Of a stretch of DNA of 64,000 bases, positions 1 through 64,000 are shown piece by piece (within the stretch, counting starts at the first letter, position 1; each line of letters starts with the position of its first letter). Source of the DNA: an uncultured delta proteobacterium. Its GTDB lineage: Bacteria > Myxococcota > Myxococcia > Myxococcales > Myxococcaceae. A program made the translations under genes and the position numbers. The DNA lies in contig CAVZMH010000020.1 of NCBI GenBank assembly GCA_963776345.1, positions 80,004 through 144,003 of the forward strand, given 5' to 3'. A model generated the notes under the pieces. That model had not been told where the DNA came from, searched no databases, and saw nothing but the letters and a program-made list of their open reading frames with translations.

Positions 1-104
1 ACGCGATCTCGGGCTTCTACGCGAAGAACCCGGCGCTGGTGAAGGCCATCGGCGCCGGCGCGCTGGCGCTGCTGATGTCGAAGCTCTCCAAGGGAGGCCG
101 TTGA
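1..104 (+). CDS. 3' end of a hypothetical protein (partial)
   Basis: Frame 3 reads AISGFYAKNPALVKAIGAGALALLMSKLSKGGR*. Its TGA (102-104) overlaps the next ATG (TGATG). Confidence 0.6.
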   Translation, partial: AISGFYAKNPALVKAIGAGALALLMSKLSKGGR

Positions 105-1087
105 TGCGCGGCTCGCTGCGTGCGTCGGTGCTGCTGCTCGCGCTGTCCGTGGTCCTCCCGCGTCTGGCGCTCGCCGACGACGCGGCCGAGGTCACCTGCA
201 AGGACGGGACGAAGAGCAAGGGCGGGAGCGGTGCATGCAGCGGCCACGGCGGCGTGGACAAGAGCGCCTCGAAGGCCAAGAGCGAGCCGAAGCCCAAGAG
301 CGAGAGCAAGGCTAAGAGCAAGAGCGAGAAGAGCAAGTCCGCTGCGTCCGCCGAGGCCGCGCCGGCCACGGCGAGCGCCGGCGAGGCCGGCGAGACCGAG
401 GTCACCTGCAAGGACGGGACGAAGAGCAAGGGCGGGAGCGGCGCGTGCAGCGGCCACGGCGGCGTGGACAAGAGCGCCTCGAAGGCCAAGAGCGAGAAGA
501 GCGAGTCGAAGAGCAAGAGCGCGTCCTCGTCCAAGTCGAAGAGCATGTCCGCTCCGTCGGCCGAGGCCGCGCCCGGCGCGGCGAGCGCCGGCGAGGGTGG
601 CGAGACCGAGGTCACTTGCAAGGACGGGACGAAGAGCAGGGGCGGAAGCGGCGCGTGCAGCGGGCACGGCGGCGTGGACAAGTCGGGCGGAGCCGCTGCG
701 TCCACCTCGAAGTCGAAGAGCGCTCCGGCGGCCGAGGCTGCGGCGCCCGCTGCGGCGAGCGCCGGCGCGGCCGAGGTGACGTGCAAGGACGGCACGAAGA
801 GCAAGGGCGGAAGCGGCGCCTGCAGCGGGCACGGCGGCGTGGACAAGTCGGGCGGAGCGGCTGCGGCGAGCGCGGCGGCCCCGGCGGCGGCTCCTGCGCC
901 CGCGGCTCCGATAGCTCCGGCAGCAGTGCCCGCTCCGACGAAGACCACCAGCGCTCCCGCCGAGGAAGGCGGGCCGGCGACGGCGAAGTGCAAGGACGGG
1001 ACGCTCAGCTACTCCAAGCACCACACCGGCACGTGCTCGAACCACGGCGGCGTCGCGGAGTGGCTCGACGGCTCGCAGGCGCACTGA
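104..1087 (+). CDS. Secreted DUF3761-like repeat protein
   Basis: Signal peptide, four copies of EVTCKDGTKSxGGSGACSGHGGVDK, and C-terminal AKCKDGTLSYSKHHTGTCSNHGGVAEWL. Confidence 0.8.
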   Translation: MRGSLRASVLLLALSVVLPRLALADDAAEVTCKDGTKSKGGSGACSGHGGVDKSASKAKSEPKPKSESKAKSKSEKSKSAASAEAAPATASAGEAGETEVTCKDGTKSKGGSGACSGHGGVDKSASKAKSEKSESKSKSASSSKSKSMSAPSAEAAPGAASAGEGGETEVTCKDGTKSRGGSGACSGHGGVDKSGGAAASTSKSKSAPAAEAAAPAAASAGAAEVTCKDGTKSKGGSGACSGHGGVDKSGGAAAASAAAPAAAPAPAAPIAPAAVPAPTKTTSAPAEEGGPATAKCKDGTLSYSKHHTGTCSNHGGVAEWLDGSQAH

Positions 1088-1122
1088 CCCGGGCTGGCGA
1101 CGAGCGCCGGCCGACCTGATCG

Positions 1123-1551
1123 CTAGCGAATCGGATCGACGAGTCGGAGGCCGTCGAAGCGCGTGAAGTCGCGGTCGGTGGTGGCGAGCGCGGCGCCGTG
1201 CTCGATGGCCAGCGCTGCGAGATGGGCATCGGACACCAGAGGTCCACGCGCCTGGCTCGCCGAGAGAAGACCGACCAGGATCTCCCAGTGGCCCGGCCCC
1301 GGGCCGGGCACGACGACGCACGGAACCTCCAGCCAGGAGGAGACGATCTCCGTCGCCTCCGCGATGGAGAGAGGACGGGTCAGGACGCGGGGGTTGGTCG
1401 AGATCCGCACGAAGGCCAGGAGCACCGCCCACGGAAGCCCGACCGGGGCGGAGCCCGAGAATTGCTCCTCGAGCCACGAGCGCGCGCCCCGGTGGCGGCG
1501 GGAGGTCGCGTCGTAGGCGTACAGGAGGAGATTGGCGTCGACGATCGTCAA
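1123..1551 (-). CDS. vapC: VapC PIN-domain toxin
   Basis: TTG start then TIVDANLLLYAYD...DAHLAALAIEHGAALATTDRDF, a typical PIN/VapC pattern. The ORF track fuses it to the antitoxin. Confidence 0.85.
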   Translation of the reverse strand: MTIVDANLLLYAYDATSRRHRGARSWLEEQFSGSAPVGLPWAVLLAFVRISTNPRVLTRPLSIAEATEIVSSWLEVPCVVVPGPGPGHWEILVGLLSASQARGPLVSDAHLAALAIEHGAALATTDRDFTRFDGLRLVDPIR

Positions 1552-1794
1552 CGGTGCGACGGCCCCTCGACCTGCTTCGAGCAGCCCGCCGATGTCGTCG
1601 TACTCGAGCCCGGGGCGAAGCCCGAGGTCCCGCGGCTTCACCCGGAACGGTGCGCGCGTGCCGGTGCGTCGAGCGTTGAGAGCGAAACGCAGGAGCTCGT
1701 TGACCACCTGCTTGAACGGACGTCCCGACTTCCGGGCCTCGCTCTGCACCCGCGCGGCGACGTCCTCCTCGAGCGTGAGCGTCGTCCTTGGCAC
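1548..1794 (-). CDS. vapB: VapB-type antitoxin (RHH-like); read through into vapC because of a 1-bp insertion near 1576
   Basis: MPRTTLTLEEDVAARV...FKQVVNELLR. Removing one base at CTCGAAGCAG restores LEQVEGPSHR*, overlapping the vapC TTG. Confidence 0.75.
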
Positions 1795-1828
1795 ATCAAG
1801 ATGCTATTGAGAGGCATCATGATGTCAA
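1793..1828 (-). promoter_or_regulatory. Sigma70-type promoter and inverted-repeat operator of vapBC
   Basis: Minus strand: TTGACA (1828-1823), 16 bp, TAGCAT (1806-1801), 6 bp, GTG start. An overlapping inverted repeat ACATCAAGATGC / GCATCATGATGT has 1 mismatch. Confidence 0.7.
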
Positions 1829-2118
1829 CGACCCCGCAGCGCGTCGGCGAGCACGGCCGCCTCGTTCGCCCGGAAGCGAGCCTCGGTCCTGAGCGAGGGA
1901 GGGGTCCCGGATCGCTCCTCGGTCCCGGTCCAGAGCGTCCGGCGGCGCTCGCACTCCGCGACGCAGGCCAGCCGCTCCTGCCGGACCGCGGTCCGGAGCG
2001 CCGTCTCCAGGCGGTGCGCCAGGTCCTCGACGCTGGCTCTGCCCAGCGAGGGATGAGCGCGGAGGATGTCCGCGGCGATCATCCCCGCGAGCGCGGTGAG
2101 CGAGAATTCCTGCTCCAC
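1825..2118 (-). CDS. Hypothetical helical protein
   Basis: 97-aa ORF with a GGAGG ribosome-binding site, directly downstream of mutY. Confidence 0.6.
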   Translation of the reverse strand: MEQEFSLTALAGMIAADILRAHPSLGRASVEDLAHRLETALRTAVRQERLACVAECERRRTLWTGTEERSGTPPSLRTEARFRANEAAVLADALRGR

Positions 2119-3174
2119 GGCCTGCCTCCTTCCGGTCCGTGGCCAGCGAGGACGCGCTGGAGCACGGCCTGCATCGCGGCGGACACGCCGAGCGTCTCAA
2201 TCTCCCCGGCAGTCGCCCAGCGCGCCCCGTCCGGGGGCTCGAGACGCTCGACCTCGTAGATCTCGAAGCGTGAGCGCGCGGTGGGTCAAGGTCCGCTCCA
2301 CGCGCCCGAGCGGGCGGAGCGCCTCGCCCATCTCCGGCCAGCGGGCGCGCAGCGCCTCGACCTCGCTGCCCGGCGCGCACTCGACGCCCGGGAGCTCCCA
2401 GAGCCCGCCGAAGAGTCCCGTCCCGTGACGGCGGACGAGGAGCACCGCCTCGCCCTTCCGCGCCGCCGCCACGGCGAGATGCAGCGCCCGGCGGGCAGTG
2501 CGGACCTTCGGCGCGGGGATGTCCGCCACCCGGCCGGTGGCGAGGGCGACGCAATGGGCCCGCACCGGGCAGAGGAGGCACGTCGGCTGCTCGGGCCGGC
2601 ACACGGTCGCGCCGAGCTCCATCAGCGCCTGGTTCCAGTCGCCCGGGCGCTCGCCCTGGACCAGCGCCTCGGCCAGGGCCCACAGCGCCTTCTCGCGCCC
2701 GGCGTCTCCCGTCGCCCCCTCGATGCCGAACAGCCGGGCGAGCACCCGCGCCACGTTCCCGTCGACGAGCGGGACCTCGCGCCGGAAGGCGATCGAGGCC
2801 ACCGCACCCACCGTGTACCGTCCGAAACCGGGCAGGGCGCGGAGCGCCTCCACGTCGTCGGGGAGCTGGCCCCCGTGTCGCTCGACGACGGCCTGCGCCG
2901 CCCGGTGGAGATTGCGCGCCCGCGCGTAGTAGCCGAGCCCGCGCCACGCGGCGAGCACCTGGTCCAGGCTCGCCCGGGCCAGCGCGCCCACGTCGGGGAA
3001 GCGGGCGAGGAACGCGGTCCAGTACGGAAGCACCACCGAGACCTGGGTCTGCTGGAGCATCACCTCGCTCACCCAGATGCCGTAGGGGTCGCGGGTGCGC
3101 CGCCAGGGGAGATCCCGGGCCTGCGCGTCGTACCAGCCGAGCAGCGCGGAGCGGAGCTCGGTGGGCGCCGGCAC
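2079..3174 (-). CDS. mutY: A/G-specific adenine glycosylase (frameshift near 2266)
   Basis: LPWRRTRDPYGIWVSEVMLQQTQV, GLGYYARARNLH, HhH LPGFGRYT, Fe-S CRPEQPTCLLCPVRAHC and a NUDIX-like tail. A +1 base near 2266 truncates the tail. Confidence 0.93.
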
Positions 3175-3255
3175 GCTCGCTCGCCGCGTACGCCGCCCCG
3201 GCCTCGTTCGCCCCCCGCTGACAGGGGCCCGGGCTACAGTCCTCTTCGAGCCGAG

Positions 3256-4254
3256 ATGGGCCAGAACGTCCTCACGAACGACTTCAGCTGGTCGAAGAGC
3301 CGCCACGAGAAGTTCCAGGACTGCCGGCGGGCCTACTACCTCCATTACTACGGGAGCTGGGGCGGCTGGGAGGACGGCGCGCATCCCGAGCTCCGCCAGC
3401 TCTGGGTGCTGAAGAAGCTCGCCAACCGCTTCAACTGGGCGGGCAGCGTGGTCCATGCGGTCATCAAGGATGCGCTGCTCGACGTCCGCGCCGGGCGGCG
3501 GCCGGACGCGGCGCGGGCCATCGTCCGGGCGCGGGCCGTCATGCGCGAGGACTACAAGCACTCGCGCGCCCGGGCCTACTGGAAGGAGCGCCGCCGGCTC
3601 GAGTTCATGGGCCTGATGGAGCACGAGTACGGCGAGCCTCTGCCGGACAGCGAGTGGAAGCGGACCTGGGACGGCGTGGAGGCGGCGCTGACCTGGTTCT
3701 TCCAGTCGCCGTGGCTCGAGCGGGCGCGGGCGCTGCAGCCGCAGCAGTGGCTGGAGGTGGACGAGGGCGCCGACCACAGCTGGTTCGAGATGGACGGGGT
3801 GAAGATGTTCGCCATCCCGGACTTCGCCTTCCGCGACCACGACGGCCACATCACCGTGGTGGACTGGAAGACCGGCGCGCCGCACACCGGCTACGAGGAC
3901 CAGGTGGTGGGCTACGCGCTGTACCTCGCCCACCGGCACCGGGTGGAGCCGCAGCAGATCCGCTGCCGGCTGGTGTTCCTCAACGCCGGGCAGGAGGTCG
4001 AGGTCCCGGTCGACGCGCAGACCATCGAGCACTTCTCGGTGAAGTTCCGCGAGTCGGTGCAGCGGATGCGCGAGCTCCTGGTCAACGCCGCGGCGAACAC
4101 CCCGCTCGACGCCGCGCAGTTCCCGATGACCGAGGAGCTCTCGCAGTGCGCCCGCTGCGCGTTCCGCCGCGCGTGCGGTCGGCAGAGCGTGACCTTCGCC
4201 TCGCTCCCGCCGCGGCCGCCGCAGCCGGAAGAGCCGAGCGTCAGCGCCGCCTAG
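3256..4254 (+). CDS. PD-(D/E)XK nuclease, Cas4/AddB-like with probable Fe-S staple
   Basis: SWSKSRHEKFQDC, AIPD...VVDWKT, QVVGY, and C-terminal CARCAFRRAC. Confidence 0.8.
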   Translation: MGQNVLTNDFSWSKSRHEKFQDCRRAYYLHYYGSWGGWEDGAHPELRQLWVLKKLANRFNWAGSVVHAVIKDALLDVRAGRRPDAARAIVRARAVMREDYKHSRARAYWKERRRLEFMGLMEHEYGEPLPDSEWKRTWDGVEAALTWFFQSPWLERARALQPQQWLEVDEGADHSWFEMDGVKMFAIPDFAFRDHDGHITVVDWKTGAPHTGYEDQVVGYALYLAHRHRVEPQQIRCRLVFLNAGQEVEVPVDAQTIEHFSVKFRESVQRMRELLVNAAANTPLDAAQFPMTEELSQCARCAFRRACGRQSVTFASLPPRPPQPEEPSVSAA

Positions 4255-4255
4255 C

Positions 4256-5119
4256 CTAGCGGCCGTGCGCGATGCGGCGGACCACCACGCCCGCCGCGTT
4301 CATCCCGAACACGCTGGTGACAAAGCCCACGCTGCCGTTCACCTGGGTACGGTGATCGCAGGTGTGGAAGTCGTTCTCGCGGCTCGGGCAGACGCAGAGG
4401 AAGCCCTCAGTCGCCGCGTCGTAGGTGAGGGGGACCGGGGTCCGGGGCGGCTCGACCGAGTAGACGGCGGTGATGCCTGTGCGCCGGTCGGTCTCCAGGC
4501 CGTACTTTCGCTTGAGGAGCTTCCGGACGTCCTTGGCCAGCGGGTCCATGATGGTCTCCGAGAGGTCGTCGACCCGGATGGCGGTGGGGTCGAGCCGGCC
4601 GGCGGCGCCCATGCTGCTCACCACCGGGAGCCCGAGCTGCACGCAGCGGTGCAGGAGGTGCAGCTTGGCCTTCACGTTGTCGATGGCGTCGACCACGAAG
4701 TCCCAGCCGGGCTGGAGCAGCTGCTCGGAGCTCTCGGCGCGGTAGAACTCGGCGACCGGCTCGACGCTGCAGTCCGGGTTCACCTCGCGGCAACGCTGGG
4801 CCATGAGCTCGGCCTTGCTCTTGCCCACGGTGCGCACCGTCGCGTGCAGCTGGCGGTTGAGGTTGGTGACGCAGACCTCGTCGAAGTCCACGAGCGTGAG
4901 GTGTCCCACGCCGCTCCGGACCAGCCCCTCCACCGCATAGCTGCCGACGCCGCCGAGGCCGAAGACGACGACCCGGGCCCGGGCGAGCCGCTCCATGGCC
5001 TCGTCCCCGAGGAGCCGGCCGGTGCGGTCCCACCGGCGCGAGAGCCGGAAGGCGCGCGCGGTCTCGTCGCCGGGGCGTGGTGCCGGCGGGGTGGAGGGAC
5101 GGAGCGAGGGAGCGGTCAT
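4256..5119 (-). CDS. tcdA: ThiF-family tRNA threonylcarbamoyladenosine dehydratase
   Basis: VFGLGGVGSYAVEGLVRSGVG, TNLNRQL, VVDAIDN, SSMGAAGRLDP, DPLAKDVRK. Confidence 0.85.
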   Translation of the reverse strand: MTAPSLRPSTPPAPRPGDETARAFRLSRRWDRTGRLLGDEAMERLARARVVVFGLGGVGSYAVEGLVRSGVGHLTLVDFDEVCVTNLNRQLHATVRTVGKSKAELMAQRCREVNPDCSVEPVAEFYRAESSEQLLQPGWDFVVDAIDNVKAKLHLLHRCVQLGLPVVSSMGAAGRLDPTAIRVDDLSETIMDPLAKDVRKLLKRKYGLETDRRTGITAVYSVEPPRTPVPLTYDAATEGFLCVCPSRENDFHTCDHRTQVNGSVGFVTSVFGMNAAGVVVRRIAHGR

Positions 5120-5301
5120 GGGCGGCCCTTCTCTAGCGCGTCCGGGTCGGCGGTGCGCGGGCCCGTCCCACGGGCCCCCGGGACGGCCCCGGGCGACGAC
5201 CTGGCGCTCGGGCAGGAGGCGGTCGGCTCGTCGCCGGGAGCGTCGGTCTGCAGTCGCGGGGGACTGTGGACCTGGCTGGGCGACGGCTCGCGCGGGCGTC
5301 C

Positions 5302-6088
5302 TCAGAGACGGAAGGCGGGGAACAGTCGCCGGGCATTCTCGGCCACCAGCGCTCCCGTGGCCGCGACGGAGTCCCCGAGGGCCGCCGCGGTCGACTCGAC
5401 CACCCGGACCAGGAACGCCGGCTCGTTCCGGCCGCCCCGATGCGGCGCGGGGGCCTGGTCCGGCGCGTCGGTCTCGACCAGCAGCCGGTCGCGGGGGGTG
5501 AGCCGGAGCGCCTCGACCGGCTTCCGCGCCCCGGGCCAGCTCACCGGTCCGGCGAAGCTCAGGTGGCACCCGCGGGCGACGTACGCCGCGACTCGGGCCG
5601 GGCCTCCGCTGTAGCTGTGCAGCACCACGCCGGCCTCGGGCAGCTGCGCGTGGGCGAGCCACTCCTCCAGCGCGGGGTGCGCCCTCTGGCAGTGAAGGAG
5701 GAGCGGGAGCCCGTGCTTCCGGGCGAGCCGTGCGTGTGCCTCGAGCACCCGGACCTGCCGCTCCATCGGAGCCCCGGGGGCGCTGGGCCCGTCGAGCCCG
5801 CACTCTCCCACCGCGACCGCACCGCCGCTGGCCAGGAGCGCGTCCAGCCGCTCGAGCGCGGGTCCGTCACCTTCCTCGGGCAGCTCGGGCAAGCAGCTGC
5901 GGGTGGATGCCGAGTCCGACCTGGACGCGGCGGTCGCTCCGGGGCAGCGCCAGCAGCGCCTCCCAGGCGTCCGGCCCGATGGCCGGGACCAGGATGCCCT
6001 CGACACCTGCCGCCCAGGCGCGCCCGAGCACCGCCTCGCGGTCCGGGTCGAAGCGGGGGACGTCCAGGTGGCAGTGGGTGTCGATCAG
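5302..6088 (-). CDS. tatD: TatD-family hydrolase (frameshift near 5891; start uncertain)
   Basis: IDTHCHLD and GIHP in one frame; AVGECGLD, LHC, VLHSYSG and ETDAP in another. Confidence 0.85.
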
Positions 6089-6135
6089 CCGGCCGGCCCT
6101 CGTGGCAGAGCAGCCGACCCTAGGCCGGCCGGACG

Positions 6136-6345
6136 CTACTGGACCAGGACGATGCGCGCGTGCGCCGCCCGGCCAATCTCCCGGGACGAGAGCAGGCGGG
6201 CCACGTCCCTCACCTCGTTGCCCACCGTGTCGAAGGCGGCGACGATGAGCTCGCCGAGCGTGGTCTGCACCGCCTCCTGGTGCGCCCTTGCCTTCCGCGT
6301 CAACCGCTGCAGCCGCGTGCCCTTCTTCCCCGATGACTTGCGCAT
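6136..6345 (-). CDS. Small basic hypothetical protein
   Basis: MRKSSGKKG...TTLGELIVAAFDTVG, with a GGAG ribosome-binding site upstream. Confidence 0.65.
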   Translation of the reverse strand: MRKSSGKKGTRLQRLTRKARAHQEAVQTTLGELIVAAFDTVGNEVRDVARLLSSREIGRAAHARIVLVQ

Positions 6346-6565
6346 GGTCTCTCCGTAATCGCCGGGCCGGTGTCCGGCAGCTGTGTCCAGGCCCCGGAGC
6401 GGCCACTGTGCCGTCCAGGGTCTGACCGGAAGGTGTGTCCTTCGCCGGAGTCCGTGACACCGCGCGTCCGGGACCGGCCTGCAACGGGGCATCCCCGCGT
6501 CATCAGGAGCCTCCGAGGAACCCTCTCCCCGCGAGACGGGGTGGGGTGGTACGCCCTCCCACCAG

Positions 6566-7543
6566 ATGCGGATGCACGTGCTCTTCCACGACAACTGCTT
6601 CGACGGCGCGGCCAGCGCCGCCGTGTTCTCGCGCTTCTACCGGGAGCGCATCCGTCCGGACGCGACGCTCACCTACCAGGGCCTGTCACACCAGGCCAAC
6701 GGCGCCCCGGTGCTCGAGTCGGCGTTCCAGGGGGACGAGAACGCCATCGTCGATTTCCGGTACAGCCAGTCGCCCGGGCTGACCTGGTGGTTCGACCACC
6801 ACGCCTCGGCCTTCCAGACGCCGGGGGACGAGGCCCACTACCGGGCGGACACCTCGGGCAGGAAGTTCCACGACGCGCGGCGGAAGAGCTGCACGGTGTA
6901 CCTCGCCGACGTGGCGCGGGCCCGCTTCGGGTTCGACCCCGGGCCGATGACCGAGCTGCTCGAGTGGGCGGAGATCATCGACGGCGCGCAGTTCCCGAGC
7001 CCGCAGATGGCGGTGGGCCTCCGCGAGCCGGCGCTCCAGCTCATGACCGTGCTCGAGGCCAACCACGATCCGGAGCTGATCCCCGAGGTCATTCGCCTGC
7101 TCCAGCGCCACACCCTCTCCGAGGTGGCGTCGCGTCCGATGATCCAGGAGCCGTTCCGTCCGCTGCTCGAGCGGCACCAGCACAACCGCGAGCTGGTCCG
7201 GAAGAAGGCCGCCATCGACCGGGGCGTGGTCTTCTTCGACGTGGCCGACGAGGGCCTGGACGCGATGAACAAGTTCATCGCCTACGACCTCTTCCCGGAA
7301 GCGCGCTACGTGGTCTGGGTGGGGCGCGGCGCCAAGCGGGCCAAGGTGTCCATCGGCAGCAACCCCTGGCGCCCCGAGCTCCGGCGGCACGACCTCTCCG
7401 CCATCGCCGAGCGCTGGGGCGGTGGTGGGCACCCGGTGGTGGCGGCGATGAGCTTCAAGCCCGAGGAGCTGCCCCGGGCCCGCGAGGCCGCGCGGTCCAT
7501 CGTCGAGGAGCTGCGCGCCGAGCCCGTGTCCGCCTCCGCCTGA
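6566..7543 (+). CDS. DHH-family phosphoesterase
   Basis: HDNCFDG, IVDF, WFDHH, GGGGHP motifs. Confidence 0.85.
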   Translation: MRMHVLFHDNCFDGAASAAVFSRFYRERIRPDATLTYQGLSHQANGAPVLESAFQGDENAIVDFRYSQSPGLTWWFDHHASAFQTPGDEAHYRADTSGRKFHDARRKSCTVYLADVARARFGFDPGPMTELLEWAEIIDGAQFPSPQMAVGLREPALQLMTVLEANHDPELIPEVIRLLQRHTLSEVASRPMIQEPFRPLLERHQHNRELVRKKAAIDRGVVFFDVADEGLDAMNKFIAYDLFPEARYVVWVGRGAKRAKVSIGSNPWRPELRRHDLSAIAERWGGGGHPVVAAMSFKPEELPRAREAARSIVEELRAEPVSASA

Positions 7544-7564
7544 GCCCGGGGGGATACTGTCGGA

Positions 7565-7969
7565 GACACTGTGCCGCGGCCGCCCTGGTCTCGACGGCTG
7601 CGGGCCTGAGAGTCTTCGACCAGGACCTCGGGCGCGGCCGCGGACGACACTGTGCTGCGGCCGCCTGGTCTCAACGACTGCGGGCCTGAGAATCTTCGAC
7701 CAGGACCTCGGGCGCGGCCGCGGACGACACTGTGCTGCGGCCGCCCTGGTCTCGACGACTGCGGGCCTGAGAGTCTTCGTCCAGGACCTCGGGCGCGGCC
7801 GCGGACGACACTGTGTCGCGGCCGCCCTGGTCTCGACGACTGCGGGCCTGAGAGTCTTCGACCAGGACCTCGGGCGCGGCCGCGGACGACACTGTGCTGC
7901 GGCCGCCTGGTCTCGACGGCTGCGGGCCTGAGAGTCTTCGACCAGGACCTCGGGCGCGGCCGCCCTGAC
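7565..7969. repeat. Tandem array of five 80-81 bp palindromic units (REP-like)
   Basis: GACACTGTG starts at 7565, 7646, 7726, 7807 and 7888. Each unit has two GCGGCCGC sites and there are no unique spacers. Confidence 0.9.
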
Positions 7970-8536
7970 CTACAGGAGCGGGAACCCGCGGGCCCGGAGC
8001 ATCCGGACCACCGGGAGCATCGGGAGCCCCTGCACCGAGGTGCGGTCGCCCTCGAGCCCGGAGACCAGCGCCTGCCCCCGGCCCTCGATGCGGTAGCCGC
8101 CCGCGCAGCCACGCCACTCCTCGGTGTCGAGGTAGCGCTCCAGCTCCTCGGCGGTGAGCGGGTGGAAGCGCAGCGTGACGACGTCGAGCTCGAGCTGCTC
8201 GTCGCCCCCGCCCACCAGCGCCACGGCGGTGAGGAGGCGGTGCGCCCGGCCGAGCAGCGCCCCGAGCTGGGCGCGCGCCGCGTCCCGTGACTCCGGCTTG
8301 CCAAGCACCCGGCCATCCACCTCGGCGAGCTGGTCGGCGCCGAGCACCAGCGCGTCCGGGCGTCGCTCGGCGACGGCGCGCGCCTTGCGGAGCGCGAGCA
8401 TCCGCACCGAATCCTCGATCCCCGTTCCCTCGGGGAGGTCCTCGTCCACGCCCGGCGCCTCGACGGAGTAGGGCACCCCGAGCGCGTCGAGCAGGGCCCT
8501 GCGGGCCGGCGAGGTGGAGGCGAGGAACAGGCGCAT
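7970..8536 (-). CDS. maf: Maf-family nucleoside triphosphate pyrophosphatase
   Basis: LFLASTSPARR, VLGADQ, LGKP, GCAGGYRIEG, VQGLP. Confidence 0.9.
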   Translation of the reverse strand: MRLFLASTSPARRALLDALGVPYSVEAPGVDEDLPEGTGIEDSVRMLALRKARAVAERRPDALVLGADQLAEVDGRVLGKPESRDAARAQLGALLGRAHRLLTAVALVGGGDEQLELDVVTLRFHPLTAEELERYLDTEEWRGCAGGYRIEGRGQALVSGLEGDRTSVQGLPMLPVVRMLRARGFPLL

Positions 8537-8687
8537 CGCGGAGCAGGCTCTCTCACACGGTGCCGCGGCGCGCTGCAAGCTTTGCCGACCCACCGGGCCG
8601 GGGATGACCCACCCCCTCCGGTGCGGGGATCCCCGGAACTCGGGACCTTGGTGATGGGACAATGGTTTGCACTGTTCGGCGGTCGCG

Positions 8688-9422
8688 ATGGACCGGCGAA
8701 TGGCAAGGAGGCGGAGGCACCCGCGCGGCGCGACGCTCCTGCTGTCGCTCGGGGTGGTGACCTTCCTCACCCTCGGCGCCATCACCACGCTGAACCTGAT
8801 CACCGCGCAGTCGGATCCCGCGGGACAGGATCGCCGGGCAAAGGAGGCCTTCTTCGCTGCGGAGGCCGGGCTGGCCGAGGCGCGGGAGTGGCTCCGGCTG
8901 CAGACCGCGGCCATCCCCTCGCCGCAGCCGACCAACGCCATCCTCGCCGCGCTGGCCCCGGCCACCGACGTGGGCGGCTCGACCGACCCCTGGTACCAGA
9001 TTCCGCTCGGCAACACGCCGGATGCCTGGGTGGCCTACACGCTCTCCCGTGCGCCCGACGCCAATGGCGCCCAGGCGCTGGACACCGGGGTGACCGCCGC
9101 CGGGCTGGAGCTCACCGCCTCGGACGGCACGCAGTACCTGGCGTACCCTGACGCCTCGCGCGTCACCTACCGCGTCTTCCTCCGCGACGACGACGACGGC
9201 GACGGCGACCCCACGGTGGACTCGAACGGCACCGTCTGGCTGGTGGCGGTGGGCCAGGTGCAGGTGGGCCTCGGCGTCCCGGTGCAGGCGGTGGTGCGCG
9301 CGCTGGTCCGTCCCGGCACCGGCGCGGTGGGCACCGGCTACAGCTACTCCGACAAGATCTGGGACCCCGTTCACCTGAACGAGAACGCCCCCATCAACGC
9401 CAACACGACCACCAGTCTCTAG
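8688..9422 (+). CDS. pilX: PilX-like minor pilin
   Basis: Prepilin-like RG|ATLLLSLGVV without Glu5, and AFFAAEAGL. First gene of the minor-pilin cluster. Confidence 0.75.
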   Translation: MDRRMARRRRHPRGATLLLSLGVVTFLTLGAITTLNLITAQSDPAGQDRRAKEAFFAAEAGLAEAREWLRLQTAAIPSPQPTNAILAALAPATDVGGSTDPWYQIPLGNTPDAWVAYTLSRAPDANGAQALDTGVTAAGLELTASDGTQYLAYPDASRVTYRVFLRDDDDGDGDPTVDSNGTVWLVAVGQVQVGLGVPVQAVVRALVRPGTGAVGTGYSYSDKIWDPVHLNENAPINANTTTSL

Positions 9423-9431
9423 AGGCCCGAC

Positions 9432-9887
9432 GTGCTTCGCATCGCTCTTGTGGCATCCATCATCGTCTCGCTGCCCGCGCTCGCCGCGAACGCCACCGTG
9501 GGCGCCGAGGCGTTCGCCTCGGGCTGCAGTCGCTGCCACGCCGCGACGCAGGTGCCGGCGGGCGCGACCGAGCCGCATGCCGACCGGCGGAACGCGCGCC
9601 CCGGCGCCGGGCCCGACCTGACCGAGGCGCTCATCGCCCAGGGCTACGACAAGGTCCGGGCGTGGATCGAGAAGCCGGGTCGCGCGAACCGCGAGACGAC
9701 GTGCGACACGCGGCAGGTCCCGCCGGCGCAGCTCGACGACCTGATGGCCTATCTGGTCTCCCAGGTCGTCCCGGCACAGCCGTCGCGGAAGGAGCGGCTC
9801 CGCGGGAAGCTGTCCGAGGAGCAGGCCCGGGCCGCGGCGGCCGGAGTCCCGACCGCACGCGCACGGAAGGGGGGGAGGCGGCCGTGA
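9432..9887 (+). CDS. tfcP: TfcP-like periplasmic cytochrome c
   Basis: Signal peptide, CSRCH heme motif, distal Cys (ETTCD), and position between pilX and pilY1. Confidence 0.7.
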   Translation: MLRIALVASIIVSLPALAANATVGAEAFASGCSRCHAATQVPAGATEPHADRRNARPGAGPDLTEALIAQGYDKVRAWIEKPGRANRETTCDTRQVPPAQLDDLMAYLVSQVVPAQPSRKERLRGKLSEEQARAAAAGVPTARARKGGRRP

Positions 9888-12800
9888 AGCGCACGATGAT
9901 CGCCGCGGTCGCGCTGCTCTCCTGCGTGGCGATGGTGGCCCACGCAGGCAGCCTGGCCGCGCTCTGCCAGGACAGCCTGGCCCAGAATCGCCAGCCCGAC
10001 TTCGCCGATGGCGGGTTCCAGAGCCTGAAGACGGTGCAGGTGGTGGGGACCCCGGCGGTGCTGCGGCTGAACACCAACCTCGACGTGCTGAACCCGCAGA
10101 AGATCCAGCTCCCGTTCGATCAGAACGTGAGCATCAGCTACGTCTACGAGGCCGGTGGAGCGGGCTGGGCGCTGGGATGGCTCTACGCGGACGACCTGGT
10201 GAAGCGCGGGTACCTGGACGCGAACGGGAACCTGCTCGACTCCGACGGCGACGGCATCCCCGACTTCCACGAGGACATCTACAACCTCTCGCAGAACCGG
10301 TACGTCGGGAAGTACCGCAAGTGCGGCGCCACGCCGCCCACCTTCACCTGGAACGGGGTGAACCTCGTCGAGCCGGAGATCGCCACCGACTCCTGTGGCA
10401 CCACCTTCGGCACCACCAGCAAGACGGCCATCCTGGCCGACGGCGGGATGGGCTCGGTCTCGGGCTGGCAGGTGGGGAAGGCCAGCGGGAGCACGCCCAC
10501 CACCCCGACCGTCGAGTACACCGACAACGGGCTGTACGCGCGGATCCCCAACCTCCTCGAGCCCGCGGACCCGCTGAACGGGGGCCTGGGCCTGGGCCAC
10601 CTCATCTTCCTCAACGCCGACGACGACAGCGACACCACCACCAAGGCGCTGGTCCCGGTCGCGGACATCTCGAGCAAGGTGGACGGCGTGCCGGACTACG
10701 ACGTCAGCGCCTACGACGGGAACGGCCGGCTGCTCCCCGCGGGCAGCAATCCCGATCCCGGCGTGTCGCTCTACGACCGCACGCTCAACCTGGGCACGCT
10801 CCCGGGGAGCAGGGAGATCATCTTCTACCTGGTGGTCTACTACACCAGCCAGGGTCAGGCCGGCTGCCTCGGCCGCGTCGGCGGCGTCTGCAAGCTCTGG
10901 CTCAACACGCCGGTCGTCGTCCACTTCAGCCGCACCGACCTGAACATGGACGAGAACCTCAACACCGCGAACCCCGCGGCCACGGTGGACATCGGGTGCG
11001 GGTATCCGAATACATGTAGTCTGGACGGTGGGACGTATACCGGCTGGCTCGACTCGGCGACCCTGACCCGCCTCGCGGCGCCGGACGGCGGCTACGGGCT
11101 GACCATGCCTCACGAGGTGGTGAGCGTTCCCCGTTCCAGCACCAACCGGATGCCGCACGTCATCGTGGGCGCGCCGAGCACCGATCCCTTCCGGTGGATC
11201 ATCGGGTTCGAGGACCTGAGCGGCGGCGGTGACCGCGACTTCAACGACGTGGTCTTCCAGATCAACAAGAGCAACGGCGGGACGGTGACCTCGGGGATCG
11301 TGTCGAACGACATCAGCCCCACCGACGTCCAGAACCTCACCATCACCAACATCCGCTTCAAGAAGGACGACAACGCCATCTACCAGGCCAGCGGTCCGGC
11401 CAACGCGTGCAGCGGGCCGCCCAAGGCCAGCATCGACTACTACGTCGCGGTGGACTGCAAGGTCTGCGCGAGCGGGGTCTGCACCGAGAACCCCAACCCC
11501 TCGTGGACGCGCGTGCCGCTGCCGGCGGGCAACCCGTCCGAGGTGACCTTCAACGTCCTCGACCTCGGCTTCACCGGCTCGCAGCTCTGCTGGCAGGCGC
11601 GGCTGTCGAGCCCCAACCAGTACTGCCAGCCCACCATCAACAGCGTCTCGGTGGGCTATCAGGCGGTGCGCTCGGGTTCCTACTCGCGGTCCAGCCTCTC
11701 CACGGTGGGCAACGCCTTCGTCTACGGGACCTACGAGACCCCGGGACAGGGCTGGACCGGCCCCTGGCCCACCAGCCCGCCGGCGCCGTCCACGCGGAAC
11801 TACGACGGCAAGCCCGACCTGAGCACCCGCGGGCACCTGTACCTCAAGTCCATCTACGATCCGGAGGCGCCCACGCTGACTCACTCCGTGCAGCGCTGGG
11901 ACTCGGGCGGACAGCTGGTCACCGACCTCACCGCCGGCTCGCCGTCGAGCCGCCGGCTCCTGACGGTGGACTCGACCGGGAAGATCGCCGCCCTCTCCAC
12001 GGTGAACGCGGCCGAGGACCTGCTCCTCCCTGCGACCCAGCTCTGCCGGGTGAATGGCGGAAGGTACGTCTTCGACCTCAACGGCGACGGGGTCTGTACC
12101 TCGAGCGATCGCGACTTCGTGAAGGACTGGCTCTATGGCTGGGAGGACAACCAGCCGCCCGGGCCGGTGGGCAGCCGCCGCGCCTGGCCGATGGGCGGGG
12201 TGAACCTCTCCACCCCCGCGGTGGTGGGGCCGCCGACCTATCCGTCCTGGTATTACAACACCACCGGCGACGAGCAGACCGCGTTCCAGACGCGGTTCGT
12301 CAGCGGCGTCCTCAACGGGAGCCCGCTCTCGGCGCGCAACACGTACACCTACGTCAACACCAGCAGCGGCATGCTCCACGCCTTCGCCGCGGGCCACTAC
12401 TCGCCGGCCACCTCGGACCCGTGCCTCGGGCAGCGCGGCACCACCCTGTACCGGGGCTTCTTCCAGCCCACCGGCGCCTGCGTCCCCCCCCCCGGCATCA
12501 ATCCCCGGAACTACGGCACCGGCGCCGAGCGCTTCGTCTTCCTGCCGCGGAGCCTGCTCGGGCGGTACGTGAACAGCTACGTCGGGCCCACCATCACCGG
12601 CGCGCCGTCGGCCTCGCTCGACGCCTCGCCGGCGGTGGCGGACGTGGACCTCGGCGGCCTGGGCTCCAGCGTGCTGCCCTGGACCATCAGCAACAAGCTG
12701 GGCCAGGGGGCCAAGACGATGCTCGTCTCCGCCGCCGGCCGGGGCCAGAGCACGGTGTTCGCGCTCGACATCACCCAGCCCGATCTCGACACCTACCCCA

Positions 12801-13882
12801 TCTTCCAGTGGGAGTTCGACATGAACTCGGTCAACAGCGCGTTCGCCAGCGCGCGGCTGGGCAACCCGAGCGCGCTCCTGCCGGACACCAACGGGACGCG
12901 GCATGCGCCGGTGGTGGCGCGGGTGGACTTCGGGAGCAGCGGCTCCGCCGACTGCGGGACCGGCACGGGGAGCTGCCGGAAGTGGGTGGCGGCGGTGGCG
13001 ACGGACTACCTCCCCGCCTCGGGGTACGCCGGCGCCATCTACCTCATCGACCTCACCACCGGCGCGCCGGTGGTGGTGAACGGGAAGCAGGTGGGGGTGG
13101 TGCCCCTGGAGCAGGGCGAGGGCGTCGGCGGTGAGCCGGCCTACGGCGACGCCACCCCCGGAGACGGCACCTCCGACGTTCTCTACGTGCCCTCGACCAG
13201 CGGGCGGGTGTACCGGCTGAACCTGAGCAAGCGGGACGAGAGCCAGGCGCTCGGCTCGCGCATTCCCAAGTGCCTCATCGCCAGCGCTCCGCTCGCGGTG
13301 GGCGGGGCCGACGGGCCGCTGGAGGAGATCCACTCCGGTCTGGTCTCCCGGCCGGGCCCGATCACCGACGGCAAGTCCACGGTGATGTTCTTCTTCGGCA
13401 CCGCGGACAGCCCGGACGATCCGTACGACGCGACCGCCTCGAGGTACTACGTCTTCGGCTACACCGATCCCGATCCGCTCGGCACCTGCCCCAGCGCGCC
13501 GGTGGCTCCCACCTGGAGCCAGGCGCTCGACGCGGGACAGCGGGTGTGGGGCGGGGTCTCGCTGGACTCGAACTACGTCTACGTGACCACCGCGGTGGGC
13601 AACGCCGCCGACGCCTGCAACCTCAGCAACAACGTGAGCGGCAAGTATTACAGCTTCGGCCAGGGCGACGGAACGGCGCAGTCCGGCAGCGGCAAGGACC
13701 TGGGCGGCCACTCGCTCAACTCTCCGGTCATCTACGACGGCCACGTGCTCAGCGTCAGCGTCACCGGGCAGGCCACGGCCTACGGCGACGCCGCCTGGAA
13801 CAACAAGACCAACTTCACGCCAGCCACCGCGCCGAGGGTCATCCTGTGGGACGTGTCGACACAGTCGCAGCTCCCCAAGTGA
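9884..13882 (+). CDS. pilY1: PilY1 adhesin with N-terminal DUF4114
   Basis: GFEDLSGGGDRDFNDVVF, Ca-loop DLNGDG, and PilY1 beta-propeller motifs GMLHAF, GAERFVFLP, VFALDIT. Confidence 0.88.
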   Translation: MKRTMIAAVALLSCVAMVAHAGSLAALCQDSLAQNRQPDFADGGFQSLKTVQVVGTPAVLRLNTNLDVLNPQKIQLPFDQNVSISYVYEAGGAGWALGWLYADDLVKRGYLDANGNLLDSDGDGIPDFHEDIYNLSQNRYVGKYRKCGATPPTFTWNGVNLVEPEIATDSCGTTFGTTSKTAILADGGMGSVSGWQVGKASGSTPTTPTVEYTDNGLYARIPNLLEPADPLNGGLGLGHLIFLNADDDSDTTTKALVPVADISSKVDGVPDYDVSAYDGNGRLLPAGSNPDPGVSLYDRTLNLGTLPGSREIIFYLVVYYTSQGQAGCLGRVGGVCKLWLNTPVVVHFSRTDLNMDENLNTANPAATVDIGCGYPNTCSLDGGTYTGWLDSATLTRLAAPDGGYGLTMPHEVVSVPRSSTNRMPHVIVGAPSTDPFRWIIGFEDLSGGGDRDFNDVVFQINKSNGGTVTSGIVSNDISPTDVQNLTITNIRFKKDDNAIYQASGPANACSGPPKASIDYYVAVDCKVCASGVCTENPNPSWTRVPLPAGNPSEVTFNVLDLGFTGSQLCWQARLSSPNQYCQPTINSVSVGYQAVRSGSYSRSSLSTVGNAFVYGTYETPGQGWTGPWPTSPPAPSTRNYDGKPDLSTRGHLYLKSIYDPEAPTLTHSVQRWDSGGQLVTDLTAGSPSSRRLLTVDSTGKIAALSTVNAAEDLLLPATQLCRVNGGRYVFDLNGDGVCTSSDRDFVKDWLYGWEDNQPPGPVGSRRAWPMGGVNLSTPAVVGPPTYPSWYYNTTGDEQTAFQTRFVSGVLNGSPLSARNTYTYVNTSSGMLHAFAAGHYSPATSDPCLGQRGTTLYRGFFQPTGACVPPPGINPRNYGTGAERFVFLPRSLLGRYVNSYVGPTITGAPSASLDASPAVADVDLGGLGSSVLPWTISNKLGQGAKTMLVSAAGRGQSTVFALDITQPDLDTYPIFQWEFDMNSVNSAFASARLGNPSALLPDTNGTRHAPVVARVDFGSSGSADCGTGTGSCRKWVAAVATDYLPASGYAGAIYLIDLTTGAPVVVNGKQVGVVPLEQGEGVGGEPAYGDATPGDGTSDVLYVPSTSGRVYRLNLSKRDESQALGSRIPKCLIASAPLAVGGADGPLEEIHSGLVSRPGPITDGKSTVMFFFGTADSPDDPYDATASRYYVFGYTDPDPLGTCPSAPVAPTWSQALDAGQRVWGGVSLDSNYVYVTTAVGNAADACNLSNNVSGKYYSFGQGDGTAQSGSGKDLGGHSLNSPVIYDGHVLSVSVTGQATAYGDAAWNNKTNFTPATAPRVILWDVSTQSQLPK

Positions 13883-14397
13883 GGAGCCGGCGCGGGACCA
13901 CGCTCATCGAGGTGATGGCCGCCATGGGCGTGATGGCCATCGGCATCGCGGCGATCGGATCGCTGGTGCTCGCGGCCAGCTCCCAGAACCGGCGGACCCT
14001 GGCCATGGCCCAGGCGGAGGCGGTGGCCCAGCGTGAGCTGGAGCGGGTGCTGGCGCTGGGATGCAGCAACGGGAACTCGGACACCGCCTTCTGCGACAAC
14101 GTGCGCGCCCTGGACCGGACCGGGTACGACGTGGCCTGGGGCGTCTCCACGCTCCCCGGGACGGCGCCCACCGCCGCGACCCGTCCGTACCACGTGGACA
14201 TCGACGTGGACGGACCGGGCGACTGCAACGGCGCCCCGTGCTTCGAGGGCGGCGAGACCGGCGCCCCGATCCTCGCCCGGACGCTGGTGCCCGGCCAGCC
14301 GCCGCCGCGCCTGCTCAACGTCCGGGTGACGGTGAGCTGGACCGAGCGGGACCGGCCGCGGCAGGCCGTGGCGCTCCAGACGCGGGTGGCCCCATGA
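13879..14397 (+). CDS. pilV: PilV-like minor pilin
   Basis: RRG|TTLIEVMAAM type III signal. GTGA overlap with pilY1. Confidence 0.8.
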   Translation: MRSRRGTTLIEVMAAMGVMAIGIAAIGSLVLAASSQNRRTLAMAQAEAVAQRELERVLALGCSNGNSDTAFCDNVRALDRTGYDVAWGVSTLPGTAPTAATRPYHVDIDVDGPGDCNGAPCFEGGETGAPILARTLVPGQPPPRLLNVRVTVSWTERDRPRQAVALQTRVAP

Positions 14398-15566
14398 CCC
14401 GGCGCGGCTTCACCCTCATGGAGGCCATGGTGGCCAGCGCCATGGGCCTGGTGGTCCTCACCGCGACGCTGACCGTGGGCGTGCAGCTCCAGCGCAAGGC
14501 CATCTTCGAGCAGCAGAGCTCGCTCATCCAGGGCGGGACCCAGGCGGTGGCCGAGTTCTTCGGGCCCATGCTCCAGCGCGCGGGCGAGGGGATGGGCAAC
14601 GCCCGCATCAACCTCGGTGGGAATGCCTTCGTCTACGCCATCCAGGTGACCACCGGGGACACCTTCGGCGGCTTCCCCGGCTTCTCCCCCCCGCCGCCGG
14701 CCTACGCCGACCGGATCTCCGACTCGCTCCAGCTCCGGTGGGGCGACCCGACCGCGGTGGTCTCGCTCGGCGCCTGCGCGCTCTCCGGGGCGGACGGCGG
14801 CACGGGTGGTTTCTCCCGCGAGAGCTCGGGGCTGTGCACCGTGACCCAGGCGAGCGCGCTCGACGCCGGCACCCCGGTGTTCGTGGTGAACCCGGACCTC
14901 CCGGAGGCCTGCTCGCAGATCGTCACCGGCCCGGCCGGGTCCGAGACCCCCGGGGTGCACGCGGCCACGCTGCCGGCGACGCCCTACCCGAACTCGACCG
15001 ACGCCCCGGCGGGCGACGGCTGTGCGATGGGCGGCTCGCTGTTCGCCACCCCGCGAACGGTGGTGATGCCGGCCGGCGGCGTCACCTTCCGGGTCAACTG
15101 GGAGAGCGGCGCACCGGTGCTCGAGTACACCAACCGGGCGCCGCCGCTTCCCGGCGACACCTGGACCGAGGTGAGCCGCGACGTGGAGCAGATGACCGTC
15201 GCCCTCGGAGTGCACGACCTCACCGCGGACGCGGGAGTCCCCATGACCTGGTACCCCGGCGCGGACGGGGGCGTGCCGATCGACCAGTGCCTGGGCGCGA
15301 GCCCGAGCGGCAGCTGCGCGGTCCCGGGCGGGATGGGCCCTCCGGCGCTGGACCCGACGACCTGGGACGCCCTGATGCGGCGGGTGCGGGCGGTGGAGGT
15401 CCGGCTGGTGGCGCGCTCGAGCCGGCGCGAGCGGCCCGATGCCATGGCAGCGGACGGCGGGAGCTTCGTCCGCGACGAGGACGGGAACCCGGACGATGGC
15501 TTCGTCCGCCGGACGCTGGTGCTGACGCTCGCCCCGCGAAACTACCAGCTGGCGGGGAGCTTCTGA
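14394..15566 (+). CDS. pilW: PilW-like minor pilin
   Basis: RRG|FTLMEAMVA and C-terminal VRAVEVRLVARS...LAPRN. Confidence 0.8.
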   Translation: MTRRGFTLMEAMVASAMGLVVLTATLTVGVQLQRKAIFEQQSSLIQGGTQAVAEFFGPMLQRAGEGMGNARINLGGNAFVYAIQVTTGDTFGGFPGFSPPPPAYADRISDSLQLRWGDPTAVVSLGACALSGADGGTGGFSRESSGLCTVTQASALDAGTPVFVVNPDLPEACSQIVTGPAGSETPGVHAATLPATPYPNSTDAPAGDGCAMGGSLFATPRTVVMPAGGVTFRVNWESGAPVLEYTNRAPPLPGDTWTEVSRDVEQMTVALGVHDLTADAGVPMTWYPGADGGVPIDQCLGASPSGSCAVPGGMGPPALDPTTWDALMRRVRAVEVRLVARSSRRERPDAMAADGGSFVRDEDGNPDDGFVRRTLVLTLAPRNYQLAGSF

Positions 15567-16153
15567 TGACCCGCCGGGCATTCACCTTGCTCGAGGCGAT
15601 GACCACCTGCGCGATCATCGCCGTCCTGGCCGCCCTGGCGATGGAGAGCTGGGATTCGGCCATCGCCCGGGCGCGGGCCAACGACGCGGTGATGGGCGTC
15701 TACGGACAGCTGCTCGCGGCACGGAAGATCGCCCGCACGCACAACCAGCCGGTGCGGCTGGCGATGGTGCCGGACGGGGGCGTCACCCTCGCCCGCTGGG
15801 AGCGGCTCCCGTGTGACAACGAGGTCTTCGGGCTCGGCTGCCCCTCCGCCGCCTGCGCCACCACCGACGCCTGCGGCGGAGGCTCGTGCCCCTGCCGGGA
15901 CACGGGCGACTGGGTGACGGTGCCGTCCACCGTGGACCTCAGCGCCTGGGCGGGTCTGTGCTTCCGGGGCGGCACCGGTCAGGCGGTGCCCCGGGTGGCG
16001 GGGGTGGGCGACTGTCTGGCGCCGCCCCCTGCCGGCGCGCTCGGCCTCCGGGCCGGCATCGCCCATCAGAACGACCAGCAGCTGCTGCTCGAGCCGCTGA
16101 GCGGGCAGCCGAGGCTGCTGTCCTGCAGCACGGGGGACGCCGGCTGCAACTGA
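15566..16153 (+). CDS. fimU: FimU/FimT-like minor pilin
   Basis: RRA|FTLLEAMTT, ARKIAR, and a Cys-rich globular domain. Confidence 0.75.
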   Translation: MTRRAFTLLEAMTTCAIIAVLAALAMESWDSAIARARANDAVMGVYGQLLAARKIARTHNQPVRLAMVPDGGVTLARWERLPCDNEVFGLGCPSAACATTDACGGGSCPCRDTGDWVTVPSTVDLSAWAGLCFRGGTGQAVPRVAGVGDCLAPPPAGALGLRAGIAHQNDQQLLLEPLSGQPRLLSCSTGDAGCN

Positions 16154-16209
16154 GGGTCGCGCGGGCGGACCTGGACTGACGGGGTCGGGTCGTCTGTTAC
16201 ATTGAGAGG

Positions 16210-17418
16210 ATGCTTCGCCGGCTCGGTCTTCTCTGTCTCCTCTGCGTGGCGTCTGCCTGTCACCGGGCGACGCCGGCGGAGGCCCCGGCGAAGAGCGCGG
16301 CCACCAACCCCGGCCTCCCCACCGCCCCCAGCCACCACCCGTCGCGCCCGCCCCCGGTGGAGCCGCTGGCGGTGTGCGACGCGCGGGGTCTCGACCCGCT
16401 CGACGCGGCGCGGGCGGCGTACGACGCCCGGGAGTACGACCGGGCGCTCTCCTGCGCCGCCGAGGCCTCGGCGAAGGCGCCCGACGAGCCGGACGCGCAC
16501 AGCGAGCGGGGCGCGGCGCTCTCGGCGCTGGGCCACTTCGAGGAGGCCAAGCTGGCCTATGCACGGGCGCTGGCGCTCGACCCGGAGCACCTCGATTCGC
16601 TGCTCGGCGCGGCGCACCTCTACGGGGTGAGCCTCCCCAGCACCCGGGACAACGACGAGCTGGCGTTCGTCTACGCCGAGCGGGGGCGGCAGCTGGCCCG
16701 CGAGGCCGGCGACGGTGAGCTGGCCGCGCAGTTCGCCCTGCTCGGGGCCATGGCCGCCAACGACCTCGGCGAGGCGCAGGTGGCGCTCGAGCGGAGCGAG
16801 GAGGCCGGCGAGGAGCGCGCCAGCGACGCGGACGTGGCCTACGAGCGGGCGGTGGCGCTCTTCGAGCTGTGCCGCTTCAAGGAGGCGCAGGAGGCCTTCA
16901 CCCGGCTGCTCTCGGACGACGAGCACGGGGCGCACGCCCACCAGCACCTCGGGCTGCTGCTGGAGCGGGAAGGGAAGCTGACCGAGGCCGAGGCGCACCT
17001 CCGGAAGGCGCACCAGCTGTCGCCGGAGGACTTCCCGGCGCCGCAGCTCCTCTCGGAGAAGGAGTTCCGCCGCGAGGTGGACCGGGCGCTGGCCGGGCTG
17101 CCGGCGGACATGCGGAAGGACCTCGGCGGCATCCCGGTGACGGTGGAGGACATCCCCAAGGCCGAGGACCTCCTGGAGGGCGACCCGCCGCTGTCTCCCA
17201 CCATCCTCGGGCTCTTCCGCGGGCCGCCCATCGGCGAGTCGTGCAGCGCGGACGACGGCCCGGTGTGCCGCTCGGTGGTGGTGTACCGGAAGAACCTGGC
17301 CCGCGCGGTGAGCTCGCGCGAGGAGCTGGAGGAGCAGATCCGGGTGACGCTGCTCCACGAGATCGGGCACCTCCGGGGCGAGGACGACCTGGAGCTCGCC
17401 GCGCGCGGGCTCGAATGA
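16210..17418 (+). CDS. TPR lipoprotein with C-terminal Zincin_1 metallopeptidase
   Basis: Lipobox ASAC, TPR helices, ILGLFRG, TLLHEIGH. Confidence 0.8.
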   Translation: MLRRLGLLCLLCVASACHRATPAEAPAKSAATNPGLPTAPSHHPSRPPPVEPLAVCDARGLDPLDAARAAYDAREYDRALSCAAEASAKAPDEPDAHSERGAALSALGHFEEAKLAYARALALDPEHLDSLLGAAHLYGVSLPSTRDNDELAFVYAERGRQLAREAGDGELAAQFALLGAMAANDLGEAQVALERSEEAGEERASDADVAYERAVALFELCRFKEAQEAFTRLLSDDEHGAHAHQHLGLLLEREGKLTEAEAHLRKAHQLSPEDFPAPQLLSEKEFRREVDRALAGLPADMRKDLGGIPVTVEDIPKAEDLLEGDPPLSPTILGLFRGPPIGESCSADDGPVCRSVVVYRKNLARAVSSREELEEQIRVTLLHEIGHLRGEDDLELAARGLE

Positions 17419-18603
17419 GCTCCGAGCGTCGCGGTCCTCCGCCGGCGGTCCGGGTGTCGGCGGACGGGGCCCGCGCGCTCCGGCACCTCCGGCCCTGGGT
17501 CTGGAGGAAGGACGTGCTCGAGCCGCCGGACGCGCCCGGGGGCGCGGTGGTGACGGTGGTCGACCCACGGGGGCAGCCGGCGGGGCAGGCGCTGTGGGCG
17601 GCCCGGAGTCCGCTCGCGCTGCGGCTCCTCACCCGGCGCTCTCCGGCGGACGAGCGCGTGGACGCAGGGTGGTTCCGGGCCCGGCTCGAGGCGTCCATCG
17701 CCCGGAGGGCGCCGCTCGGGCGCGAGGCGCTCCGGCTGGTGCACGGCGAGTCCGACGGGTTGCCGGGCCTGTTCGTGGACCGCTACCGCGACCGGCTGGT
17801 GCTGCAGACCCTGTCGGAGGGGATGGACGCGCAGAAGGAGGCGCTCGCCGCGGCGCTGGTGGAGCTGACCGGCGCGGTCCAGGTGGTCTGCCGCGACGAC
17901 GGCTCGGGGCGCGACTTCGAGCAGCTCCCGCGCGAGTCGCGCGTGCTGCGAGGCCCAGCGGACGCCGAGGCGGAGTGGCGCGCGGGCGAGAACGTCTTCC
18001 GCGCCGACTTGCTCCGGGGACATGAAGACCGGAGCGTTCCTGGACCAGGCGGAGAACCACCTCCGGGCGGGTGAGCTCGGCCGCGGTCGCGCGCTGGATG
18101 CCTTCAGCTACCACGGTGGGTTCGCGCTGGCGCTGGCCGGGCGGTGCGACTCGGTGCTGGCGCTGGAGCAGGACCCGGCGGCGGCGGCCCGCCTCGCCGA
18201 CAACGTGCGGCGGAACGGCCGGAGGAACGTCGAGGCCCGCGAGGCGAACGCGTTCGACGTGCTGCACCAGCTGGACCGGGACGGCGAGCGGTTCGACACG
18301 GTGGTGCTCGACCCGCCGGGGCTGGCGAAGCGCAAGGAGGGTCCGAGGACGGCGCTGCGTGCCTACCGCGAGCTGAACGTCCGGGCGCTGCGCCTGCTCC
18401 GGCCCGGTGGGCTGCTGGTCACCTGCTCCTGCTCGGGGAAGGTGAAGCTTCCGGACTTCGAGGAGATGTTGCTCGAGGCGGCGGACGACGTGCGGCGGCC
18501 GATCCAGATCCTCGAGCGGCGCGGGCCGGCGACGGACCATCCGGCGCTCGGTGGATTGCCGGAGACGGAATATCTGAAGGCGTTCTTCGTCCGGCCGCTC
18601 TGA
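17415..18603 (+). CDS. RlmI-like class I SAM rRNA methyltransferase (frameshift near 18014)
   Basis: PUA-like PWVWR and RLVHGESDGLPGL, then KTGAFLDQ, DAFSYHGGF, VVLDPP, TCSCS, YLK in the next frame. Confidence 0.85.
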
Positions 18604-18640
18604 GCGCTCGGGCCGTCCTGCTCTTCGGGCGGCCTGCGCT

Positions 18641-18678
18641 GAGCGACACCGGCCTCGGGGGGGACGCCGGTGTCGCTC
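18641..18678. terminator. Perfect 13-bp GC hairpin (possible terminator or RNA stem)
   Basis: GAGCGACACCGGC ... GCCGGTGTCGCTC, 37 bp after the methyltransferase stop. There is no U-tract. Confidence 0.4.
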
Positions 18679-18763
18679 GGGCAGGTGAGTGGGGGTTCGG
18701 GCCCTGACCCAGGCCTCGGCCCGACCCGGGGCAGGCTGCAACGGCTGCGGCCGGGGCCGGCTT

Positions 18764-18889
18764 CAGCGCTCAAGATGCTATAGCACTCTCGCCTACTGAG
18801 AGTGCGAGTTGATCCAACGTAAGCACCTGACTCGTCGTGGAGGCAAACACTCAGGGTGTATGGAGCGTGCTATAGCATCTTGAGCGCTG
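18764..18889. other. 126-bp element bounded by a perfect 23-bp inverted repeat (ncRNA or MITE candidate)
   Basis: CAGCGCTCAAGATGCTATAGCAC (18764-18786) and GTGCTATAGCATCTTGAGCGCTG (18867-18889). Visibly more AT-rich than its flanks. Confidence 0.7.
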
Positions 18890-19037
18890 GAGGCAGGCGG
18901 CCCGGCACTGTCGACCGCTCATCGACCGGCGTCCCGGGGTGGCTCCCAGGCGCATGCGCTCGATGAGTTCCGGCGCGCGCTCGCGTCTACCCCAGCGACG
19001 TCCGCAGTTGAACGGACCCAGGAACTGGAGAGAGACG

Positions 19038-19523
19038 ATGGCGGTGACGCAGAAGATCAGGCCGATGCTGTGGTTCGACGGCAAGGCGGAGGAGGCGGCG
19101 CGGTTCTACGTCTCCCTCTTCCCCGGCTCGAAGATCCTCGAGATGACGCGCTTCGGCGAGACCGGCCCCGGTCCGAAGGGCTCGGTGATGACGGTGAGCT
19201 TCCGGCTGGGAGACCAGGAGTACGTCGGGCTGAATGGTGGTCCGCAGTTCAAGTTCACCGAGGCCATCTCGCTGGCGATCGAGTGCGAGACCCAGGAGGA
19301 GGTCGACCGGCTCTGGAGCGCGCTGACCTCGGGCGGCGGGCAGGAAGGGCAGTGCGGCTGGCTCAAGGACCGCTACGGGCTCTCGTGGCAGGTCGTCCCG
19401 TCGGCGCTGATCCGCGCGGTCAGCGGGCCGGATCAGAAGAAGGCCGACCGGGTCATGGCGGCGGTGATGACCATGCAGAAGATCGACCTGGCGCGGATCG
19501 AGGCTGCCGCGCGGGGCCGTTGA
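19038..19523 (+). CDS. VOC family (PhnB/3-demethylubiquinone-9 methyltransferase-like) protein
   Basis: KIRPMLWFDGKAEEAARFY, LNGGPQFKFTEAIS, CGWLKDRYGLSWQVVP. Confidence 0.88.
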   Translation: MAVTQKIRPMLWFDGKAEEAARFYVSLFPGSKILEMTRFGETGPGPKGSVMTVSFRLGDQEYVGLNGGPQFKFTEAISLAIECETQEEVDRLWSALTSGGGQEGQCGWLKDRYGLSWQVVPSALIRAVSGPDQKKADRVMAAVMTMQKIDLARIEAAARGR

Positions 19524-19642
19524 CGCGGGCAGGCGTCGGCCCGTTCGTTGCAGCCCGCCAGCGCACCGGCCGAGGCCAGGCCGCACCTCTGCAACCCGTC
19601 CGGTGACACGGACGCTGTCGTCCCCTCGGAGCAATGACCGTC

Positions 19643-20158
19643 CTACTTGCCCGGAGGCGAGGCGCCGGTGGCCGCGGCCCTCGGCGCCGCCGGCCTGCTC
19701 AGGTTCGACGCGTGGAGGTGGACGATCTTCCACCCCGCGTCCAGCCGCTCGAGGATCATCGTCCGCCGCCCCACGGTCTCACCCTGCGGCAGATGAAACG
19801 TGACCAGGGCGATCTTGTCGGACAGCAGCTGGATCCGGACGTCCCTCGGGGCCAGCGTGAAGTACGGCGGCGCGGTCCTGCCCGAGTTCCTGCGGATCCG
19901 CTCGAACACCACGGCCCAGGCGCGCTCGAAGCTCTCGGGCGAGTCGGTCCGGAGCACGTTCGGCGGGGCGGGATGGAACACCGTCGCCCCCTCGGCGAAG
20001 CAGGAGCGGAAGGCGGGCCAGTCGAGCGCCTCGAACGCGCGGAGGAACGTGTCGACCGCGGCGCGCACCTCGGCCGTCGCCGCCTCCGGGGCCGGGGGGT
20101 CCGCGAGCGCTGGACCGCCGGCCAGGAGCAGCAGGCCGCCGGCGAGGAGGGCTCTCAT
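19643..20158 (-). CDS. Secreted SnoaL/NTF2-like protein
   Basis: Signal peptide, EVRAAVDTFLRAF, WKIVHLHAS. Confidence 0.75.
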   Translation of the reverse strand: MRALLAGGLLLLAGGPALADPPAPEAATAEVRAAVDTFLRAFEALDWPAFRSCFAEGATVFHPAPPNVLRTDSPESFERAWAVVFERIRRNSGRTAPPYFTLAPRDVRIQLLSDKIALVTFHLPQGETVGRRTMILERLDAGWKIVHLHASNLSRPAAPRAAATGASPPGK

Positions 20159-20614
20159 CCCGCCACCGCGACCGCCGGCGCCCCGAGCCGACGGAGCGTC
20201 TCCTCCAGCGACCTGGTGAACATCCGCTTCCCTCCGAGCGCGAGCAGGAGGGAGACGATCCGCCCCTTGAGGTTCTTCGGCCGCCGGTCGAACTCGAACC
20301 GGACCCGGCTCCCGCTGCCCACGGCCTCCACCTGGTACCGCCACCAGCTCCCCGGCGAAGGCGTTCGAGTCCTCGACCTCGATGAGCACCACGCCGGGCT
20401 CGCTCCAGTCGTACCGGGTGCGCTCCCAGACGCCGCCCAGCACCGCGGTCCCCTCGGTGACCTCGGCCTCCGTCTTCCCGACCGAGTGCACCTGGTAGAG
20501 CTTCGGGGAGAGGTTCGGCCAGAGCTCCGGCCGGCGCGGGCTGAAGTCGGTCAGGGCCCCGAGGATCACCTCCGGCGGAGTCGACGAGGTGACCTCTCCC
20601 GAGACGCGCGCCAT
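20155..20614 (-). CDS. SRPBCC-family protein (frameshift near 20352)
   Basis: ALTDFSPRRPELWPNLS...WERTRYDWS, continuing as SWWRYQVE...FEFDRRPKNLKG in another frame and ending in an ATGA overlap. Confidence 0.7.
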
Positions 20615-20626
20615 GGACGGCCCTCC

Positions 20627-21136
20627 TCAGCCCGGGAGCCCGAGCTCCTTGCGCAGCCGGGCGGTGATCTCGAAGTACTCCTTCCGCGGGAAGCCCACGT
20701 TGAGGATGTGGAAATCCTTCTTCGAGAGACCCACGCAGCCGAAGCAGTAGTTGCAGTCGGAGAGGTTGCGGGACAACACGAGATACGCCGAGTGCGTGCA
20801 CGACTCGCATTGGAGGAGGTAGGCGGACGACTGGCAGCCCTTGCTCTCCCGGCAATGGCTGCAGTTGCTGCAGCCGTCGCAGTCCACGCAGTGCGTACAC
20901 TGGTAGCAGCCCACGCAATCGCGGCAGAACATGCAGTTGGCGCAGCGCTCGCAGTCCTTGCAGGCGTAGCTGCCGGGGTTCCCCGGGTCCTCGGCGAAGG
21001 CGCGGCCGAGCGCGGCCAGCTGGTCGAGGAACTCGCGGCGGCCGAGGCGCGCAACCGCGGCGCGGGCCTCCCTGGCCTGGTTGTCGATCTCGGCGGTGGA
21101 CGGGCGGACGGGAACGCGCGCGGGGGAGGCGGCCAT
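20627..21136 (-). CDS. Cysteine-rich (Cxx)n repeat protein
   Basis: 13 consecutive period-3 cysteines, then DCNYCFGCVGL...HILN. Confidence 0.8.
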   Translation of the reverse strand: MAASPARVPVRPSTAEIDNQAREARAAVARLGRREFLDQLAALGRAFAEDPGNPGSYACKDCERCANCMFCRDCVGCYQCTHCVDCDGCSNCSHCRESKGCQSSAYLLQCESCTHSAYLVLSRNLSDCNYCFGCVGLSKKDFHILNVGFPRKEYFEITARLRKELGLPG

Positions 21137-21198
21137 CGGTCGTTCCCCGGACTCTAGCAGCGCCGTCGGTCCCCGACGCTATACGCGTCCGTCCCTGC

Positions 21199-23214
21199 TT
21201 GGACCTCTCCGGCCTGAACCCTCCACAGCGTCGTGCCGTCACCACCACCGAAGGCCCGGTCCTGATAGTCGCGGGGGCGGGGAGCGGGAAGACGCGGGTC
21301 ATCACGCACCGCATCGCCTGGCTCCTCGACCAGGGAGTCTCCGCCCGCGCCATCCTCGCGGTGACCTTCACCAACAAGGCCGCCGCCGAGATGAAGGAGC
21401 GGGTGGTGCGGCTGGTGGGGCAGGGCGCACAGGCGCTCACCGTCTGCACCTTCCACGCCTTCGGGGCCGAGGTGCTCCGGCAGCACGTCCACAAGCTCGG
21501 CTGGCCGCGGAGGTTCGCCATCGCCGACAGCTCCGATCAGATCTCCCTCGTCCAGCGCGCGCTGCGCGAGCGGTCGATCGACGGGAAGCGCGACTTCGAT
21601 CCGCGCCGCATCCTCACCGCCATCAGCCGGGCGAAGATCGCCGCTCGGGCGCCGAGCGTCGAGGGCGATGCGCCGAGCGACGCGGAGATCGCCGCGGCCG
21701 AGGTGTTCCCGCTCTACCAGCGGGGGCTGAAGGCACAGGGAGCGGTGGACTTCGACGACCTGCTGCTCCTGCCGCTCCGCCTGTTCCGCGAGCACCCGGA
21801 GGTGCTGGGCAGCCACGTCCGCCGCTTCCGGTATCTCATGGTCGACGAGTTCCAGGACACCAACGGCTCGCAGCTGGAGCTGGTCCGCCAGCTCGCCGGG
21901 GAGCGGCGGAACGTCTGCGCCGTCGGCGACGACGACCAGTGCATCTACGGATGGCGCGGCGCCGAGGTGCGGAACATCCTCCGCTTCGAGGAGGCCTTCC
22001 CGGGCGCCACCGAGGTCCGGCTGGAGCAGAACTACCGCAGCGTGCCCGCGGTGCTCGAGGCGGCGCACGGCGTCGTCTCCCAGCTCCCCGAGCGGCGGCC
22101 GAAGAAGCTGTGGACCGCGAGATCGGAGGGACCGAAGGTCTCGCTGGTCGTCACCCCCGGCGAGGACGACGAGGCGGAATGGGTGGCCCGCAGCATCGAG
22201 CAGCGGCTCGCGCGCGGCGTCCGGCCCGACGACATCGCCGTGCTCTACCGGACCAACGGCCAGTCCCGCCCCTTCGAGGAAGCATTCCGGGCCCGCGGCA
22301 TCCGGCACGAGGTCGTGGGCGGCACCGAGTTCTTCGACCGGCGCGAGGTGCGCGACGTGCTCGCCTACCTCAAGCTCCTCGCCAACCCCGCGGACGAGGT
22401 CTCGCTCCTGCGCATCGTCAACGTGCCGGCGCGCGGCATCGGCGACGTCACGGTGGAGCATCTGGTCGCCCACGCCCGGGGCCGCGGGCAACCGCTCGCC
22501 GAGGTCCTGGCGTCTACCGGGTCCGTTCCCGAGCTGACCCCGGGCGCGGCGCGGGCGGTGAAGGAGTTCTCCGACCTGATCCACCGGACCCGGGGGCGGC
22601 TGCGCACCGAGCCCCTCTCGACCGTCGCGCGGGCGCTCCTCCACGAGATCGGCTTCGAGGCCGCGGCCCGGGTGAGCACCCCGTCGGCGACGGCGGCGGA
22701 CCGGAAGCTCCGGGGCGTGGAGGGCGTGCTCGGCTCGCTGGAGCAGTTCGAGCGCCGGGAAGGGCCCCGGTCGGACCTCCGCACTTACCTAAACCGGCTC
22801 TCGCTCGACACCCGGGAGGAGGAGGACGGGCCCACTCCCGCGCGGGTCACCCTCCTGACCCTCCATGGCGCCAAGGGCCTGGAATTCAAGACGGTCTTCC
22901 TGGTGGGCATGGAGGAGGGCTTCCTCCCCCACGGGGGCATGCAGGGCGAGTCCCAGAACCTCGAGGAGGAGCGCCGGCTCTGCTACGTGGGCATCACCCG
23001 GGCCCGGGAGGAGCTGATCCTCACCCGGGCCGCCGCCCGGCTCCGGCGGGGCCGCGAGGTGCCCCGGACGCCCTCCCGGTTCCTCGCCGACATCCCAGAG
23101 GCCGTCCTCGAGGTGTCTGACACCACGGTTCCGCCCCCGGGGCCTCCCGGCGAGGCCGAGCAGGGCTTCTTCCGGAGCCTCAAGGCCCGCCTCCAGGGAG
23201 GCCCACTCCCCTAG
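21199..23214 (+). CDS. UvrD/Rep-family ATP-dependent DNA helicase
   Basis: AGAGSGKT, TFTNKAA, VDEFQD, VGDDDQCIYGWRGA, LEQNYRS, HGAKGLEF, EERRLCYVGITRA. Confidence 0.93.
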   Translation: MDLSGLNPPQRRAVTTTEGPVLIVAGAGSGKTRVITHRIAWLLDQGVSARAILAVTFTNKAAAEMKERVVRLVGQGAQALTVCTFHAFGAEVLRQHVHKLGWPRRFAIADSSDQISLVQRALRERSIDGKRDFDPRRILTAISRAKIAARAPSVEGDAPSDAEIAAAEVFPLYQRGLKAQGAVDFDDLLLLPLRLFREHPEVLGSHVRRFRYLMVDEFQDTNGSQLELVRQLAGERRNVCAVGDDDQCIYGWRGAEVRNILRFEEAFPGATEVRLEQNYRSVPAVLEAAHGVVSQLPERRPKKLWTARSEGPKVSLVVTPGEDDEAEWVARSIEQRLARGVRPDDIAVLYRTNGQSRPFEEAFRARGIRHEVVGGTEFFDRREVRDVLAYLKLLANPADEVSLLRIVNVPARGIGDVTVEHLVAHARGRGQPLAEVLASTGSVPELTPGAARAVKEFSDLIHRTRGRLRTEPLSTVARALLHEIGFEAAARVSTPSATAADRKLRGVEGVLGSLEQFERREGPRSDLRTYLNRLSLDTREEEDGPTPARVTLLTLHGAKGLEFKTVFLVGMEEGFLPHGGMQGESQNLEEERRLCYVGITRAREELILTRAAARLRRGREVPRTPSRFLADIPEAVLEVSDTTVPPPGPPGEAEQGFFRSLKARLQGGPLP

Positions 23215-23297
23215 GTCCGCTTGACTTGGGGCGCCAAGACCTCTACATCGCCCGTCTTTTCCGGGGGGCACCCCCTCCGGTGCCGGAGTGTCTCCAG

Positions 23298-23744
23298 ATG
23301 TCGAACCGGACGTACAGCGCGAGGCCCGCGGACGTGAAGCGGGCGTGGCACGTCATCGACGTGAACGACAAGGTGCTCGGGCGTGCCGCGAGCCAGATCG
23401 CTGCCCTGCTCAAGGGCAAGCACAAGCCCATCTACACCCCGTCGATGGACACCGGTGACCACGTCATCGTCATCAACGCCGCGAAGGTGAAGGTCACCGG
23501 CTCGAAGGAAACCAACAAGCTCTACCACCGGCACCCGCGGGCCGGCTTTCCGGGCGCCCTGAAGACCACCAACCTCGCGGCGCTGCGTGCGCGGCACCCT
23601 GAGGACGTGATCGTCAACGCCGTTCGCCGGATGCTCCCCCGCAACGCGCTGGGCCGGCAGATGATGACCAAGCTCAAGGTCTACCCGGGCGAGCAGCATC
23701 CGCACGCCGCGCAGAAGCCCGAGCCGCGCCAGGTGGAGGCCTGA
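23298..23744 (+). CDS. rplM: 50S ribosomal protein L13
   Basis: [42 protein letters not shown]. Confidence 0.97.
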
Positions 23745-23752
23745 GGTCCACG

Positions 23753-24154
23753 ATGCCGATCCAGAACGAGAACGGGTTCTACGCCACCGGCCGCCGCAAG
23801 GAGTCCACGGCCCGGGTGTGGGTGAAGGAAGGAAGCGGGGCCATCGTGGTCAACGGCCGCCCGCTCGACGAGTACTTCGGGCGCGAGACCTCGAAGATGA
23901 TCCTCAACCAGCCGCTGCAGATCCTCGAGCAGGTGGGCAAGGTCGACGTCACCGTCAACGTGGTGGGCGGCGGTCTCTCCGGCCAGGCCGGCGCCATCCG
24001 CCACGGGCTCAGCCGCGCGCTGTGCCTCCTGAACCCCGAGTTCAGGAACCCGCTGAAGAAGGCCGGCTTCCTCACCCGTGACGCCCGCGTGGTGGAGCGC
24101 AAGAAGTACGGTCAGCCCGGCGCCCGCCGTCGGTTCCAGTTCAGCAAGCGCTAG
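23753..24154 (+). CDS. rpsI: 30S ribosomal protein S9
   Basis: [38 protein letters not shown]...QFSKR. Confidence 0.97.
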
Positions 24155-24240
24155 GTCAGGGTCAGGGCGGCCGCAGTCGAGGTCCGCGTCGGGGTGGCGT
24201 CAGGCGGGCTGCAGTCGGCGAGGTCAGGGCGGCCGCAGTC
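24155..24240 (-). repeat. Single diverged copy of the palindromic repeat family
   Basis: Two GTCAGGGCGGCCGCAGTC ends. The reverse complement matches the GCGGCCGCCCTGACCT core of both arrays. Confidence 0.7.
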
Positions 24241-24333
24241 AGCGAAGCAGCGGCCGCAATCCGGCCGTTTCAGGCATGTAGGCCGGGCCCGCACAGGCGG
24301 GGTCGCTCGCCCGGGTGCTAGGCTTCCGGGGGC

Positions 24334-25692
24334 GTGGAACTCAACGAGATCCTCCAGGTCGCGCTGCGCGGTGGCGCGAGCGACATCCATCTCAAGGCCG
24401 GTCTGCCCCCGATGTTCCGGGTGGACGGCTCGCTGGTCCCCCTGAAGGACGGCAAGCGCCTCCCTCCCGAGGAGGTGGCGCGCATGGCCTTCGGGATCAT
24501 GAACGAGTACCAGCGGGACAAGTTCAAGAACTCCAACGAGGTGGACCTGGCCTACGGCGTCCCCGGGCTCGGCCGCTTCCGCGTGAACGTGTTCCAGCAG
24601 CGCGGCACGCTCGGGGCCGTGCTCCGCGTCATCCCCTTCAAGGTGATGACCATCCGGGATCTCCTCCTGCCCCCGGTGCTCGAGACCATCGCGCTCGAGG
24701 AGCGCGGCCTGGTCCTGGTCACCGGCACCACCGGCTCGGGCAAGAGCACCACGCTGGCGGCGATGATCGATCACATCAACGCCAACGAGACCGATCACAT
24801 CATGACCATCGAGGATCCGATCGAGTTCCTCATCCGCGACAAGCGCTCGATCGTGAACCAGCGAGAGGTGGGGGTGGACACCGTCTCCTTCAGCCAGGCG
24901 TTGAAGAGCGCGCTCCGCCAGGACCCGGACGTGATCCTGGTGGGCGAGATGCGTGACCTCGAGACCATCGAGACGGCGCTCACCGCCGCCGAGACGGGCC
25001 ACCTGGTCATGTCCACGCTCCACACCCTGGACGCCACCGAGACCATCAACCGCATCGTCTCGGTGTTCCCGCCCTACCAGCAGAAGCAGGTGCGGCTGCA
25101 GCTGGGGAGCGTGCTCAGGGCGGTCATCTCCCAGCGGCTCGTCCCGCGCGCCGACGGCAAGGGCCGCGTCGCCGCGGTGGAGGTGCTGAAGGCCACCGCC
25201 CGCGTCCGCGAGCTGATCGCGGACAAGGACCGCACCAAGGAGATCCCCGACGCCATCGCGCAGGGTCACCAGACCTACGGGACCCAGACCTTCGACCAGT
25301 CGCTGATGAACCTGGTGCGCCAGAACATCATCACCTACGACGAGGCGCACCGGCAGGCGACCAACCCGGACGACTTCGCGCTCCGGTTCAGCGGCATCAG
25401 CGCCACCAGCGACTCGCGCTGGGACGACTTCGAGGGCACCCAGGACGGGAACTCGGCCCCGGGCAGCGTGGCCTTCGCCCAGCGCGGCGCCCCTCTGCCC
25501 GCGCCGGCTCCGGGCCCGGCGCCGTCCCCGGCCGCTGCGGCCCCCCGGCCACCCGCCCCGGGCGCCGGGACGCCGCTCGGGCGCATCAACCCCACCACTC
25601 CGAAGCCCGGGGCACAGCCCGCGGCGCGCCCCGCCGGAGGGTCCACCGGCCTGCCCGCGGCGGACGACGACTTCCACATCGAGCGGTTCTGA
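24334..25692 (+). CDS. pilT: PilT/PilU-family type IV pilus retraction ATPase with Pro/Ala tail
   Basis: ASDIHL, GTTGSGKSTT, TIEDPIE, ALRQDPDVILVGEMRD, AETGHLVMSTLHT. Confidence 0.88.
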   Translation: MELNEILQVALRGGASDIHLKAGLPPMFRVDGSLVPLKDGKRLPPEEVARMAFGIMNEYQRDKFKNSNEVDLAYGVPGLGRFRVNVFQQRGTLGAVLRVIPFKVMTIRDLLLPPVLETIALEERGLVLVTGTTGSGKSTTLAAMIDHINANETDHIMTIEDPIEFLIRDKRSIVNQREVGVDTVSFSQALKSALRQDPDVILVGEMRDLETIETALTAAETGHLVMSTLHTLDATETINRIVSVFPPYQQKQVRLQLGSVLRAVISQRLVPRADGKGRVAAVEVLKATARVRELIADKDRTKEIPDAIAQGHQTYGTQTFDQSLMNLVRQNIITYDEAHRQATNPDDFALRFSGISATSDSRWDDFEGTQDGNSAPGSVAFAQRGAPLPAPAPGPAPSPAAAAPRPPAPGAGTPLGRINPTTPKPGAQPAARPAGGSTGLPAADDDFHIERF

Positions 25693-26047
25693 CGGACACC
25701 GTGCCGCGGCCGCCCTGACCTCGACGGCTGGCCGCGGGCCTGAGGGCTCAACGACCAGGACCTCGGACGCGGCCGCCCTGACCTCGACCAGCTCGGCCGG
25801 ACACCCGCCGCAGCCGTGCCGCGGGCTGACGGACGACTGTGCCGCGGCCGCGCGGGTTCTGACGGACACCGTGCCGCGGCCGCCCTGACCTCGACGGCTG
25901 CGGGCCTGAGGCTCAACGACCAGGACCTCGGACGCGGCCGCCCTGACCTCGCCCGGTTCTGACGGACACCGTGCCGCGGCCGCCCTGACCTCGACGGCTG
26001 CGGGCCTGAGGCTCAACGACCAGGACCTCGGACGCGGCCGCCCAGAC
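25685..26047. repeat. Array of three ~100-bp units of the same repeat family
   Basis: GGTTCTGACGGACACCGTGCCGCGGCCGCCCTGACC starts at 25685, 25855 and 25955. Confidence 0.85.
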
Positions 26048-26759
26048 CTAGACCAGCTCGGACAGCGCCCGCCGCAGCCGTGCCCGGCGCAGCGGCCCGA
26101 TGAGCCGCATCTCGGCGAGGTGATCCACGAACTCGGCGAGCGCCCCGCGCTGCTCCGGCTCCAGCCGGGCGGCCGCCGCCTCGAGGTGCTCGCGGGACAC
26201 CGAGATCCGGCCCCTCGGACCAGGCCACCCCGCAGAGCGACTGCGCCGCGATGCGGCGGCTCCGCCGCTCGGCGCCGTCCTGTCCACCGGCGAAGGCGTT
26301 CTCCAGCGCGGTCACCCGGTCCGGGGTCAGGATCGCCAGCGCGGCGAGCGTCTCCAGCGACTCGGCCACGAACGCCGCGTCGAAGCCGTCGGCCGGCAGG
26401 TCGTCGCCGAAGGCCTCGTCGAGCAGCACCGCCCCGAGGAGCGCGTCCACTTGCTCGGGTGTCGCCCCCTCCGCCTCCAGAGCGCCGCGTGCGCGCTCGA
26501 GCGGGCCCACCAGCCGCTCGTCGTCGCCGAGGACGGTGGTGGCGGTGTGCGCGGCGAGGACCAGGAGCGCGTTCTGCGCCTCCTCCGGCGGGTGCGCCTT
26601 GCCTGCGGCCCGCTCCACCGCGGACCAGAGGTCCGGCCGCGCCCGCGCCGCCAGCACGAATGCCTGGTCGGTTGGCTCGTCCGGCGCGCAGCCGTTCCGG
26701 CGCTGCCAGACGCCCCACGCGGTCTGGAAATCCATGTACCGTCCGAGGGCGGGGTGCAT
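26048..26759 (-). CDS. Hypothetical helical protein (frameshift near 26205)
   Basis: MHPALGRYMD...AVLLDEAFG...WSEGP continues as ISVSREHLE...RRALSELV* in another frame. Confidence 0.6.
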
Positions 26760-26764
26760 GCACC

Positions 26765-27232
26765 GTGAGGCGTAACACCGCTGGAGCCACCGGGGGAACG
26801 GGTCTTCGAGCGCTGCGCACGCTCGCTCGCCGGGAGGTGTCCACGGCCGCGCTGCGGGAAGCGCTGCGTCGCGCCGGGCTGTCCGAGCCCGAGGTCGAGG
26901 CCGAGCTGGAGGCCGCGGTGCGGCTGGGGGCCCTCGACGACCGCCGCTCGGCGCGCGCCCGGGCGCTGGCCCTGGTGCTCCGGGGCGGCTGGGCCCGCGA
27001 CGCGATGGCTGCCCGCCTCGTTCAGCAGGGTTACCCGCCGGCGGTGGCGGAGGAGGCGCTCGCCGAGGCCATCCGCGACGAGGGATGGGACGCTCGCGCC
27101 GCGGCCGCCCGGGCCATCGTGCAGGGCGAGCCGCCCCGGCGCTCCGCTCGAAGGCTCCTGGCCCGGGGCTTCGCCAGGGCCCTCGTCCGGGAGCTGCTTC
27201 CCGGGGTGGAAGGGATGGAGGAAGGAGGCTAG
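26765..27232 (+). CDS. recX: RecX-family regulator
   Basis: ALRTLARREVSTAALREAL, GALDDRR, RLVQQG, RRLLARGF three-helix repeats. Confidence 0.65.
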   Translation: MRRNTAGATGGTGLRALRTLARREVSTAALREALRRAGLSEPEVEAELEAAVRLGALDDRRSARARALALVLRGGWARDAMAARLVQQGYPPAVAEEALAEAIRDEGWDARAAAARAIVQGEPPRRSARRLLARGFARALVRELLPGVEGMEEGG

Positions 27233-27248
27233 GGTGTTCGCCCTTTCG

Positions 27249-28025
27249 ATGCGCCTGCACCGTCTCCTCCCGCTCGCCGCCCTCGTCCTCGTGCCCGCCT
27301 GCGGCCTGTTCGCCAACAACGGCGACTTCGGCGAGCCGGATTACGCCAGCGAGGCGAGCACCAACCTCAAGCGCGGGGACGAGGCGCTCGACTCCAGCCA
27401 GTACCAGCTGGCCGAGAAGTACTTCGAGTACGTGAAGACCAAGTTCCCGTTCCTCGAGGCCTCGCGGCAGGCCGAGCTCCGGCTGGCCGACGTGTCGTTC
27501 GACCGGGAGCTCTGGACCGAGGCGGCGGACCGCTACAACGGCTTCGTGAAGCTCCACCCCACGCACCCCAAGGTGGACTATGCGGCGTACCGCGCCGCCC
27601 TGTCCTACTACCGCGACACGCCCAGCGACTGGTTCATGCTCCCCTCCTCGAGCGAGAAGGACCAGACACAGGTCCGGGCCGCCTGGGAAGCGCTGAACAC
27701 CTTCACCAAGACCTACCCGCAGTCCCAGTACATCGAGGACGCCCGGAAGAAGCAGACCCAGGTGCGCGAGCGCCTGGTGGGTCACGAGGTCTACGTGGCC
27801 GATTTCTACGAGAAGCGCGATCGCTGGTCCGCCGCCGCGAGCCGCCTGGAGACCGTGCTGCAGAAGTACCCCGGCCCGGACGACGAGAAGTACCTCTTCC
27901 GGCTGCACGACCTGTACTCGCGGCTCAAGGACCAGAACCGGGCGCGCGATGCGCTCCAGCGGGTCATCACCCGGGTCCCGGGCTCGCCCGCAGCGGAGAA
28001 GGCCCGCCAGATGCTCGGCTCGTGA
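27249..28025 (+). CDS. bamD: Outer membrane assembly lipoprotein BamD
   Basis: Lipobox VPAC, AELRLAD, FVKLHPTHPKVDYA, HEVYVADFY. Confidence 0.88.
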   Translation: MRLHRLLPLAALVLVPACGLFANNGDFGEPDYASEASTNLKRGDEALDSSQYQLAEKYFEYVKTKFPFLEASRQAELRLADVSFDRELWTEAADRYNGFVKLHPTHPKVDYAAYRAALSYYRDTPSDWFMLPSSSEKDQTQVRAAWEALNTFTKTYPQSQYIEDARKKQTQVRERLVGHEVYVADFYEKRDRWSAAASRLETVLQKYPGPDDEKYLFRLHDLYSRLKDQNRARDALQRVITRVPGSPAAEKARQMLGS

Positions 28026-28729
28026 CCCCCGCGGGCGGCGAGCGCCGCGGCACCCGCGCGGTGGCGGTGCTGCTCGGGCTCGCCGTGCTCGCCGGGGCCG
28101 TGTGGGCGCTCCTTCCGCGCCTGCTCGGCGCCGCGGGCGGGCCGGAGCCGGAGCTGGTCTCGGCGCTCCGGACCGCCGAGCTGTCCCGCGCGCCCATCGC
28201 GGTGCCCGGCGGTCCGCCGTTCGAGCCGCGGAGCCTGCGCTTCGACCGGTTCAGCGCCACGGTGGACGGAGACCGGGCCTCGGTGGTGGCCACGCTCGAC
28301 GCCTCCGGTGTGTCCGGCGGGGTGCAGGTGTCGTCCCTCGGACGGGAGAAGGTCCAGTTCGTACGACGCGGTGGACGGTGGACCCCGGACGGACCGCTCG
28401 CGCCGGCGCTGGCGGGGGCGCTGGGGGCGCTCTGGCGACGGGCGGCGCTGCTCTCCGGCAGCTCCCCGGACGCGCTCGGGCCGATGGTGGTCGCGACCGA
28501 CCGGGAGCGGTCGCTCTCGGACGCACGGCTCGAGCCGGTCCTCCGCCTCCCGGACCACCGGTGGGAGCCGCGCGCCTGGTACCTCCGCTCCGAGCGCGGG
28601 GAGGTGCTGGTCACCGAGGAGGCGTTCCTGGCCTCGCCGTCCCGGAGCCCGGAGCCCAGGACCGGACGGCTCCGGCTCCTGTCCTCCGGCGATGCTGGAG
28701 TTTTCGTCTTCGCCGGGACCTTGCTGTAG
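28022..28729 (+). CDS. Membrane-anchored hypothetical protein
   Basis: N-terminal TM helix and GTGA overlap with bamD. Confidence 0.55.
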   Translation: MTPAGGERRGTRAVAVLLGLAVLAGAVWALLPRLLGAAGGPEPELVSALRTAELSRAPIAVPGGPPFEPRSLRFDRFSATVDGDRASVVATLDASGVSGGVQVSSLGREKVQFVRRGGRWTPDGPLAPALAGALGALWRRAALLSGSSPDALGPMVVATDRERSLSDARLEPVLRLPDHRWEPRAWYLRSERGEVLVTEEAFLASPSRSPEPRTGRLRLLSSGDAGVFVFAGTLL

Positions 28730-28744
28730 GGTGACCACACCACG

Positions 28745-29689
28745 ATGGCAGCGTCGAGCGGCGACACGGCCTGGGCCCTCCGGTTCATCTCGGGCAAGTA
28801 CCAGGGGGGCGAGTTCCCCCTGAAGATGAGCCGTCAGGTCATCATCGGCCGCTCGAGCGAGCTGGACATGGTCCTGGTCGAGGACATGGTCAGCCGGAAG
28901 CACGCGAAGATCACCGTCGGCCCCGGCAAGGTGCTCATCGAGGACCTGGGCAGCACCAACGGCACCTTCGTCAACGGAGAGAAGATCCGCCAGGCCCGGC
29001 TCAAGGAGGGAGACCGCATCCTCATCGGCACCTCCATCCTCAAGCTGGTGCAGCGCGAGGGCGGCGCCCAGAGCGAGCTGTCCGACGCCGAGATGCGCGA
29101 GCGCCTGGAGGAGGCGGCGCAGGTCCAGGCGGCGAAGACCAACAAGACCTCGTCGATGACCGGGAAGATCGAGGACATCCCGCTCCCGGACCTGCTCCAG
29201 CTCTTCCACACCTCCAAGAAGAACGGCGTGCTGGTGGTCACCGGCGCGCACGAGGGCCGCATCTATCTGCGCCAGGGCCGCGTCTACTACGCGGTGGTGG
29301 ACGGAGATCACGCCCTGGGTCCGCAGAAGAGCTTCAACCGGATCATCACCTGGGAGGAGGGGGACTTCGAGCTCCAGCCCCCCGACGGCCAGGAGTTCAT
29401 GGTCGAGCTGGATCGCTCGACCGAGGCACTCCTCATGGACGCGCTCCGGCTGCTCGACGAGTACAAGCGCATCGAGGGGAAGATCCCGGCGGCCGATGCC
29501 CCGCTCCTGCTCCGGCGCCCGCTGGTCCCGAGGCTGCGAGACCTCTCGCCCGAGCAGCTGGACGTGCTCCAGCTGGTGCACAACCACGGCACGCTGCGCG
29601 CGGTGATGGACCACTCCGAGGCCGACGACGTGACCATCGCCGAGGCGATTCTCGAGCTGATGCGCAAGGATTACGTGCGCAGCGGCTGA
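28745..29689 (+). CDS. FHA + DUF4388 domain protein
   Basis: IIGRS, VSRKHA, DLGSTNGTFVNG, then GKIEDIPLPDLLQL...GRIYLRQGRVYYA. Confidence 0.85.
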   Translation: MAASSGDTAWALRFISGKYQGGEFPLKMSRQVIIGRSSELDMVLVEDMVSRKHAKITVGPGKVLIEDLGSTNGTFVNGEKIRQARLKEGDRILIGTSILKLVQREGGAQSELSDAEMRERLEEAAQVQAAKTNKTSSMTGKIEDIPLPDLLQLFHTSKKNGVLVVTGAHEGRIYLRQGRVYYAVVDGDHALGPQKSFNRIITWEEGDFELQPPDGQEFMVELDRSTEALLMDALRLLDEYKRIEGKIPAADAPLLLRRPLVPRLRDLSPEQLDVLQLVHNHGTLRAVMDHSEADDVTIAEAILELMRKDYVRSG

Positions 29690-29711
29690 TTCCGGGGCAG
29701 AAGAAGCCCCC

Positions 29712-30761
29712 ATGAGCCACGAGACGCCGCGGCGACTGACCCAGTTCAGTCACTGCGCCGGTTGAGCCGCCAAGCTCCGACCGGCGGAACTGGCGCAGGT
29801 CCTGCGCCGCCTGAAGACCCGGAAGGACCCGCGGGCGCTGGTGGGGTTCGCCACGCACGACGACGCCGCGGTGTACCGTCTGTCGCCCCGGGTGGCGGTG
29901 GTCTCCACCGTCGACTTCTTCCCCCCGGTGGTGGACGACCCCTTCGCCTTCGGGCAGATCGCCGCCGCCAACGCGCTCTCGGACGTCTGGGCCATGGGGG
30001 CCCGCCCGCTGTTCGCGCTGAACCTCGTCGCCTTCCCCACCCAGGCGCTCCCGATGGAGACGCTGGTCCGCATCCTCGAGGGCGGGCAGAGCAAGGCGGA
30101 CGAGGCGGGCATCCCCATCCTCGGCGGGCACTCGGTGGACGACCCCGAGCCCAAGTACGGGATGGCGGTCACCGGCGTGGTCCATCCGCGGCGCATCCTC
30201 ACCAACGCCGGCGGCCGCCCCGGGGATCTGCTGCTGCTCACCAAGCCGCTGGGGTCGGGCATCGCCACCACCGCCATCAAGCGCGGGCTCGCCTCCCGGG
30301 AGCTCGAGCGCCGGGTGGTGGCGCTGATGTCCGCGCTGAACCGCGCCGCGGGCGAGGTCTTCGCCTCCGGCAAGTTCCCGGTGCACGCGCTGACCGACGT
30401 CACCGGCTTCGGGCTCCTCGGGCACCTGACCGAGATGGCGATGGGGGCGAGGCTCCGGGCCCGCCTGCTCCTCGAGCGCGTCCCCATCCTCGCCGGGGTG
30501 CCGGGGCTCGCCGAGCAGGGGGTGATCCCGGGTGGGACAGCGGCCAACCTGGAACACTTCGCCGCCCACGTCCGCTTCCCCCCGGGGCTGCCGGAGCCCA
30601 TCCGTCTCGTCCTCGCCGACGCCCAGACCAACGGCGGGCTGCTCGCGGCGATCCCCGCCTCCGCCCGGGCGCGTGCCGAGCGGGCGCTCTCCCGGGCCGG
30701 GGTGGAGGTGGCGGTGGTCGGGGAGCTGTCCCGGGGTCGCCCCCGGATCGACGTCGAGTGA
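29712..30761 (+). CDS. selD: Selenide, water dikinase (selenoprotein; UGA = Sec at codon 18)
   Basis: MSHETPRRLTQFSHCAG-TGA-AAKL is in frame with DDAAVY, TVDFF, AANALSDVWAMG, GGHS, LTKPLG, TDVTGFGLLGH, DAQTNGGLL. Confidence 0.93.
29763..29808 (+). promoter_or_regulatory. Bacterial SECIS-like hairpin
   Basis: TGA at 29763-29765, then stem GGCGCAG-GTC-CTGCGCC at 29792-29808. The loop starts with G, 33 nt after the UGA. Confidence 0.7.
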
Positions 30762-30819
30762 AGCCCCGGGTCCGCTCGAGTGGGCCGGGCCGCGCGTTGC
30801 AGTAACATGCCGGGACGGG

Positions 30820-31599
30820 ATGACCTTCGCTCTGGGGCTCTGCACCGCCTTGCTCGTCGCCGCCGCCCCTGCGCCGCGCCCGCGCGTGGTGATCGACCCC
30901 GGGCACGGCGGCGCGCAGGAAGGGGCGATCGGCCCCGACGGGCAGCTGGAGAAGGCCGTCTCGCTCGACGTCGCTCGCCGGCTCAAGGCCGCGCTGGAGC
31001 ACGAGGGCGTGGAGGTGCTCCTCACTCGCGAGCAGGACCTGCTGCTGGCCCTCGCCGACCGGGTGACCTTCGCCAACCAGGCCCGGCCGGACCTCTTCGT
31101 CTCCCTGCACCTGAACTCGATGCCCACCCGCCGGCTGCGGGCCAAGCTCGAGGGGGTGCAGACCTTCTTCCTCTCGGCCAGCGCCTCGGGCGAGGACGCG
31201 CGGCGGGTGGCGGAGCTGGAGAACGCCGACTCGGCCGGGGCCGGCGCACCCGAGCCCACCGACACCCTGGCCTTCATCCTCTCCGACCTCCGCCGGAGCG
31301 AGGCCCACGCCGACAGCGCACGGCTGGCCTACGCCATCCACTCGCGACTGGTGGCCGCCTCCGGCGGTGGCGACCACGGGGTGCAGCAGGCGCCGTTCTT
31401 CGTCCTCACCGGGGTGGAGGCCCCGGCGGTGCTGGTGGAGTTCGGCTTCATCTCCCATCCCGAGGAGAGCCGGAAGCTCGCCCGGCCCGAGTACCGGGAC
31501 CGCATCGCCCAGGCCGTCGCCGACGGGGTCCGCGCCTTCCTGACCCAGACCGCCGCGCGCGACCGCCGCCCGCCGGTGGTCTCCTCCGCGCCGCCCTGA
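30820..31599 (+). CDS. N-acetylmuramoyl-L-alanine amidase (Amidase_3)
   Basis: VVIDPGHGG, EK, LTRE, FVSLHLNS, AVLVEFGFISH. Confidence 0.9.
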   Translation: MTFALGLCTALLVAAAPAPRPRVVIDPGHGGAQEGAIGPDGQLEKAVSLDVARRLKAALEHEGVEVLLTREQDLLLALADRVTFANQARPDLFVSLHLNSMPTRRLRAKLEGVQTFFLSASASGEDARRVAELENADSAGAGAPEPTDTLAFILSDLRRSEAHADSARLAYAIHSRLVAASGGGDHGVQQAPFFVLTGVEAPAVLVEFGFISHPEESRKLARPEYRDRIAQAVADGVRAFLTQTAARDRRPPVVSSAPP

Positions 31600-31617
31600 G
31601 AAGCTCCCTCGATTGAC

Positions 31618-32334
31618 ATGCGCTCCTTCGACCGCGGCCTGCTCGATCTCCGTCCCTTGACCATCACCCCCGGGGTGTCCCGCCATGCCGAGGGCTCGGC
31701 AGAGGTCCGGCTGGGCCACACCTGGGTGCGCGTCACCTGCTCGGTGGAGGAGCGCGTCCCGCCCCACCTCATGGGCAAGAACAGCGGCTGGGTCACCGCC
31801 GAGTACGGGATGCTGCCCCGGAGCACCCACACCCGCTCCGCCCGAGAGGCGGCCAAGGGCAAGCAGAGCGGGCGCACCCAGGAGATCCAGCGGCTCATCG
31901 GGCGGGCGCTCCGGGCGTCGGTGGAGCTCGGCCAGCTCGGCCCGCGCACCTTCACCCTGGACTGCGACGTCATCGAGGCGGACGGCGGCACCCGCTGCGC
32001 CTCCATCACCGCCGCGTACGTGGCGCTGGCGCAGGCGACACGGGCTCTCCAGGGTCGGAAGGTGCTCTCCAGCCTGCCGAGGATGGTTCCCGTCGCCGCG
32101 GTGTCGGTGGGCATCCTGAAGGGCGACGTGGTGACCGACCTCGACTACCAGGAGGACAGCGCGGCCGAGGTGGACATGAACGTGGTCGCCACCGGCGAGG
32201 GCAAGCTGGTGGAGGTCCAGGGCACGGCGGAGAAGGGCTCCTTCGCCCGGGCCGAGCTGGACGCGCTCATCGACGCGGGCCTCGCCGGGGTGGCCAGGCT
32301 GGTCGAGGCGCAACGCCGCGCGCTCGGCGGATGA
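31618..32334 (+). CDS. rph: Ribonuclease PH
   Basis: [52 protein letters not shown]. Confidence 0.96.
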
Positions 32335-32924
32335 GGCTCCTGGTCGCCACCCGGAACGCCGGGAAGCTCCGGGAGGTCAGGGCGCGGGTGCAGGGCCTCG
32401 AGGTGGTGTCGCTCGACGACGTGCCCCCGATGCCCGAGGTGGAGGAGACCGAGGACACGCTGGAAGGCAATGCGGCGCTCAAGGCAAGGGCCGCGGCGCG
32501 GGCCTCGGGGCTGTGGAGCGTCTCGGACGACTCGGGACTCTTCGTCGATGCGCTCGGAGCCGCCCCGGGGGTGCGCTCGGCCCGCTACGCGCCGGGCGAC
32601 GACGCCGCGCGGGTCAGCAAGCTCCTCCGGGAGATGGAGCGAGTCGCCGACGGCGCGCGCGGCGCGGCGTTCCGCTGCGCCCTGGCGCTGGCCTCGCCCG
32701 CGGGGGAGGTGCGGCTGGCGCAGGGGGAGTGCCGGGGGACCATCCTCCGTGCGCCGCGGGGGAGCGGCGGGTTCGGCTACGACCCGGTGTTCCTGGTCCC
32801 GGAGCTCGGGCGGACGATGGCCGAGCTCACGCTCGAGGAGAAGGGGCGCATCTCCCACCGGGCGCGGGCGCTGGACGCGCTGGAGCCGGAGCTGGCGCGA
32901 CTCGGCTCGTCCTCGCCCCGGTAG
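32331..32924 (+). CDS. rdgB: Non-canonical purine NTP pyrophosphatase (Ham1/RdgB)
   Basis: [37 protein letters not shown]. Directly follows rph. Confidence 0.93.
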
Positions 32925-32946
32925 TCCGGCCCGGGCCGTGCGACTT

Positions 32947-33468
32947 CTAGGCGCCGAGGGTGGGAGGAGCCGGGCGGTCGTCGAGCCGCCGCTCGAGGAA
33001 GGTGAGGTCGAGCCAGCGGCCGAACTTGCAGCCCACGTGGTGGAGCGTGCCGGCGCGCTGGAAGCCGAGCCGCTCGTGGAGGCGGATGGAGACGAGGTTG
33101 TCCGCGTCCACGCCGGCCACCATCACGTGCTTGCCGAGCGTGGTGGCCCGGTCGAGCAGCACGCGCACCAGCTCCCGCCCCACGCCTCTCCCTCGGGCGT
33201 CTGCCCGGACGTGGACGCTGTGCTCGACCGTGTGCCGGTAGCCGGGCCAGCTGCGGAAGTCACCGAAGCTCGCGAACCCGAGGACGCCGGAGGCGTCGGT
33301 CGCGACCAGGACCGGGTATCCGAGGTCACGTCGGGCCCGGAACCACCGCAGCCGCTCCTCGAGCGTGGTCGGCACCTCGGAGAAGATGGCGGTCGAGGTG
33401 GCGAGCACGTCGTTGTAGATGGCGAGGATCGCCGGGACATCGGCCTCGGTCGCGTCGCGGATGCTCAC
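32947..33468 (-). CDS. GNAT N-acetyltransferase (YncA/Pat-like)
   Basis: AILAIYN, GYRHTVEHSVHV, RGRGVG, LHERLGF, KFGRWLD. Confidence 0.88.
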   Translation of the reverse strand: MSIRDATEADVPAILAIYNDVLATSTAIFSEVPTTLEERLRWFRARRDLGYPVLVATDASGVLGFASFGDFRSWPGYRHTVEHSVHVRADARGRGVGRELVRVLLDRATTLGKHVMVAGVDADNLVSIRLHERLGFQRAGTLHHVGCKFGRWLDLTFLERRLDDRPAPPTLGA

Positions 33469-33600
33469 TCCCGGGAGGTTCTCGCAGCGCCCTGCCCGCT
33501 GGCCAGCACAGTCACCGGCTCGCTGCCTGGAGCAGCCCGCGCATACCGCGCTCGCTTTCTCCGTTCCAGCCGGTCCTGCTCCGGCGTACCGTGGCGGGCG

Positions 33601-33882
33601 ATGAGAGCGGTGAAGCCGACGACGACCCCGGCAGTGGGCTGCCCGCGGCGCAGCGCGCTCCATCTGACCGAGGTCCTGGCGCCGGCCATCCTGGCGCTGG
33701 CCGGCTGCGCGATGCTCGGCCCCGAGACCACGCTCAGGCAGCAGATGACGGCCCTGCACGGCTGCCCCGAGGAGCAGCTGAAGGTCACCGGCCTCGGCGG
33801 CTCCCGCTACCAGGTCGAGGGCTGCGGGTCGACCGAGACCTTCGTCTGCGGACAGACCGACGGATGGGTCTGCAACCGGTGA
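33601..33882 (+). CDS. Small Cys-containing lipoprotein
   Basis: Lipobox LAGC, then HGCP...VEGCG...FVC...WVC. Confidence 0.55.
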   Translation: MRAVKPTTTPAVGCPRRSALHLTEVLAPAILALAGCAMLGPETTLRQQMTALHGCPEEQLKVTGLGGSRYQVEGCGSTETFVCGQTDGWVCNR

Positions 33883-33939
33883 CGGCGGCTCCCGCCCTTG
33901 ACCGGGTGCGTCTCCCCGTGTTCTCTACCGCGACCGACT

Positions 33940-34015
<76 letters not shown>

Positions 34016-34040
34016 CAAGAACGCCTCACCCACGTGACGC

Positions 34041-35033
34041 TCAGCCGCTGCCTGCGACGCGTGGGCCATCGTCGTCCCGCCGTCCCTCTCGCCAGGCCGC
34101 GGGCGGGACGCCCACCACCTTCTTGAAGGCCCGGCTGAACGCGGCCTCCGAGGCGTAGCCGACCTCGACCGCGGCCTCGAACACGCTGACGTTCCGGGTA
34201 CGGAGCAGCGTGGCCGCGAGCTGCATCCGCCAGCGCGTCAGGTACTGCATCGGGGCCTCGCCCACCAGGTGCGCGAAGCGCTCGGCCAGCGCCGAGCGCG
34301 AGAGCGCGGCCTCCTTCGCCAGCGCCTCCACGGTCCACGCCTCCGCCGGGCGGTCGTGCAGCGCCGCGAGCGCCCGGCCGACGTACGGGTCGCGCAGCCC
34401 GGCGAGCCAGCCGGTCTGCCCCGGAGGGAGCGAGGCCACGTAGCGGCGGATGACCTCCACGAACATCAGCTCGCTCGCCCGCGCCAGAACGCACTCGCCG
34501 CCGGTCCGCCCGGCCGAGGACTCCGACACCGCGAGCCGGGCCAGCGCCTCGAGCCATTCGCCGCCGTCGCGCGCGCTCACCCGGAGCACCCGGGGGAGGG
34601 TCGCGAGCAGCGGATTGAAGGGCCGGGCGTCGCAGCCCACGAAGCCGCAGACCAGCTGCGTGCGCTCGTCGCCCCCTCCCTCGCGGAGAAGGAACGGCAG
34701 CTGGCTCCCGACGGGGCGGCGGTAACCGTCGAGCGAGATCTGGCCGCGCATCCCCGGGCTGCTGGAGATGGTGTGCGGGTCGCCGTGCGGGAAGGCGATG
34801 ATGTCTCCCTCCCGGAGCAGGACCGGCTCCTCGCCGACGATGCCCCCCCAGCAGCTGCCCCGGGTGATGAGGTGGTACTCGATCACGTGGTCGATGCCCG
34901 GCATGACGTGTGGAGCGACCTCGCCCGCCGGCAGCGCCTCCGCGGCGAAGGGGGCCGAGGCATCGATGGAGAAGTAGACCGCCCCGGTCAGGCGGACCGC
35001 GCGCAGCACGTCCGAGAGGACATCGGTGCTCAT
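34041..35033 (-). CDS. AraC-family regulator with cupin_6 domain
   Basis: DVLSDVLRAVRLTGA, WTVEALAKEAALSRS, VGYASEAAFSRAFKK. Confidence 0.9.
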   Translation of the reverse strand: MSTDVLSDVLRAVRLTGAVYFSIDASAPFAAEALPAGEVAPHVMPGIDHVIEYHLITRGSCWGGIVGEEPVLLREGDIIAFPHGDPHTISSSPGMRGQISLDGYRRPVGSQLPFLLREGGGDERTQLVCGFVGCDARPFNPLLATLPRVLRVSARDGGEWLEALARLAVSESSAGRTGGECVLARASELMFVEVIRRYVASLPPGQTGWLAGLRDPYVGRALAALHDRPAEAWTVEALAKEAALSRSALAERFAHLVGEAPMQYLTRWRMQLAATLLRTRNVSVFEAAVEVGYASEAAFSRAFKKVVGVPPAAWREGRRDDDGPRVAGSG

Positions 35034-35195
35034 CGCGGGGTCCGGTTGCGACGCGTCGTGTCGTCCCCGCCGCCGTCGGCGGCCGCGCGGAACGGACGGT
35101 GGAGCAAGAACTGCGGAGTGCCGGTCAAGCGCGCCTCCGGGGCCACGGACATCAAGAGCCCCGTCGCACGCACCCTTACCCCAGGAGTTCCGTTC

Positions 35196-36032
35196 GTGAC
35201 CACCGCAGCCCCCCTGACCGTCGCCCCCGCGCCGGACCTCGCCGCCATCAAGACCCGCCAGCAGGCCACCTGGGCCAGCGGGGACTACGCCGTCATCGGC
35301 ACCACCCTCAGCATCGTCGGCGAGTCGCTCTGCGAGGCGGTGGACCTCCGCGCCGGGCAGAACGTCCTGGACGTCGCCTGCGGGAACGGCGCCGCCACCC
35401 TCGCCGCGGCGCGTCGGTTCTGCACGGTGACGGGTCTGGACTATGTCCCCTCGCTCCTGGCCCGCGCCGAGGAGCGCGCCCGCGCGGAACGGCTGGACAT
35501 CGCCTTCGTCGAGGGAGACGCCGAGGCGCTTCCCTTCCGCGACGGCCAGTTCGACGCGGTGCTCTCCACCTTCGGGGTGATGTTCACCCCCGACCACCAG
35601 CGGGCGGCGCGCGAGCTGGCGCGGGTGGTGCGCCGGGGCGGGAAGATCGGCCTGGCCTGCTGGACCCCCGACGGGTTCGTGGGCCAGATGTTCGCGCTGG
35701 TGGGCCGCACCATGCCACCCCCCGCCGGCGTCAAGCCCCCGCCGCTCTGGGGCACCGTCCCCCACTGCGAGGAGCTCTTCGGCGACACCGCCGCCTCGAT
35801 GCAGGCCCAGCAGCGCGAGTTCGCCTTCCGCTACCTGTCGCCCGAGCACTTCATCGACGTGTTCCGCCGGTTCTACGGGCCGACCCACAAGCTCTACGGG
35901 GCGCTGCCGGCAGACAAGGCGGCCACCTTCACCGGGGAGCTCACCGAGCTCATCCGCCGATTCAATCGCTCCGGCGACGGGACGGTGGTGATCCCCTCGA
36001 AGTACCTGGAGCTGGTCGTCACCCGGCGCTGA
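35196..36032 (+). CDS. Class I SAM-dependent methyltransferase
   Basis: WASGDY, VLDVACGNG, FDAVLSTFGVMF. Divergent from the AraC gene. Confidence 0.88.
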   Translation: MTTAAPLTVAPAPDLAAIKTRQQATWASGDYAVIGTTLSIVGESLCEAVDLRAGQNVLDVACGNGAATLAAARRFCTVTGLDYVPSLLARAEERARAERLDIAFVEGDAEALPFRDGQFDAVLSTFGVMFTPDHQRAARELARVVRRGGKIGLACWTPDGFVGQMFALVGRTMPPPAGVKPPPLWGTVPHCEELFGDTAASMQAQQREFAFRYLSPEHFIDVFRRFYGPTHKLYGALPADKAATFTGELTELIRRFNRSGDGTVVIPSKYLELVVTRR

Positions 36033-36281
36033 GGCGAGACGCGGCAAGCCCGCGGGCGATCCGACCTTCTCGGCGCCCGCGGGCGAACCGGCGAATGCCT
36101 GCGACAACGTCAACAGACGAGTGAGGCACCCCGCAATCGATGCGCCGCCGGGTGTCCAGACCCGCAGGCCCTGCAGCGCCGTGGGGCGCGAAACACCGTC
36201 CTCCCCTGGGTACAACGAGGGAGCCACCGCCGTGGCTCGACCGATGCACGATCTGGCCTCGACCCCGGAAGGAGGTCAGCC

Positions 36282-36755
36282 ATGCGCGTCGAGGACATCA
36301 TGACCAAGCAGCTCGAGACGTGCCGGGCGGACGATTCGCTGTGGCACGTGGCACGGAAGATGTGGGACCACGACATCGGGTGCCTGCCAGTGGAGGGAGC
36401 CGACGGGCGAGTGACCTCGGTCGTCACCGACCGGGACATCGCGATGGCGGCGTACCTCCGCGGCAAGCCGCTCGCCGAGCTCAAGGTCTCCGAGGCCATG
36501 TCGCACCGGCTGGTGACGGTCCAGCCCACCGACCCACTCCGCGTCGCCGAGGACCGGATGCGCTCCGAGCAGGTGCATCGCATCCCGGTGGTGGACGCGC
36601 TCGGGTTCCTCAAGGGGATGGTGACGGTGAACGACCTGGCGCATCACCTCCGGACGCTGAAGTCGCTGGAAGGCCTCGAGCCGGCGGAGGTGGCCGGAAC
36701 GGTCGCCGCCATCAGCAGCCCGCGCTCGGCGGCCTCGGGGACCGCCCAGGCCTGA
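36282..36755 (+). CDS. CBS-domain protein
   Basis: VEDIMT, IGCLPV, VVTDRDI, HRIPVVD, with a GGAGG ribosome-binding site. Confidence 0.88.
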   Translation: MRVEDIMTKQLETCRADDSLWHVARKMWDHDIGCLPVEGADGRVTSVVTDRDIAMAAYLRGKPLAELKVSEAMSHRLVTVQPTDPLRVAEDRMRSEQVHRIPVVDALGFLKGMVTVNDLAHHLRTLKSLEGLEPAEVAGTVAAISSPRSAASGTAQA

Positions 36756-36793
36756 TCGGTGCGGGCGGGCGCGGACCCGCCGGCCCCTGATGC

Positions 36794-37903
36794 TCAGAGC
36801 GTCCGTCGTTCGGGCCGCGCGGCCACCTCACCCACCGTGGGTGGAGAGGCCATGTGCCTGATGGCTGGCGCGACCGAGAGGACGAACGCGCCGAGCAGGC
36901 CGAGGGCGACGAGGAGTGCCCGGGGATGGATCGGGAGCAGCGCGTCCCCCGAGCTCAGGGAGGGAACGACCAGGATCTGGAAGACGAGCCAGATCCCGAC
37001 GAGCTGCCCGACCAGCACGGCCGCGAGAGCCCGGGGCGAGGACTTGCCCACCGGGTGCAGCAGTGCCGCGAAGGGCGCCGCGAAGACCAGCATCAGCATC
37101 GTGAGCCCGGCCCATCCCCAGCCCCCCTGCATTCGCCGGAGGAGGAACCCGGTCTCGTCGGGCAGGTTCCCGAACCAGATGGTGAGGAACTGCGCGGCGA
37201 AGAGGTAGCTCCAGAAGACGGTCACCGCGAGCAGCAACGCGACCGCGTCGCTCCGGTCGGAGGGCGAGAGCTCGCCACGGGCGAGCCCGAGGAGCACCAG
37301 GAGGTCCGCACCGGCGAGGAAGGTGCTGACGAAGACGAACGGCCCGATCACCGTGCTCCCGAAGACCGGATCGGGGCCGAGCACGAAGTCGAACGCCCAG
37401 ATCGACAGGACGATGGTGTAGCCGATCAGGAAGGTCACCGCGGAGGCGAGCGCCAGCTCCGCGGGCGGTCGGGAGCGCGGGCCGAACCAGACCCACGCCG
37501 CGCCGAAGAGCACCGTGCCGAGCACGATCTCCCGCGCCACCAGCACCGGCGGGGCGAGCCAGCCCCGGCTGCCGGCCACCCACGGCGCGGTCTCGGCGCC
37601 CGCGAGGACGACGACCAGCAGCGCCAGCGCGACCGGGGCGAAGACCACCGGTGCACGCCCGAGCGCCACCAGCGCTCGCGCCCAGCGGGCAGGGATGATG
37701 CGGAACATCGCCCCGAAGGCGACCGCGCCGAGCGCGCCACCGGCGAAGAACATCCAGCTGGCGATGAGCGTCCCGTAGGTGCCCGGGCTCCGCCCTCCGC
37801 CGAGCCCGGAGAGGAATGCCGCCGCGCCGGCCACGACCGCACCGCCGGCCACCGCCGCACCCCGCCGACCGACTGCAGCCTCGAGGTCCCGTCCCCAGCT
37901 CAT
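36794..37903 (-). CDS. actF: ActF-like polytopic membrane subunit
   Basis: About 10 TM helices, FWSYLFAAQFLTIWFGNLPDE, and operon position. Confidence 0.7.
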   Translation of the reverse strand: MSWGRDLEAAVGRRGAAVAGGAVVAGAAAFLSGLGGGRSPGTYGTLIASWMFFAGGALGAVAFGAMFRIIPARWARALVALGRAPVVFAPVALALLVVVLAGAETAPWVAGSRGWLAPPVLVAREIVLGTVLFGAAWVWFGPRSRPPAELALASAVTFLIGYTIVLSIWAFDFVLGPDPVFGSTVIGPFVFVSTFLAGADLLVLLGLARGELSPSDRSDAVALLLAVTVFWSYLFAAQFLTIWFGNLPDETGFLLRRMQGGWGWAGLTMLMLVFAAPFAALLHPVGKSSPRALAAVLVGQLVGIWLVFQILVVPSLSSGDALLPIHPRALLVALGLLGAFVLSVAPAIRHMASPPTVGEVAARPERRTL

Positions 37904-38424
37904 GGCTGCTGCCCTCCCTGTCCGGGGCCGCTCGTCCCGGTGCAGCCCTCGCGCTGCAGCGCCCGGACGAAGGCGACCAGGTCCCAGCGGTCCCTGGCGC
38001 TCGTCCCCTCGCGCATGGAGGGCATGGCCTTCCCCCCCGCGATCAGCGTGCCGTAGAGGTACCCGTCGCTCCGGCGGCAGATGGACAGGTGGCGAAGATT
38101 CGGAGCGGGCGGAAACTCCCTGGAGACCGGGCCATCTCCCTTGGCCTCCGGGCCGTGGCAGGGTGTGCAGAACCGGGAGAAGAGCACCTTCCCGTGGGCC
38201 TCCGCTGCGGAGTCGAAGGGCGCGGGAGGCCGCGCGTCTTCCACGTCGTCCCGGTCGGCCACCGTCTCCACCCCGCCGAGCGGCACCGCGCCCTCGGGAG
38301 CCGGCCTGGCCTCGGTGAGCGGCTGGAGCGAGGGCTGCTGCTCCATGCTCGCGGGCCAGAGGAAGCCACCCGACGTGCACCCGGAGAGCACCAGCGCGCC
38401 GAGCACCACCGGGCGGAGGTTCAT
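37900..38424 (-). CDS. actE: ActE-like monoheme cytochrome c lipoprotein
   Basis: Lipobox LSGC, CTPCHG, SDGYLYGTL...MPS, DRWDLVAFVR. Confidence 0.78.
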   Translation of the reverse strand: MNLRPVVLGALVLSGCTSGGFLWPASMEQQPSLQPLTEARPAPEGAVPLGGVETVADRDDVEDARPPAPFDSAAEAHGKVLFSRFCTPCHGPEAKGDGPVSREFPPAPNLRHLSICRRSDGYLYGTLIAGGKAMPSMREGTSARDRWDLVAFVRALQREGCTGTSGPGQGGQQP

Positions 38425-38915
38425 GGCCTCCCCTCCTGCAGCGCGCGGAGCACCGCGGCGGCCAGTGGACCCTCGAACCGCTCTGCCGGCACCACGACCA
38501 CGATCTGCTCGCTGTTCACCGCCGCCCTCGCCGCGGCGGCCACCCGCCGCCTCGCTCCTGCCGCCAGGAGGACCAGGGCGATGAAGTTCGCCGCCCCGGC
38601 GAAGAGCATCGTCAGCTCGAACATGATCACCCCGAAGGCGGGCCAGGCCAGGATCGGCTTGCCCCCGACCACCAGGCCCAGCGAGCGCGAGGTGAGCGCC
38701 TGCAGCAGCGCCGCGCAGGTCAGCCCCGTCACCGCGCCGGCGAGCGCGACCTTGCCCAGGACCGGCCAGGGTCCGGGGCGCCCGGTGAGGTGGACCACCG
38801 GGAAGGGCGCGGGGCTGACCACCCGTGCGTCGGTCACTCCGGCCTCGTGGAGGCGCCGCAGGGCGCGGGCCGCCGCGTCGGGGTCGGCGAAGAGGGTCAC
38901 CCGCGGCTCAGGCAT
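38421..38915 (-). CDS. actD: ActD-like (DUF3341) membrane subunit
   Basis: SPAPFP, VGGKP, IMFELTMLF. Confidence 0.72.
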   Translation of the reverse strand: MPEPRVTLFADPDAAARALRRLHEAGVTDARVVSPAPFPVVHLTGRPGPWPVLGKVALAGAVTGLTCAALLQALTSRSLGLVVGGKPILAWPAFGVIMFELTMLFAGAANFIALVLLAAGARRRVAAAARAAVNSEQIVVVVPAERFEGPLAAAVLRALQEGRP

Positions 38916-40242
38916 GGCCGGGCTCCATCCCGGGCTCGTGGGCCGCGGCGTGCTGCCGCTCCATCGTCTCGGCCACCGAGATCGAGGGGAAGATCTTGAT
39001 GAAGAGCAGGAAGAGGGTGAAGAACCAGCCGAAGCCGCCGAGGCAGATCAGCAGCTCCGGCACGGTGGGGCGGTAGAACCCCCAGTTCTGCGGCAGGTAG
39101 TGGTGGGCGAGGGTGGTGACGATGAACATGAAGCGCTCGAACCACATCCCGACCGAGACCAGCACCGAGATGATCACCAGCGCCGGGAGGCTCCGGCGCA
39201 CCCGGCCCCAGAAGCAGGCCAGCGGCGCGACGCTGTTGCAGACGATGACCAGCCAGAAGACCCAGGCGTAGGTTCCGGTGGGCCGCCAGCGGAACACCTC
39301 GGCCTCGGCCTGGCTCCCGTGGAAGAAGGCCATGAAGAACTCGGTGGCGTAGGTGAAGGTCATCACCAGCGAGGCCGCCAGGAGCAGCTTGGAGAGCATC
39401 TCGAAGTGCTCGGGCCGGATGTACCGCTCCAGCCGGTAGCCGCGGCGCAGTCCGGCGAGGAGCAGGATGGCCATCGCGATGCCGGAGAAGATGGCCCCGG
39501 CCACGAAGTACGGGGCGAAGATCGACGAGTGCCACCCCGGCATCACCGACATGGCGAAGTCCCAGGAGACGACGCTGTGCACCGAGACCGCCAGGGGGAT
39601 GACCACCCCCGCGAAGATGGGGTACGCCTTCTCGAACAGCGCCCACTCCGCGTCGGTGCCGGAGAAGCCGAGCGACAGCACGCGGTAGAGCGGCCGCCGC
39701 CATCCCGTCACCCGCCGGGCCAGCATCGCCAGGTCCGGCAGCATCCCCATGTAGAGGAACAGCGCGCTCACCGTGACGTAGGAGCTGATGGCGAACACGT
39801 CCCAGGTGAGCGGGGAGCGGAAGTTCGGCCAGAGCTGGCGCTGGTTGGGGTAGGCGAGCACGAAGTAGAAGAGCCACGAGCGCCCGATGTGGATGATCGG
39901 GTACAGGCCGGCGGTGAGGATGGTGATCACCGTCATCGCCTCCGCCGACCGTCCGATCGCGGCCCGCAGCGGCGACCGGGCGAAGAAGAGGATGGCCGAG
40001 ACCAGCGTGCCGGAGTGGCTCACGCCGATGAAGAAGACGAAGGTGGTGATGAGCGCCCCCCACATCACCGGCTCGTTCAGGCCGAAGACGCCCAGGCCCC
40101 GGCGGAGCGCCAGCGACCAGGCCACTCCTCCCACCACCACCAGGCCCGCGGAGAGCCCGAGCCCGAGCCAGTAGCGCCAGCTGGTCCGGGACATGGTCCC
40201 CACCATGTCGCGCTCGATGCGGGTGAGGTCAGGGGCGTCCAC
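38908..40242 (-). CDS. actC: NrfD/ActC quinone-interacting membrane subunit
   Basis: FVFFIGVSHSGTLVSAIL, WPNFRSPLTWDVFAISSY, SVHSVVSWDFA, WHSSIFAPYFVAGAIFSG, GMWFERF. Confidence 0.88.
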   Translation of the reverse strand: MDAPDLTRIERDMVGTMSRTSWRYWLGLGLSAGLVVVGGVAWSLALRRGLGVFGLNEPVMWGALITTFVFFIGVSHSGTLVSAILFFARSPLRAAIGRSAEAMTVITILTAGLYPIIHIGRSWLFYFVLAYPNQRQLWPNFRSPLTWDVFAISSYVTVSALFLYMGMLPDLAMLARRVTGWRRPLYRVLSLGFSGTDAEWALFEKAYPIFAGVVIPLAVSVHSVVSWDFAMSVMPGWHSSIFAPYFVAGAIFSGIAMAILLLAGLRRGYRLERYIRPEHFEMLSKLLLAASLVMTFTYATEFFMAFFHGSQAEAEVFRWRPTGTYAWVFWLVIVCNSVAPLACFWGRVRRSLPALVIISVLVSVGMWFERFMFIVTTLAHHYLPQNWGFYRPTVPELLICLGGFGWFFTLFLLFIKIFPSISVAETMERQHAAAHEPGMEPGHA

Positions 40243-40243
40243 G

Positions 40244-43000
40244 TCAGGCCTTCTCTCGTCTGCGGGCGAGGTAGAGCACGCCCGGCTGGGTGTTCAGCTC
40301 CTCGAGGAGCCGGTAGGCCCGGCCGTCGCGCGCGAGGCGGGAGATCTCCGAGTCCGGGTCGTGGAGGTCTCCGAAGACGATGGCCCGGGTGGGGCAGGAG
40401 GCCGCGCAGGCGGAGATGACCTCGCCGTCGCGCACCTTGCGGTTCTCCATCTTCGCCTTCTCCTGCCCGGCGGTGACCCGCTGCACGCAGAGGGTGCACT
40501 TCTCGCTCACCCCGCGCTCGCGCACGCTCACGTCCGGATTGAGCCCCAGGCGGGACAGCCCGTGGTGAGGCCAGTCGAAGAAGTTGAAGCGGCGCACGCC
40601 GTAGGGACAGTTGTTCTCGCAGTACCGGGTGCCGATGCAGCGCGGGTAGATCTGGGCGTTGAGCCCCTCGCGGGTGTGGTACGTGGCGAAGGTCGGGCAG
40701 ACCACCTCGCACGGCGCGTTGGTGCAGTGCTGGCACGAGAGCGGAAGGAACGACGGCTCGACGCCTCCCGGCCGCGGATCGAGGTAAGCGTGGATCCGCA
40801 TCCAGGACATCGACCGGCCGCGCTGGACCTCCTCGGCGCCCACCACCGGCAGGTTGTTCTCGACGTAGCAGGCGGCGGTGCAGGTTCCGCATCCCGTGCA
40901 CCGGTCGAGGTCCACCGCCATCCCCCAGCGGTGCTCGGGGTGCTCCACCGGCGAATACATCTGGGGGAGCGGATGGCGGGGAGGCAGGCTCGGCTGGGCC
41001 CCGCTCACGCTGCGCGCCAGCTCCCGCCCGTGCTGCTCCGAGGAGCCCTCGACCAGCGACGAAGGTTTCCTCTCCCCCGTGCGGCGGGCGGTCACCCGCA
41101 CCTCGAGGCCGGGCGGGCCCTCTCCCTCGAGCAACCGTGCAGCGTCGGGCGCAGGGAGCGCGGCCACCCCGGCACGGACGCCCGCGGTGACGTGCGCCGG
41201 CAGGGCCACCTCGCCGCCCGGACCGCTCAGCGCCACCACGTCGCCCTCCTGCACACCCAGCGGTGCCGCCGTGCTCGGATGGAGCTCGATCCAGCCCGTC
41301 CACGCATAGCCGGACAGCGGATCGGGGATCTCCTGGAGGAGGGCGCTCCGGGGGACCCGACCGTCGAGGTGGCGGAGGCCGGGCATCGCCAGCAGGGTGA
41401 GCCCGCCGGCCGGACCGCGGGACTTTGCGGGTCCGGGGAGCTCGGCGAGAGCGCCCGAGGCGAGCGCCACCGGAACGGCAGCCGCCTCGCTCAGCTTCAA
41501 CCCGTGCTCCCGCTCCTTGACGTCGTAGGCCGCGCGCACCACGTCGGCCCAGGTCCCCTCGGGGAGCCCGGCGGTCCGTCCCAGCGTCCGTGCGGCTCCG
41601 AGCAGCATGTCGGCCGCGGCGCGGGTGTCCAGCACCGGCGTCATCACCGGCTGCTGCACACCGGTCACCCCTGGCCGGGCCGGGGCGTCTCCCCAGGACT
41701 CGAGGAAGTGGTGATCCGGCAGGACCAGGTGCGCCCGGCCGGAGGTGTCATCGAGCTCCGTGGTCAGCGCCACCACGAAGGGGATCTGTCCGAGGGCCGC
41801 GGCGAAGCTCGGGTGCCCGCTGCCGATCGGATCCGCGTGGTGGAGCACCAGCGCGCCGATCGCCCCCGCGCGCGCCTGGCGCGCCAGCTCGGCCAGGTCC
41901 CACCCGGGCGGCTCCTCCGGGCGGGAGAGGAAGGCCAGGGCGGCGTTTCCCAGCAGCGCGTTCAGGACGGTCACTGCCTCGGCCAGCCGGCCCGCCTGGC
42001 TTCCGGCCAGGGCGCGTCCCGGCCCGAGAACCAGCCCCGGGCGATGGTCGAGCAGCGCCTGCGCCAGCCCCGAGATGCGCTCCGCGGTCAGCCCGGTGCG
42101 CGCCGCGACCGTCCTGGGGTCGAAGCCGGCCAGCCGCTCGCCCAGCGCGGCCCCGAGGTGAGGCGCGAGGTCCGGTGGGGGCGCCCGCTGGAGGACCTGA
42201 CGACAGAGCCCCAGCACCAGGGCCAGCTCGCTCCCCGGCTCCATCGCGAGCCACTCGTCGCACGAGGCGGCGGTCAGCGACAGCCTCGGGCCCACGTAGA
42301 TCGAGCGGCCACCCGCGGCGCGCTGCTCGGCGAGTCCCCGGGCGGACTCGACCGGCGAGCCCTCCTCGACGAAGTCGTCGCCCACCGAGAGGATGAGGCG
42401 GGCGGCCTCGAGCCGGCGCACCGGCACCGCATCGGACCCGAGCGCCCGCCGCTGTCCCTCGCGGAGCCAGGGACGCGCGGTGGGCTCGAACACCGCCCGG
42501 TGCGCCGGGGGCTGTCCCAGCGCTCCGAGCCAGGCGGTCAGGAAGCCCCCGAGCAGCCCCGGCTCGTGGCGGGTGAGCACCACCACCGCCCTTCCCGAGT
42601 CGAGGGCGGTCTTCAGGCCGCCCGCCAGCGCCTTCTCCGCCTCGGGCCAGCCCGTCGGCTTCCCGGCCGCCCATGGACTGGCGAGCCGGCCCGGACCGTA
42701 GAGCGACTCGATGGAGGCCTGGCCGGCGGGGCAGAGGCCTCCCCGGCTCACGGGATGCTCCGGGTTTCCCTCCACCATCACCGCCCGTCCCTCGCGCACC
42801 CGGGCCGTCATGCCGCAGGCCGCGGGACAGGCGCGGCAGGTGGTCCGGTACCACCGGGCCACCCCGGCGACCGCGTCGTCCGGAGGCGTGACGTAGGGCA
42901 CCATCGAGCGTGGCAGCCGGCTCTTGCATCCCTCGACCAGGCTGGTGCCCAGCACCGTCGCCGCCGAGCCGAGGAACGTCCGTCTTCCCAGTCGCTTCAT
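40244..43000 (-). CDS. actB: ActB/QrcBC-like molybdopterin-oxidoreductase-fold + Fe-S subunit
   Basis: Tat RRTFL and lipobox, N-terminal CRACPAAC...GGLC, then C-terminal CTGCGTCTAAC, CQHCTNAPC, CIGTRYCENNCP, CTLC. Confidence 0.85.
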   Translation of the reverse strand: MKRLGRRTFLGSAATVLGTSLVEGCKSRLPRSMVPYVTPPDDAVAGVARWYRTTCRACPAACGMTARVREGRAVMVEGNPEHPVSRGGLCPAGQASIESLYGPGRLASPWAAGKPTGWPEAEKALAGGLKTALDSGRAVVVLTRHEPGLLGGFLTAWLGALGQPPAHRAVFEPTARPWLREGQRRALGSDAVPVRRLEAARLILSVGDDFVEEGSPVESARGLAEQRAAGGRSIYVGPRLSLTAASCDEWLAMEPGSELALVLGLCRQVLQRAPPPDLAPHLGAALGERLAGFDPRTVAARTGLTAERISGLAQALLDHRPGLVLGPGRALAGSQAGRLAEAVTVLNALLGNAALAFLSRPEEPPGWDLAELARQARAGAIGALVLHHADPIGSGHPSFAAALGQIPFVVALTTELDDTSGRAHLVLPDHHFLESWGDAPARPGVTGVQQPVMTPVLDTRAAADMLLGAARTLGRTAGLPEGTWADVVRAAYDVKEREHGLKLSEAAAVPVALASGALAELPGPAKSRGPAGGLTLLAMPGLRHLDGRVPRSALLQEIPDPLSGYAWTGWIELHPSTAAPLGVQEGDVVALSGPGGEVALPAHVTAGVRAGVAALPAPDAARLLEGEGPPGLEVRVTARRTGERKPSSLVEGSSEQHGRELARSVSGAQPSLPPRHPLPQMYSPVEHPEHRWGMAVDLDRCTGCGTCTAACYVENNLPVVGAEEVQRGRSMSWMRIHAYLDPRPGGVEPSFLPLSCQHCTNAPCEVVCPTFATYHTREGLNAQIYPRCIGTRYCENNCPYGVRRFNFFDWPHHGLSRLGLNPDVSVRERGVSEKCTLCVQRVTAGQEKAKMENRKVRDGEVISACAASCPTRAIVFGDLHDPDSEISRLARDGRAYRLLEELNTQPGVLYLARRREKA

Positions 43001-43013
43001 CCTCGGGGCTCCC

Positions 43014-43658
43014 TCAACGGTGGCAGACCACGCAGTCGCGCCGGACGTTCCTGTCCTCGTGGCAGGTGAGGCACCGGCCCATGGTGAAGGGCTCGTCCTG
43101 CCGGACGGTCCCCATCGTCGCGACGTCGCCGTGGCACTCGCTGCAGGCGACGGGCTCGCGGAAGTGCAGGTGCACCTGGTGGGTGAAGCGGACGAAGTCG
43201 GGAAGCTCGAAGACCCGTGTCCAGCGGAGCGGCTGGTCCGCGCGCACGCGGGCGGCGAGCACCTGGACCGCCGGGTTCTCCTTGGCCACGAACTTGTGGC
43301 AGCCCATGCACTTCTTGCCCGAGGGCAGACCGGCGACCGGAGACCGGACCGCGTCGGCGTGGCAGCTCAGGCAGGGGATGGCACAGTCCCCGGCGTGGAC
43401 CCGGTGGTCGAAGGGGATCTCGTCCACCGGGGCGGGCGTGCCGGGAGGCCCGAGCACCACCTGGATCGGCGGGGCCGGGCTCGACGCGGCCGGCCCCCCT
43501 TCGGGCTCCGGTGCGCACCCGCGGCGGGTGCGCGACGAGGCTGGAAGCGGTGTCCGAACTCCCGCCGGCGGGGCGAGCTCGTCCGGAGTCGCTGGCTGCT
43601 GGCAGCCGGGGGCGGCCGCCAGCACGGCGAGCAGGAGCCCGGCGATGAGAGGCCGCAT
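43014..43658 (-). CDS. actA: ActA/QrcA-like pentaheme cytochrome c
   Basis: Five CxxCH motifs (CLSCH, CMGCH, CSECH, CLTCH, CVVCH), PFDHRVH, LPDFVRFTH. Confidence 0.85.
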   Translation of the reverse strand: MRPLIAGLLLAVLAAAPGCQQPATPDELAPPAGVRTPLPASSRTRRGCAPEPEGGPAASSPAPPIQVVLGPPGTPAPVDEIPFDHRVHAGDCAIPCLSCHADAVRSPVAGLPSGKKCMGCHKFVAKENPAVQVLAARVRADQPLRWTRVFELPDFVRFTHQVHLHFREPVACSECHGDVATMGTVRQDEPFTMGRCLTCHEDRNVRRDCVVCHR

Positions 43659-43666
43659 CCCGTCGT

Positions 43667-44254
43667 TCAGCGCTTCAGCGTCAGGTTCTGGGTGACGGTC
43701 TGGCCGGCCGCGACGGTGATCGGCTTGTCAGGCGCCTTGAGGTGGGAGTTCCAGACCGCGAGCTGGTAGGTGCCGGGTGGCACGTGGGCGATGGTGAAGC
43801 CGCCCTTCTTGTCCACCGCGGCGGCGTACGGACCGGGGGCGACGAAGATGAAGGCCAGCATCTCCGGATGCATCGAGCAGAGCTGGGTGTATGCGCCCTC
43901 CTGCTGGAACTTGTACGTCCGCTCCTCGTCCTGCTTGAAGCTCCCGAGGTTGTATCCCTCGCCGTCGGGTGAGTAGACGTTGTGGGCCACGTTGTCGTGG
44001 TTGAGGAACTTGACGCTGTCCCCCTGGGTGATCACCAGAACGTGGGGGACGAAGGTCATGGACTTCTGGTCCATCGCCTTGGTCTCGGGAGTCCTGGGCG
44101 GGGCCTTCACGCCCTTCAGGTAGACCACCGTCTCCTCCAGGTACTTGGAGGGCGTCACCTCGACCTTCCCGGTGATCGTTCCGTCGGCGGCCAGCGCCGA
44201 GGAGGTCAAGGCAAGAGCGGCGAGGGTCAGGAGATTGCGCATCGATGTCATCAT
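43667..44254 (-). CDS. Periplasmic cupredoxin (type-1 Cu) with carboxypeptidase-regulatory-like domain
   Basis: Signal peptide, FVPHV, NHDNVAHNVYS, CSMHPEM ligand set, VPPGTY. Confidence 0.82.
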   Translation of the reverse strand: MMTSMRNLLTLAALALTSSALAADGTITGKVEVTPSKYLEETVVYLKGVKAPPRTPETKAMDQKSMTFVPHVLVITQGDSVKFLNHDNVAHNVYSPDGEGYNLGSFKQDEERTYKFQQEGAYTQLCSMHPEMLAFIFVAPGPYAAAVDKKGGFTIAHVPPGTYQLAVWNSHLKAPDKPITVAAGQTVTQNLTLKR

Positions 44255-44279
44255 TTCCTCGTTTCCTTCAGGATGGGTT

Positions 44280-45695
44280 TCACATGGCCCACGCGAGAAA
44301 CAGGCCGATGCTCTCGAACTCGGAGCGGTTGTTCTCGCCGCTCGACGGAGGCGCGATCTGCAGCGGGCCCCACGGCGTGGCACCGCCCTGGTATGCCTGC
44401 GGCCCGGCGCCGGTGGTCGGGAACCCCTTGGCCGACTCGTAGTCGAACACGGCGACCAGCTTGATGTTGGGACGGATCAGGAAGGCGATGCCCGGCTGGA
44501 CGTGCAGGTCATGGACCGTCGGACCGCCCTCGGGTGTCAGCCACACGGTCTCCACCCGGAGCGCCGGCACCATCCAGGGGAAGATGACGTAGGAGAGCTC
44601 GCCGAACAGCACCTTGGCCTTCACGGGGCCGCCGGTGTCGGTGCCGTGGCCGTGCGATTCGCTGTAGTAGCCCACGTTGAGCTCGGCCGAGCCCAGCTGG
44701 CCGCGAACGCCGACGCCATAGGTGTTGGCGGTGTCGCTGGCGACGGGGGCTCCTGCCGTGGTGTCGAAGCGCGAGTTCGACTGGTACGCGAAGCCGTAGA
44801 TTCCCAGCGCCGTCTCGGCCCAGGGCCGCTCCGGATCCATCCCGCTGGACTCCTCGCCGTCCAGACGCATGCCGCCGATCTTGAAGCCCACCCGCCCGTA
44901 GAAGTTGTCCGTCGGGGCGAGCCCGTGGGCGATCTTCCCGGCGTTGAGGCCCACCGCGTAGTCGATCCGGCCGGCGATGACGCCGTTGAGCTCGACGCCG
45001 GTGTAGTTGTCCACCAGCGTCCAGGAGTTCGAGTCACCCCAGTAGATGCCGGTCACCGGCACGGTGGTGACCATCGCATCGCCCAGGTACGAGGAGTGAG
45101 GCCCGAACTGGGTGACGTTGGGGAAGCCGTGGCCAACGATGAGGTTGAAGAGGTGCTTCGGACCGACGATGTCGTTGAAGAGCAGCTGCGCGTGCTCGAC
45201 ATCCACGCCGTCACTGCTGAAGGTGACCTCGAACCAGGCCGTGATGGTGTCGTCGAACGCTGCGCCGGCCCAGATGTGGCCCTCGGCCGCGAGGTCCTGG
45301 AGGGTGAAGTGCGTGGCGCTTCCGTCGGCGCTCTTCGCTGCCTCCCCGGCGCTCGAGGAGCTGGAGGGGATGATGAGCGCCTGGCCGTTGACGCCCACGG
45401 AGAGGGGGATGGCCGCCAGGATCGAGTCGGGCCACGCGGTCTTGGGGAAGGTCTTCTTGTTCGCCTCCTGTCCCATCGGCACCTGCTCGGCCTTGATGTA
45501 GTCCGAGTCCGTGCCGGGGAAGCGATAGCCGTTGCGCCGGAACGCCTCTCCGAACGGATTGAGCTTCGGATAGACGGTGTGACAGGTCAGGCAGCTCGTC
45601 TGGTACTTGCGCGCAAAGGCCGGGATCGCCCCCGCGGGGGCTGCGGCCGTGAGCACCACGACGACGAGAAGCCCACCGAGAGCACGCCTCGACAT
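44280..45695 (-). CDS. Cyc2-like fused monoheme cytochrome-porin
   Basis: Signal peptide then IPAFARKYQTSCLTCHTVYPKLNPFGEAFRRNGY. The remainder is amphipathic beta-strands ending IGLFLAWAM. Confidence 0.78.
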   Translation of the reverse strand: MSRRALGGLLVVVVLTAAAPAGAIPAFARKYQTSCLTCHTVYPKLNPFGEAFRRNGYRFPGTDSDYIKAEQVPMGQEANKKTFPKTAWPDSILAAIPLSVGVNGQALIIPSSSSSAGEAAKSADGSATHFTLQDLAAEGHIWAGAAFDDTITAWFEVTFSSDGVDVEHAQLLFNDIVGPKHLFNLIVGHGFPNVTQFGPHSSYLGDAMVTTVPVTGIYWGDSNSWTLVDNYTGVELNGVIAGRIDYAVGLNAGKIAHGLAPTDNFYGRVGFKIGGMRLDGEESSGMDPERPWAETALGIYGFAYQSNSRFDTTAGAPVASDTANTYGVGVRGQLGSAELNVGYYSESHGHGTDTGGPVKAKVLFGELSYVIFPWMVPALRVETVWLTPEGGPTVHDLHVQPGIAFLIRPNIKLVAVFDYESAKGFPTTGAGPQAYQGGATPWGPLQIAPPSSGENNRSEFESIGLFLAWAM

Positions 45696-45749
45696 GGTTC
45701 GCTCCATTCCCGACCGCAGCTGGGAAACGTCGGATGTCGCGAGGCCCGG

Positions 45750-45765
45750 TGCAAGGACGAAGCCC
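45750..45765 (-). promoter_or_regulatory. Possible sigma54 (-24/-12) promoter of the cyc2-ACIII operon
   Basis: GGGCTTCGTCCTTGCA gives GG-N10-GC with TTGCA, but the -24 match is weak. An AT-richer tract lies upstream. Confidence 0.3.
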
Positions 45766-46123
45766 CGCGCGGGTTCGAGGTTGGAACGGCACGGCAGTTC
45801 AGATGAACCACACGCGGCGCGCGGGTCTTGGCCGAGACGCAAGCAAATGACTTCATCAGTTACGCAAAGCCTGCGAACGACGAAAGGAATGCACGCAGAG
45901 ACTGCGCTTTTGCTTGCATGTCTCTGGCATCAGAAATCGAGTTGCATATGCGCAGGTTCGTTCGGGCAGGCGGTGATCCGGCACGCCGCAGACAGGACAG
46001 CGGTGGTCACCCGGCTCGCTCTGCAGGGCCTTCGCGACCGAGGGCCGCCACGGGGCTCAGCGCCGCGTCCTCGAGCCGGGGCCACACCACTCGCTGAGTC
46101 GCGCGGCTGGCTCGGCCTGAGGT

Positions 46124-47053
46124 TCAGGCCGATGCGCCGCCGTGTGCCGGCTGCTCCGGGCGTTTCTCAGGTGTGGTCCACGGCAGGGTCGACATCATTT
46201 CCCCAGTCACCCAGGTCGCGAGGAGGATGAGGAGCAGCGGCACCCACGTTCCGCCGATGCTCCGGAACATCGTCATGCTTCGCTGCACCAGCGCGGCCAC
46301 GACCACCAGGTCGAGCACTGCGACCACCAGGGTGAAGGCGACGGCCGTGTCTCGCGCCTCCCGGGCGCCGGGCAGCCGGAAGTAGTGCCAGGCAATCGCG
46401 ACGAAGATGAGCGGGGCCACGAAGGCGTGGACCCACATCGCCAGGGACGTGCTCCCGAGCGCGAGGAGCCCTGCCATCACCGCTCCGCACGCGGCCCAGC
46501 CCGCGACGGCATGCCCCAGAAGGCGGAGCGGCGAGGCCGCCGGAGGATCCACCGCCGGGCGCGGTTCCGCTGTCGGAAGCGCCCGGGCCACGTCCGCCGC
46601 CCAGGTGCGGACCCGGTCCGGGTTCCGCCAGTCACCGCCGTGGGTCCTCGCCATCGCGCTCGCCGGAAAGCCGCGCGCGTCGGCCAAGAGGCGACCCCCG
46701 AACGTCACATGCTCCTGCGCGCCGACCAGCTCGGCGAGCGCCCGCACCCGTCCCGTGGGAGGGATCGCCCCGCGATCCGCCGAGTCGTCGAGCGGCCCGC
46801 TGGAGAAGAACCACACCGGAACCTTGCGCAGCGCCTTCCGATGTCTCCAGACGAAGCGCCGGGCGTCCGCGTGCCAGCGATTCGCGTAAAGCGCGCCTCC
46901 GACGATGACCGCATCGAAGCGTGTCTCCCGGTGCGCCTCCGACGGCGGGAGAAGCACCGGCTCGTGCCCCGATCCGGCCAGCACCGCGCCCACCATCCGT
47001 GCGATTCCCTCGGTACCGCCCCGCTTCGAACCCCAGGTCACGAGGACGCGCAT
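46124..47053 (-). CDS. HemG-like flavodoxin fused to a 4-TM domain
   Basis: VLVTWGSKRGGTEGIA, IVGGALY, WFFSSGP, FGGRL, GDWRN, then hydrophobic helices. Confidence 0.75.
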   Translation of the reverse strand: MRVLVTWGSKRGGTEGIARMVGAVLAGSGHEPVLLPPSEAHRETRFDAVIVGGALYANRWHADARRFVWRHRKALRKVPVWFFSSGPLDDSADRGAIPPTGRVRALAELVGAQEHVTFGGRLLADARGFPASAMARTHGGDWRNPDRVRTWAADVARALPTAEPRPAVDPPAASPLRLLGHAVAGWAACGAVMAGLLALGSTSLAMWVHAFVAPLIFVAIAWHYFRLPGAREARDTAVAFTLVVAVLDLVVVAALVQRSMTMFRSIGGTWVPLLLILLATWVTGEMMSTLPWTTPEKRPEQPAHGGASA

Positions 47054-47070
47054 GGTCGTGCTCCTTTCCT

Positions 47071-47697
47071 CTACGGCAGGTGATGCGCGAGGTAGATCCC
47101 GAGCGGGATGATGAACGCAACCCCGAGCAGGAGCGCGGCCGCGACCAGGACGATCGCGGCTCTCGCGCGGGTGGTGCCCTGCAGGCTGGCGAGGGCGAAC
47201 ACACCGATCACCAGTCCCCAGAGGCCGAGCGGGCTGACGCTGAGGAGAAGCCCGACCGAGACGCCGGAGTAGCACACCGCGCGGAGGGTCGCCCCGAGCC
47301 CGCGGTGCGCGCCGCGGACGACGAGCGCGAGCAGGTGCACCACGACGCCGAGCACGAGCACGATCGCCGGATACAGCACCACCGGCGCCAGCGGCACGAC
47401 GAGGAGCCCGAGGAGGCGCAACGGCGTCGCCGCGGCGGCCCCGAAGGTCTGGAGGAGGAAGAGCACCGCTCCCACCGCGCCGAACAGCGCCTGGAGCAGC
47501 CAGCCGTACCAGAAGGCTTCGGTCCAGGGGACGTCGGGTCGAAGCGCGGCGAAGAACTTCCCTGGCGAGAATGCGCTCTCCCTCAGGGTGTCGATCAGCC
47601 CCGGCCCCAGCCCGAGCCGGTCTCGTTGCTCCCAGGGAGTGAGTTCGCCGGTCGCCGTGTCCACGACCACTCCGGCCCGCAATGGCTGCGTGGGCAT
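47071..47697 (-). CDS. YIP1-family membrane protein (start uncertain)
   Basis: TPWE...SPGKFF, ATLRAVCYS, five TM helices. Confidence 0.65.
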   Translation of the reverse strand: MPTQPLRAGVVVDTATGELTPWEQRDRLGLGPGLIDTLRESAFSPGKFFAALRPDVPWTEAFWYGWLLQALFGAVGAVLFLLQTFGAAAATPLRLLGLLVVPLAPVVLYPAIVLVLGVVVHLLALVVRGAHRGLGATLRAVCYSGVSVGLLLSVSPLGLWGLVIGVFALASLQGTTRARAAIVLVAAALLLGVAFIIPLGIYLAHHLP

Positions 47698-47906
47698 CCG
47701 GGCCATCTGCACAGGGTGCGCCCGGATGCTCCGTTCTTGGCCGACTGGGGGAGGGTGCATCGGCGGGGCCAACCCGTGGCTCGACCGATGCAACCCAGCC
47801 TTCGAGCAGGGAAGCCACGGACGTGACAGGGACGCGGTCGCCGCGCGGCAAGCGGCGCCGGCGGGCACCTCGACCGAACGGGGGCCCTGACGTCCAAGAG
47901 GTGACC

Positions 47907-49007
47907 ATGAGCCGGCTGATCCGGCTGCTCGACCCGAACAACCTGCGGTCGTTCTTCGATGCGGTCTCGGTCGGCCAGGACGCGTGGAGGGCGGTGCGGG
48001 AGGACTCGGGGTTCCTCGGCGCCGTCCGGCGCACGTTGCTGCCCCTTCCGATGGACCGCGAGCCGGAGCTCGACCCGGATCCCTTCCCGCCGTTCGAGCC
48101 GGTGGCGGTCCCGGCGCTCCGGGGCGCGAAGGTGGCGGTGGTCGTCTCGGGCGGGAGCGGCGCGACCAGCGCCGCCGTCGGCGTGCAGCGGGCGTTCGAG
48201 GAGGCGGGGCTCGAGCCCGCGGCCCTCTCCGCGTCCTCCGGGTCGGTGCTCTTCGTCGCGCTCTGGGCCTGCGGCCTCGACTCGGCAGCCATCGCGCGGT
48301 TCTGGCTCGGCCTGCGCCGCGCCGACTACGTGGACGTGGACTGGGGCGCGCTGGTTCGCTCGACGCGTCGCGCGCTCGGCGGCTGGGCCGGGCTCATCCG
48401 GGGGGAGGCGCTCGAGCGCTCCATCCGCACCCTGGTCGGCGACCGGCGGCTAGGCGAGACCCGGGTCCCCTTCTCGATGCCCGCATGGAACATCGACCGG
48501 AACCGGGTGGAGATCTTCGGTACCCGGACCACGCCCGACCTTCCGGTGGCAGTGGCCGTCCGCATCTCCATCGCCATCCCCATCTTCGTCGAGCCGGTGC
48601 GGGTCGGCCCTCACGTCTACGGGGACGGCGGCATCATCGACATCTTCCCCGTCCGCCCGGTGCTGGACGTACAGCCCGACCGGGTGCTGGGCCTCAACTG
48701 CTACCTCCCGGAGGGCTTCGAGGGCGAGGACGTCACCGGCTGGCACGGGCGCTCGTTCGCCATCCTCCGCGCCAGCGGGCAGCTGCGGTGGTCGGGGATG
48801 GTGGCGCTGGCCCGCGAGCAGGCGCTGCTCGCCGGGGACCGGCTGACCCTGCTCCACCCCGTGCCGTACGAGGCAGTGCGCGGGGGACGCTTCTACGAGA
48901 CCTTCGTCGACCGCCGGCGCTGGCCGGAGTTCATGAACGCCGGGCGGGAGGCGACCCGCGCGCTGTTCGCCCGGCTCGGGCCGCTCCCGGCCGCGAGCGA
49001 GCGCTAG
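47907..49007 (+). CDS. Patatin-like phospholipase
   Basis: VSGGSG, SASSG nucleophile loop, SIAIP, DGG. Confidence 0.78.
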
Positions 49008-50665
49008 CGCTGACTCGTCCGCTGGGCGCGAGCCCCGGTGCGGACCTCGTCCAGCTCCGGCACGTCCCGGTCCGCGTCCTTCCACTGCGCGGCCAGGGTG
49101 GCGTACCGCTCGCGGGCCATCACCGCGTCGCCGGCCCGCTGCGCGGCGCGCGCCGAGCCGAGCAGGGCCCGGGAGAGGTTCGGGTAGCGGAGCAGGGTCG
49201 CGTCGTAGGCCACCAGCGCCTCCTTCGGCCGGTTCGCCTCGAGCAGGAAGTCCGCCGACATCAACCGCGGCGGCGCGTCGAAGGCAGGTCCGCTGTTCCG
49301 CAGCCGCTCGGTCGCGTCCGCCCATCGCCCCATCGCCTCGGCGGCGGCGCTCCAGGCCTCGGGCGTCCGCTCGCGGTGGGCACGGGCTCCGGCGAGGTAG
49401 GCGGTGCTCATCAGCGTCTGGCGTTCGGCCCGGTCGGGCGGGAGCATCTTCGCCCAGGGCTCCATCGCCGCCCGGGTCTGGTCCAGGACCGCGAGCTGCG
49501 CCTTGACCCCCGGCTCGTCCCCGGCGCGCATCGCCCGCTCGGCGAGCGCCGTCTGCATCGCGCTCCGGCCCCAGAGGCCCACCGGATAGCGGACCGCGTC
49601 GGCGCCGCTGCCCGGGCTGTGGAGCGCGCATCCCAGGCTGCCGTCGGGCTCGCCCTTCTCGAGGTAGGGCTTCTCCATCACTGCGAGCATCGCCGGTCCC
49701 TCGGACCAGCGGCCGGTGTCCACCAGGTACTTGCGTGCGAGCTGCGCGTAGCCGAGCCGGATGTCCGCGCCGTCCTCCTCCTTCATCCGCCGCCCGATGT
49801 CGTCCAGCACCGCCCGGGCCCGGCCGAAGCGCCCGAGCTCGAGGTACGAGGCGCCGAGCCAGGAGTACGCGTGGTAGTCGCGGTCGGCCTGGCCCTTCTT
49901 TCTCCGGAGGGCCCACTGCTCCGAGGCGGCCCACGAGTCCTCGTTGGACGCGGCCGACTCGGCCCACATCCCGAGCTGGACGAAGATGTGGGACGGCATG
50001 TGCCGCGCGTGCGACGACGCGGGCGCGATGCGGGCGTACTTCCGGGCGGCGGGGAGCGCGAGCACCGCGTGGTCCGGCGTGTCGCAGGCGTGGATGAAGT
50101 AGTGCGCCGCCCCCGGATGGTTCGGCTTGCGCCGGAACACGTCCATGGCGATGGCGGTGGCCTGCATCAGCCGGCCGGTGTTGCGGAAGCCCTCGCTGTT
50201 GGTGATGAGGGCGAGCACGTGCTGGAGCGCGAGCTCGTCGTCGGCGGGGAAGGCGCGGTGCGCGCGCTCGGTCTCCTGGAGCCAGGCCCGGTGGCGCTCC
50301 TGGATGTCTCCGGTGCCGAAGAGCGCCCGCGCGGCGGCGAGGTGCGCACGCTCCGTCGGCTTCAGCGTCTCCTCGCTGGTGACCCCCGCCAGGGCGGCCT
50401 GCGCCGACTGCACCTGCTCCTCGCCCCAGATGGGGTGGCTGTAGGCCATGGCGTCGCCCCAGTGCGCCATGGCGCAGTGCGGGTCGGCCTTCGCCGCGGC
50501 CTGGAACGTCTGGTGCGCATCCTCGTACTGGAACGAGTGCAGCTGGAGCATCCCCTGCACGAACAGCTGCCGGCACTCGGTGTTGCCGGTGACGGGGAAG
50601 TCCAGCACCCCGTATCTCGCCGCCGGGGTGGCGGCGAGCGCGAGGGACAGCAAGAGGGCAGTCAT
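49004..50665 (-). CDS. Secreted TPR-like protein
   Basis: Signal peptide, [37 protein letters not shown]. Confidence 0.72.
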
Positions 50666-50764
50666 GGTCCCGACGTGAATACCATGCCCGGTGGCCGGGC
50701 TGGCCTCATAGAGTCGGTGGCGAACGGGGCGGGGCGCGGCCCCCCCGCCTGGAGGAAGCTCGCG

Positions 50765-51343
50765 ATGGCGAAGAAGATCCTGATGCTGGTCGGCGACTTC
50801 GGTGAGGACTACGAGGTGATGGTGCCCTTCCAGGCGCTCCAGGCGGTGGGGCACACGGTGCACGCAGCCTGTCCGGGGAAGAAGGCCGGGGACAAGGTCC
50901 GGACCGCGGTGCACGACTTCGAGGGCGACCAGACCTACTCCGAGAAGCGCGGGCACGACTTCGCGCTGAATGCCACCTACGCCGAGGTGAAGCCGCATGA
51001 GTACGACGCGCTGGTCCTCCCCGGTGGGCGGGCGCCGGAGTACCTGCGGCTGGACCGGACGGTGCTGGCGACGGTGCGGTACTTCTCCGAGGCGAAGAAG
51101 CCGATCGCCGCCATCTGCCACGCCGCGCAGCTGCTCGCGGCCGCGGAGGTCATCAGGGGCCGGAAGGTGTCGGGGTACCCGGCCTGCGCACCCGAGGTGC
51201 GGCTCGCAGGCGGCGAGTACATGGACGTGCCGATCGACCGGGCGGTGGTGGACGGCAACCTCGTGACCGCGCCGGCCTGGCCGGCCCATCCCGACTGGAT
51301 CGGCAAGTTCCTGGCCGTGCTGGGGACGAAGATCTCGCACTGA
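50765..51343 (+). CDS. DJ-1/PfpI family protein
   Basis: [34 protein letters not shown]. Confidence 0.92.
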
Positions 51344-51422
51344 GCCGCGTGCGCGCGCTCGGGCCAGAACTTGCGAGGGAGCGCGGGGCCAGCGTAGGAC
51401 TCCGGAGCCTCACAGGCAGTCT

Positions 51423-51496
51423 GGCCCCGTAGCTCAACTGGATAGAGCGTCGGCCTTCTAAGCCGATGGTTGCGTGTTCGAGTCACGCCGGGGTCA
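51423..51496 (+). tRNA. tRNA-Arg(TCT)
   Basis: GGCCCCG/CGGGGTC acceptor, anticodon arm TCGGC-CTTCTAA-GCCGA, T-loop TTCGAGT. Confidence 0.95.
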
Positions 51497-51634
51497 CTGA
51501 AAGCTCGACGACTTGGCGTGCGGCTCCGGAACGTCTCAGGAGCGTCGCCTCGAGGGCTCCGGGACGACCACGGCCGCTATCGTCGTCGGCGCCGAGCAAC
51601 CGCGTGGGAGGCGGCGGCCATACGTCGCGGCGCT

Positions 51635-53095
51635 CTATCGGGACGGGCGCGCTCCTGGCCACGACGACACGTCATCGACGTCTCCCGTGGCATCGTGAAC
51701 GCCGTAGTGATCGGCGAGCTGGGCTCCACTGACGGATCCGGTGGCGCTCTCCTTCAGCTCTGGAAGCATCGTCGAATTCCAGGCATTCCACTCCTCCACC
51801 ATCCGCTCGAAAAGATCAGGTCGCCGCTCTCTCAAATTCACCCGCTCGAGCGGATCGTCGACCACATTAAAGAGAAAGGTGTTGTCCAGGATCTTCAGGA
51901 GCTTGAAATCTCCATCGCGAGCGGCGCGCTGGGCATTCGCTTTGTATCGCCAAAACAGCTTGCGAGGAGAGGGAGGTGCGTTCTGTATGAGCGCCGGAAG
52001 CAAGCTCATGCCGTCCGTGGGGTAGGCAGGATCCGGTGAACTCCCCGCGGCGGCGAGCAGTGTCGGAAGCCAATCCATGCTGATCGTGACCTGATCGTGC
52101 GTGCGACCCGCCGGGATGTGACCAGGCCAACGAATCATCACGGGAATTCGCAAGCCACCTTCCAGCAGCTCCCCCTTCTTGCCCGTGAACGGCCACGTAT
52201 TGGAGAAGCGCTCACCGCCATTGTCGCTGGTGAAGATGACGATCGTTTCGTCCTGCAGCCTGTTGGCCTCCAGAGCCTTGAGCACTCGGCCGACTTGAAA
52301 ATCCAGGCGCTCGACCATCCGTCGGTACGTCTGTTGTGAGCCGCCGTCAAAATCGAACAAGCTCTTTCCAGCGAGGCGGCGAGACTCTGCCTCGTCGCCC
52401 GGCGCCTCCCATGGCCAGTGGGGGGCGCTGAAGTGAAGGCTGAGAAAGAAGGGCGCGTCGGTCTTTGCGTGGTGGCCGATGACCTTGACGGCCCGGTCGC
52501 CGAGGAGATCGGTCAGATAGCCGTCGTCGTGTGTCGATGTGTCGTCGTCCCAGAAATCATCCGTATGACTGGGTCCGGTGTGGGCGAAGTAGTCGACCGC
52601 TCCACCGCGAAAACCGTAGAAGTGATCGTAGCCGCTCTTCATGGGACCGAAATCCGGCAGCAGCCCGAGATGCCATTTGCCGATCAGGGTGGTGCTGTAG
52701 CCGACCCGCCGGAGGAGCGAGGGGAGCGTCGGATGCTCGGGCGGCAACCCGATGCCATGTACCTCGCGCAGTGGCTCTTCGAGACCGATGCGCAACCGAT
52801 ATTGGTACCGTCCGGTGATCAGCGCCGCCCGGGTCGCAGAGCAGACGGCGGAATTCGCGTAACCCTGCAGGAAACGCACGCCCTCGGCGGCGATGCGGTC
52901 GATGTTCGGCGTGGAGAAATCCGGTCGTCCATAGCAGGACACGTCGGCATAGCCGAGATCGTCAGCCAGGATGAAGACGATGTTCGGCCTGCCCCGACCC
53001 CGATCACGCTTGGCCCGTGCAAACACGGAGAGTGGCATCGCTGCCCCCAGCAGCGCAGCCAGGGTGACGAAATCACGGCGGTCGATTCGCTTCAT
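51635..53095 (-). CDS. Tat-exported sulfatase
   Basis: RRDF Tat motif, PNIVFILADDLG, CSATRAALITG, GKWHLG, FTSDNG. Confidence 0.9.
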   Translation of the reverse strand: MKRIDRRDFVTLAALLGAAMPLSVFARAKRDRGRGRPNIVFILADDLGYADVSCYGRPDFSTPNIDRIAAEGVRFLQGYANSAVCSATRAALITGRYQYRLRIGLEEPLREVHGIGLPPEHPTLPSLLRRVGYSTTLIGKWHLGLLPDFGPMKSGYDHFYGFRGGAVDYFAHTGPSHTDDFWDDDTSTHDDGYLTDLLGDRAVKVIGHHAKTDAPFFLSLHFSAPHWPWEAPGDEAESRRLAGKSLFDFDGGSQQTYRRMVERLDFQVGRVLKALEANRLQDETIVIFTSDNGGERFSNTWPFTGKKGELLEGGLRIPVMIRWPGHIPAGRTHDQVTISMDWLPTLLAAAGSSPDPAYPTDGMSLLPALIQNAPPSPRKLFWRYKANAQRAARDGDFKLLKILDNTFLFNVVDDPLERVNLRERRPDLFERMVEEWNAWNSTMLPELKESATGSVSGAQLADHYGVHDATGDVDDVSSWPGARPSR

Positions 53096-53288
53096 CGGCA
53101 ACGCTCCAAGCGGGACTGCGCCGGCCACATCCGGCCACGAGAGCTTCGCACATGCTTTCGGTCGGGATGCGAGCGCTGGTTCCTCAGCGGTGTTCGAGAG
53201 TTCTTGTCGAGCATCGGCCCGGCGTCGCTGCTGGGCGCGCCCGGGAGCGCGCGGCCGGTTCACGTCGCGCCTCCTGCCGTGAGGGCCG

Positions 53289-53969
53289 TCACCAGACGCC
53301 CGGGAGCAGCCTCCACCGGACCTTGCGCGTGTACGCCTCGTAACCGGCGAGCCCGCTCCGCAGGAGACGATCCTCGAGCGCGGTCCGGAGCACGACCCAG
53401 GCGACCACGACCAGGGCGACCCCAAAGGCTGCCTCTGACCAGAGCAGGAACGGCGTCGCCAGCGCCCACAGGCACAGGCCCAGGTATCCGGGATGGCGAA
53501 CCCGGGCGTACGGGCCCGTCTCGACCACCGTCTGCGCTCGCTCGGTCTGAACACGGACGGTCCCCTCGAAGAACGGGTTCACCGCCATCGCCGCGGCCGA
53601 CAGGCCGAGCCCGACCGCGAGGAGGAACACGCCGAGGCCCCAGGTCCACAGCGGCAGCGGGGCTCCGCGCGCACGGTGCTCGGCCGCCGCGACCATCGGG
53701 ACCGCCGCCATGAGCCACCAGAACACCACGCTCCAGATCAGGTCCCAGCCGGGCGTGTTCGGGCCAATCTCGCTGCGCGCGGCGCGCAGCCCCGGGTTGT
53801 GCCGAGCCACGTACGCCCGATGCGCCAGGAGCCCACAGGCGAGGGCCGCGAAGTAGCACCAGCCTGCCGGCCATCCCAGCCGGCCGACGATCGCGAATGG
53901 AGCGGCGATCCACGCCACCATCGCCAGGACGATCGCGATGCGAACCAGGAGGATGCGCGCGGGCTTCAC
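53289..53969 (-). CDS. Isoprenylcysteine carboxyl methyltransferase family protein
   Basis: NPFF, VVETGPYARVRHPGY, RTALED, YEAYTRKVRWRLLPGVW. Confidence 0.85.
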   Translation of the reverse strand: MKPARILLVRIAIVLAMVAWIAAPFAIVGRLGWPAGWCYFAALACGLLAHRAYVARHNPGLRAARSEIGPNTPGWDLIWSVVFWWLMAAVPMVAAAEHRARGAPLPLWTWGLGVFLLAVGLGLSAAAMAVNPFFEGTVRVQTERAQTVVETGPYARVRHPGYLGLCLWALATPFLLWSEAAFGVALVVVAWVVLRTALEDRLLRSGLAGYEAYTRKVRWRLLPGVW

Positions 53970-54012
53970 CGGCTGGAGTCTACGGCCCGGCGCGCGCGCA
54001 GCGGGCGGCGCA

Positions 54013-54495
54013 TCACTGGAGGTCGACCTCGAATCCGAGAAGCAGCATCTCGATTCCCGGGTTCGGCGTCGCCAGCTTTCCGTTCGACACGTGCGCGAAG
54101 CTCATCAGCACGCGCAGGCCGGACGTCAGCGGCGCGGCGAGCTCCACCGAGGACTTGAACAGGAGAGCCGACCCGAGGTTCCGCTGTCCGTTGAGCGTCC
54201 GGATCCCGGGGGCGAACCCGGGAGACAGAGTCACTCCCCAGGCGATGGGAATCTCCAGGAGGAAGCCGGCGAACCAGATCTGGGTCCCCTCGGTGGACTG
54301 CAACAGTCCGGCCGTCGGCCGGATCCACCACCAGCGAACGCCCGGACGGATCTCCAGCTGGAGCCCGAGCTCGTGTGGCTCCTGCGAGTGGAGCCCCCAG
54401 CCTCCCGCCGCGAGTGCCGCCCGGACAGGCTCGGCGTCCGCGGCTGCCGAGGACAGGAGCAGCCCGCTCACCAGGACTCCGAACCTCCAGCTCAC
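54013..54495 (-). CDS. PagL-like lipid A deacylase / small beta-barrel
   Basis: Signal peptide, LGSALLFKS, HVSNGKL, NPGIE. Confidence 0.7.
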   Translation of the reverse strand: MSWRFGVLVSGLLLSSAAADAEPVRAALAAGGWGLHSQEPHELGLQLEIRPGVRWWWIRPTAGLLQSTEGTQIWFAGFLLEIPIAWGVTLSPGFAPGIRTLNGQRNLGSALLFKSSVELAAPLTSGLRVLMSFAHVSNGKLATPNPGIEMLLLGFEVDLQ

Positions 54496-54605
54496 GCCCG
54501 CGGAAGCCCTCCCTCTCCGACCTTGCCGGACGCACCGACCCTAGCGTGCGGCGGCGATGGACTCTGCGTGAAATCAGACATCGCCTCGCGCGAGCGGCGA
54601 CGTCG

Positions 54606-55272
54606 TCAGCCCGCCCCGGCCGCGACGGATGTGAGCCGTCCCTCGCCCAGGCGGTAGCGCTCGGCCTCGAGGGCGCTCGACAGCTCATTGTCGTGCGTCA
54701 CCACCACCTGCGGAATCCCCCATGCCCGGACCGTCGCCACGTGCGCGGCCACCTCGCGCTTGCGCTCGGGGTCCAGCGCGCTGGTCGGCTCGTCCCAGAG
54801 CAGCGCCGCCGGGCGGCACGACAGGGCACGGGCGATCGCCACCCGCTGGCGCTCCCCGCCGGACAGCGACTGGGGCCAGGCGTCCGCCCGGTCCAGGAGG
54901 CCGAGGCGCTCGAGCCACGTCCGCGCCTCGCGCTCCGGCTCGGCCTCGCCGCGGAGCCGCGGGGCCAGGGTGCAGTTCTCCAGGACGCGGAGGTGCGGGA
55001 AGAGCTCCATCGACTGGAAGACCAGGCCCACCCGGCCGAGCAGCGCCGCATGCCCGGCCGGCTCGACGCGCAGCGCCCCGAGCGCCACCTGGCCGGCGTC
55101 GAAGGTCTCGAGCCCTGCGAGGCAGCGGAGCAGGGTGGACTTCCCCGAGCCGCTGGGCCCGAGCACCACCGCCACGCTCCCGGCCGCGACCCGCAGGCTC
55201 ACCCCATCCAGCACCGGCCGCCGCTCCGGGCCGACGCGGCGGACCAGCCCCTCCACGCAGGAGCTCGCTCAC
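54606..55272 (-). CDS. Polar amino acid ABC transporter ATPase (probable frameshift near 55256)
   Basis: GPSGSGKS, LSGGERQRVAIARAL, DEPTSALD. The N-terminus MSELLR|VEGL is split between frames. Confidence 0.85.
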
Positions 55273-56732
55273 CGCGCCACCTCGAGGTGCGCCGCCAGCC
55301 GCCGCTCCACCCAGCGCGACAGCCTGGCGAAGGGCAGCCCGAGCAGGAGGTACACCGCCCCCACCAGCAGCCCGAGCCCGAGGTGGTCGCGGGTGGCCGC
55401 GGCCAGCGTCCCGTAGGTCTTGGTCAGCTCGGTCAGCGTCACCACCGAGACCAGCGAGCTGTCCTTGAGGAGGGCGATGAAGTCGTTGGTGACCGGCGGC
55501 AGCGCCACCCGCAGCGCCTGCGGGGCGATGACGTGGCGCACCGCCTGCCAGCGGCCGAGCCCCAGCACCCGGGCCGCGTCCATCTGCGTGCGCGGGACGG
55601 CGAGCAGCCCCGCGCGGTCGTTCTCCGCCTCGGCCGCCGCGTAGTTCAGGCCCAGCGCGAGCCAGCCGGCGACGAAGGGGCTCAGCCGGACCCCGAGCTC
55701 CGGGAGCCCGTAGTACACGACGATGAGCTGGAGCAGGAGCGGGGTCCCACGGAAGAGCTCCACGTAGCCCAGCGCCAGCGCGGCGAGCGGCGGCGGGCCG
55801 TAGACCCGGGCCAGCGCCAGCGCCGCCCCGAGCGCCACCGCCAGACCCATCGCCGCCACGGAGAGGAGCAGGGTCACCGCGGCGCCGCGCCCCAGCGCCC
55901 GCAGCACCGGCGCCCAGCCCACGCCCCACACGCCCTCGCCGCGGCGCGCGCGCCAGGCCTCGAGCTCCGTCGACGGCCCGGACGGCGCCGCGGCCACGCC
56001 CAGCACCTGGCCGGCCTCCTCCGTCCACAGCCCCCAGCGCTGCAGGAGGGCGGGGAGCGTGCCGTCCCGGACCAGCGAGGCGAGCGCCGCGTCGAGCGCG
56101 TCGCGCAGCCGCACGTCCGTGGCCCGCGCCACCACCACGTAGCGGAGCTCGCCGAACCCCGCGGCGAGCGTCGTCAGCTCCGGCCGCTCTCCGTAGTAGA
56201 GGGCCACCGGCGCGTCGAGCAGCACCGCGTCGGTGCGCCCGAGCGCGAGGTCGCGGTAGGGGTCCTCCTGCCCGCCGTCGTAGGTGCGCACCTCGGCGCC
56301 GGCGGCGCGGAGCATGCGCTCGGCGAGCGTGCCAGGCAGCGTCCCCACCCGGCGCCCGCGCAGGTCGGCCAGCGTCGCCGGGGCCCCCGGGTCGTCCCGG
56401 CGGACGGTCAGCCGCTCCGGGCCCGCCCAGTAGGCCCGCGTCAGCGCGTAGGCCCGCGCCCGGTCCTCGGTCGCCTCGATGCCGTTGAGGACCACGTCCA
56501 CGTCCCCGCGCTCGAGCAGCGGGAGCAGCTCGGCGAAGGGGCCCTGGACGTGGCGCGCGGTGCGTCCGAGCCGCGCGGCGAGCAGCCCTGCCAGCTCGGC
56601 CTCGAAGCCGCGGAGGCGCCCGGGCGGCTGCTCGAAGACGTAGGGCGCGCCTCCCTCGGCGTCCGCGCCCCAGCGGAGCTCGGACGGAGCCGCGGCGAGG
56701 GCGACCGAGACGAGCAGTGCGGAGACGCTCAC
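55269..56732 (-). CDS. Fused amino acid ABC substrate-binding protein/permease
   Basis: WGADAEGGAPY SBP_bac_3 domain, then YVELFRGTPLLLQL, LNYAA, NDFIALLKDSSL. Confidence 0.88.
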   Translation of the reverse strand: MSVSALLVSVALAAAPSELRWGADAEGGAPYVFEQPPGRLRGFEAELAGLLAARLGRTARHVQGPFAELLPLLERGDVDVVLNGIEATEDRARAYALTRAYWAGPERLTVRRDDPGAPATLADLRGRRVGTLPGTLAERMLRAAGAEVRTYDGGQEDPYRDLALGRTDAVLLDAPVALYYGERPELTTLAAGFGELRYVVVARATDVRLRDALDAALASLVRDGTLPALLQRWGLWTEEAGQVLGVAAAPSGPSTELEAWRARRGEGVWGVGWAPVLRALGRGAAVTLLLSVAAMGLAVALGAALALARVYGPPPLAALALGYVELFRGTPLLLQLIVVYYGLPELGVRLSPFVAGWLALGLNYAAAEAENDRAGLLAVPRTQMDAARVLGLGRWQAVRHVIAPQALRVALPPVTNDFIALLKDSSLVSVVTLTELTKTYGTLAAATRDHLGLGLLVGAVYLLLGLPFARLSRWVERRLAAHLEVAR

Positions 56733-56766
56733 TGTGCCGGCCAGTCTATGGCATGCAGAGCGCTCC

Positions 56767-58135
56767 ATGCTCGCTCCGCTCGTGCTCGTCCTCCTCGCCG
56801 CCCCTCCGCCGCCCGCGTCGTCCCCGGTCGAGAACATCCTCGGCCGTGCGCTGACCGACGGCGCCACGCTCGCCACCGTGACCGACCTCGCCGACCGGAT
56901 CGGCCCGCGGCTCAGCGGCTCGCCGGGCGCCGCCGAGGCGGTGCGCTGGGGCGTCGAGCAGTTCCGGGCCGCGGGCGTCTCGGTGCGCACCGAGGCGGTG
57001 AGCCGTCACCCCGTGGACCCGGGGCGAGGAGCGCGGCGAGGTGCTCGCCGGACCTGGCCGCCGCGCCTGGCCGCTGGCGCTCACCGCGCTCGGTGGGAGC
57101 CCGCCCACGCCGGCCGGCGGCGTCGAGGCAGAGGTCGTGGAGGTGACGAGCCTCGAGGCGCTGGCCACTGCGCCCGTCCAGGGCCGCATCGTCTACTTCC
57201 ATCACCAGATGTCGACGCACGAGGGCTACGGCGAGGCCTCGGAGCTGCGGACGTTGGGGCCGGCGAAGGCGGCCGAGAGGGGCGCGGTGGCGACGATGGT
57301 CCGCTCCGCGGCGAGCGCCTCGCTGCGTTCGCCCCACACCGGGGTGGTGCTGTTCGGTCCGGGGAAGCGCGCCGTCCCGGCCGTGGCCATCGCCACCGAG
57401 GACGCCGAGGTGCTCCACCGCTGGCTCGCCGCCGGCCCGGTGCGGGTGCGGCTCACGCTCGGCTGCCGGACCGGCGCGGACGTGCCGTCGGCCAACGTGG
57501 TCGGGGAGATCCGGGGGCGAGAGCGCCCGGCGGAGGTCGTCCTGCTCGGAGCCCACCTCGACTCCTGGGATCTCGCGGTGGGCGCGCAGGACGACGGGAC
57601 GGGGGTGGCGATGGTGCTGGAGGCCGCGCGGCTCATCGCCCGCGTCCGCCCCGCGCCCCGGCGGACGGTCCGCTTCGTCCTCTTCATGAACGAGGAGAAC
57701 GGCGGCGCCGGGGCGAACGGCTACGCCGAGGCGCACGCCAGCGAGACGCACGTGGCGGCCCTGGAGACCGACGCCGGGGCCGGACGCCCGCTGTGGGTGG
57801 GGTTCCGCGGCGGGGAGGGAGCCGAGTCCTTCCTCGCGCCGCTGCTCCGACCGCTCGCCTCCCTCGGCGTCGACCCGGGCCCGCGGCGGACGAAGCACTT
57901 CGGGGCGGACCTCGCCCCGCTGGCGCGAAAGCGTGGGCTCCCGACCGTTCACCTCTGGCAGGATCCGACGCACTACTTCGACGTCCACCACTCGGCCGCC
58001 GACACGCTGGACAAGATCGACCCCGCGGCGCTCGCCCAGTCCTCGGCGGCGATGGCCTGGCTGACCTGGGCCCTGGCCGACGCGTCCGGCGCCCTCGCTC
58101 CGCCTCCCGTGGAGCCTCCCGCGCACGAGCCCTGA
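56767..58135 (+). CDS. M28 (carboxypeptidase Q-like) peptidase (frameshift near 57003)
   Basis: IGPRLSGS, then WTRGEE, GAHLDSWD, GAQDDG, NEENG, HHSAADT. Confidence 0.85.
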
Positions 58136-58213
58136 GGGAGGGCCACCTCTGCGCCGCGGGTAGGCGCCCCGAGCACATTGTCCCTCCGCGTGACCGTCGT
58201 TTACCGTGCGAAC

Positions 58214-58645
58214 GTGCCCGATCGTCGCGTTGTGCTGGCCGCCTGGCTGTCGGTCCTGGCGGGGTGTGCGGGCTCCCTCGACAACCCCGATCGCTTCGGA
58301 GACGGCGGGAGCTCCGGCTTCGTCTGTCCCAGCCTGGGCAAGCCCGCCAAGGCGGAGGTCATCCTCAAGAAGTGCGTGTCCGGCTGCCACTCGGCCACGG
58401 TGCAGGCGAGCGGGCTCGACCTCGAGTCGCCGGACGCCGGCGGGCGGCTGGTGGACGTGAGCACCGTCGCCTGTCCTCCCCGGCGCCGGGTGGACCGCAT
58501 CGACGGCGGCACCCTCGAGGAGCTCGTCACCGAGGCCAACCCCAGCTGCACCTCGTCGATGCCGCCCGGCGGCGGGCTCACCAACGGGGAGATCTCCTGC
58601 ATCGTGGAGTGGACCCGCAACCTCGCCGCCGGAGGCGAGGAGTGA
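58214..58645 (+). CDS. Lipoprotein with atypical c-type heme motif
   Basis: Lipobox LAGC, CVSGCH, GLDL, SMPP, IVEW. Confidence 0.6.
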   Translation: MPDRRVVLAAWLSVLAGCAGSLDNPDRFGDGGSSGFVCPSLGKPAKAEVILKKCVSGCHSATVQASGLDLESPDAGGRLVDVSTVACPPRRRVDRIDGGTLEELVTEANPSCTSSMPPGGGLTNGEISCIVEWTRNLAAGGEE

Positions 58646-60057
58646 GGACCGGGACGCTGGTCCTGCTCGTCGCCGCCCTGGTCGCGCACCCGGCCTGGGC
58701 GGCGAAGAAGGCGAAGCCCCCGGCGTCGAAGGGCGCGCGGCGCTACGGCGTCCTGGCGACCGGCCCGAGCGCGGCGGTGGCGGGGAAGGCCGTCGTCTCG
58801 GCGCTGAAGGGGGTGAGCGTCCCCGACAACCGGCTGCAGGAGGAGGCGCAGCGCTACGGTGTGGCCCTCGGCACCGACCCGGCGTATCAGGCGCTGGCCC
58901 TGGGGATGAAGCTCGACGCGGTGGTGCGGGTGACCACGCTCGACAAGGGCACGAGTCAGCTCGCCGTGGTGCAGGTGCGCGACGGATCCACCGGCGCCAT
59001 CGTCGACGATGCCACCTGGAAGGCGCCGAGCAGCAAGGCCCTGGGGCAGGTGCTGGCCAAGCAGCTGAAGCCGCGCTTCCAGCGCTCGCTGGCCGGCACC
59101 AAGGCGCCGCGCCCCGGCTCGCTGCAGCCCGTCGCCGTGGGAGGGGTGGCCGCGGTGGCCGCCGCGCCATCCGCGGCAGCCGCCCCGGCGGCACGGGGCG
59201 CTCCGCTCGCCGCCGCCCCCGGCGCCCAGGCCGCGCCTCCCTCGGACGAGCCGCCCCTGCCCACCGGGGCGGCGCCGCCGCTGCCGACCGCCGCCGCCGC
59301 GCCCGACCCGGGCGTGGTGGGCAGCCGCTCCAGCGAGGTCAGCGCGCCGCGCGAGTCCGGGCGCCCGGCGCTGGACATTGCCCTCGGCGCGGCGCTGTTC
59401 ACCCGCGACTTCACCTACAAGGACGACCTCTACCAGGAGCTCCAGGGCTACTCGCTCGGAGGCGCCGTGGCCCCGGCGCTGGAGATCACCTGGGCGCCGC
59501 TCTTCGGCGGCCGCGGGTACCTCACCGGCCACCTGGCCGCGTCGATCGGCCTGCAGTCGAAGGCGCAGGACGGAACGAGCTACCCCACGCAGGCGCTCTC
59601 CTGGGGCGCGGGGCTCGGCTACCGCTTCCTCATCGGCGAGAAGTCCCACTTCGGGATCGAGGCCCGCTTCGAGCGGCAGACCTTCGTCATCTCCGGGACC
59701 GCCTCGAGCCCGAAGCCGGCCATCCCCGACGTGGGTTACTCGGCCCTCGCCGCGGGGGTGGATTTCCGCTTCTCGCTCTTCGGGCCGGTGTCGCTGCTGG
59801 GCGGGGCCGCCTACCGGCACCTCTTCGCGGTCGGGGAGATCGGCGCCGCGGCCTGGTTCCCTCGCCAGTCGTCGATGGGCGTCGACGCGAACCTGGGCAT
59901 CGGCGTCGAGCTGGGGCGCTCGTTCGAGATCCGCATCCTCGGCGCGCTCCAGCGGTACGGCTTCACCTTCAACCCCGAGCCGGGCGATCCCCACATCGCG
60001 GGCGGCGCGACCGACACCTACCTGAGCGGCGGCCTCTGGCTGGCCTGGAGGCTCTAG
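58642..60057 (+). CDS. Exported protein: alpha/beta domain, Pro/Ala linker, outer-membrane beta-barrel
   Basis: Signal peptide and amphipathic strands ending GLWLAWRL. Confidence 0.65.
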   Translation: MRTGTLVLLVAALVAHPAWAAKKAKPPASKGARRYGVLATGPSAAVAGKAVVSALKGVSVPDNRLQEEAQRYGVALGTDPAYQALALGMKLDAVVRVTTLDKGTSQLAVVQVRDGSTGAIVDDATWKAPSSKALGQVLAKQLKPRFQRSLAGTKAPRPGSLQPVAVGGVAAVAAAPSAAAAPAARGAPLAAAPGAQAAPPSDEPPLPTGAAPPLPTAAAAPDPGVVGSRSSEVSAPRESGRPALDIALGAALFTRDFTYKDDLYQELQGYSLGGAVAPALEITWAPLFGGRGYLTGHLAASIGLQSKAQDGTSYPTQALSWGAGLGYRFLIGEKSHFGIEARFERQTFVISGTASSPKPAIPDVGYSALAAGVDFRFSLFGPVSLLGGAAYRHLFAVGEIGAAAWFPRQSSMGVDANLGIGVELGRSFEIRILGALQRYGFTFNPEPGDPHIAGGATDTYLSGGLWLAWRL

Positions 60058-60061
60058 GCAG

Positions 60062-60691
60062 CTAGGGCGCAGCCGCCTCGGCAAGCGACGCCGAGCTCGG
60101 GGCGAGCGAGTTCCCGGCGGGCCCGATCGGCAGGAAGAAGCGCAGCCGCATCCCGGGCTTCGCCCCCGGCGCGGCGAGGCTCTTCCCCTGGAGCACCGAG
60201 CGGGCGCAGGAGACGAAGCGGTCGTTGACCGGCACCTCGGCCTCGAGGGCGGTGCTCACCACCCGCGCCGAGTCGTTCTCGCCCACCAGCTCGAGCACCA
60301 CCGCGGCACGCGTTCCAAAGTTCCGCTGAACCGGATCGGCCGGACACCGCGCGAGCTCGTCCTTGAAGGCGCCCAAGCTGCGGATCATCTCCTGCCGGAT
60401 CTGCAGGCGCGTAGGCAGGGGCAGCGCGGCGGGGAGCAGCGGCCGCTGGGCCGGCGCGGGGGCTGCCGCCGCGGGCGCCGGGGGTGGGCGGGGCGGCTCG
60501 ACCGCGGCCTCGGGCGGTGGAGCAGGAACGGGCGGTGGCGGGGGCGCGGCGGGGCGGACCGGCTCGGGCTCGGGCCTGGCCGGCTCGGCCGGCGAGAGCA
60601 GGGCGGCGAGGCCCAGACCCAGCATCGCGAGGAGCAGGAACGCGCCGGCGGTGAGGCCCACCGACAGCATGCGCCGGACGAGCGGCCTCAC
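60062..60691 (-). CDS. Membrane-anchored Pro-rich protein with TonB-C-like domain
   Basis: TM helix, Pro linker, LARC...FVSCARSVL. Confidence 0.55.
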   Translation of the reverse strand: MRPLVRRMLSVGLTAGAFLLLAMLGLGLAALLSPAEPARPEPEPVRPAAPPPPPVPAPPPEAAVEPPRPPPAPAAAAPAPAQRPLLPAALPLPTRLQIRQEMIRSLGAFKDELARCPADPVQRNFGTRAAVVLELVGENDSARVVSTALEAEVPVNDRFVSCARSVLQGKSLAAPGAKPGMRLRFFLPIGPAGNSLAPSSASLAEAAAP

Positions 60692-60781
60692 CGGACGCCC
60701 ACGCCGGGGCGTGCCTCCGCGCGGCAGTCGGGCTGGAGCGGGCTCGGCTGGACCGGGGCTCTCATCTCCCGGCGAGGCATC

Positions 60782-62017
60782 TCACAGGAGGACGTGGACC
60801 TGGAAGAGGGCGCCGAGGCTGGAGGTCGAGCCGCCGGTCTGCGGCTGCTGGCGGAGGAAGAGGTCGATCCGAAACTCGACGTGGCTCCAGGGGAACCAGT
60901 CCAGGGTGATCCACTCGCCGAGCGCCAGGCCCCCCACGTCCCCGTACTGCTTCAAGGTCTCGAAGGCTGGCATGACGTGGAACCCCTGGATGGGCTCCCA
61001 GTCGAGCTGGGTCCAGGTGGCCGAGCCGGCCTCCAGTACCCCGGTGCCCAGCCGCTGCTGGAGGAGGATGTCCGCCTCGGAGAGCAGGCCGAGCTGAGGG
61101 AGGATTCCCCAGCGGAGGAACGCCCCGTGGGCCTGGCGGAGCGTGGGCACGCCGGTGGCCAGGCCGCGGTCGGCGCGGGTGACGAGGCTGCTCACCCCGA
61201 GCGCCGTCGAGGGCGCCACCATGGCCTCCACGTAGCCGGAGTAGCCGCGCTCCCGGTAGTCGTCGGGCTTGAGCTGGTAGTTGCCGGCGATGGCCATGAT
61301 CTCGCCCCGCACCGTCTCGCCGGCGAGCAGGAGCGACGCGCCGTACTGCTGGCCCTCGTTGATGTCGGTCCGGGTGGAGGAGCGCACCCAGGCGGTGTGC
61401 TCGACGTTCCGGAGCCCGAAGGGGAGGTTCATGCGGCCGGCGCGCACCAGCCCCGCCTCCTCGCCGATCTCCCACCCCGCCCAGAACTCACGGGCCACGA
61501 TGTTGTTCACGCTGCAATCGGGGCAGGGGGGCTGATTGGAGGTGACGCTGATCCCCGAGGGGGGGTACGGCAGCCAGCCGATGGTCCCCGAGGCGCGGAA
61601 GCGTCCGATGCGCAGGCCGACCCGGAGGTCGGCCAGCATGTGGAGCCAGCGCTGGTCGGTGGCGGTGCTCAGCTGCTGCCCGGCGTCGTTGCTGGTGGTG
61701 GAGCGAGCGACCAGCTCGCCGCCGCGGTAGCTGAACCCGAGGAACAGCCAGTCGGGGAGCTTGAAGAGCCCGAACCCGAAGTCGGCGGTGGGGCTGGCCT
61801 CGTCGGACTTCTCCGAGGACCAGCGGGTGGCCATCAGGAGGTCCGACTGCGCCCGCCCGTAGTCGGTCAGCTGTCCGCCGCCGGACGGATCGAGGTGGCA
61901 GACCCCGCACCCGCTGTACCCGTGGCGGATCATCCACGGGTACGCGTGCGCCGCGCCCGGGACGGCAAGCGCGGCGAGCAGGAGGAGGAGGGGACCGCCG
62001 CGGCGGCTACGTCTCAT
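60782..62017 (-). CDS. Putative monoheme cytochrome-beta-barrel fusion
   Basis: Signal peptide, YPWMIRHGYSGCGVCH...LTDYGR, RAGRMNLPFG, and barrel end FQVHVLL. Confidence 0.7.
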   Translation of the reverse strand: MRRSRRGGPLLLLLAALAVPGAAHAYPWMIRHGYSGCGVCHLDPSGGGQLTDYGRAQSDLLMATRWSSEKSDEASPTADFGFGLFKLPDWLFLGFSYRGGELVARSTTSNDAGQQLSTATDQRWLHMLADLRVGLRIGRFRASGTIGWLPYPPSGISVTSNQPPCPDCSVNNIVAREFWAGWEIGEEAGLVRAGRMNLPFGLRNVEHTAWVRSSTRTDINEGQQYGASLLLAGETVRGEIMAIAGNYQLKPDDYRERGYSGYVEAMVAPSTALGVSSLVTRADRGLATGVPTLRQAHGAFLRWGILPQLGLLSEADILLQQRLGTGVLEAGSATWTQLDWEPIQGFHVMPAFETLKQYGDVGGLALGEWITLDWFPWSHVEFRIDLFLRQQPQTGGSTSSLGALFQVHVLL

Positions 62018-62558
62018 CCAGGACGAATGCGACGTTGACGTCCACCGGCGGCTTCACCGTGGCGCCGAGGTAGTTGGGGATCTCGATCCCGAACTCGCGG
62101 AAATCCACCTTGAGGTCCCCCTTCACGTCGTAGGCGTGGCCCTGGCGCGAGGCCTTGTAATGCACCGACACCGTCTTGGACTGCCCGTGGAGCGCCAGCG
62201 TCGCCGGGATGGTGCCCTCGGTGGTCTGGCCCTCGGTCGGGAACTTGATGGCGCTCCGCGCGACCGCGAGCTGGGCGTTGGGGTACTTCTGGCTCTCCAG
62301 ATATTTCTGCTGCATGTGGTGGTCGCGGAGCGAGATGCCCGTCTCCAGCTTGGCGAGGGGCACGGTGACCACCACCGCGTCCGGCCGGTCCGTGACCTGG
62401 AGCTCGTTGGACTTGCCCTCGATGCGCAGCCCGGCGGGCCCGAGCGCGACGAAGTTGATCTGCGCCGGGGCGCGCGCCTTCAGGGCGGCGCCGGCCCCGG
62501 CGGGCAGCGCGGAGAGCAGCAACAGGGAGAGCACTCGATGCGTCTTGTTCATGTTCAT
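62007..62558 (-). CDS. YceI-family polyisoprenoid-binding protein
   Basis: LETGISLRDHHM, LALHGQSK, FREFGI. Confidence 0.85.
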   Translation of the reverse strand: MNMNKTHRVLSLLLLSALPAGAGAALKARAPAQINFVALGPAGLRIEGKSNELQVTDRPDAVVVTVPLAKLETGISLRDHHMQQKYLESQKYPNAQLAVARSAIKFPTEGQTTEGTIPATLALHGQSKTVSVHYKASRQGHAYDVKGDLKVDFREFGIEIPNYLGATVKPPVDVNVAFVLDET

Positions 62559-62648
62559 GGGGGACTCTAGCGCGCGGGGTCTTCTGGGAGGGTGCCGCTC
62601 ACAATTGCCGGATCCGTGGCCCGTCCGTCAGTGACCGGTCCGGGGCCG

Positions 62649-63953
62649 CTACAGGCCCAGGCGGAAGCCCAGCTCTCCTCCGAACGCCGCGGCCCTCGCA
62701 CTTTCTGCGCTTCCAGGCGCGTTCAGGTTGTAGGTCTCCTGCGCGAAGGTCCCGGCGAGGAACAGCCGGAGCGGACGCGACACCTGCCAGGTCACCCCCA
62801 GCCGGCCCTCGAAGGCGGGCCCGGCGCTCTGGTCGGGGAAGGCCGTGTCCAGCCCGGTGGACAGCACCAGGAGGTAGTTGAATTCTGCGGTGAGCCCGAA
62901 CGCCCCGGCGATGGGCCCGCCCGCCTCCAGCCCGAGGCGGACCGCCTTGGCGTCGACGGTGGGGATGCCATCCAGTGTGGTGCCCTGCGAGTTCGGGTTG
63001 ATCGACTGGTGTGACAGACGGAAGCCCACGCCCGGCCCGAGCGTCCAGCTCCCGAGCCGCATCCGGACCCGGAGCCCCACGTCCATCCACCACAGGCTCA
63101 AGGGGAACTTCGGCGCCGCCGGATTGTTGCCGGCGAGCACCGTCCCCAGCGCCACCGCGCCGGACAGCTCGAGCCCGGCGGAGGCGAAGAAGCCCTCCGG
63201 CGAGCGCAGGGGGTAGATGCCCAGCCGCGCCCTGGGCTCGGTGAAGAGCCCCAGGCTGTACGTGCGGAGCCCGCCGGCGGGGTCGTAGCCCGAGTAGGTC
63301 CAGCTCCGGTGGAGCAGCTGGGCGGCGATCTCCAGCTCGAACAGGTCCGGCCTCGGAGGCCCGCCGACCTCGGCCGCGGCGCTGGCCGAGGGAGGGGCGA
63401 TGTCCGTCCCCGCAGGCGGCGGGGCGATCTCTCCCGGTGGCGGGGGCGCGATCTCCCCGGGCGGAGGGGCCGCCGCGGCCGCCGCTCCCGCAGCGGCCTG
63501 GGGAGCCGGCTTGGGGGCCGGAGCGGGTGCGGGCGGCGCAGCCGAGGGCGGAGCGCGAGCGGCGGCGACGATGCCGTCGCGGATCTGCGCCAGCGTGGTC
63601 GAGGAGATGCGCCCGTTGACGATGGTGAAGCGCTCCCGCCAGGCCAGTTGCCCCTGGGGGGTGACGAAGCTGACCTCCAGCACCTGGGGCCGGGTGGCCT
63701 TGGACAGCCCGCCGACCACCACGCCCTCGAGCTTCGCCCGGCGCACCTTGTCCCAGTCGACCTTCTTGCCGGTCATCACCTGGGAGGCGGGGACGCAGCC
63801 CATCTTCCCGCAGATGGTGGACGAGAGCTGGCGCTCCAGGGTGTGGTTCCGGGGTCCGCTGAGCGGGAGCACCGCCACCCGCGCGGCGGCGGGCGTGGCA
63901 GCGAGCACCAGCACGAGCGCGGCGAGGCGTGGGGCGAAGGGGGAGGGCGTCAC
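62649..63953 (-). CDS. Exported protein with Pro/Ala linker and beta-barrel, paralog of 58642-60057
   Basis: Signal peptide, VAVLPLSGP, and strands ending GELGFRLGL. Confidence 0.65.
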   Translation of the reverse strand: MTPSPFAPRLAALVLVLAATPAAARVAVLPLSGPRNHTLERQLSSTICGKMGCVPASQVMTGKKVDWDKVRRAKLEGVVVGGLSKATRPQVLEVSFVTPQGQLAWRERFTIVNGRISSTTLAQIRDGIVAAARAPPSAAPPAPAPAPKPAPQAAAGAAAAAAPPPGEIAPPPPGEIAPPPAGTDIAPPSASAAAEVGGPPRPDLFELEIAAQLLHRSWTYSGYDPAGGLRTYSLGLFTEPRARLGIYPLRSPEGFFASAGLELSGAVALGTVLAGNNPAAPKFPLSLWWMDVGLRVRMRLGSWTLGPGVGFRLSHQSINPNSQGTTLDGIPTVDAKAVRLGLEAGGPIAGAFGLTAEFNYLLVLSTGLDTAFPDQSAGPAFEGRLGVTWQVSRPLRLFLAGTFAQETYNLNAPGSAESARAAAFGGELGFRLGL

Positions 63954-64000
63954 CGGCGGGTCTGGCCCTAGCTTGTCACGAGACCCCTCGATCCATCACT

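Follow-up and report, generated by a model that had tools for sequence, protein, structure and literature searches.

Eight co-directional, closely spaced genes on the minus strand of the window (the whole 64,000-nucleotide stretch of myxobacterial DNA analysed here) are predicted to encode a single electron path across the cell envelope which, in our leading but tentative reading, would run from dissolved extracellular Fe(II) to the menaquinone pool. The identity of the eight parts, their export signals and cofactor motifs and their conserved linkage are established at the level of sequence and structural models. Function and direction are what we infer from them, and the inward direction, electron uptake from Fe(II), is the one we favour.

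Composition of the operon

The sequence-only reading had proposed an eight-gene operon with gaps of at most 25 bp, composed of a Cyc2-like cytochrome-porin, a type-1 copper cupredoxin and a complete ActABCDEF set, with no oxidase or SCO gene. Every gene was found on the minus strand between 36794 and 45695 (Table 1). Counted from the Cyc2-type gene the spacers are 28, 8, 13 and 1 bp, followed by overlaps of 8, 4 and 4 bp; the first spacer (haem-porin/cupredoxin) thus exceeds the proposed limit as called, but shrinks to 25 bp if the cupredoxin start is moved one ATG earlier. Inspection of the operon and its neighbours confirmed that no oxidase or SCO gene lies within or adjoining it; one flank carries a CBS-domain gene and genes for a methyltransferase and an AraC regulator, the other flank flavodoxin_5, Yip1 and patatin genes. 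The 428-bp upstream spacer showed neither a sigma-70-like nor a sigma-54-like consensus, and no RNA run was found to contain the operon.

Table 1 Features of the operon and of the insertion that carries it (window coordinates)
Feature	Position	Strand	Basis or remark
Cyc2-type fused monohaem cytochrome-porin, 471 aa	44280..45695	-	motif, AF2 model, Foldseek
Periplasmic type-1 copper protein, amicyanin-like cupredoxin + CarboxypepD_reg/transthyretin-like sandwich, 194 aa	43667..44251	-	Pfam (Copper-bind, Cupredoxin_1, CarboxypepD_reg), ligands, AF2
ActA, pentahaem cytochrome c	43014..43658	-	five CxxCH, Pfam Cytochrome_C7; QrcA match sub-threshold
ActB, fused molybdopterin-like + 4Fe-4S subunit, twin-arginine leader (RRTFLGS)	40244..43000	-	Pfam Molybdop_Fe4S4, Molybdopterin, Molydop_binding, Fer4_7/11
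ActC, NrfD-type quinone-site membrane subunit	38908..40242	-	Pfam NrfD, E 5e-30
ActD	38421..38915	-	Pfam PF11821 ActD, E 4.5e-22
ActE, monohaem cytochrome c lipoprotein	37900..38424	-	single CxxCH, LSGC lipobox, Pfam Cytochrome_CBB3/Cytochrom_C
ActF, second polytopic membrane subunit	36794..37903	-	tblastn
Spacer upstream of operon, 428 bp, G+C lower (~64%), probable promoter region	45696..46123
Insertion relative to congeneric genomes, 11,149 bp	36756..47904		holds operon, flavodoxin_5 and Yip1
flavodoxin_5 gene	46124-47083		within insertion
Yip1 gene	47071-47868		within insertion

The first protein has every feature of sequence and fold by which the Cyc2 family is delimited in the available excerpt of Keffer et al. 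2021 (PMC8406198), as the sequence-only reading had suggested. Its signal peptide ends in ...AGA and is followed by IPAFARKY-QTS-CLTCH-TVYPK-LNPFGEAFRRNGY; the motif AIPAFARKY-x3-CLTCH-x3-PKL matches the published Cyc2 motif, and the protein contains one CxxCH and two cysteines in total. The AF2 model (mean pLDDT 87.5, pTM 0.86) has 16 long strands, with OprP (2o4v) and OprO (4rjx) as the best Foldseek matches in the PDB. No match was obtained in Pfam or NCBIfam, and 2413 representative homologues were collected at E<=1e-3. The signal peptide, the 16-strand barrel, AXPXFAR[Q/K][T/Y] before a single CXXCH with PXL after it, OprO/OprP as the nearest solved fold and a length above 365 aa are shared with A. 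ferrooxidans Cyc2, Leptospirillum Cyt572 and Mariprofundus Cyc2PV-1, reported as Fe(II) oxidases in the same excerpt (PMC8406198), and with a fourth Fe(II) oxidase of the family, Ghiorsea Cyc2TAG1 (PMC13692758). Unlike these proteins, the window haem-porin belongs to a host that is no known iron oxidiser, and its family pairs with a particular cupredoxin-sandwich fusion protein, a pairing of which no description was found in the Cyc2 literature, in part available as excerpts.

In that partner protein Cys125, His128 and Met131 are invariant among 29 aligned relatives, at least 90% of which also retain His90; together with the Copper-bind match this upholds the type-1 copper assignment. The AF2 model reaches a pLDDT of 94.1, and the nearest solved relatives are amicyanin, pseudoazurin and NirK-tethered cupredoxins.

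The ActABCDEF set is complete, ActA to ActE being recognized by Pfam matches and haem motifs and ActF, which has no Pfam match, by tblastn matches to ActF/ActC-like genes at the genome's two other ACIII loci and to the genes standing in the ActF position at 9 related loci. Both of these other ACIII copies are oxidase-adjacent. In the ActB tree the window protein clusters with other Cyc2-linked ActBs, and the 10 Cyc2-linked rows (the window and 9 of the 13 ACIII-linked loci described below) split from the genome's two other ActBs at 100/100 support; the Cyc2-linked ACIIIs therefore form a lineage of their own. The window enzyme resembles known ACIII in gene set and cofactor motifs and, like that of Chloroflexus, whose established partner is the cupredoxin auracyanin, goes with a cupredoxin; unlike known ACIII it has no attached oxidase genes.

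The operon rides a strain-specific insertion absent from three congeneric genomes. Sequences matching the window up to 36755 and from 47905 onwards lie one base apart in G014, the junction is the same in G058, and it is nearly the same in G078.

Related loci and a second cassette in the genome

The comparison set comprised 80 related loci from Myxococcota, Acidobacteriota, Bacteroidota, Ignavibacteriota, Zixibacteria, Gemmatimonadota, Eisenbacteria, Elusimicrobia and other phyla. A copper protein encoded on the same strand adjoins the haem-porin in 72/80. ACIII comes next after the pair in 13 of the 80 loci and a flavoprotein-bearing Rieske/cytochrome b complex in 25, so that a quinone-reactive complex is the usual partner of the pair (present in 38 of the 55 loci where either such a complex is seen or the sequence extends at least 4 kb to each side of the pair). 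The Rieske/cytochrome b operons (anammox R/b-like) are led by the same haem-porin and copper-protein family; their inner-membrane partner is Rieske/cytochrome b with a GltD-like NAD(P)H flavoprotein and a multihaem cytochrome, whereas that of the window is ACIII. The haem-porin-cupredoxin-ACIII order, for which a synteny search had been proposed, was found again: the eight-gene set recurs in 13 other loci, complete or as far as the contig end, and the window arrangement is therefore not a matter of chance. On gene order, these frequencies lend support to the suggested conduit to quinone. As to the claimed novelty in myxobacteria, no paper describing such an operon was found in the literature, but Cyc2 homologues in Myxococcota are already in print; with these known and the module recurring in many phyla, the arrangement is less singular than first thought.

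A second, diverged haem-porin/copper-protein pair is present in the same genome on contig C3, in a row with genes for a dihaem cytochrome c, COX3, COX2, COX1, COX3 and a cytochrome c (an aa3-type oxidase). The layout mirrors the rus operon of A. ferrooxidans, cyc2-cyc1-cup-coxBACD-rus (PMC10654088), and would only make sense for donor oxidation. The two haem-porins share only the 39-residue haem region, so the oxidase-linked one is an imperfect guide to the window copy. The window operon and rus/petI both join an outer-membrane Cyc2 to a cupredoxin within one operon, and genome-wide one branch leads to an aa3-type oxidase (C3) and one to a complex-III-type enzyme, which is bc1 run in reverse in A. 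ferrooxidans petI and ACIII in the window. Unlike in A. ferrooxidans, both branches possess a haem-porin and a copper protein of their own, the window copper protein is amicyanin-like and carries an additional sandwich domain instead of being a rusticyanin, and the organism is neutrophilic and organotrophic.

Direction of electron flow

In the uptake scheme the barrel-held haem would oxidise Fe(II) and hand the electron on to the adjoining protein's type-1 copper centre; this protein would dock on the periplasmic haems of ActA/ActE, and ACIII would then use the proton-motive force to reduce quinone at ActC. Typical type-1 copper centres lie at about +200 to +300 mV or more and menaquinone at about -74 mV, so the transfer from copper to menaquinone is uphill and costly, which counts against the inward reading, and the reversibility of ACIII is hypothetical. 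In favour of this reading, the Cyc2-family proteins reported as enzymes, four in number, are Fe(II) oxidases, and the paralogous C3 cassette is joined to an oxidase; Qrc, a relative of ACIII, is a menaquinone reductase according to a title listed in PMC4643136, and models of neutrophilic iron oxidisers propose ACIII for the uphill step. The Cyc2-Cyc1-ACIII model for Mariprofundus and Gallionellaceae has the same three layers (Cyc2 outermost, then a carrier in the periplasm, then ACIII leading to quinone); there the link is modelled from co-occurrence and expression, with a cytochrome as carrier, whereas in the window a single operon physically unites the genes and a copper protein would be the carrier.

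The same conduit might run in reverse, which we regard as possible though less probable: ACIII would oxidise menaquinol, as its characterised relatives do, and pass electrons through the blue-copper protein and the haem-porin to an acceptor outside the cell that is soluble or chelated and has a fairly high potential, for instance Fe(III) complexes, Mn(III/IV) or humics in oxidised form. The only ACIII activity given as demonstrated in the available part of PMC4643136 fits this direction, being quinol oxidation with auracyanin as acceptor (menaquinol:auracyanin oxidoreductase of Chloroflexus; Gao 2009, title listed there). The host is an Anaeromyxobacter-like soil bacterium, and for this lineage the literature has Fe(III) reduction, not Fe(II) oxidation; genomes of Geothrix and of the Ignavibacteria type, which the literature cites as iron reducers, contain the pair as well, and FeGenie marks cluster-3 Cyc2, found in Geobacter and Rhodoferax, as possibly reductive. 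Titration put the haem of one Cyc2 at -130 mV (PMC13692758), so the family is not restricted to high potentials. Export, however, would not need the wiring of the paralogous C3 cassette to a terminal oxidase. At neutral pH, moreover, a type-1 copper centre donates poorly to Fe(III) oxides. It has been argued that a 16-strand barrel with one haem suits dissolved Fe2+ and not solids (excerpt of PMC8406198), and no demonstration of iron reduction by a Cyc2-family protein was found in the literature, some of it accessible in part.

It is improbable that the copper protein is a mere periplasmic acceptor of ACIII en route to oxidases or N-oxide reductases, with the haem-porin serving non-respiratory metal handling at the outer membrane (oxidation of Fe(II)/Cu(I) entering the periplasm, or iron uptake). 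Cupredoxins do often donate to oxidases and to nitrite/N2O reductases, NirK-tethered domains are among the nearest solved relatives, and three haem-copper oxidases are encoded outside the window operon, but the adjacency of the pair across phyla argues that the two proteins act on each other, and no metal-resistance or uptake genes were found in the operon or the insertion. An extracellular partner other than iron (Mn(II), reduced or oxidised humic substances, a partner cell or an electrode) appears more doubtful still, although metagenome bins of peat, soil, groundwater and lake sediment are the main source of the loci (by record titles), humic substances have been proposed as partners of Cyc2-bearing plankton (PMC6344600) and the published Cyc2 tree includes that of electrode-oxidising Tenderia, since the biochemical data on the family in PMC13692758 and the available part of PMC8406198 all concern Fe(II).

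With electron uptake from Fe(II) as the favoured direction, the quinol formed by ACIII could feed quinol-dependent reductases, and the oxidase-linked second haem-porin/copper-protein pair would provide the energy-yielding downhill branch, in parallel to rus and petI of A. ferrooxidans.

Composition of the operon

The sequence-only reading had described the operon as eight co-oriented genes with no oxidase or SCO gene among them. It indeed consists of eight tightly spaced genes on the minus strand (the first four spacers measure 28 (or 25), 8, 13 and 1 bp, and the last three gene pairs overlap by 8, 4 and 4 bp), encoding a haem-porin, a copper protein and, for alternative complex III (ACIII), ActABCDE and a putative ActF, and neither oxidase nor SCO genes were found in it or in its flanks. 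The window, with a G+C content of 72-75%, is part of contig C20 of a 5.1-Mb genome that is 98% complete, and its nearest protein relatives come from Anaeromyxobacter and from Anaeromyxobacteraceae metagenome bins. A spacer of 428 bp, lower in G+C than the window, lies 5′ of the operon. No sigma-70-like site was found when 36000-46400 was scanned, and no sigma-54-like site was found in the spacer at up to 2 mismatches to the consensus; across the window the matches to this consensus were at chance level (19 observed, 16 expected). The spacer also holds a weak terminator-like hairpin, which could be the end of a flavodoxin_5/Yip1 transcript. The whole operon is covered, at about 97-98% identity, by a public DNA run in which 6 bases are deleted at 44254 and one base is inserted after 44279. 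Both indels fall between the haem-porin and copper-protein genes, which fits a copper-protein start at 44251 better than one further upstream. No RNA run was found to cover this stretch, and a metatranscriptome of the same study gave only matches of 25-33 nt to the window.

Coordinates of the features discussed (positions in the window unless another contig or locus is named)
Feature	Position	Strand	Remark
Operon	36794-45695	-	
Haem-porin gene	44280-45695	-	gene 1
Copper-protein gene	43667-44251	-	gene 2
Terminator-like hairpin	45893-45907	-	weak
Insertion relative to congeners	36756-47904		
117-nt stretch	47676-47792		
Shared 16-mer	36233 and 47777		
tRNA-Pro(TGG)	33940-34014		
tRNA-Arg(TCT)	51423-51497		
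Second Cyc2-type cassette	contig C3, L083:5666-14429	+	diverged, rus-operon-like row
Third copper protein of the family	contig C2, L084:6100-6700	+	region ~4050-6700
Flavoprotein-bearing Rieske/cytochrome b operon	L032:9971-18383		

In the defining passages of Keffer et al. 2021 (PMC8406198) Cyc2 is a protein with a signal peptide, one CXXCH, the motif AXPXFAR[Q/K][T/Y] upstream of it (said there to be unique to Cyc2) and PXL downstream, a 16-strand OprO/OprP-like porin and a length of at least 365 aa. The haem-porin, 471 aa long, has a signal peptide read from the translation as MSRRALGGLLVVVVLTAAAPAGA up to IPAF, and continues as AIPAFARKY-QTS-CLTCH-TVY-PKL-NPFGEAFRRNGY. AIPAFARKY occupies residues 23-31 and the single CxxCH is CLTCH (residue 35), the whole protein having two Cys. 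Three residues separate AIPAFARKY from the haem Cys, as against the "5 amino acids upstream" worded in that source, and PKL follows CLTCH after TVY, PXL being placed there 4 residues after CXXCH. Alignment with 49 relatives shows no variation at P25, R29, C35, C38 and H39, and 90% or more of them have A23, F27, Y31 and P43. The AlphaFold2 model (mean pLDDT 87.5, pTM 0.86) has 16 long strands, and Foldseek placed OprP (2o4v) first with OprO (4rjx, 4rjw) within the top five, so the modelling that had been proposed as a check of the barrel yields an OprO/OprP-like fold. The haem-porin had no sequence match in Pfam, NCBIfam or PDB. Its family is very large, with 2413 representative clusters when the limit is E ≤ 1e-3 and 570 when it is E ≤ 1e-10; the relatives in the protein atlas are unnamed Myxococcota clusters and one cluster with 20% Porin_O_P, and ten distant representatives carried no informative names. 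The supplements of McAllister 2020 and PMC12442345 hold no Anaeromyxobacter or Myxococc entries, and the figshare/Dryad trees may list some. By motif and predicted fold the protein agrees with the 2021 description and is classed here as Cyc2-type, in keeping with the Cyc2-like cytochrome-porin originally proposed.

The copper protein (194 aa) has a signal peptide and combines a cupredoxin domain with a CarboxypepD_reg-like one. The cupredoxin assignment is given by Pfam PF00127 above the cut-off, by profile matches to amicyanin at about 1e-9 and by a very confident AlphaFold2 model (pLDDT 94.1) which Foldseek matched to amicyanin, pseudoazurin and plastocyanin. Cys125, His128 and Met131 do not vary among 29 sequences, 90% or more of which also have His90, so the ligands of the type-1 site suggested before are conserved; judged from its residues, it is a type-1 copper site with a short Cys-x2-His-x2-Met loop. 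Among solved structures the nearest relatives are amicyanin, pseudoazurin, a cupredoxin of Nitrosopumilus and the tethered cupredoxin domains of copper nitrite reductase. NCBIfam scores against the amicyanin, pseudoazurin and plastocyanin equivalogs were 17-29 bits at cut-offs of 88-110, far enough below them to make the protein a cupredoxin family of its own with an added sandwich domain.

Among the ACIII genes, Pfam and NCBIfam searches together with CxxCH counts uphold the assignments made before for ActA to ActE. ActA has five CxxCH, as expected of a pentahaem protein, and ActE has one CxxCH (monohaem) and a lipobox. ActB carries molybdopterin-like and 4Fe-4S domains (Pfam), sub-threshold matches of its halves to QrcB and QrcC (NCBIfam), and a twin-arginine leader, RRTFLGS, predicting Tat export. 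ActC is NrfD (PF03916, 5e-30) and ActD belongs to the ACIII-specific PF11821 (4.5e-22). The designation of the last gene as ActF stands in part: no Pfam or NCBIfam family matched it, and it is 29-34% identical to the genes that occupy the ActF position in the genome's two further ACIII loci and conserved in related loci (tblastn).

The haem-porin/copper-protein pair in this and other genomes

A pattern scan in which each species was represented by one genome gave at least 570 stretches encoding haem-porin relatives, and in the best 80 of these loci the gene neighbours were identified by tblastn with the window's proteins. The best 80 come from Myxococcota, Acidobacteriota (including Geothrix), Bacteroidota, Ignavibacteriota, Zixibacteria, Gemmatimonadota, Eisenbacteria, Elusimicrobia, Planctomycetia and others. 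A copper-protein gene lies within 1.5 kb of the haem-porin gene on the same strand in 72 of the best 80 (downstream in 63, upstream in 9). In 4 more the distance is 2.3-7.3 kb, and in the remaining 4, three of which end at most 1.8 kb from the porin, no such gene was found. Behind the pair, 13 of the best 80 loci have ACIII genes, 11 of these loci being labelled Myxococcota, "Deltaproteobacteria" or "Proteobacteria" and two Acidobacteriota, so that the cyc2-cupredoxin-act synteny recurs. A Rieske protein and a split cytochrome b follow it in 25 of the best 80, mostly accompanied by a GltD-like NAD(P)H flavoprotein and a multihaem cytochrome c. Neither complex is present in 17 loci that extend 4 kb or more to each side, and the sequence of 25 others is too short for a decision. 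From this adjacency and these neighbours it follows that the haem-porin and the copper protein form a conserved cassette of two genes, which usually has a quinone-reactive enzyme of the complex III type next to it.

The operon L032 and those of 24 other loci (e.g. L031, L035-L039, L052, L057, L060, L075, L076), from Ignavibacteriota, Bacteroidota, Acidobacteriota (including Geothrix), Eisenbacteria and others, are led by the pair. An operon of the L032 type encodes a GltD-like NAD(P)H-FAD-FeS protein, a Rieske protein, a split cytochrome b, a multihaem cytochrome c of ~650 aa and a further cytochrome c; this complex resembles the flavoprotein-bearing Rieske/cytochrome b complexes of anammox bacteria. 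At L008, on contig C31 of the Myxococcaceae bin G067, the order on one strand is copper protein, ActABCDEF, with the haem-porin after ActF.

The genome of the window has three ACIII loci (on contigs C20, C15 and C12) and three haem-copper oxidases, those of C12 and C15 within a few kb of the ACIII genes on the same contigs. Contig C3 carries a second Cyc2-type cassette, in the order copper protein, a 176-aa CxxC protein, haem-porin, dihaem cytochrome c, COX3, COX2, COX1, COX3 and cytochrome c. Its haem-porin (450 aa, IPAFARKY-x3-CSTCH) has in common with that of the window only the 39-residue haem region, at 69% identity, and its copper protein is of the same family with the Cu ligands kept. 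The rus operon of Acidithiobacillus is cyc2-cyc1-cup-coxBACD-rus (PMC10654088). The C3 cassette is like it in having a cyc1-type dihaem cytochrome c, oxidase genes and a cupredoxin in one row, whereas the window operon, with neither cyc1 nor cox genes, is not of this rus type (cyc2, cyc1 dihaem c4, aa3 oxidase and cupredoxin). No oxidase genes were found beside the best 80 of the at least 570 related loci; oxidase linkage is therefore, as far as these loci show, a trait of the diverged second copy on C3 only.

Contig C2 holds a third copper protein of the family, preceded by a CxxCH-plus-barrel gene without PxFARKY in which the frame shifts near L084:4990, from either a broken gene or an assembly error, and by a barrel-like ORF of 288 aa. 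Genes for a Ser/Thr kinase and an ECF-type sigma factor come next.

Insertion and movement of the module

Within a sample of 80 further genomes of the same GTDB family, only 3 had a haem-porin match at E ≤ 1e-20, and the 3 congeners were not among them. In a whole-region comparison the sequences of the congener G014 that match the window up to 36755 and from 47905 onwards are one base apart; the junction of G058 was identical to this and that of G078 nearly so. The operon therefore sits in an insertion of 11,149 bp together with flavodoxin_5 and Yip1 genes, which do not travel with it at other loci. A maximum-likelihood tree of ActB, effectively unrooted as it has no outgroup, was built from 12 sequences (full-length matches only), ten of them Cyc2-linked (the window's and those of 9 of the 13 ACIII-linked loci). 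These ten are split with 100/100 support from the C15 and C12 copies of the same genome, and within this unrooted tree two Acidobacteriota ActBs group with a Myxococcales one. The insertion and the tree together indicate that the module behaves as a unit moving between genomes.

As regards a classical mobile element, no integrase and no long direct or terminal repeats were found in the insertion, and this candidate was rejected. The 117-nt stretch listed in the table resembles, at 74%, sequence that lies upstream of the CBS gene at the opposite end of the insertion, and the 16-mer TGGCTCGACCGATGCA is common to both ends. The two tRNA genes flank the wider region, with 2.7 kb between tRNA-Pro and the left insertion end.

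Direction of electron flow and meaning

From the parts, their predicted export signals, cofactor motifs and linkage, all established here, we infer an electron path in which the haem-porin would exchange electrons at the outer membrane with a dissolved species, the copper protein would ferry them through the periplasm and ACIII would link them to menaquinone. We tentatively favour the inward direction, from extracellular Fe(II) to quinone, because the sister cassette on C3 is joined to a terminal oxidase and because Qrc, a relative of ACIII, reportedly reduces menaquinone. The same direction is suggested by the proposed role of ACIII as the uphill link in published iron-oxidiser models, and by the reports (PMC8406198, PMC13692758) in which every characterised member of the Cyc2 family is an Fe(II) oxidase. 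The Cyc2 potentials quoted in these sources range from -130 mV (PMC13692758) to +208 mV (PMC8406198), and so the haem alone does not decide the direction.

An outward flow, from quinol through the same conduit to an extracellular acceptor, seems to us less likely. Several points speak against Fe(II) uptake. ACIII is, to our knowledge, known solely for quinol oxidation, and a cupredoxin is its acceptor in Chloroflexus. Electron entry would also involve a large uphill step if the copper centre had a typical potential. Moreover, the host lineage is known in the literature for iron reduction, and FeGenie treats cluster-3 Cyc2 as possibly reductive.

Cyc2 homologues in Myxococcota and in iron-reducing taxa, as well as the co-occurrence of Cyc2 and ACIII in iron oxidisers, are already in print. 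Since about 2015, models of neutrophilic iron oxidation have posed the question by which route electrons pass from Cyc2 to the inner membrane and whether ACIII is involved. In the literature on Cyc2, ACIII and cupredoxins, including that on Anaeromyxobacter, Melioribacter and Geothrix, neither the operon nor the conserved haem-porin/copper-protein pair was found described, which agrees with the remark of the sequence-only reading that the arrangement was not known from myxobacteria. What is new here is that the long-hypothesised connection of Cyc2 and ACIII, made from known parts, is physical and mobile: all three layers are encoded by a single operon and travel together between genomes and phyla, with a specific copper protein as the predicted carrier.

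Taken with the inward direction, a broader picture may be proposed, though as a whole we hold it to be rather improbable: a horizontally mobile cassette of two genes, for a Cyc2-type haem-porin and its dedicated blue-copper protein, would plug into one of three inner-membrane partners, namely an aa3 oxidase, ACIII or a Rieske/cytochrome b complex with a flavoprotein, with two of these wirings in the present genome, and a member of a classic iron-reducing lineage would also be a facultative iron oxidiser in which the downhill (oxidase) and uphill (quinone) branches are separate. If true, this would be the first gene-level proof of ACIII as the quinone entry point in Cyc2-based iron oxidation. 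The lineage has cultivable, genetically approachable relatives, and the finding bears on how Cyc2 matches in metagenomes of supposed iron reducers are interpreted.
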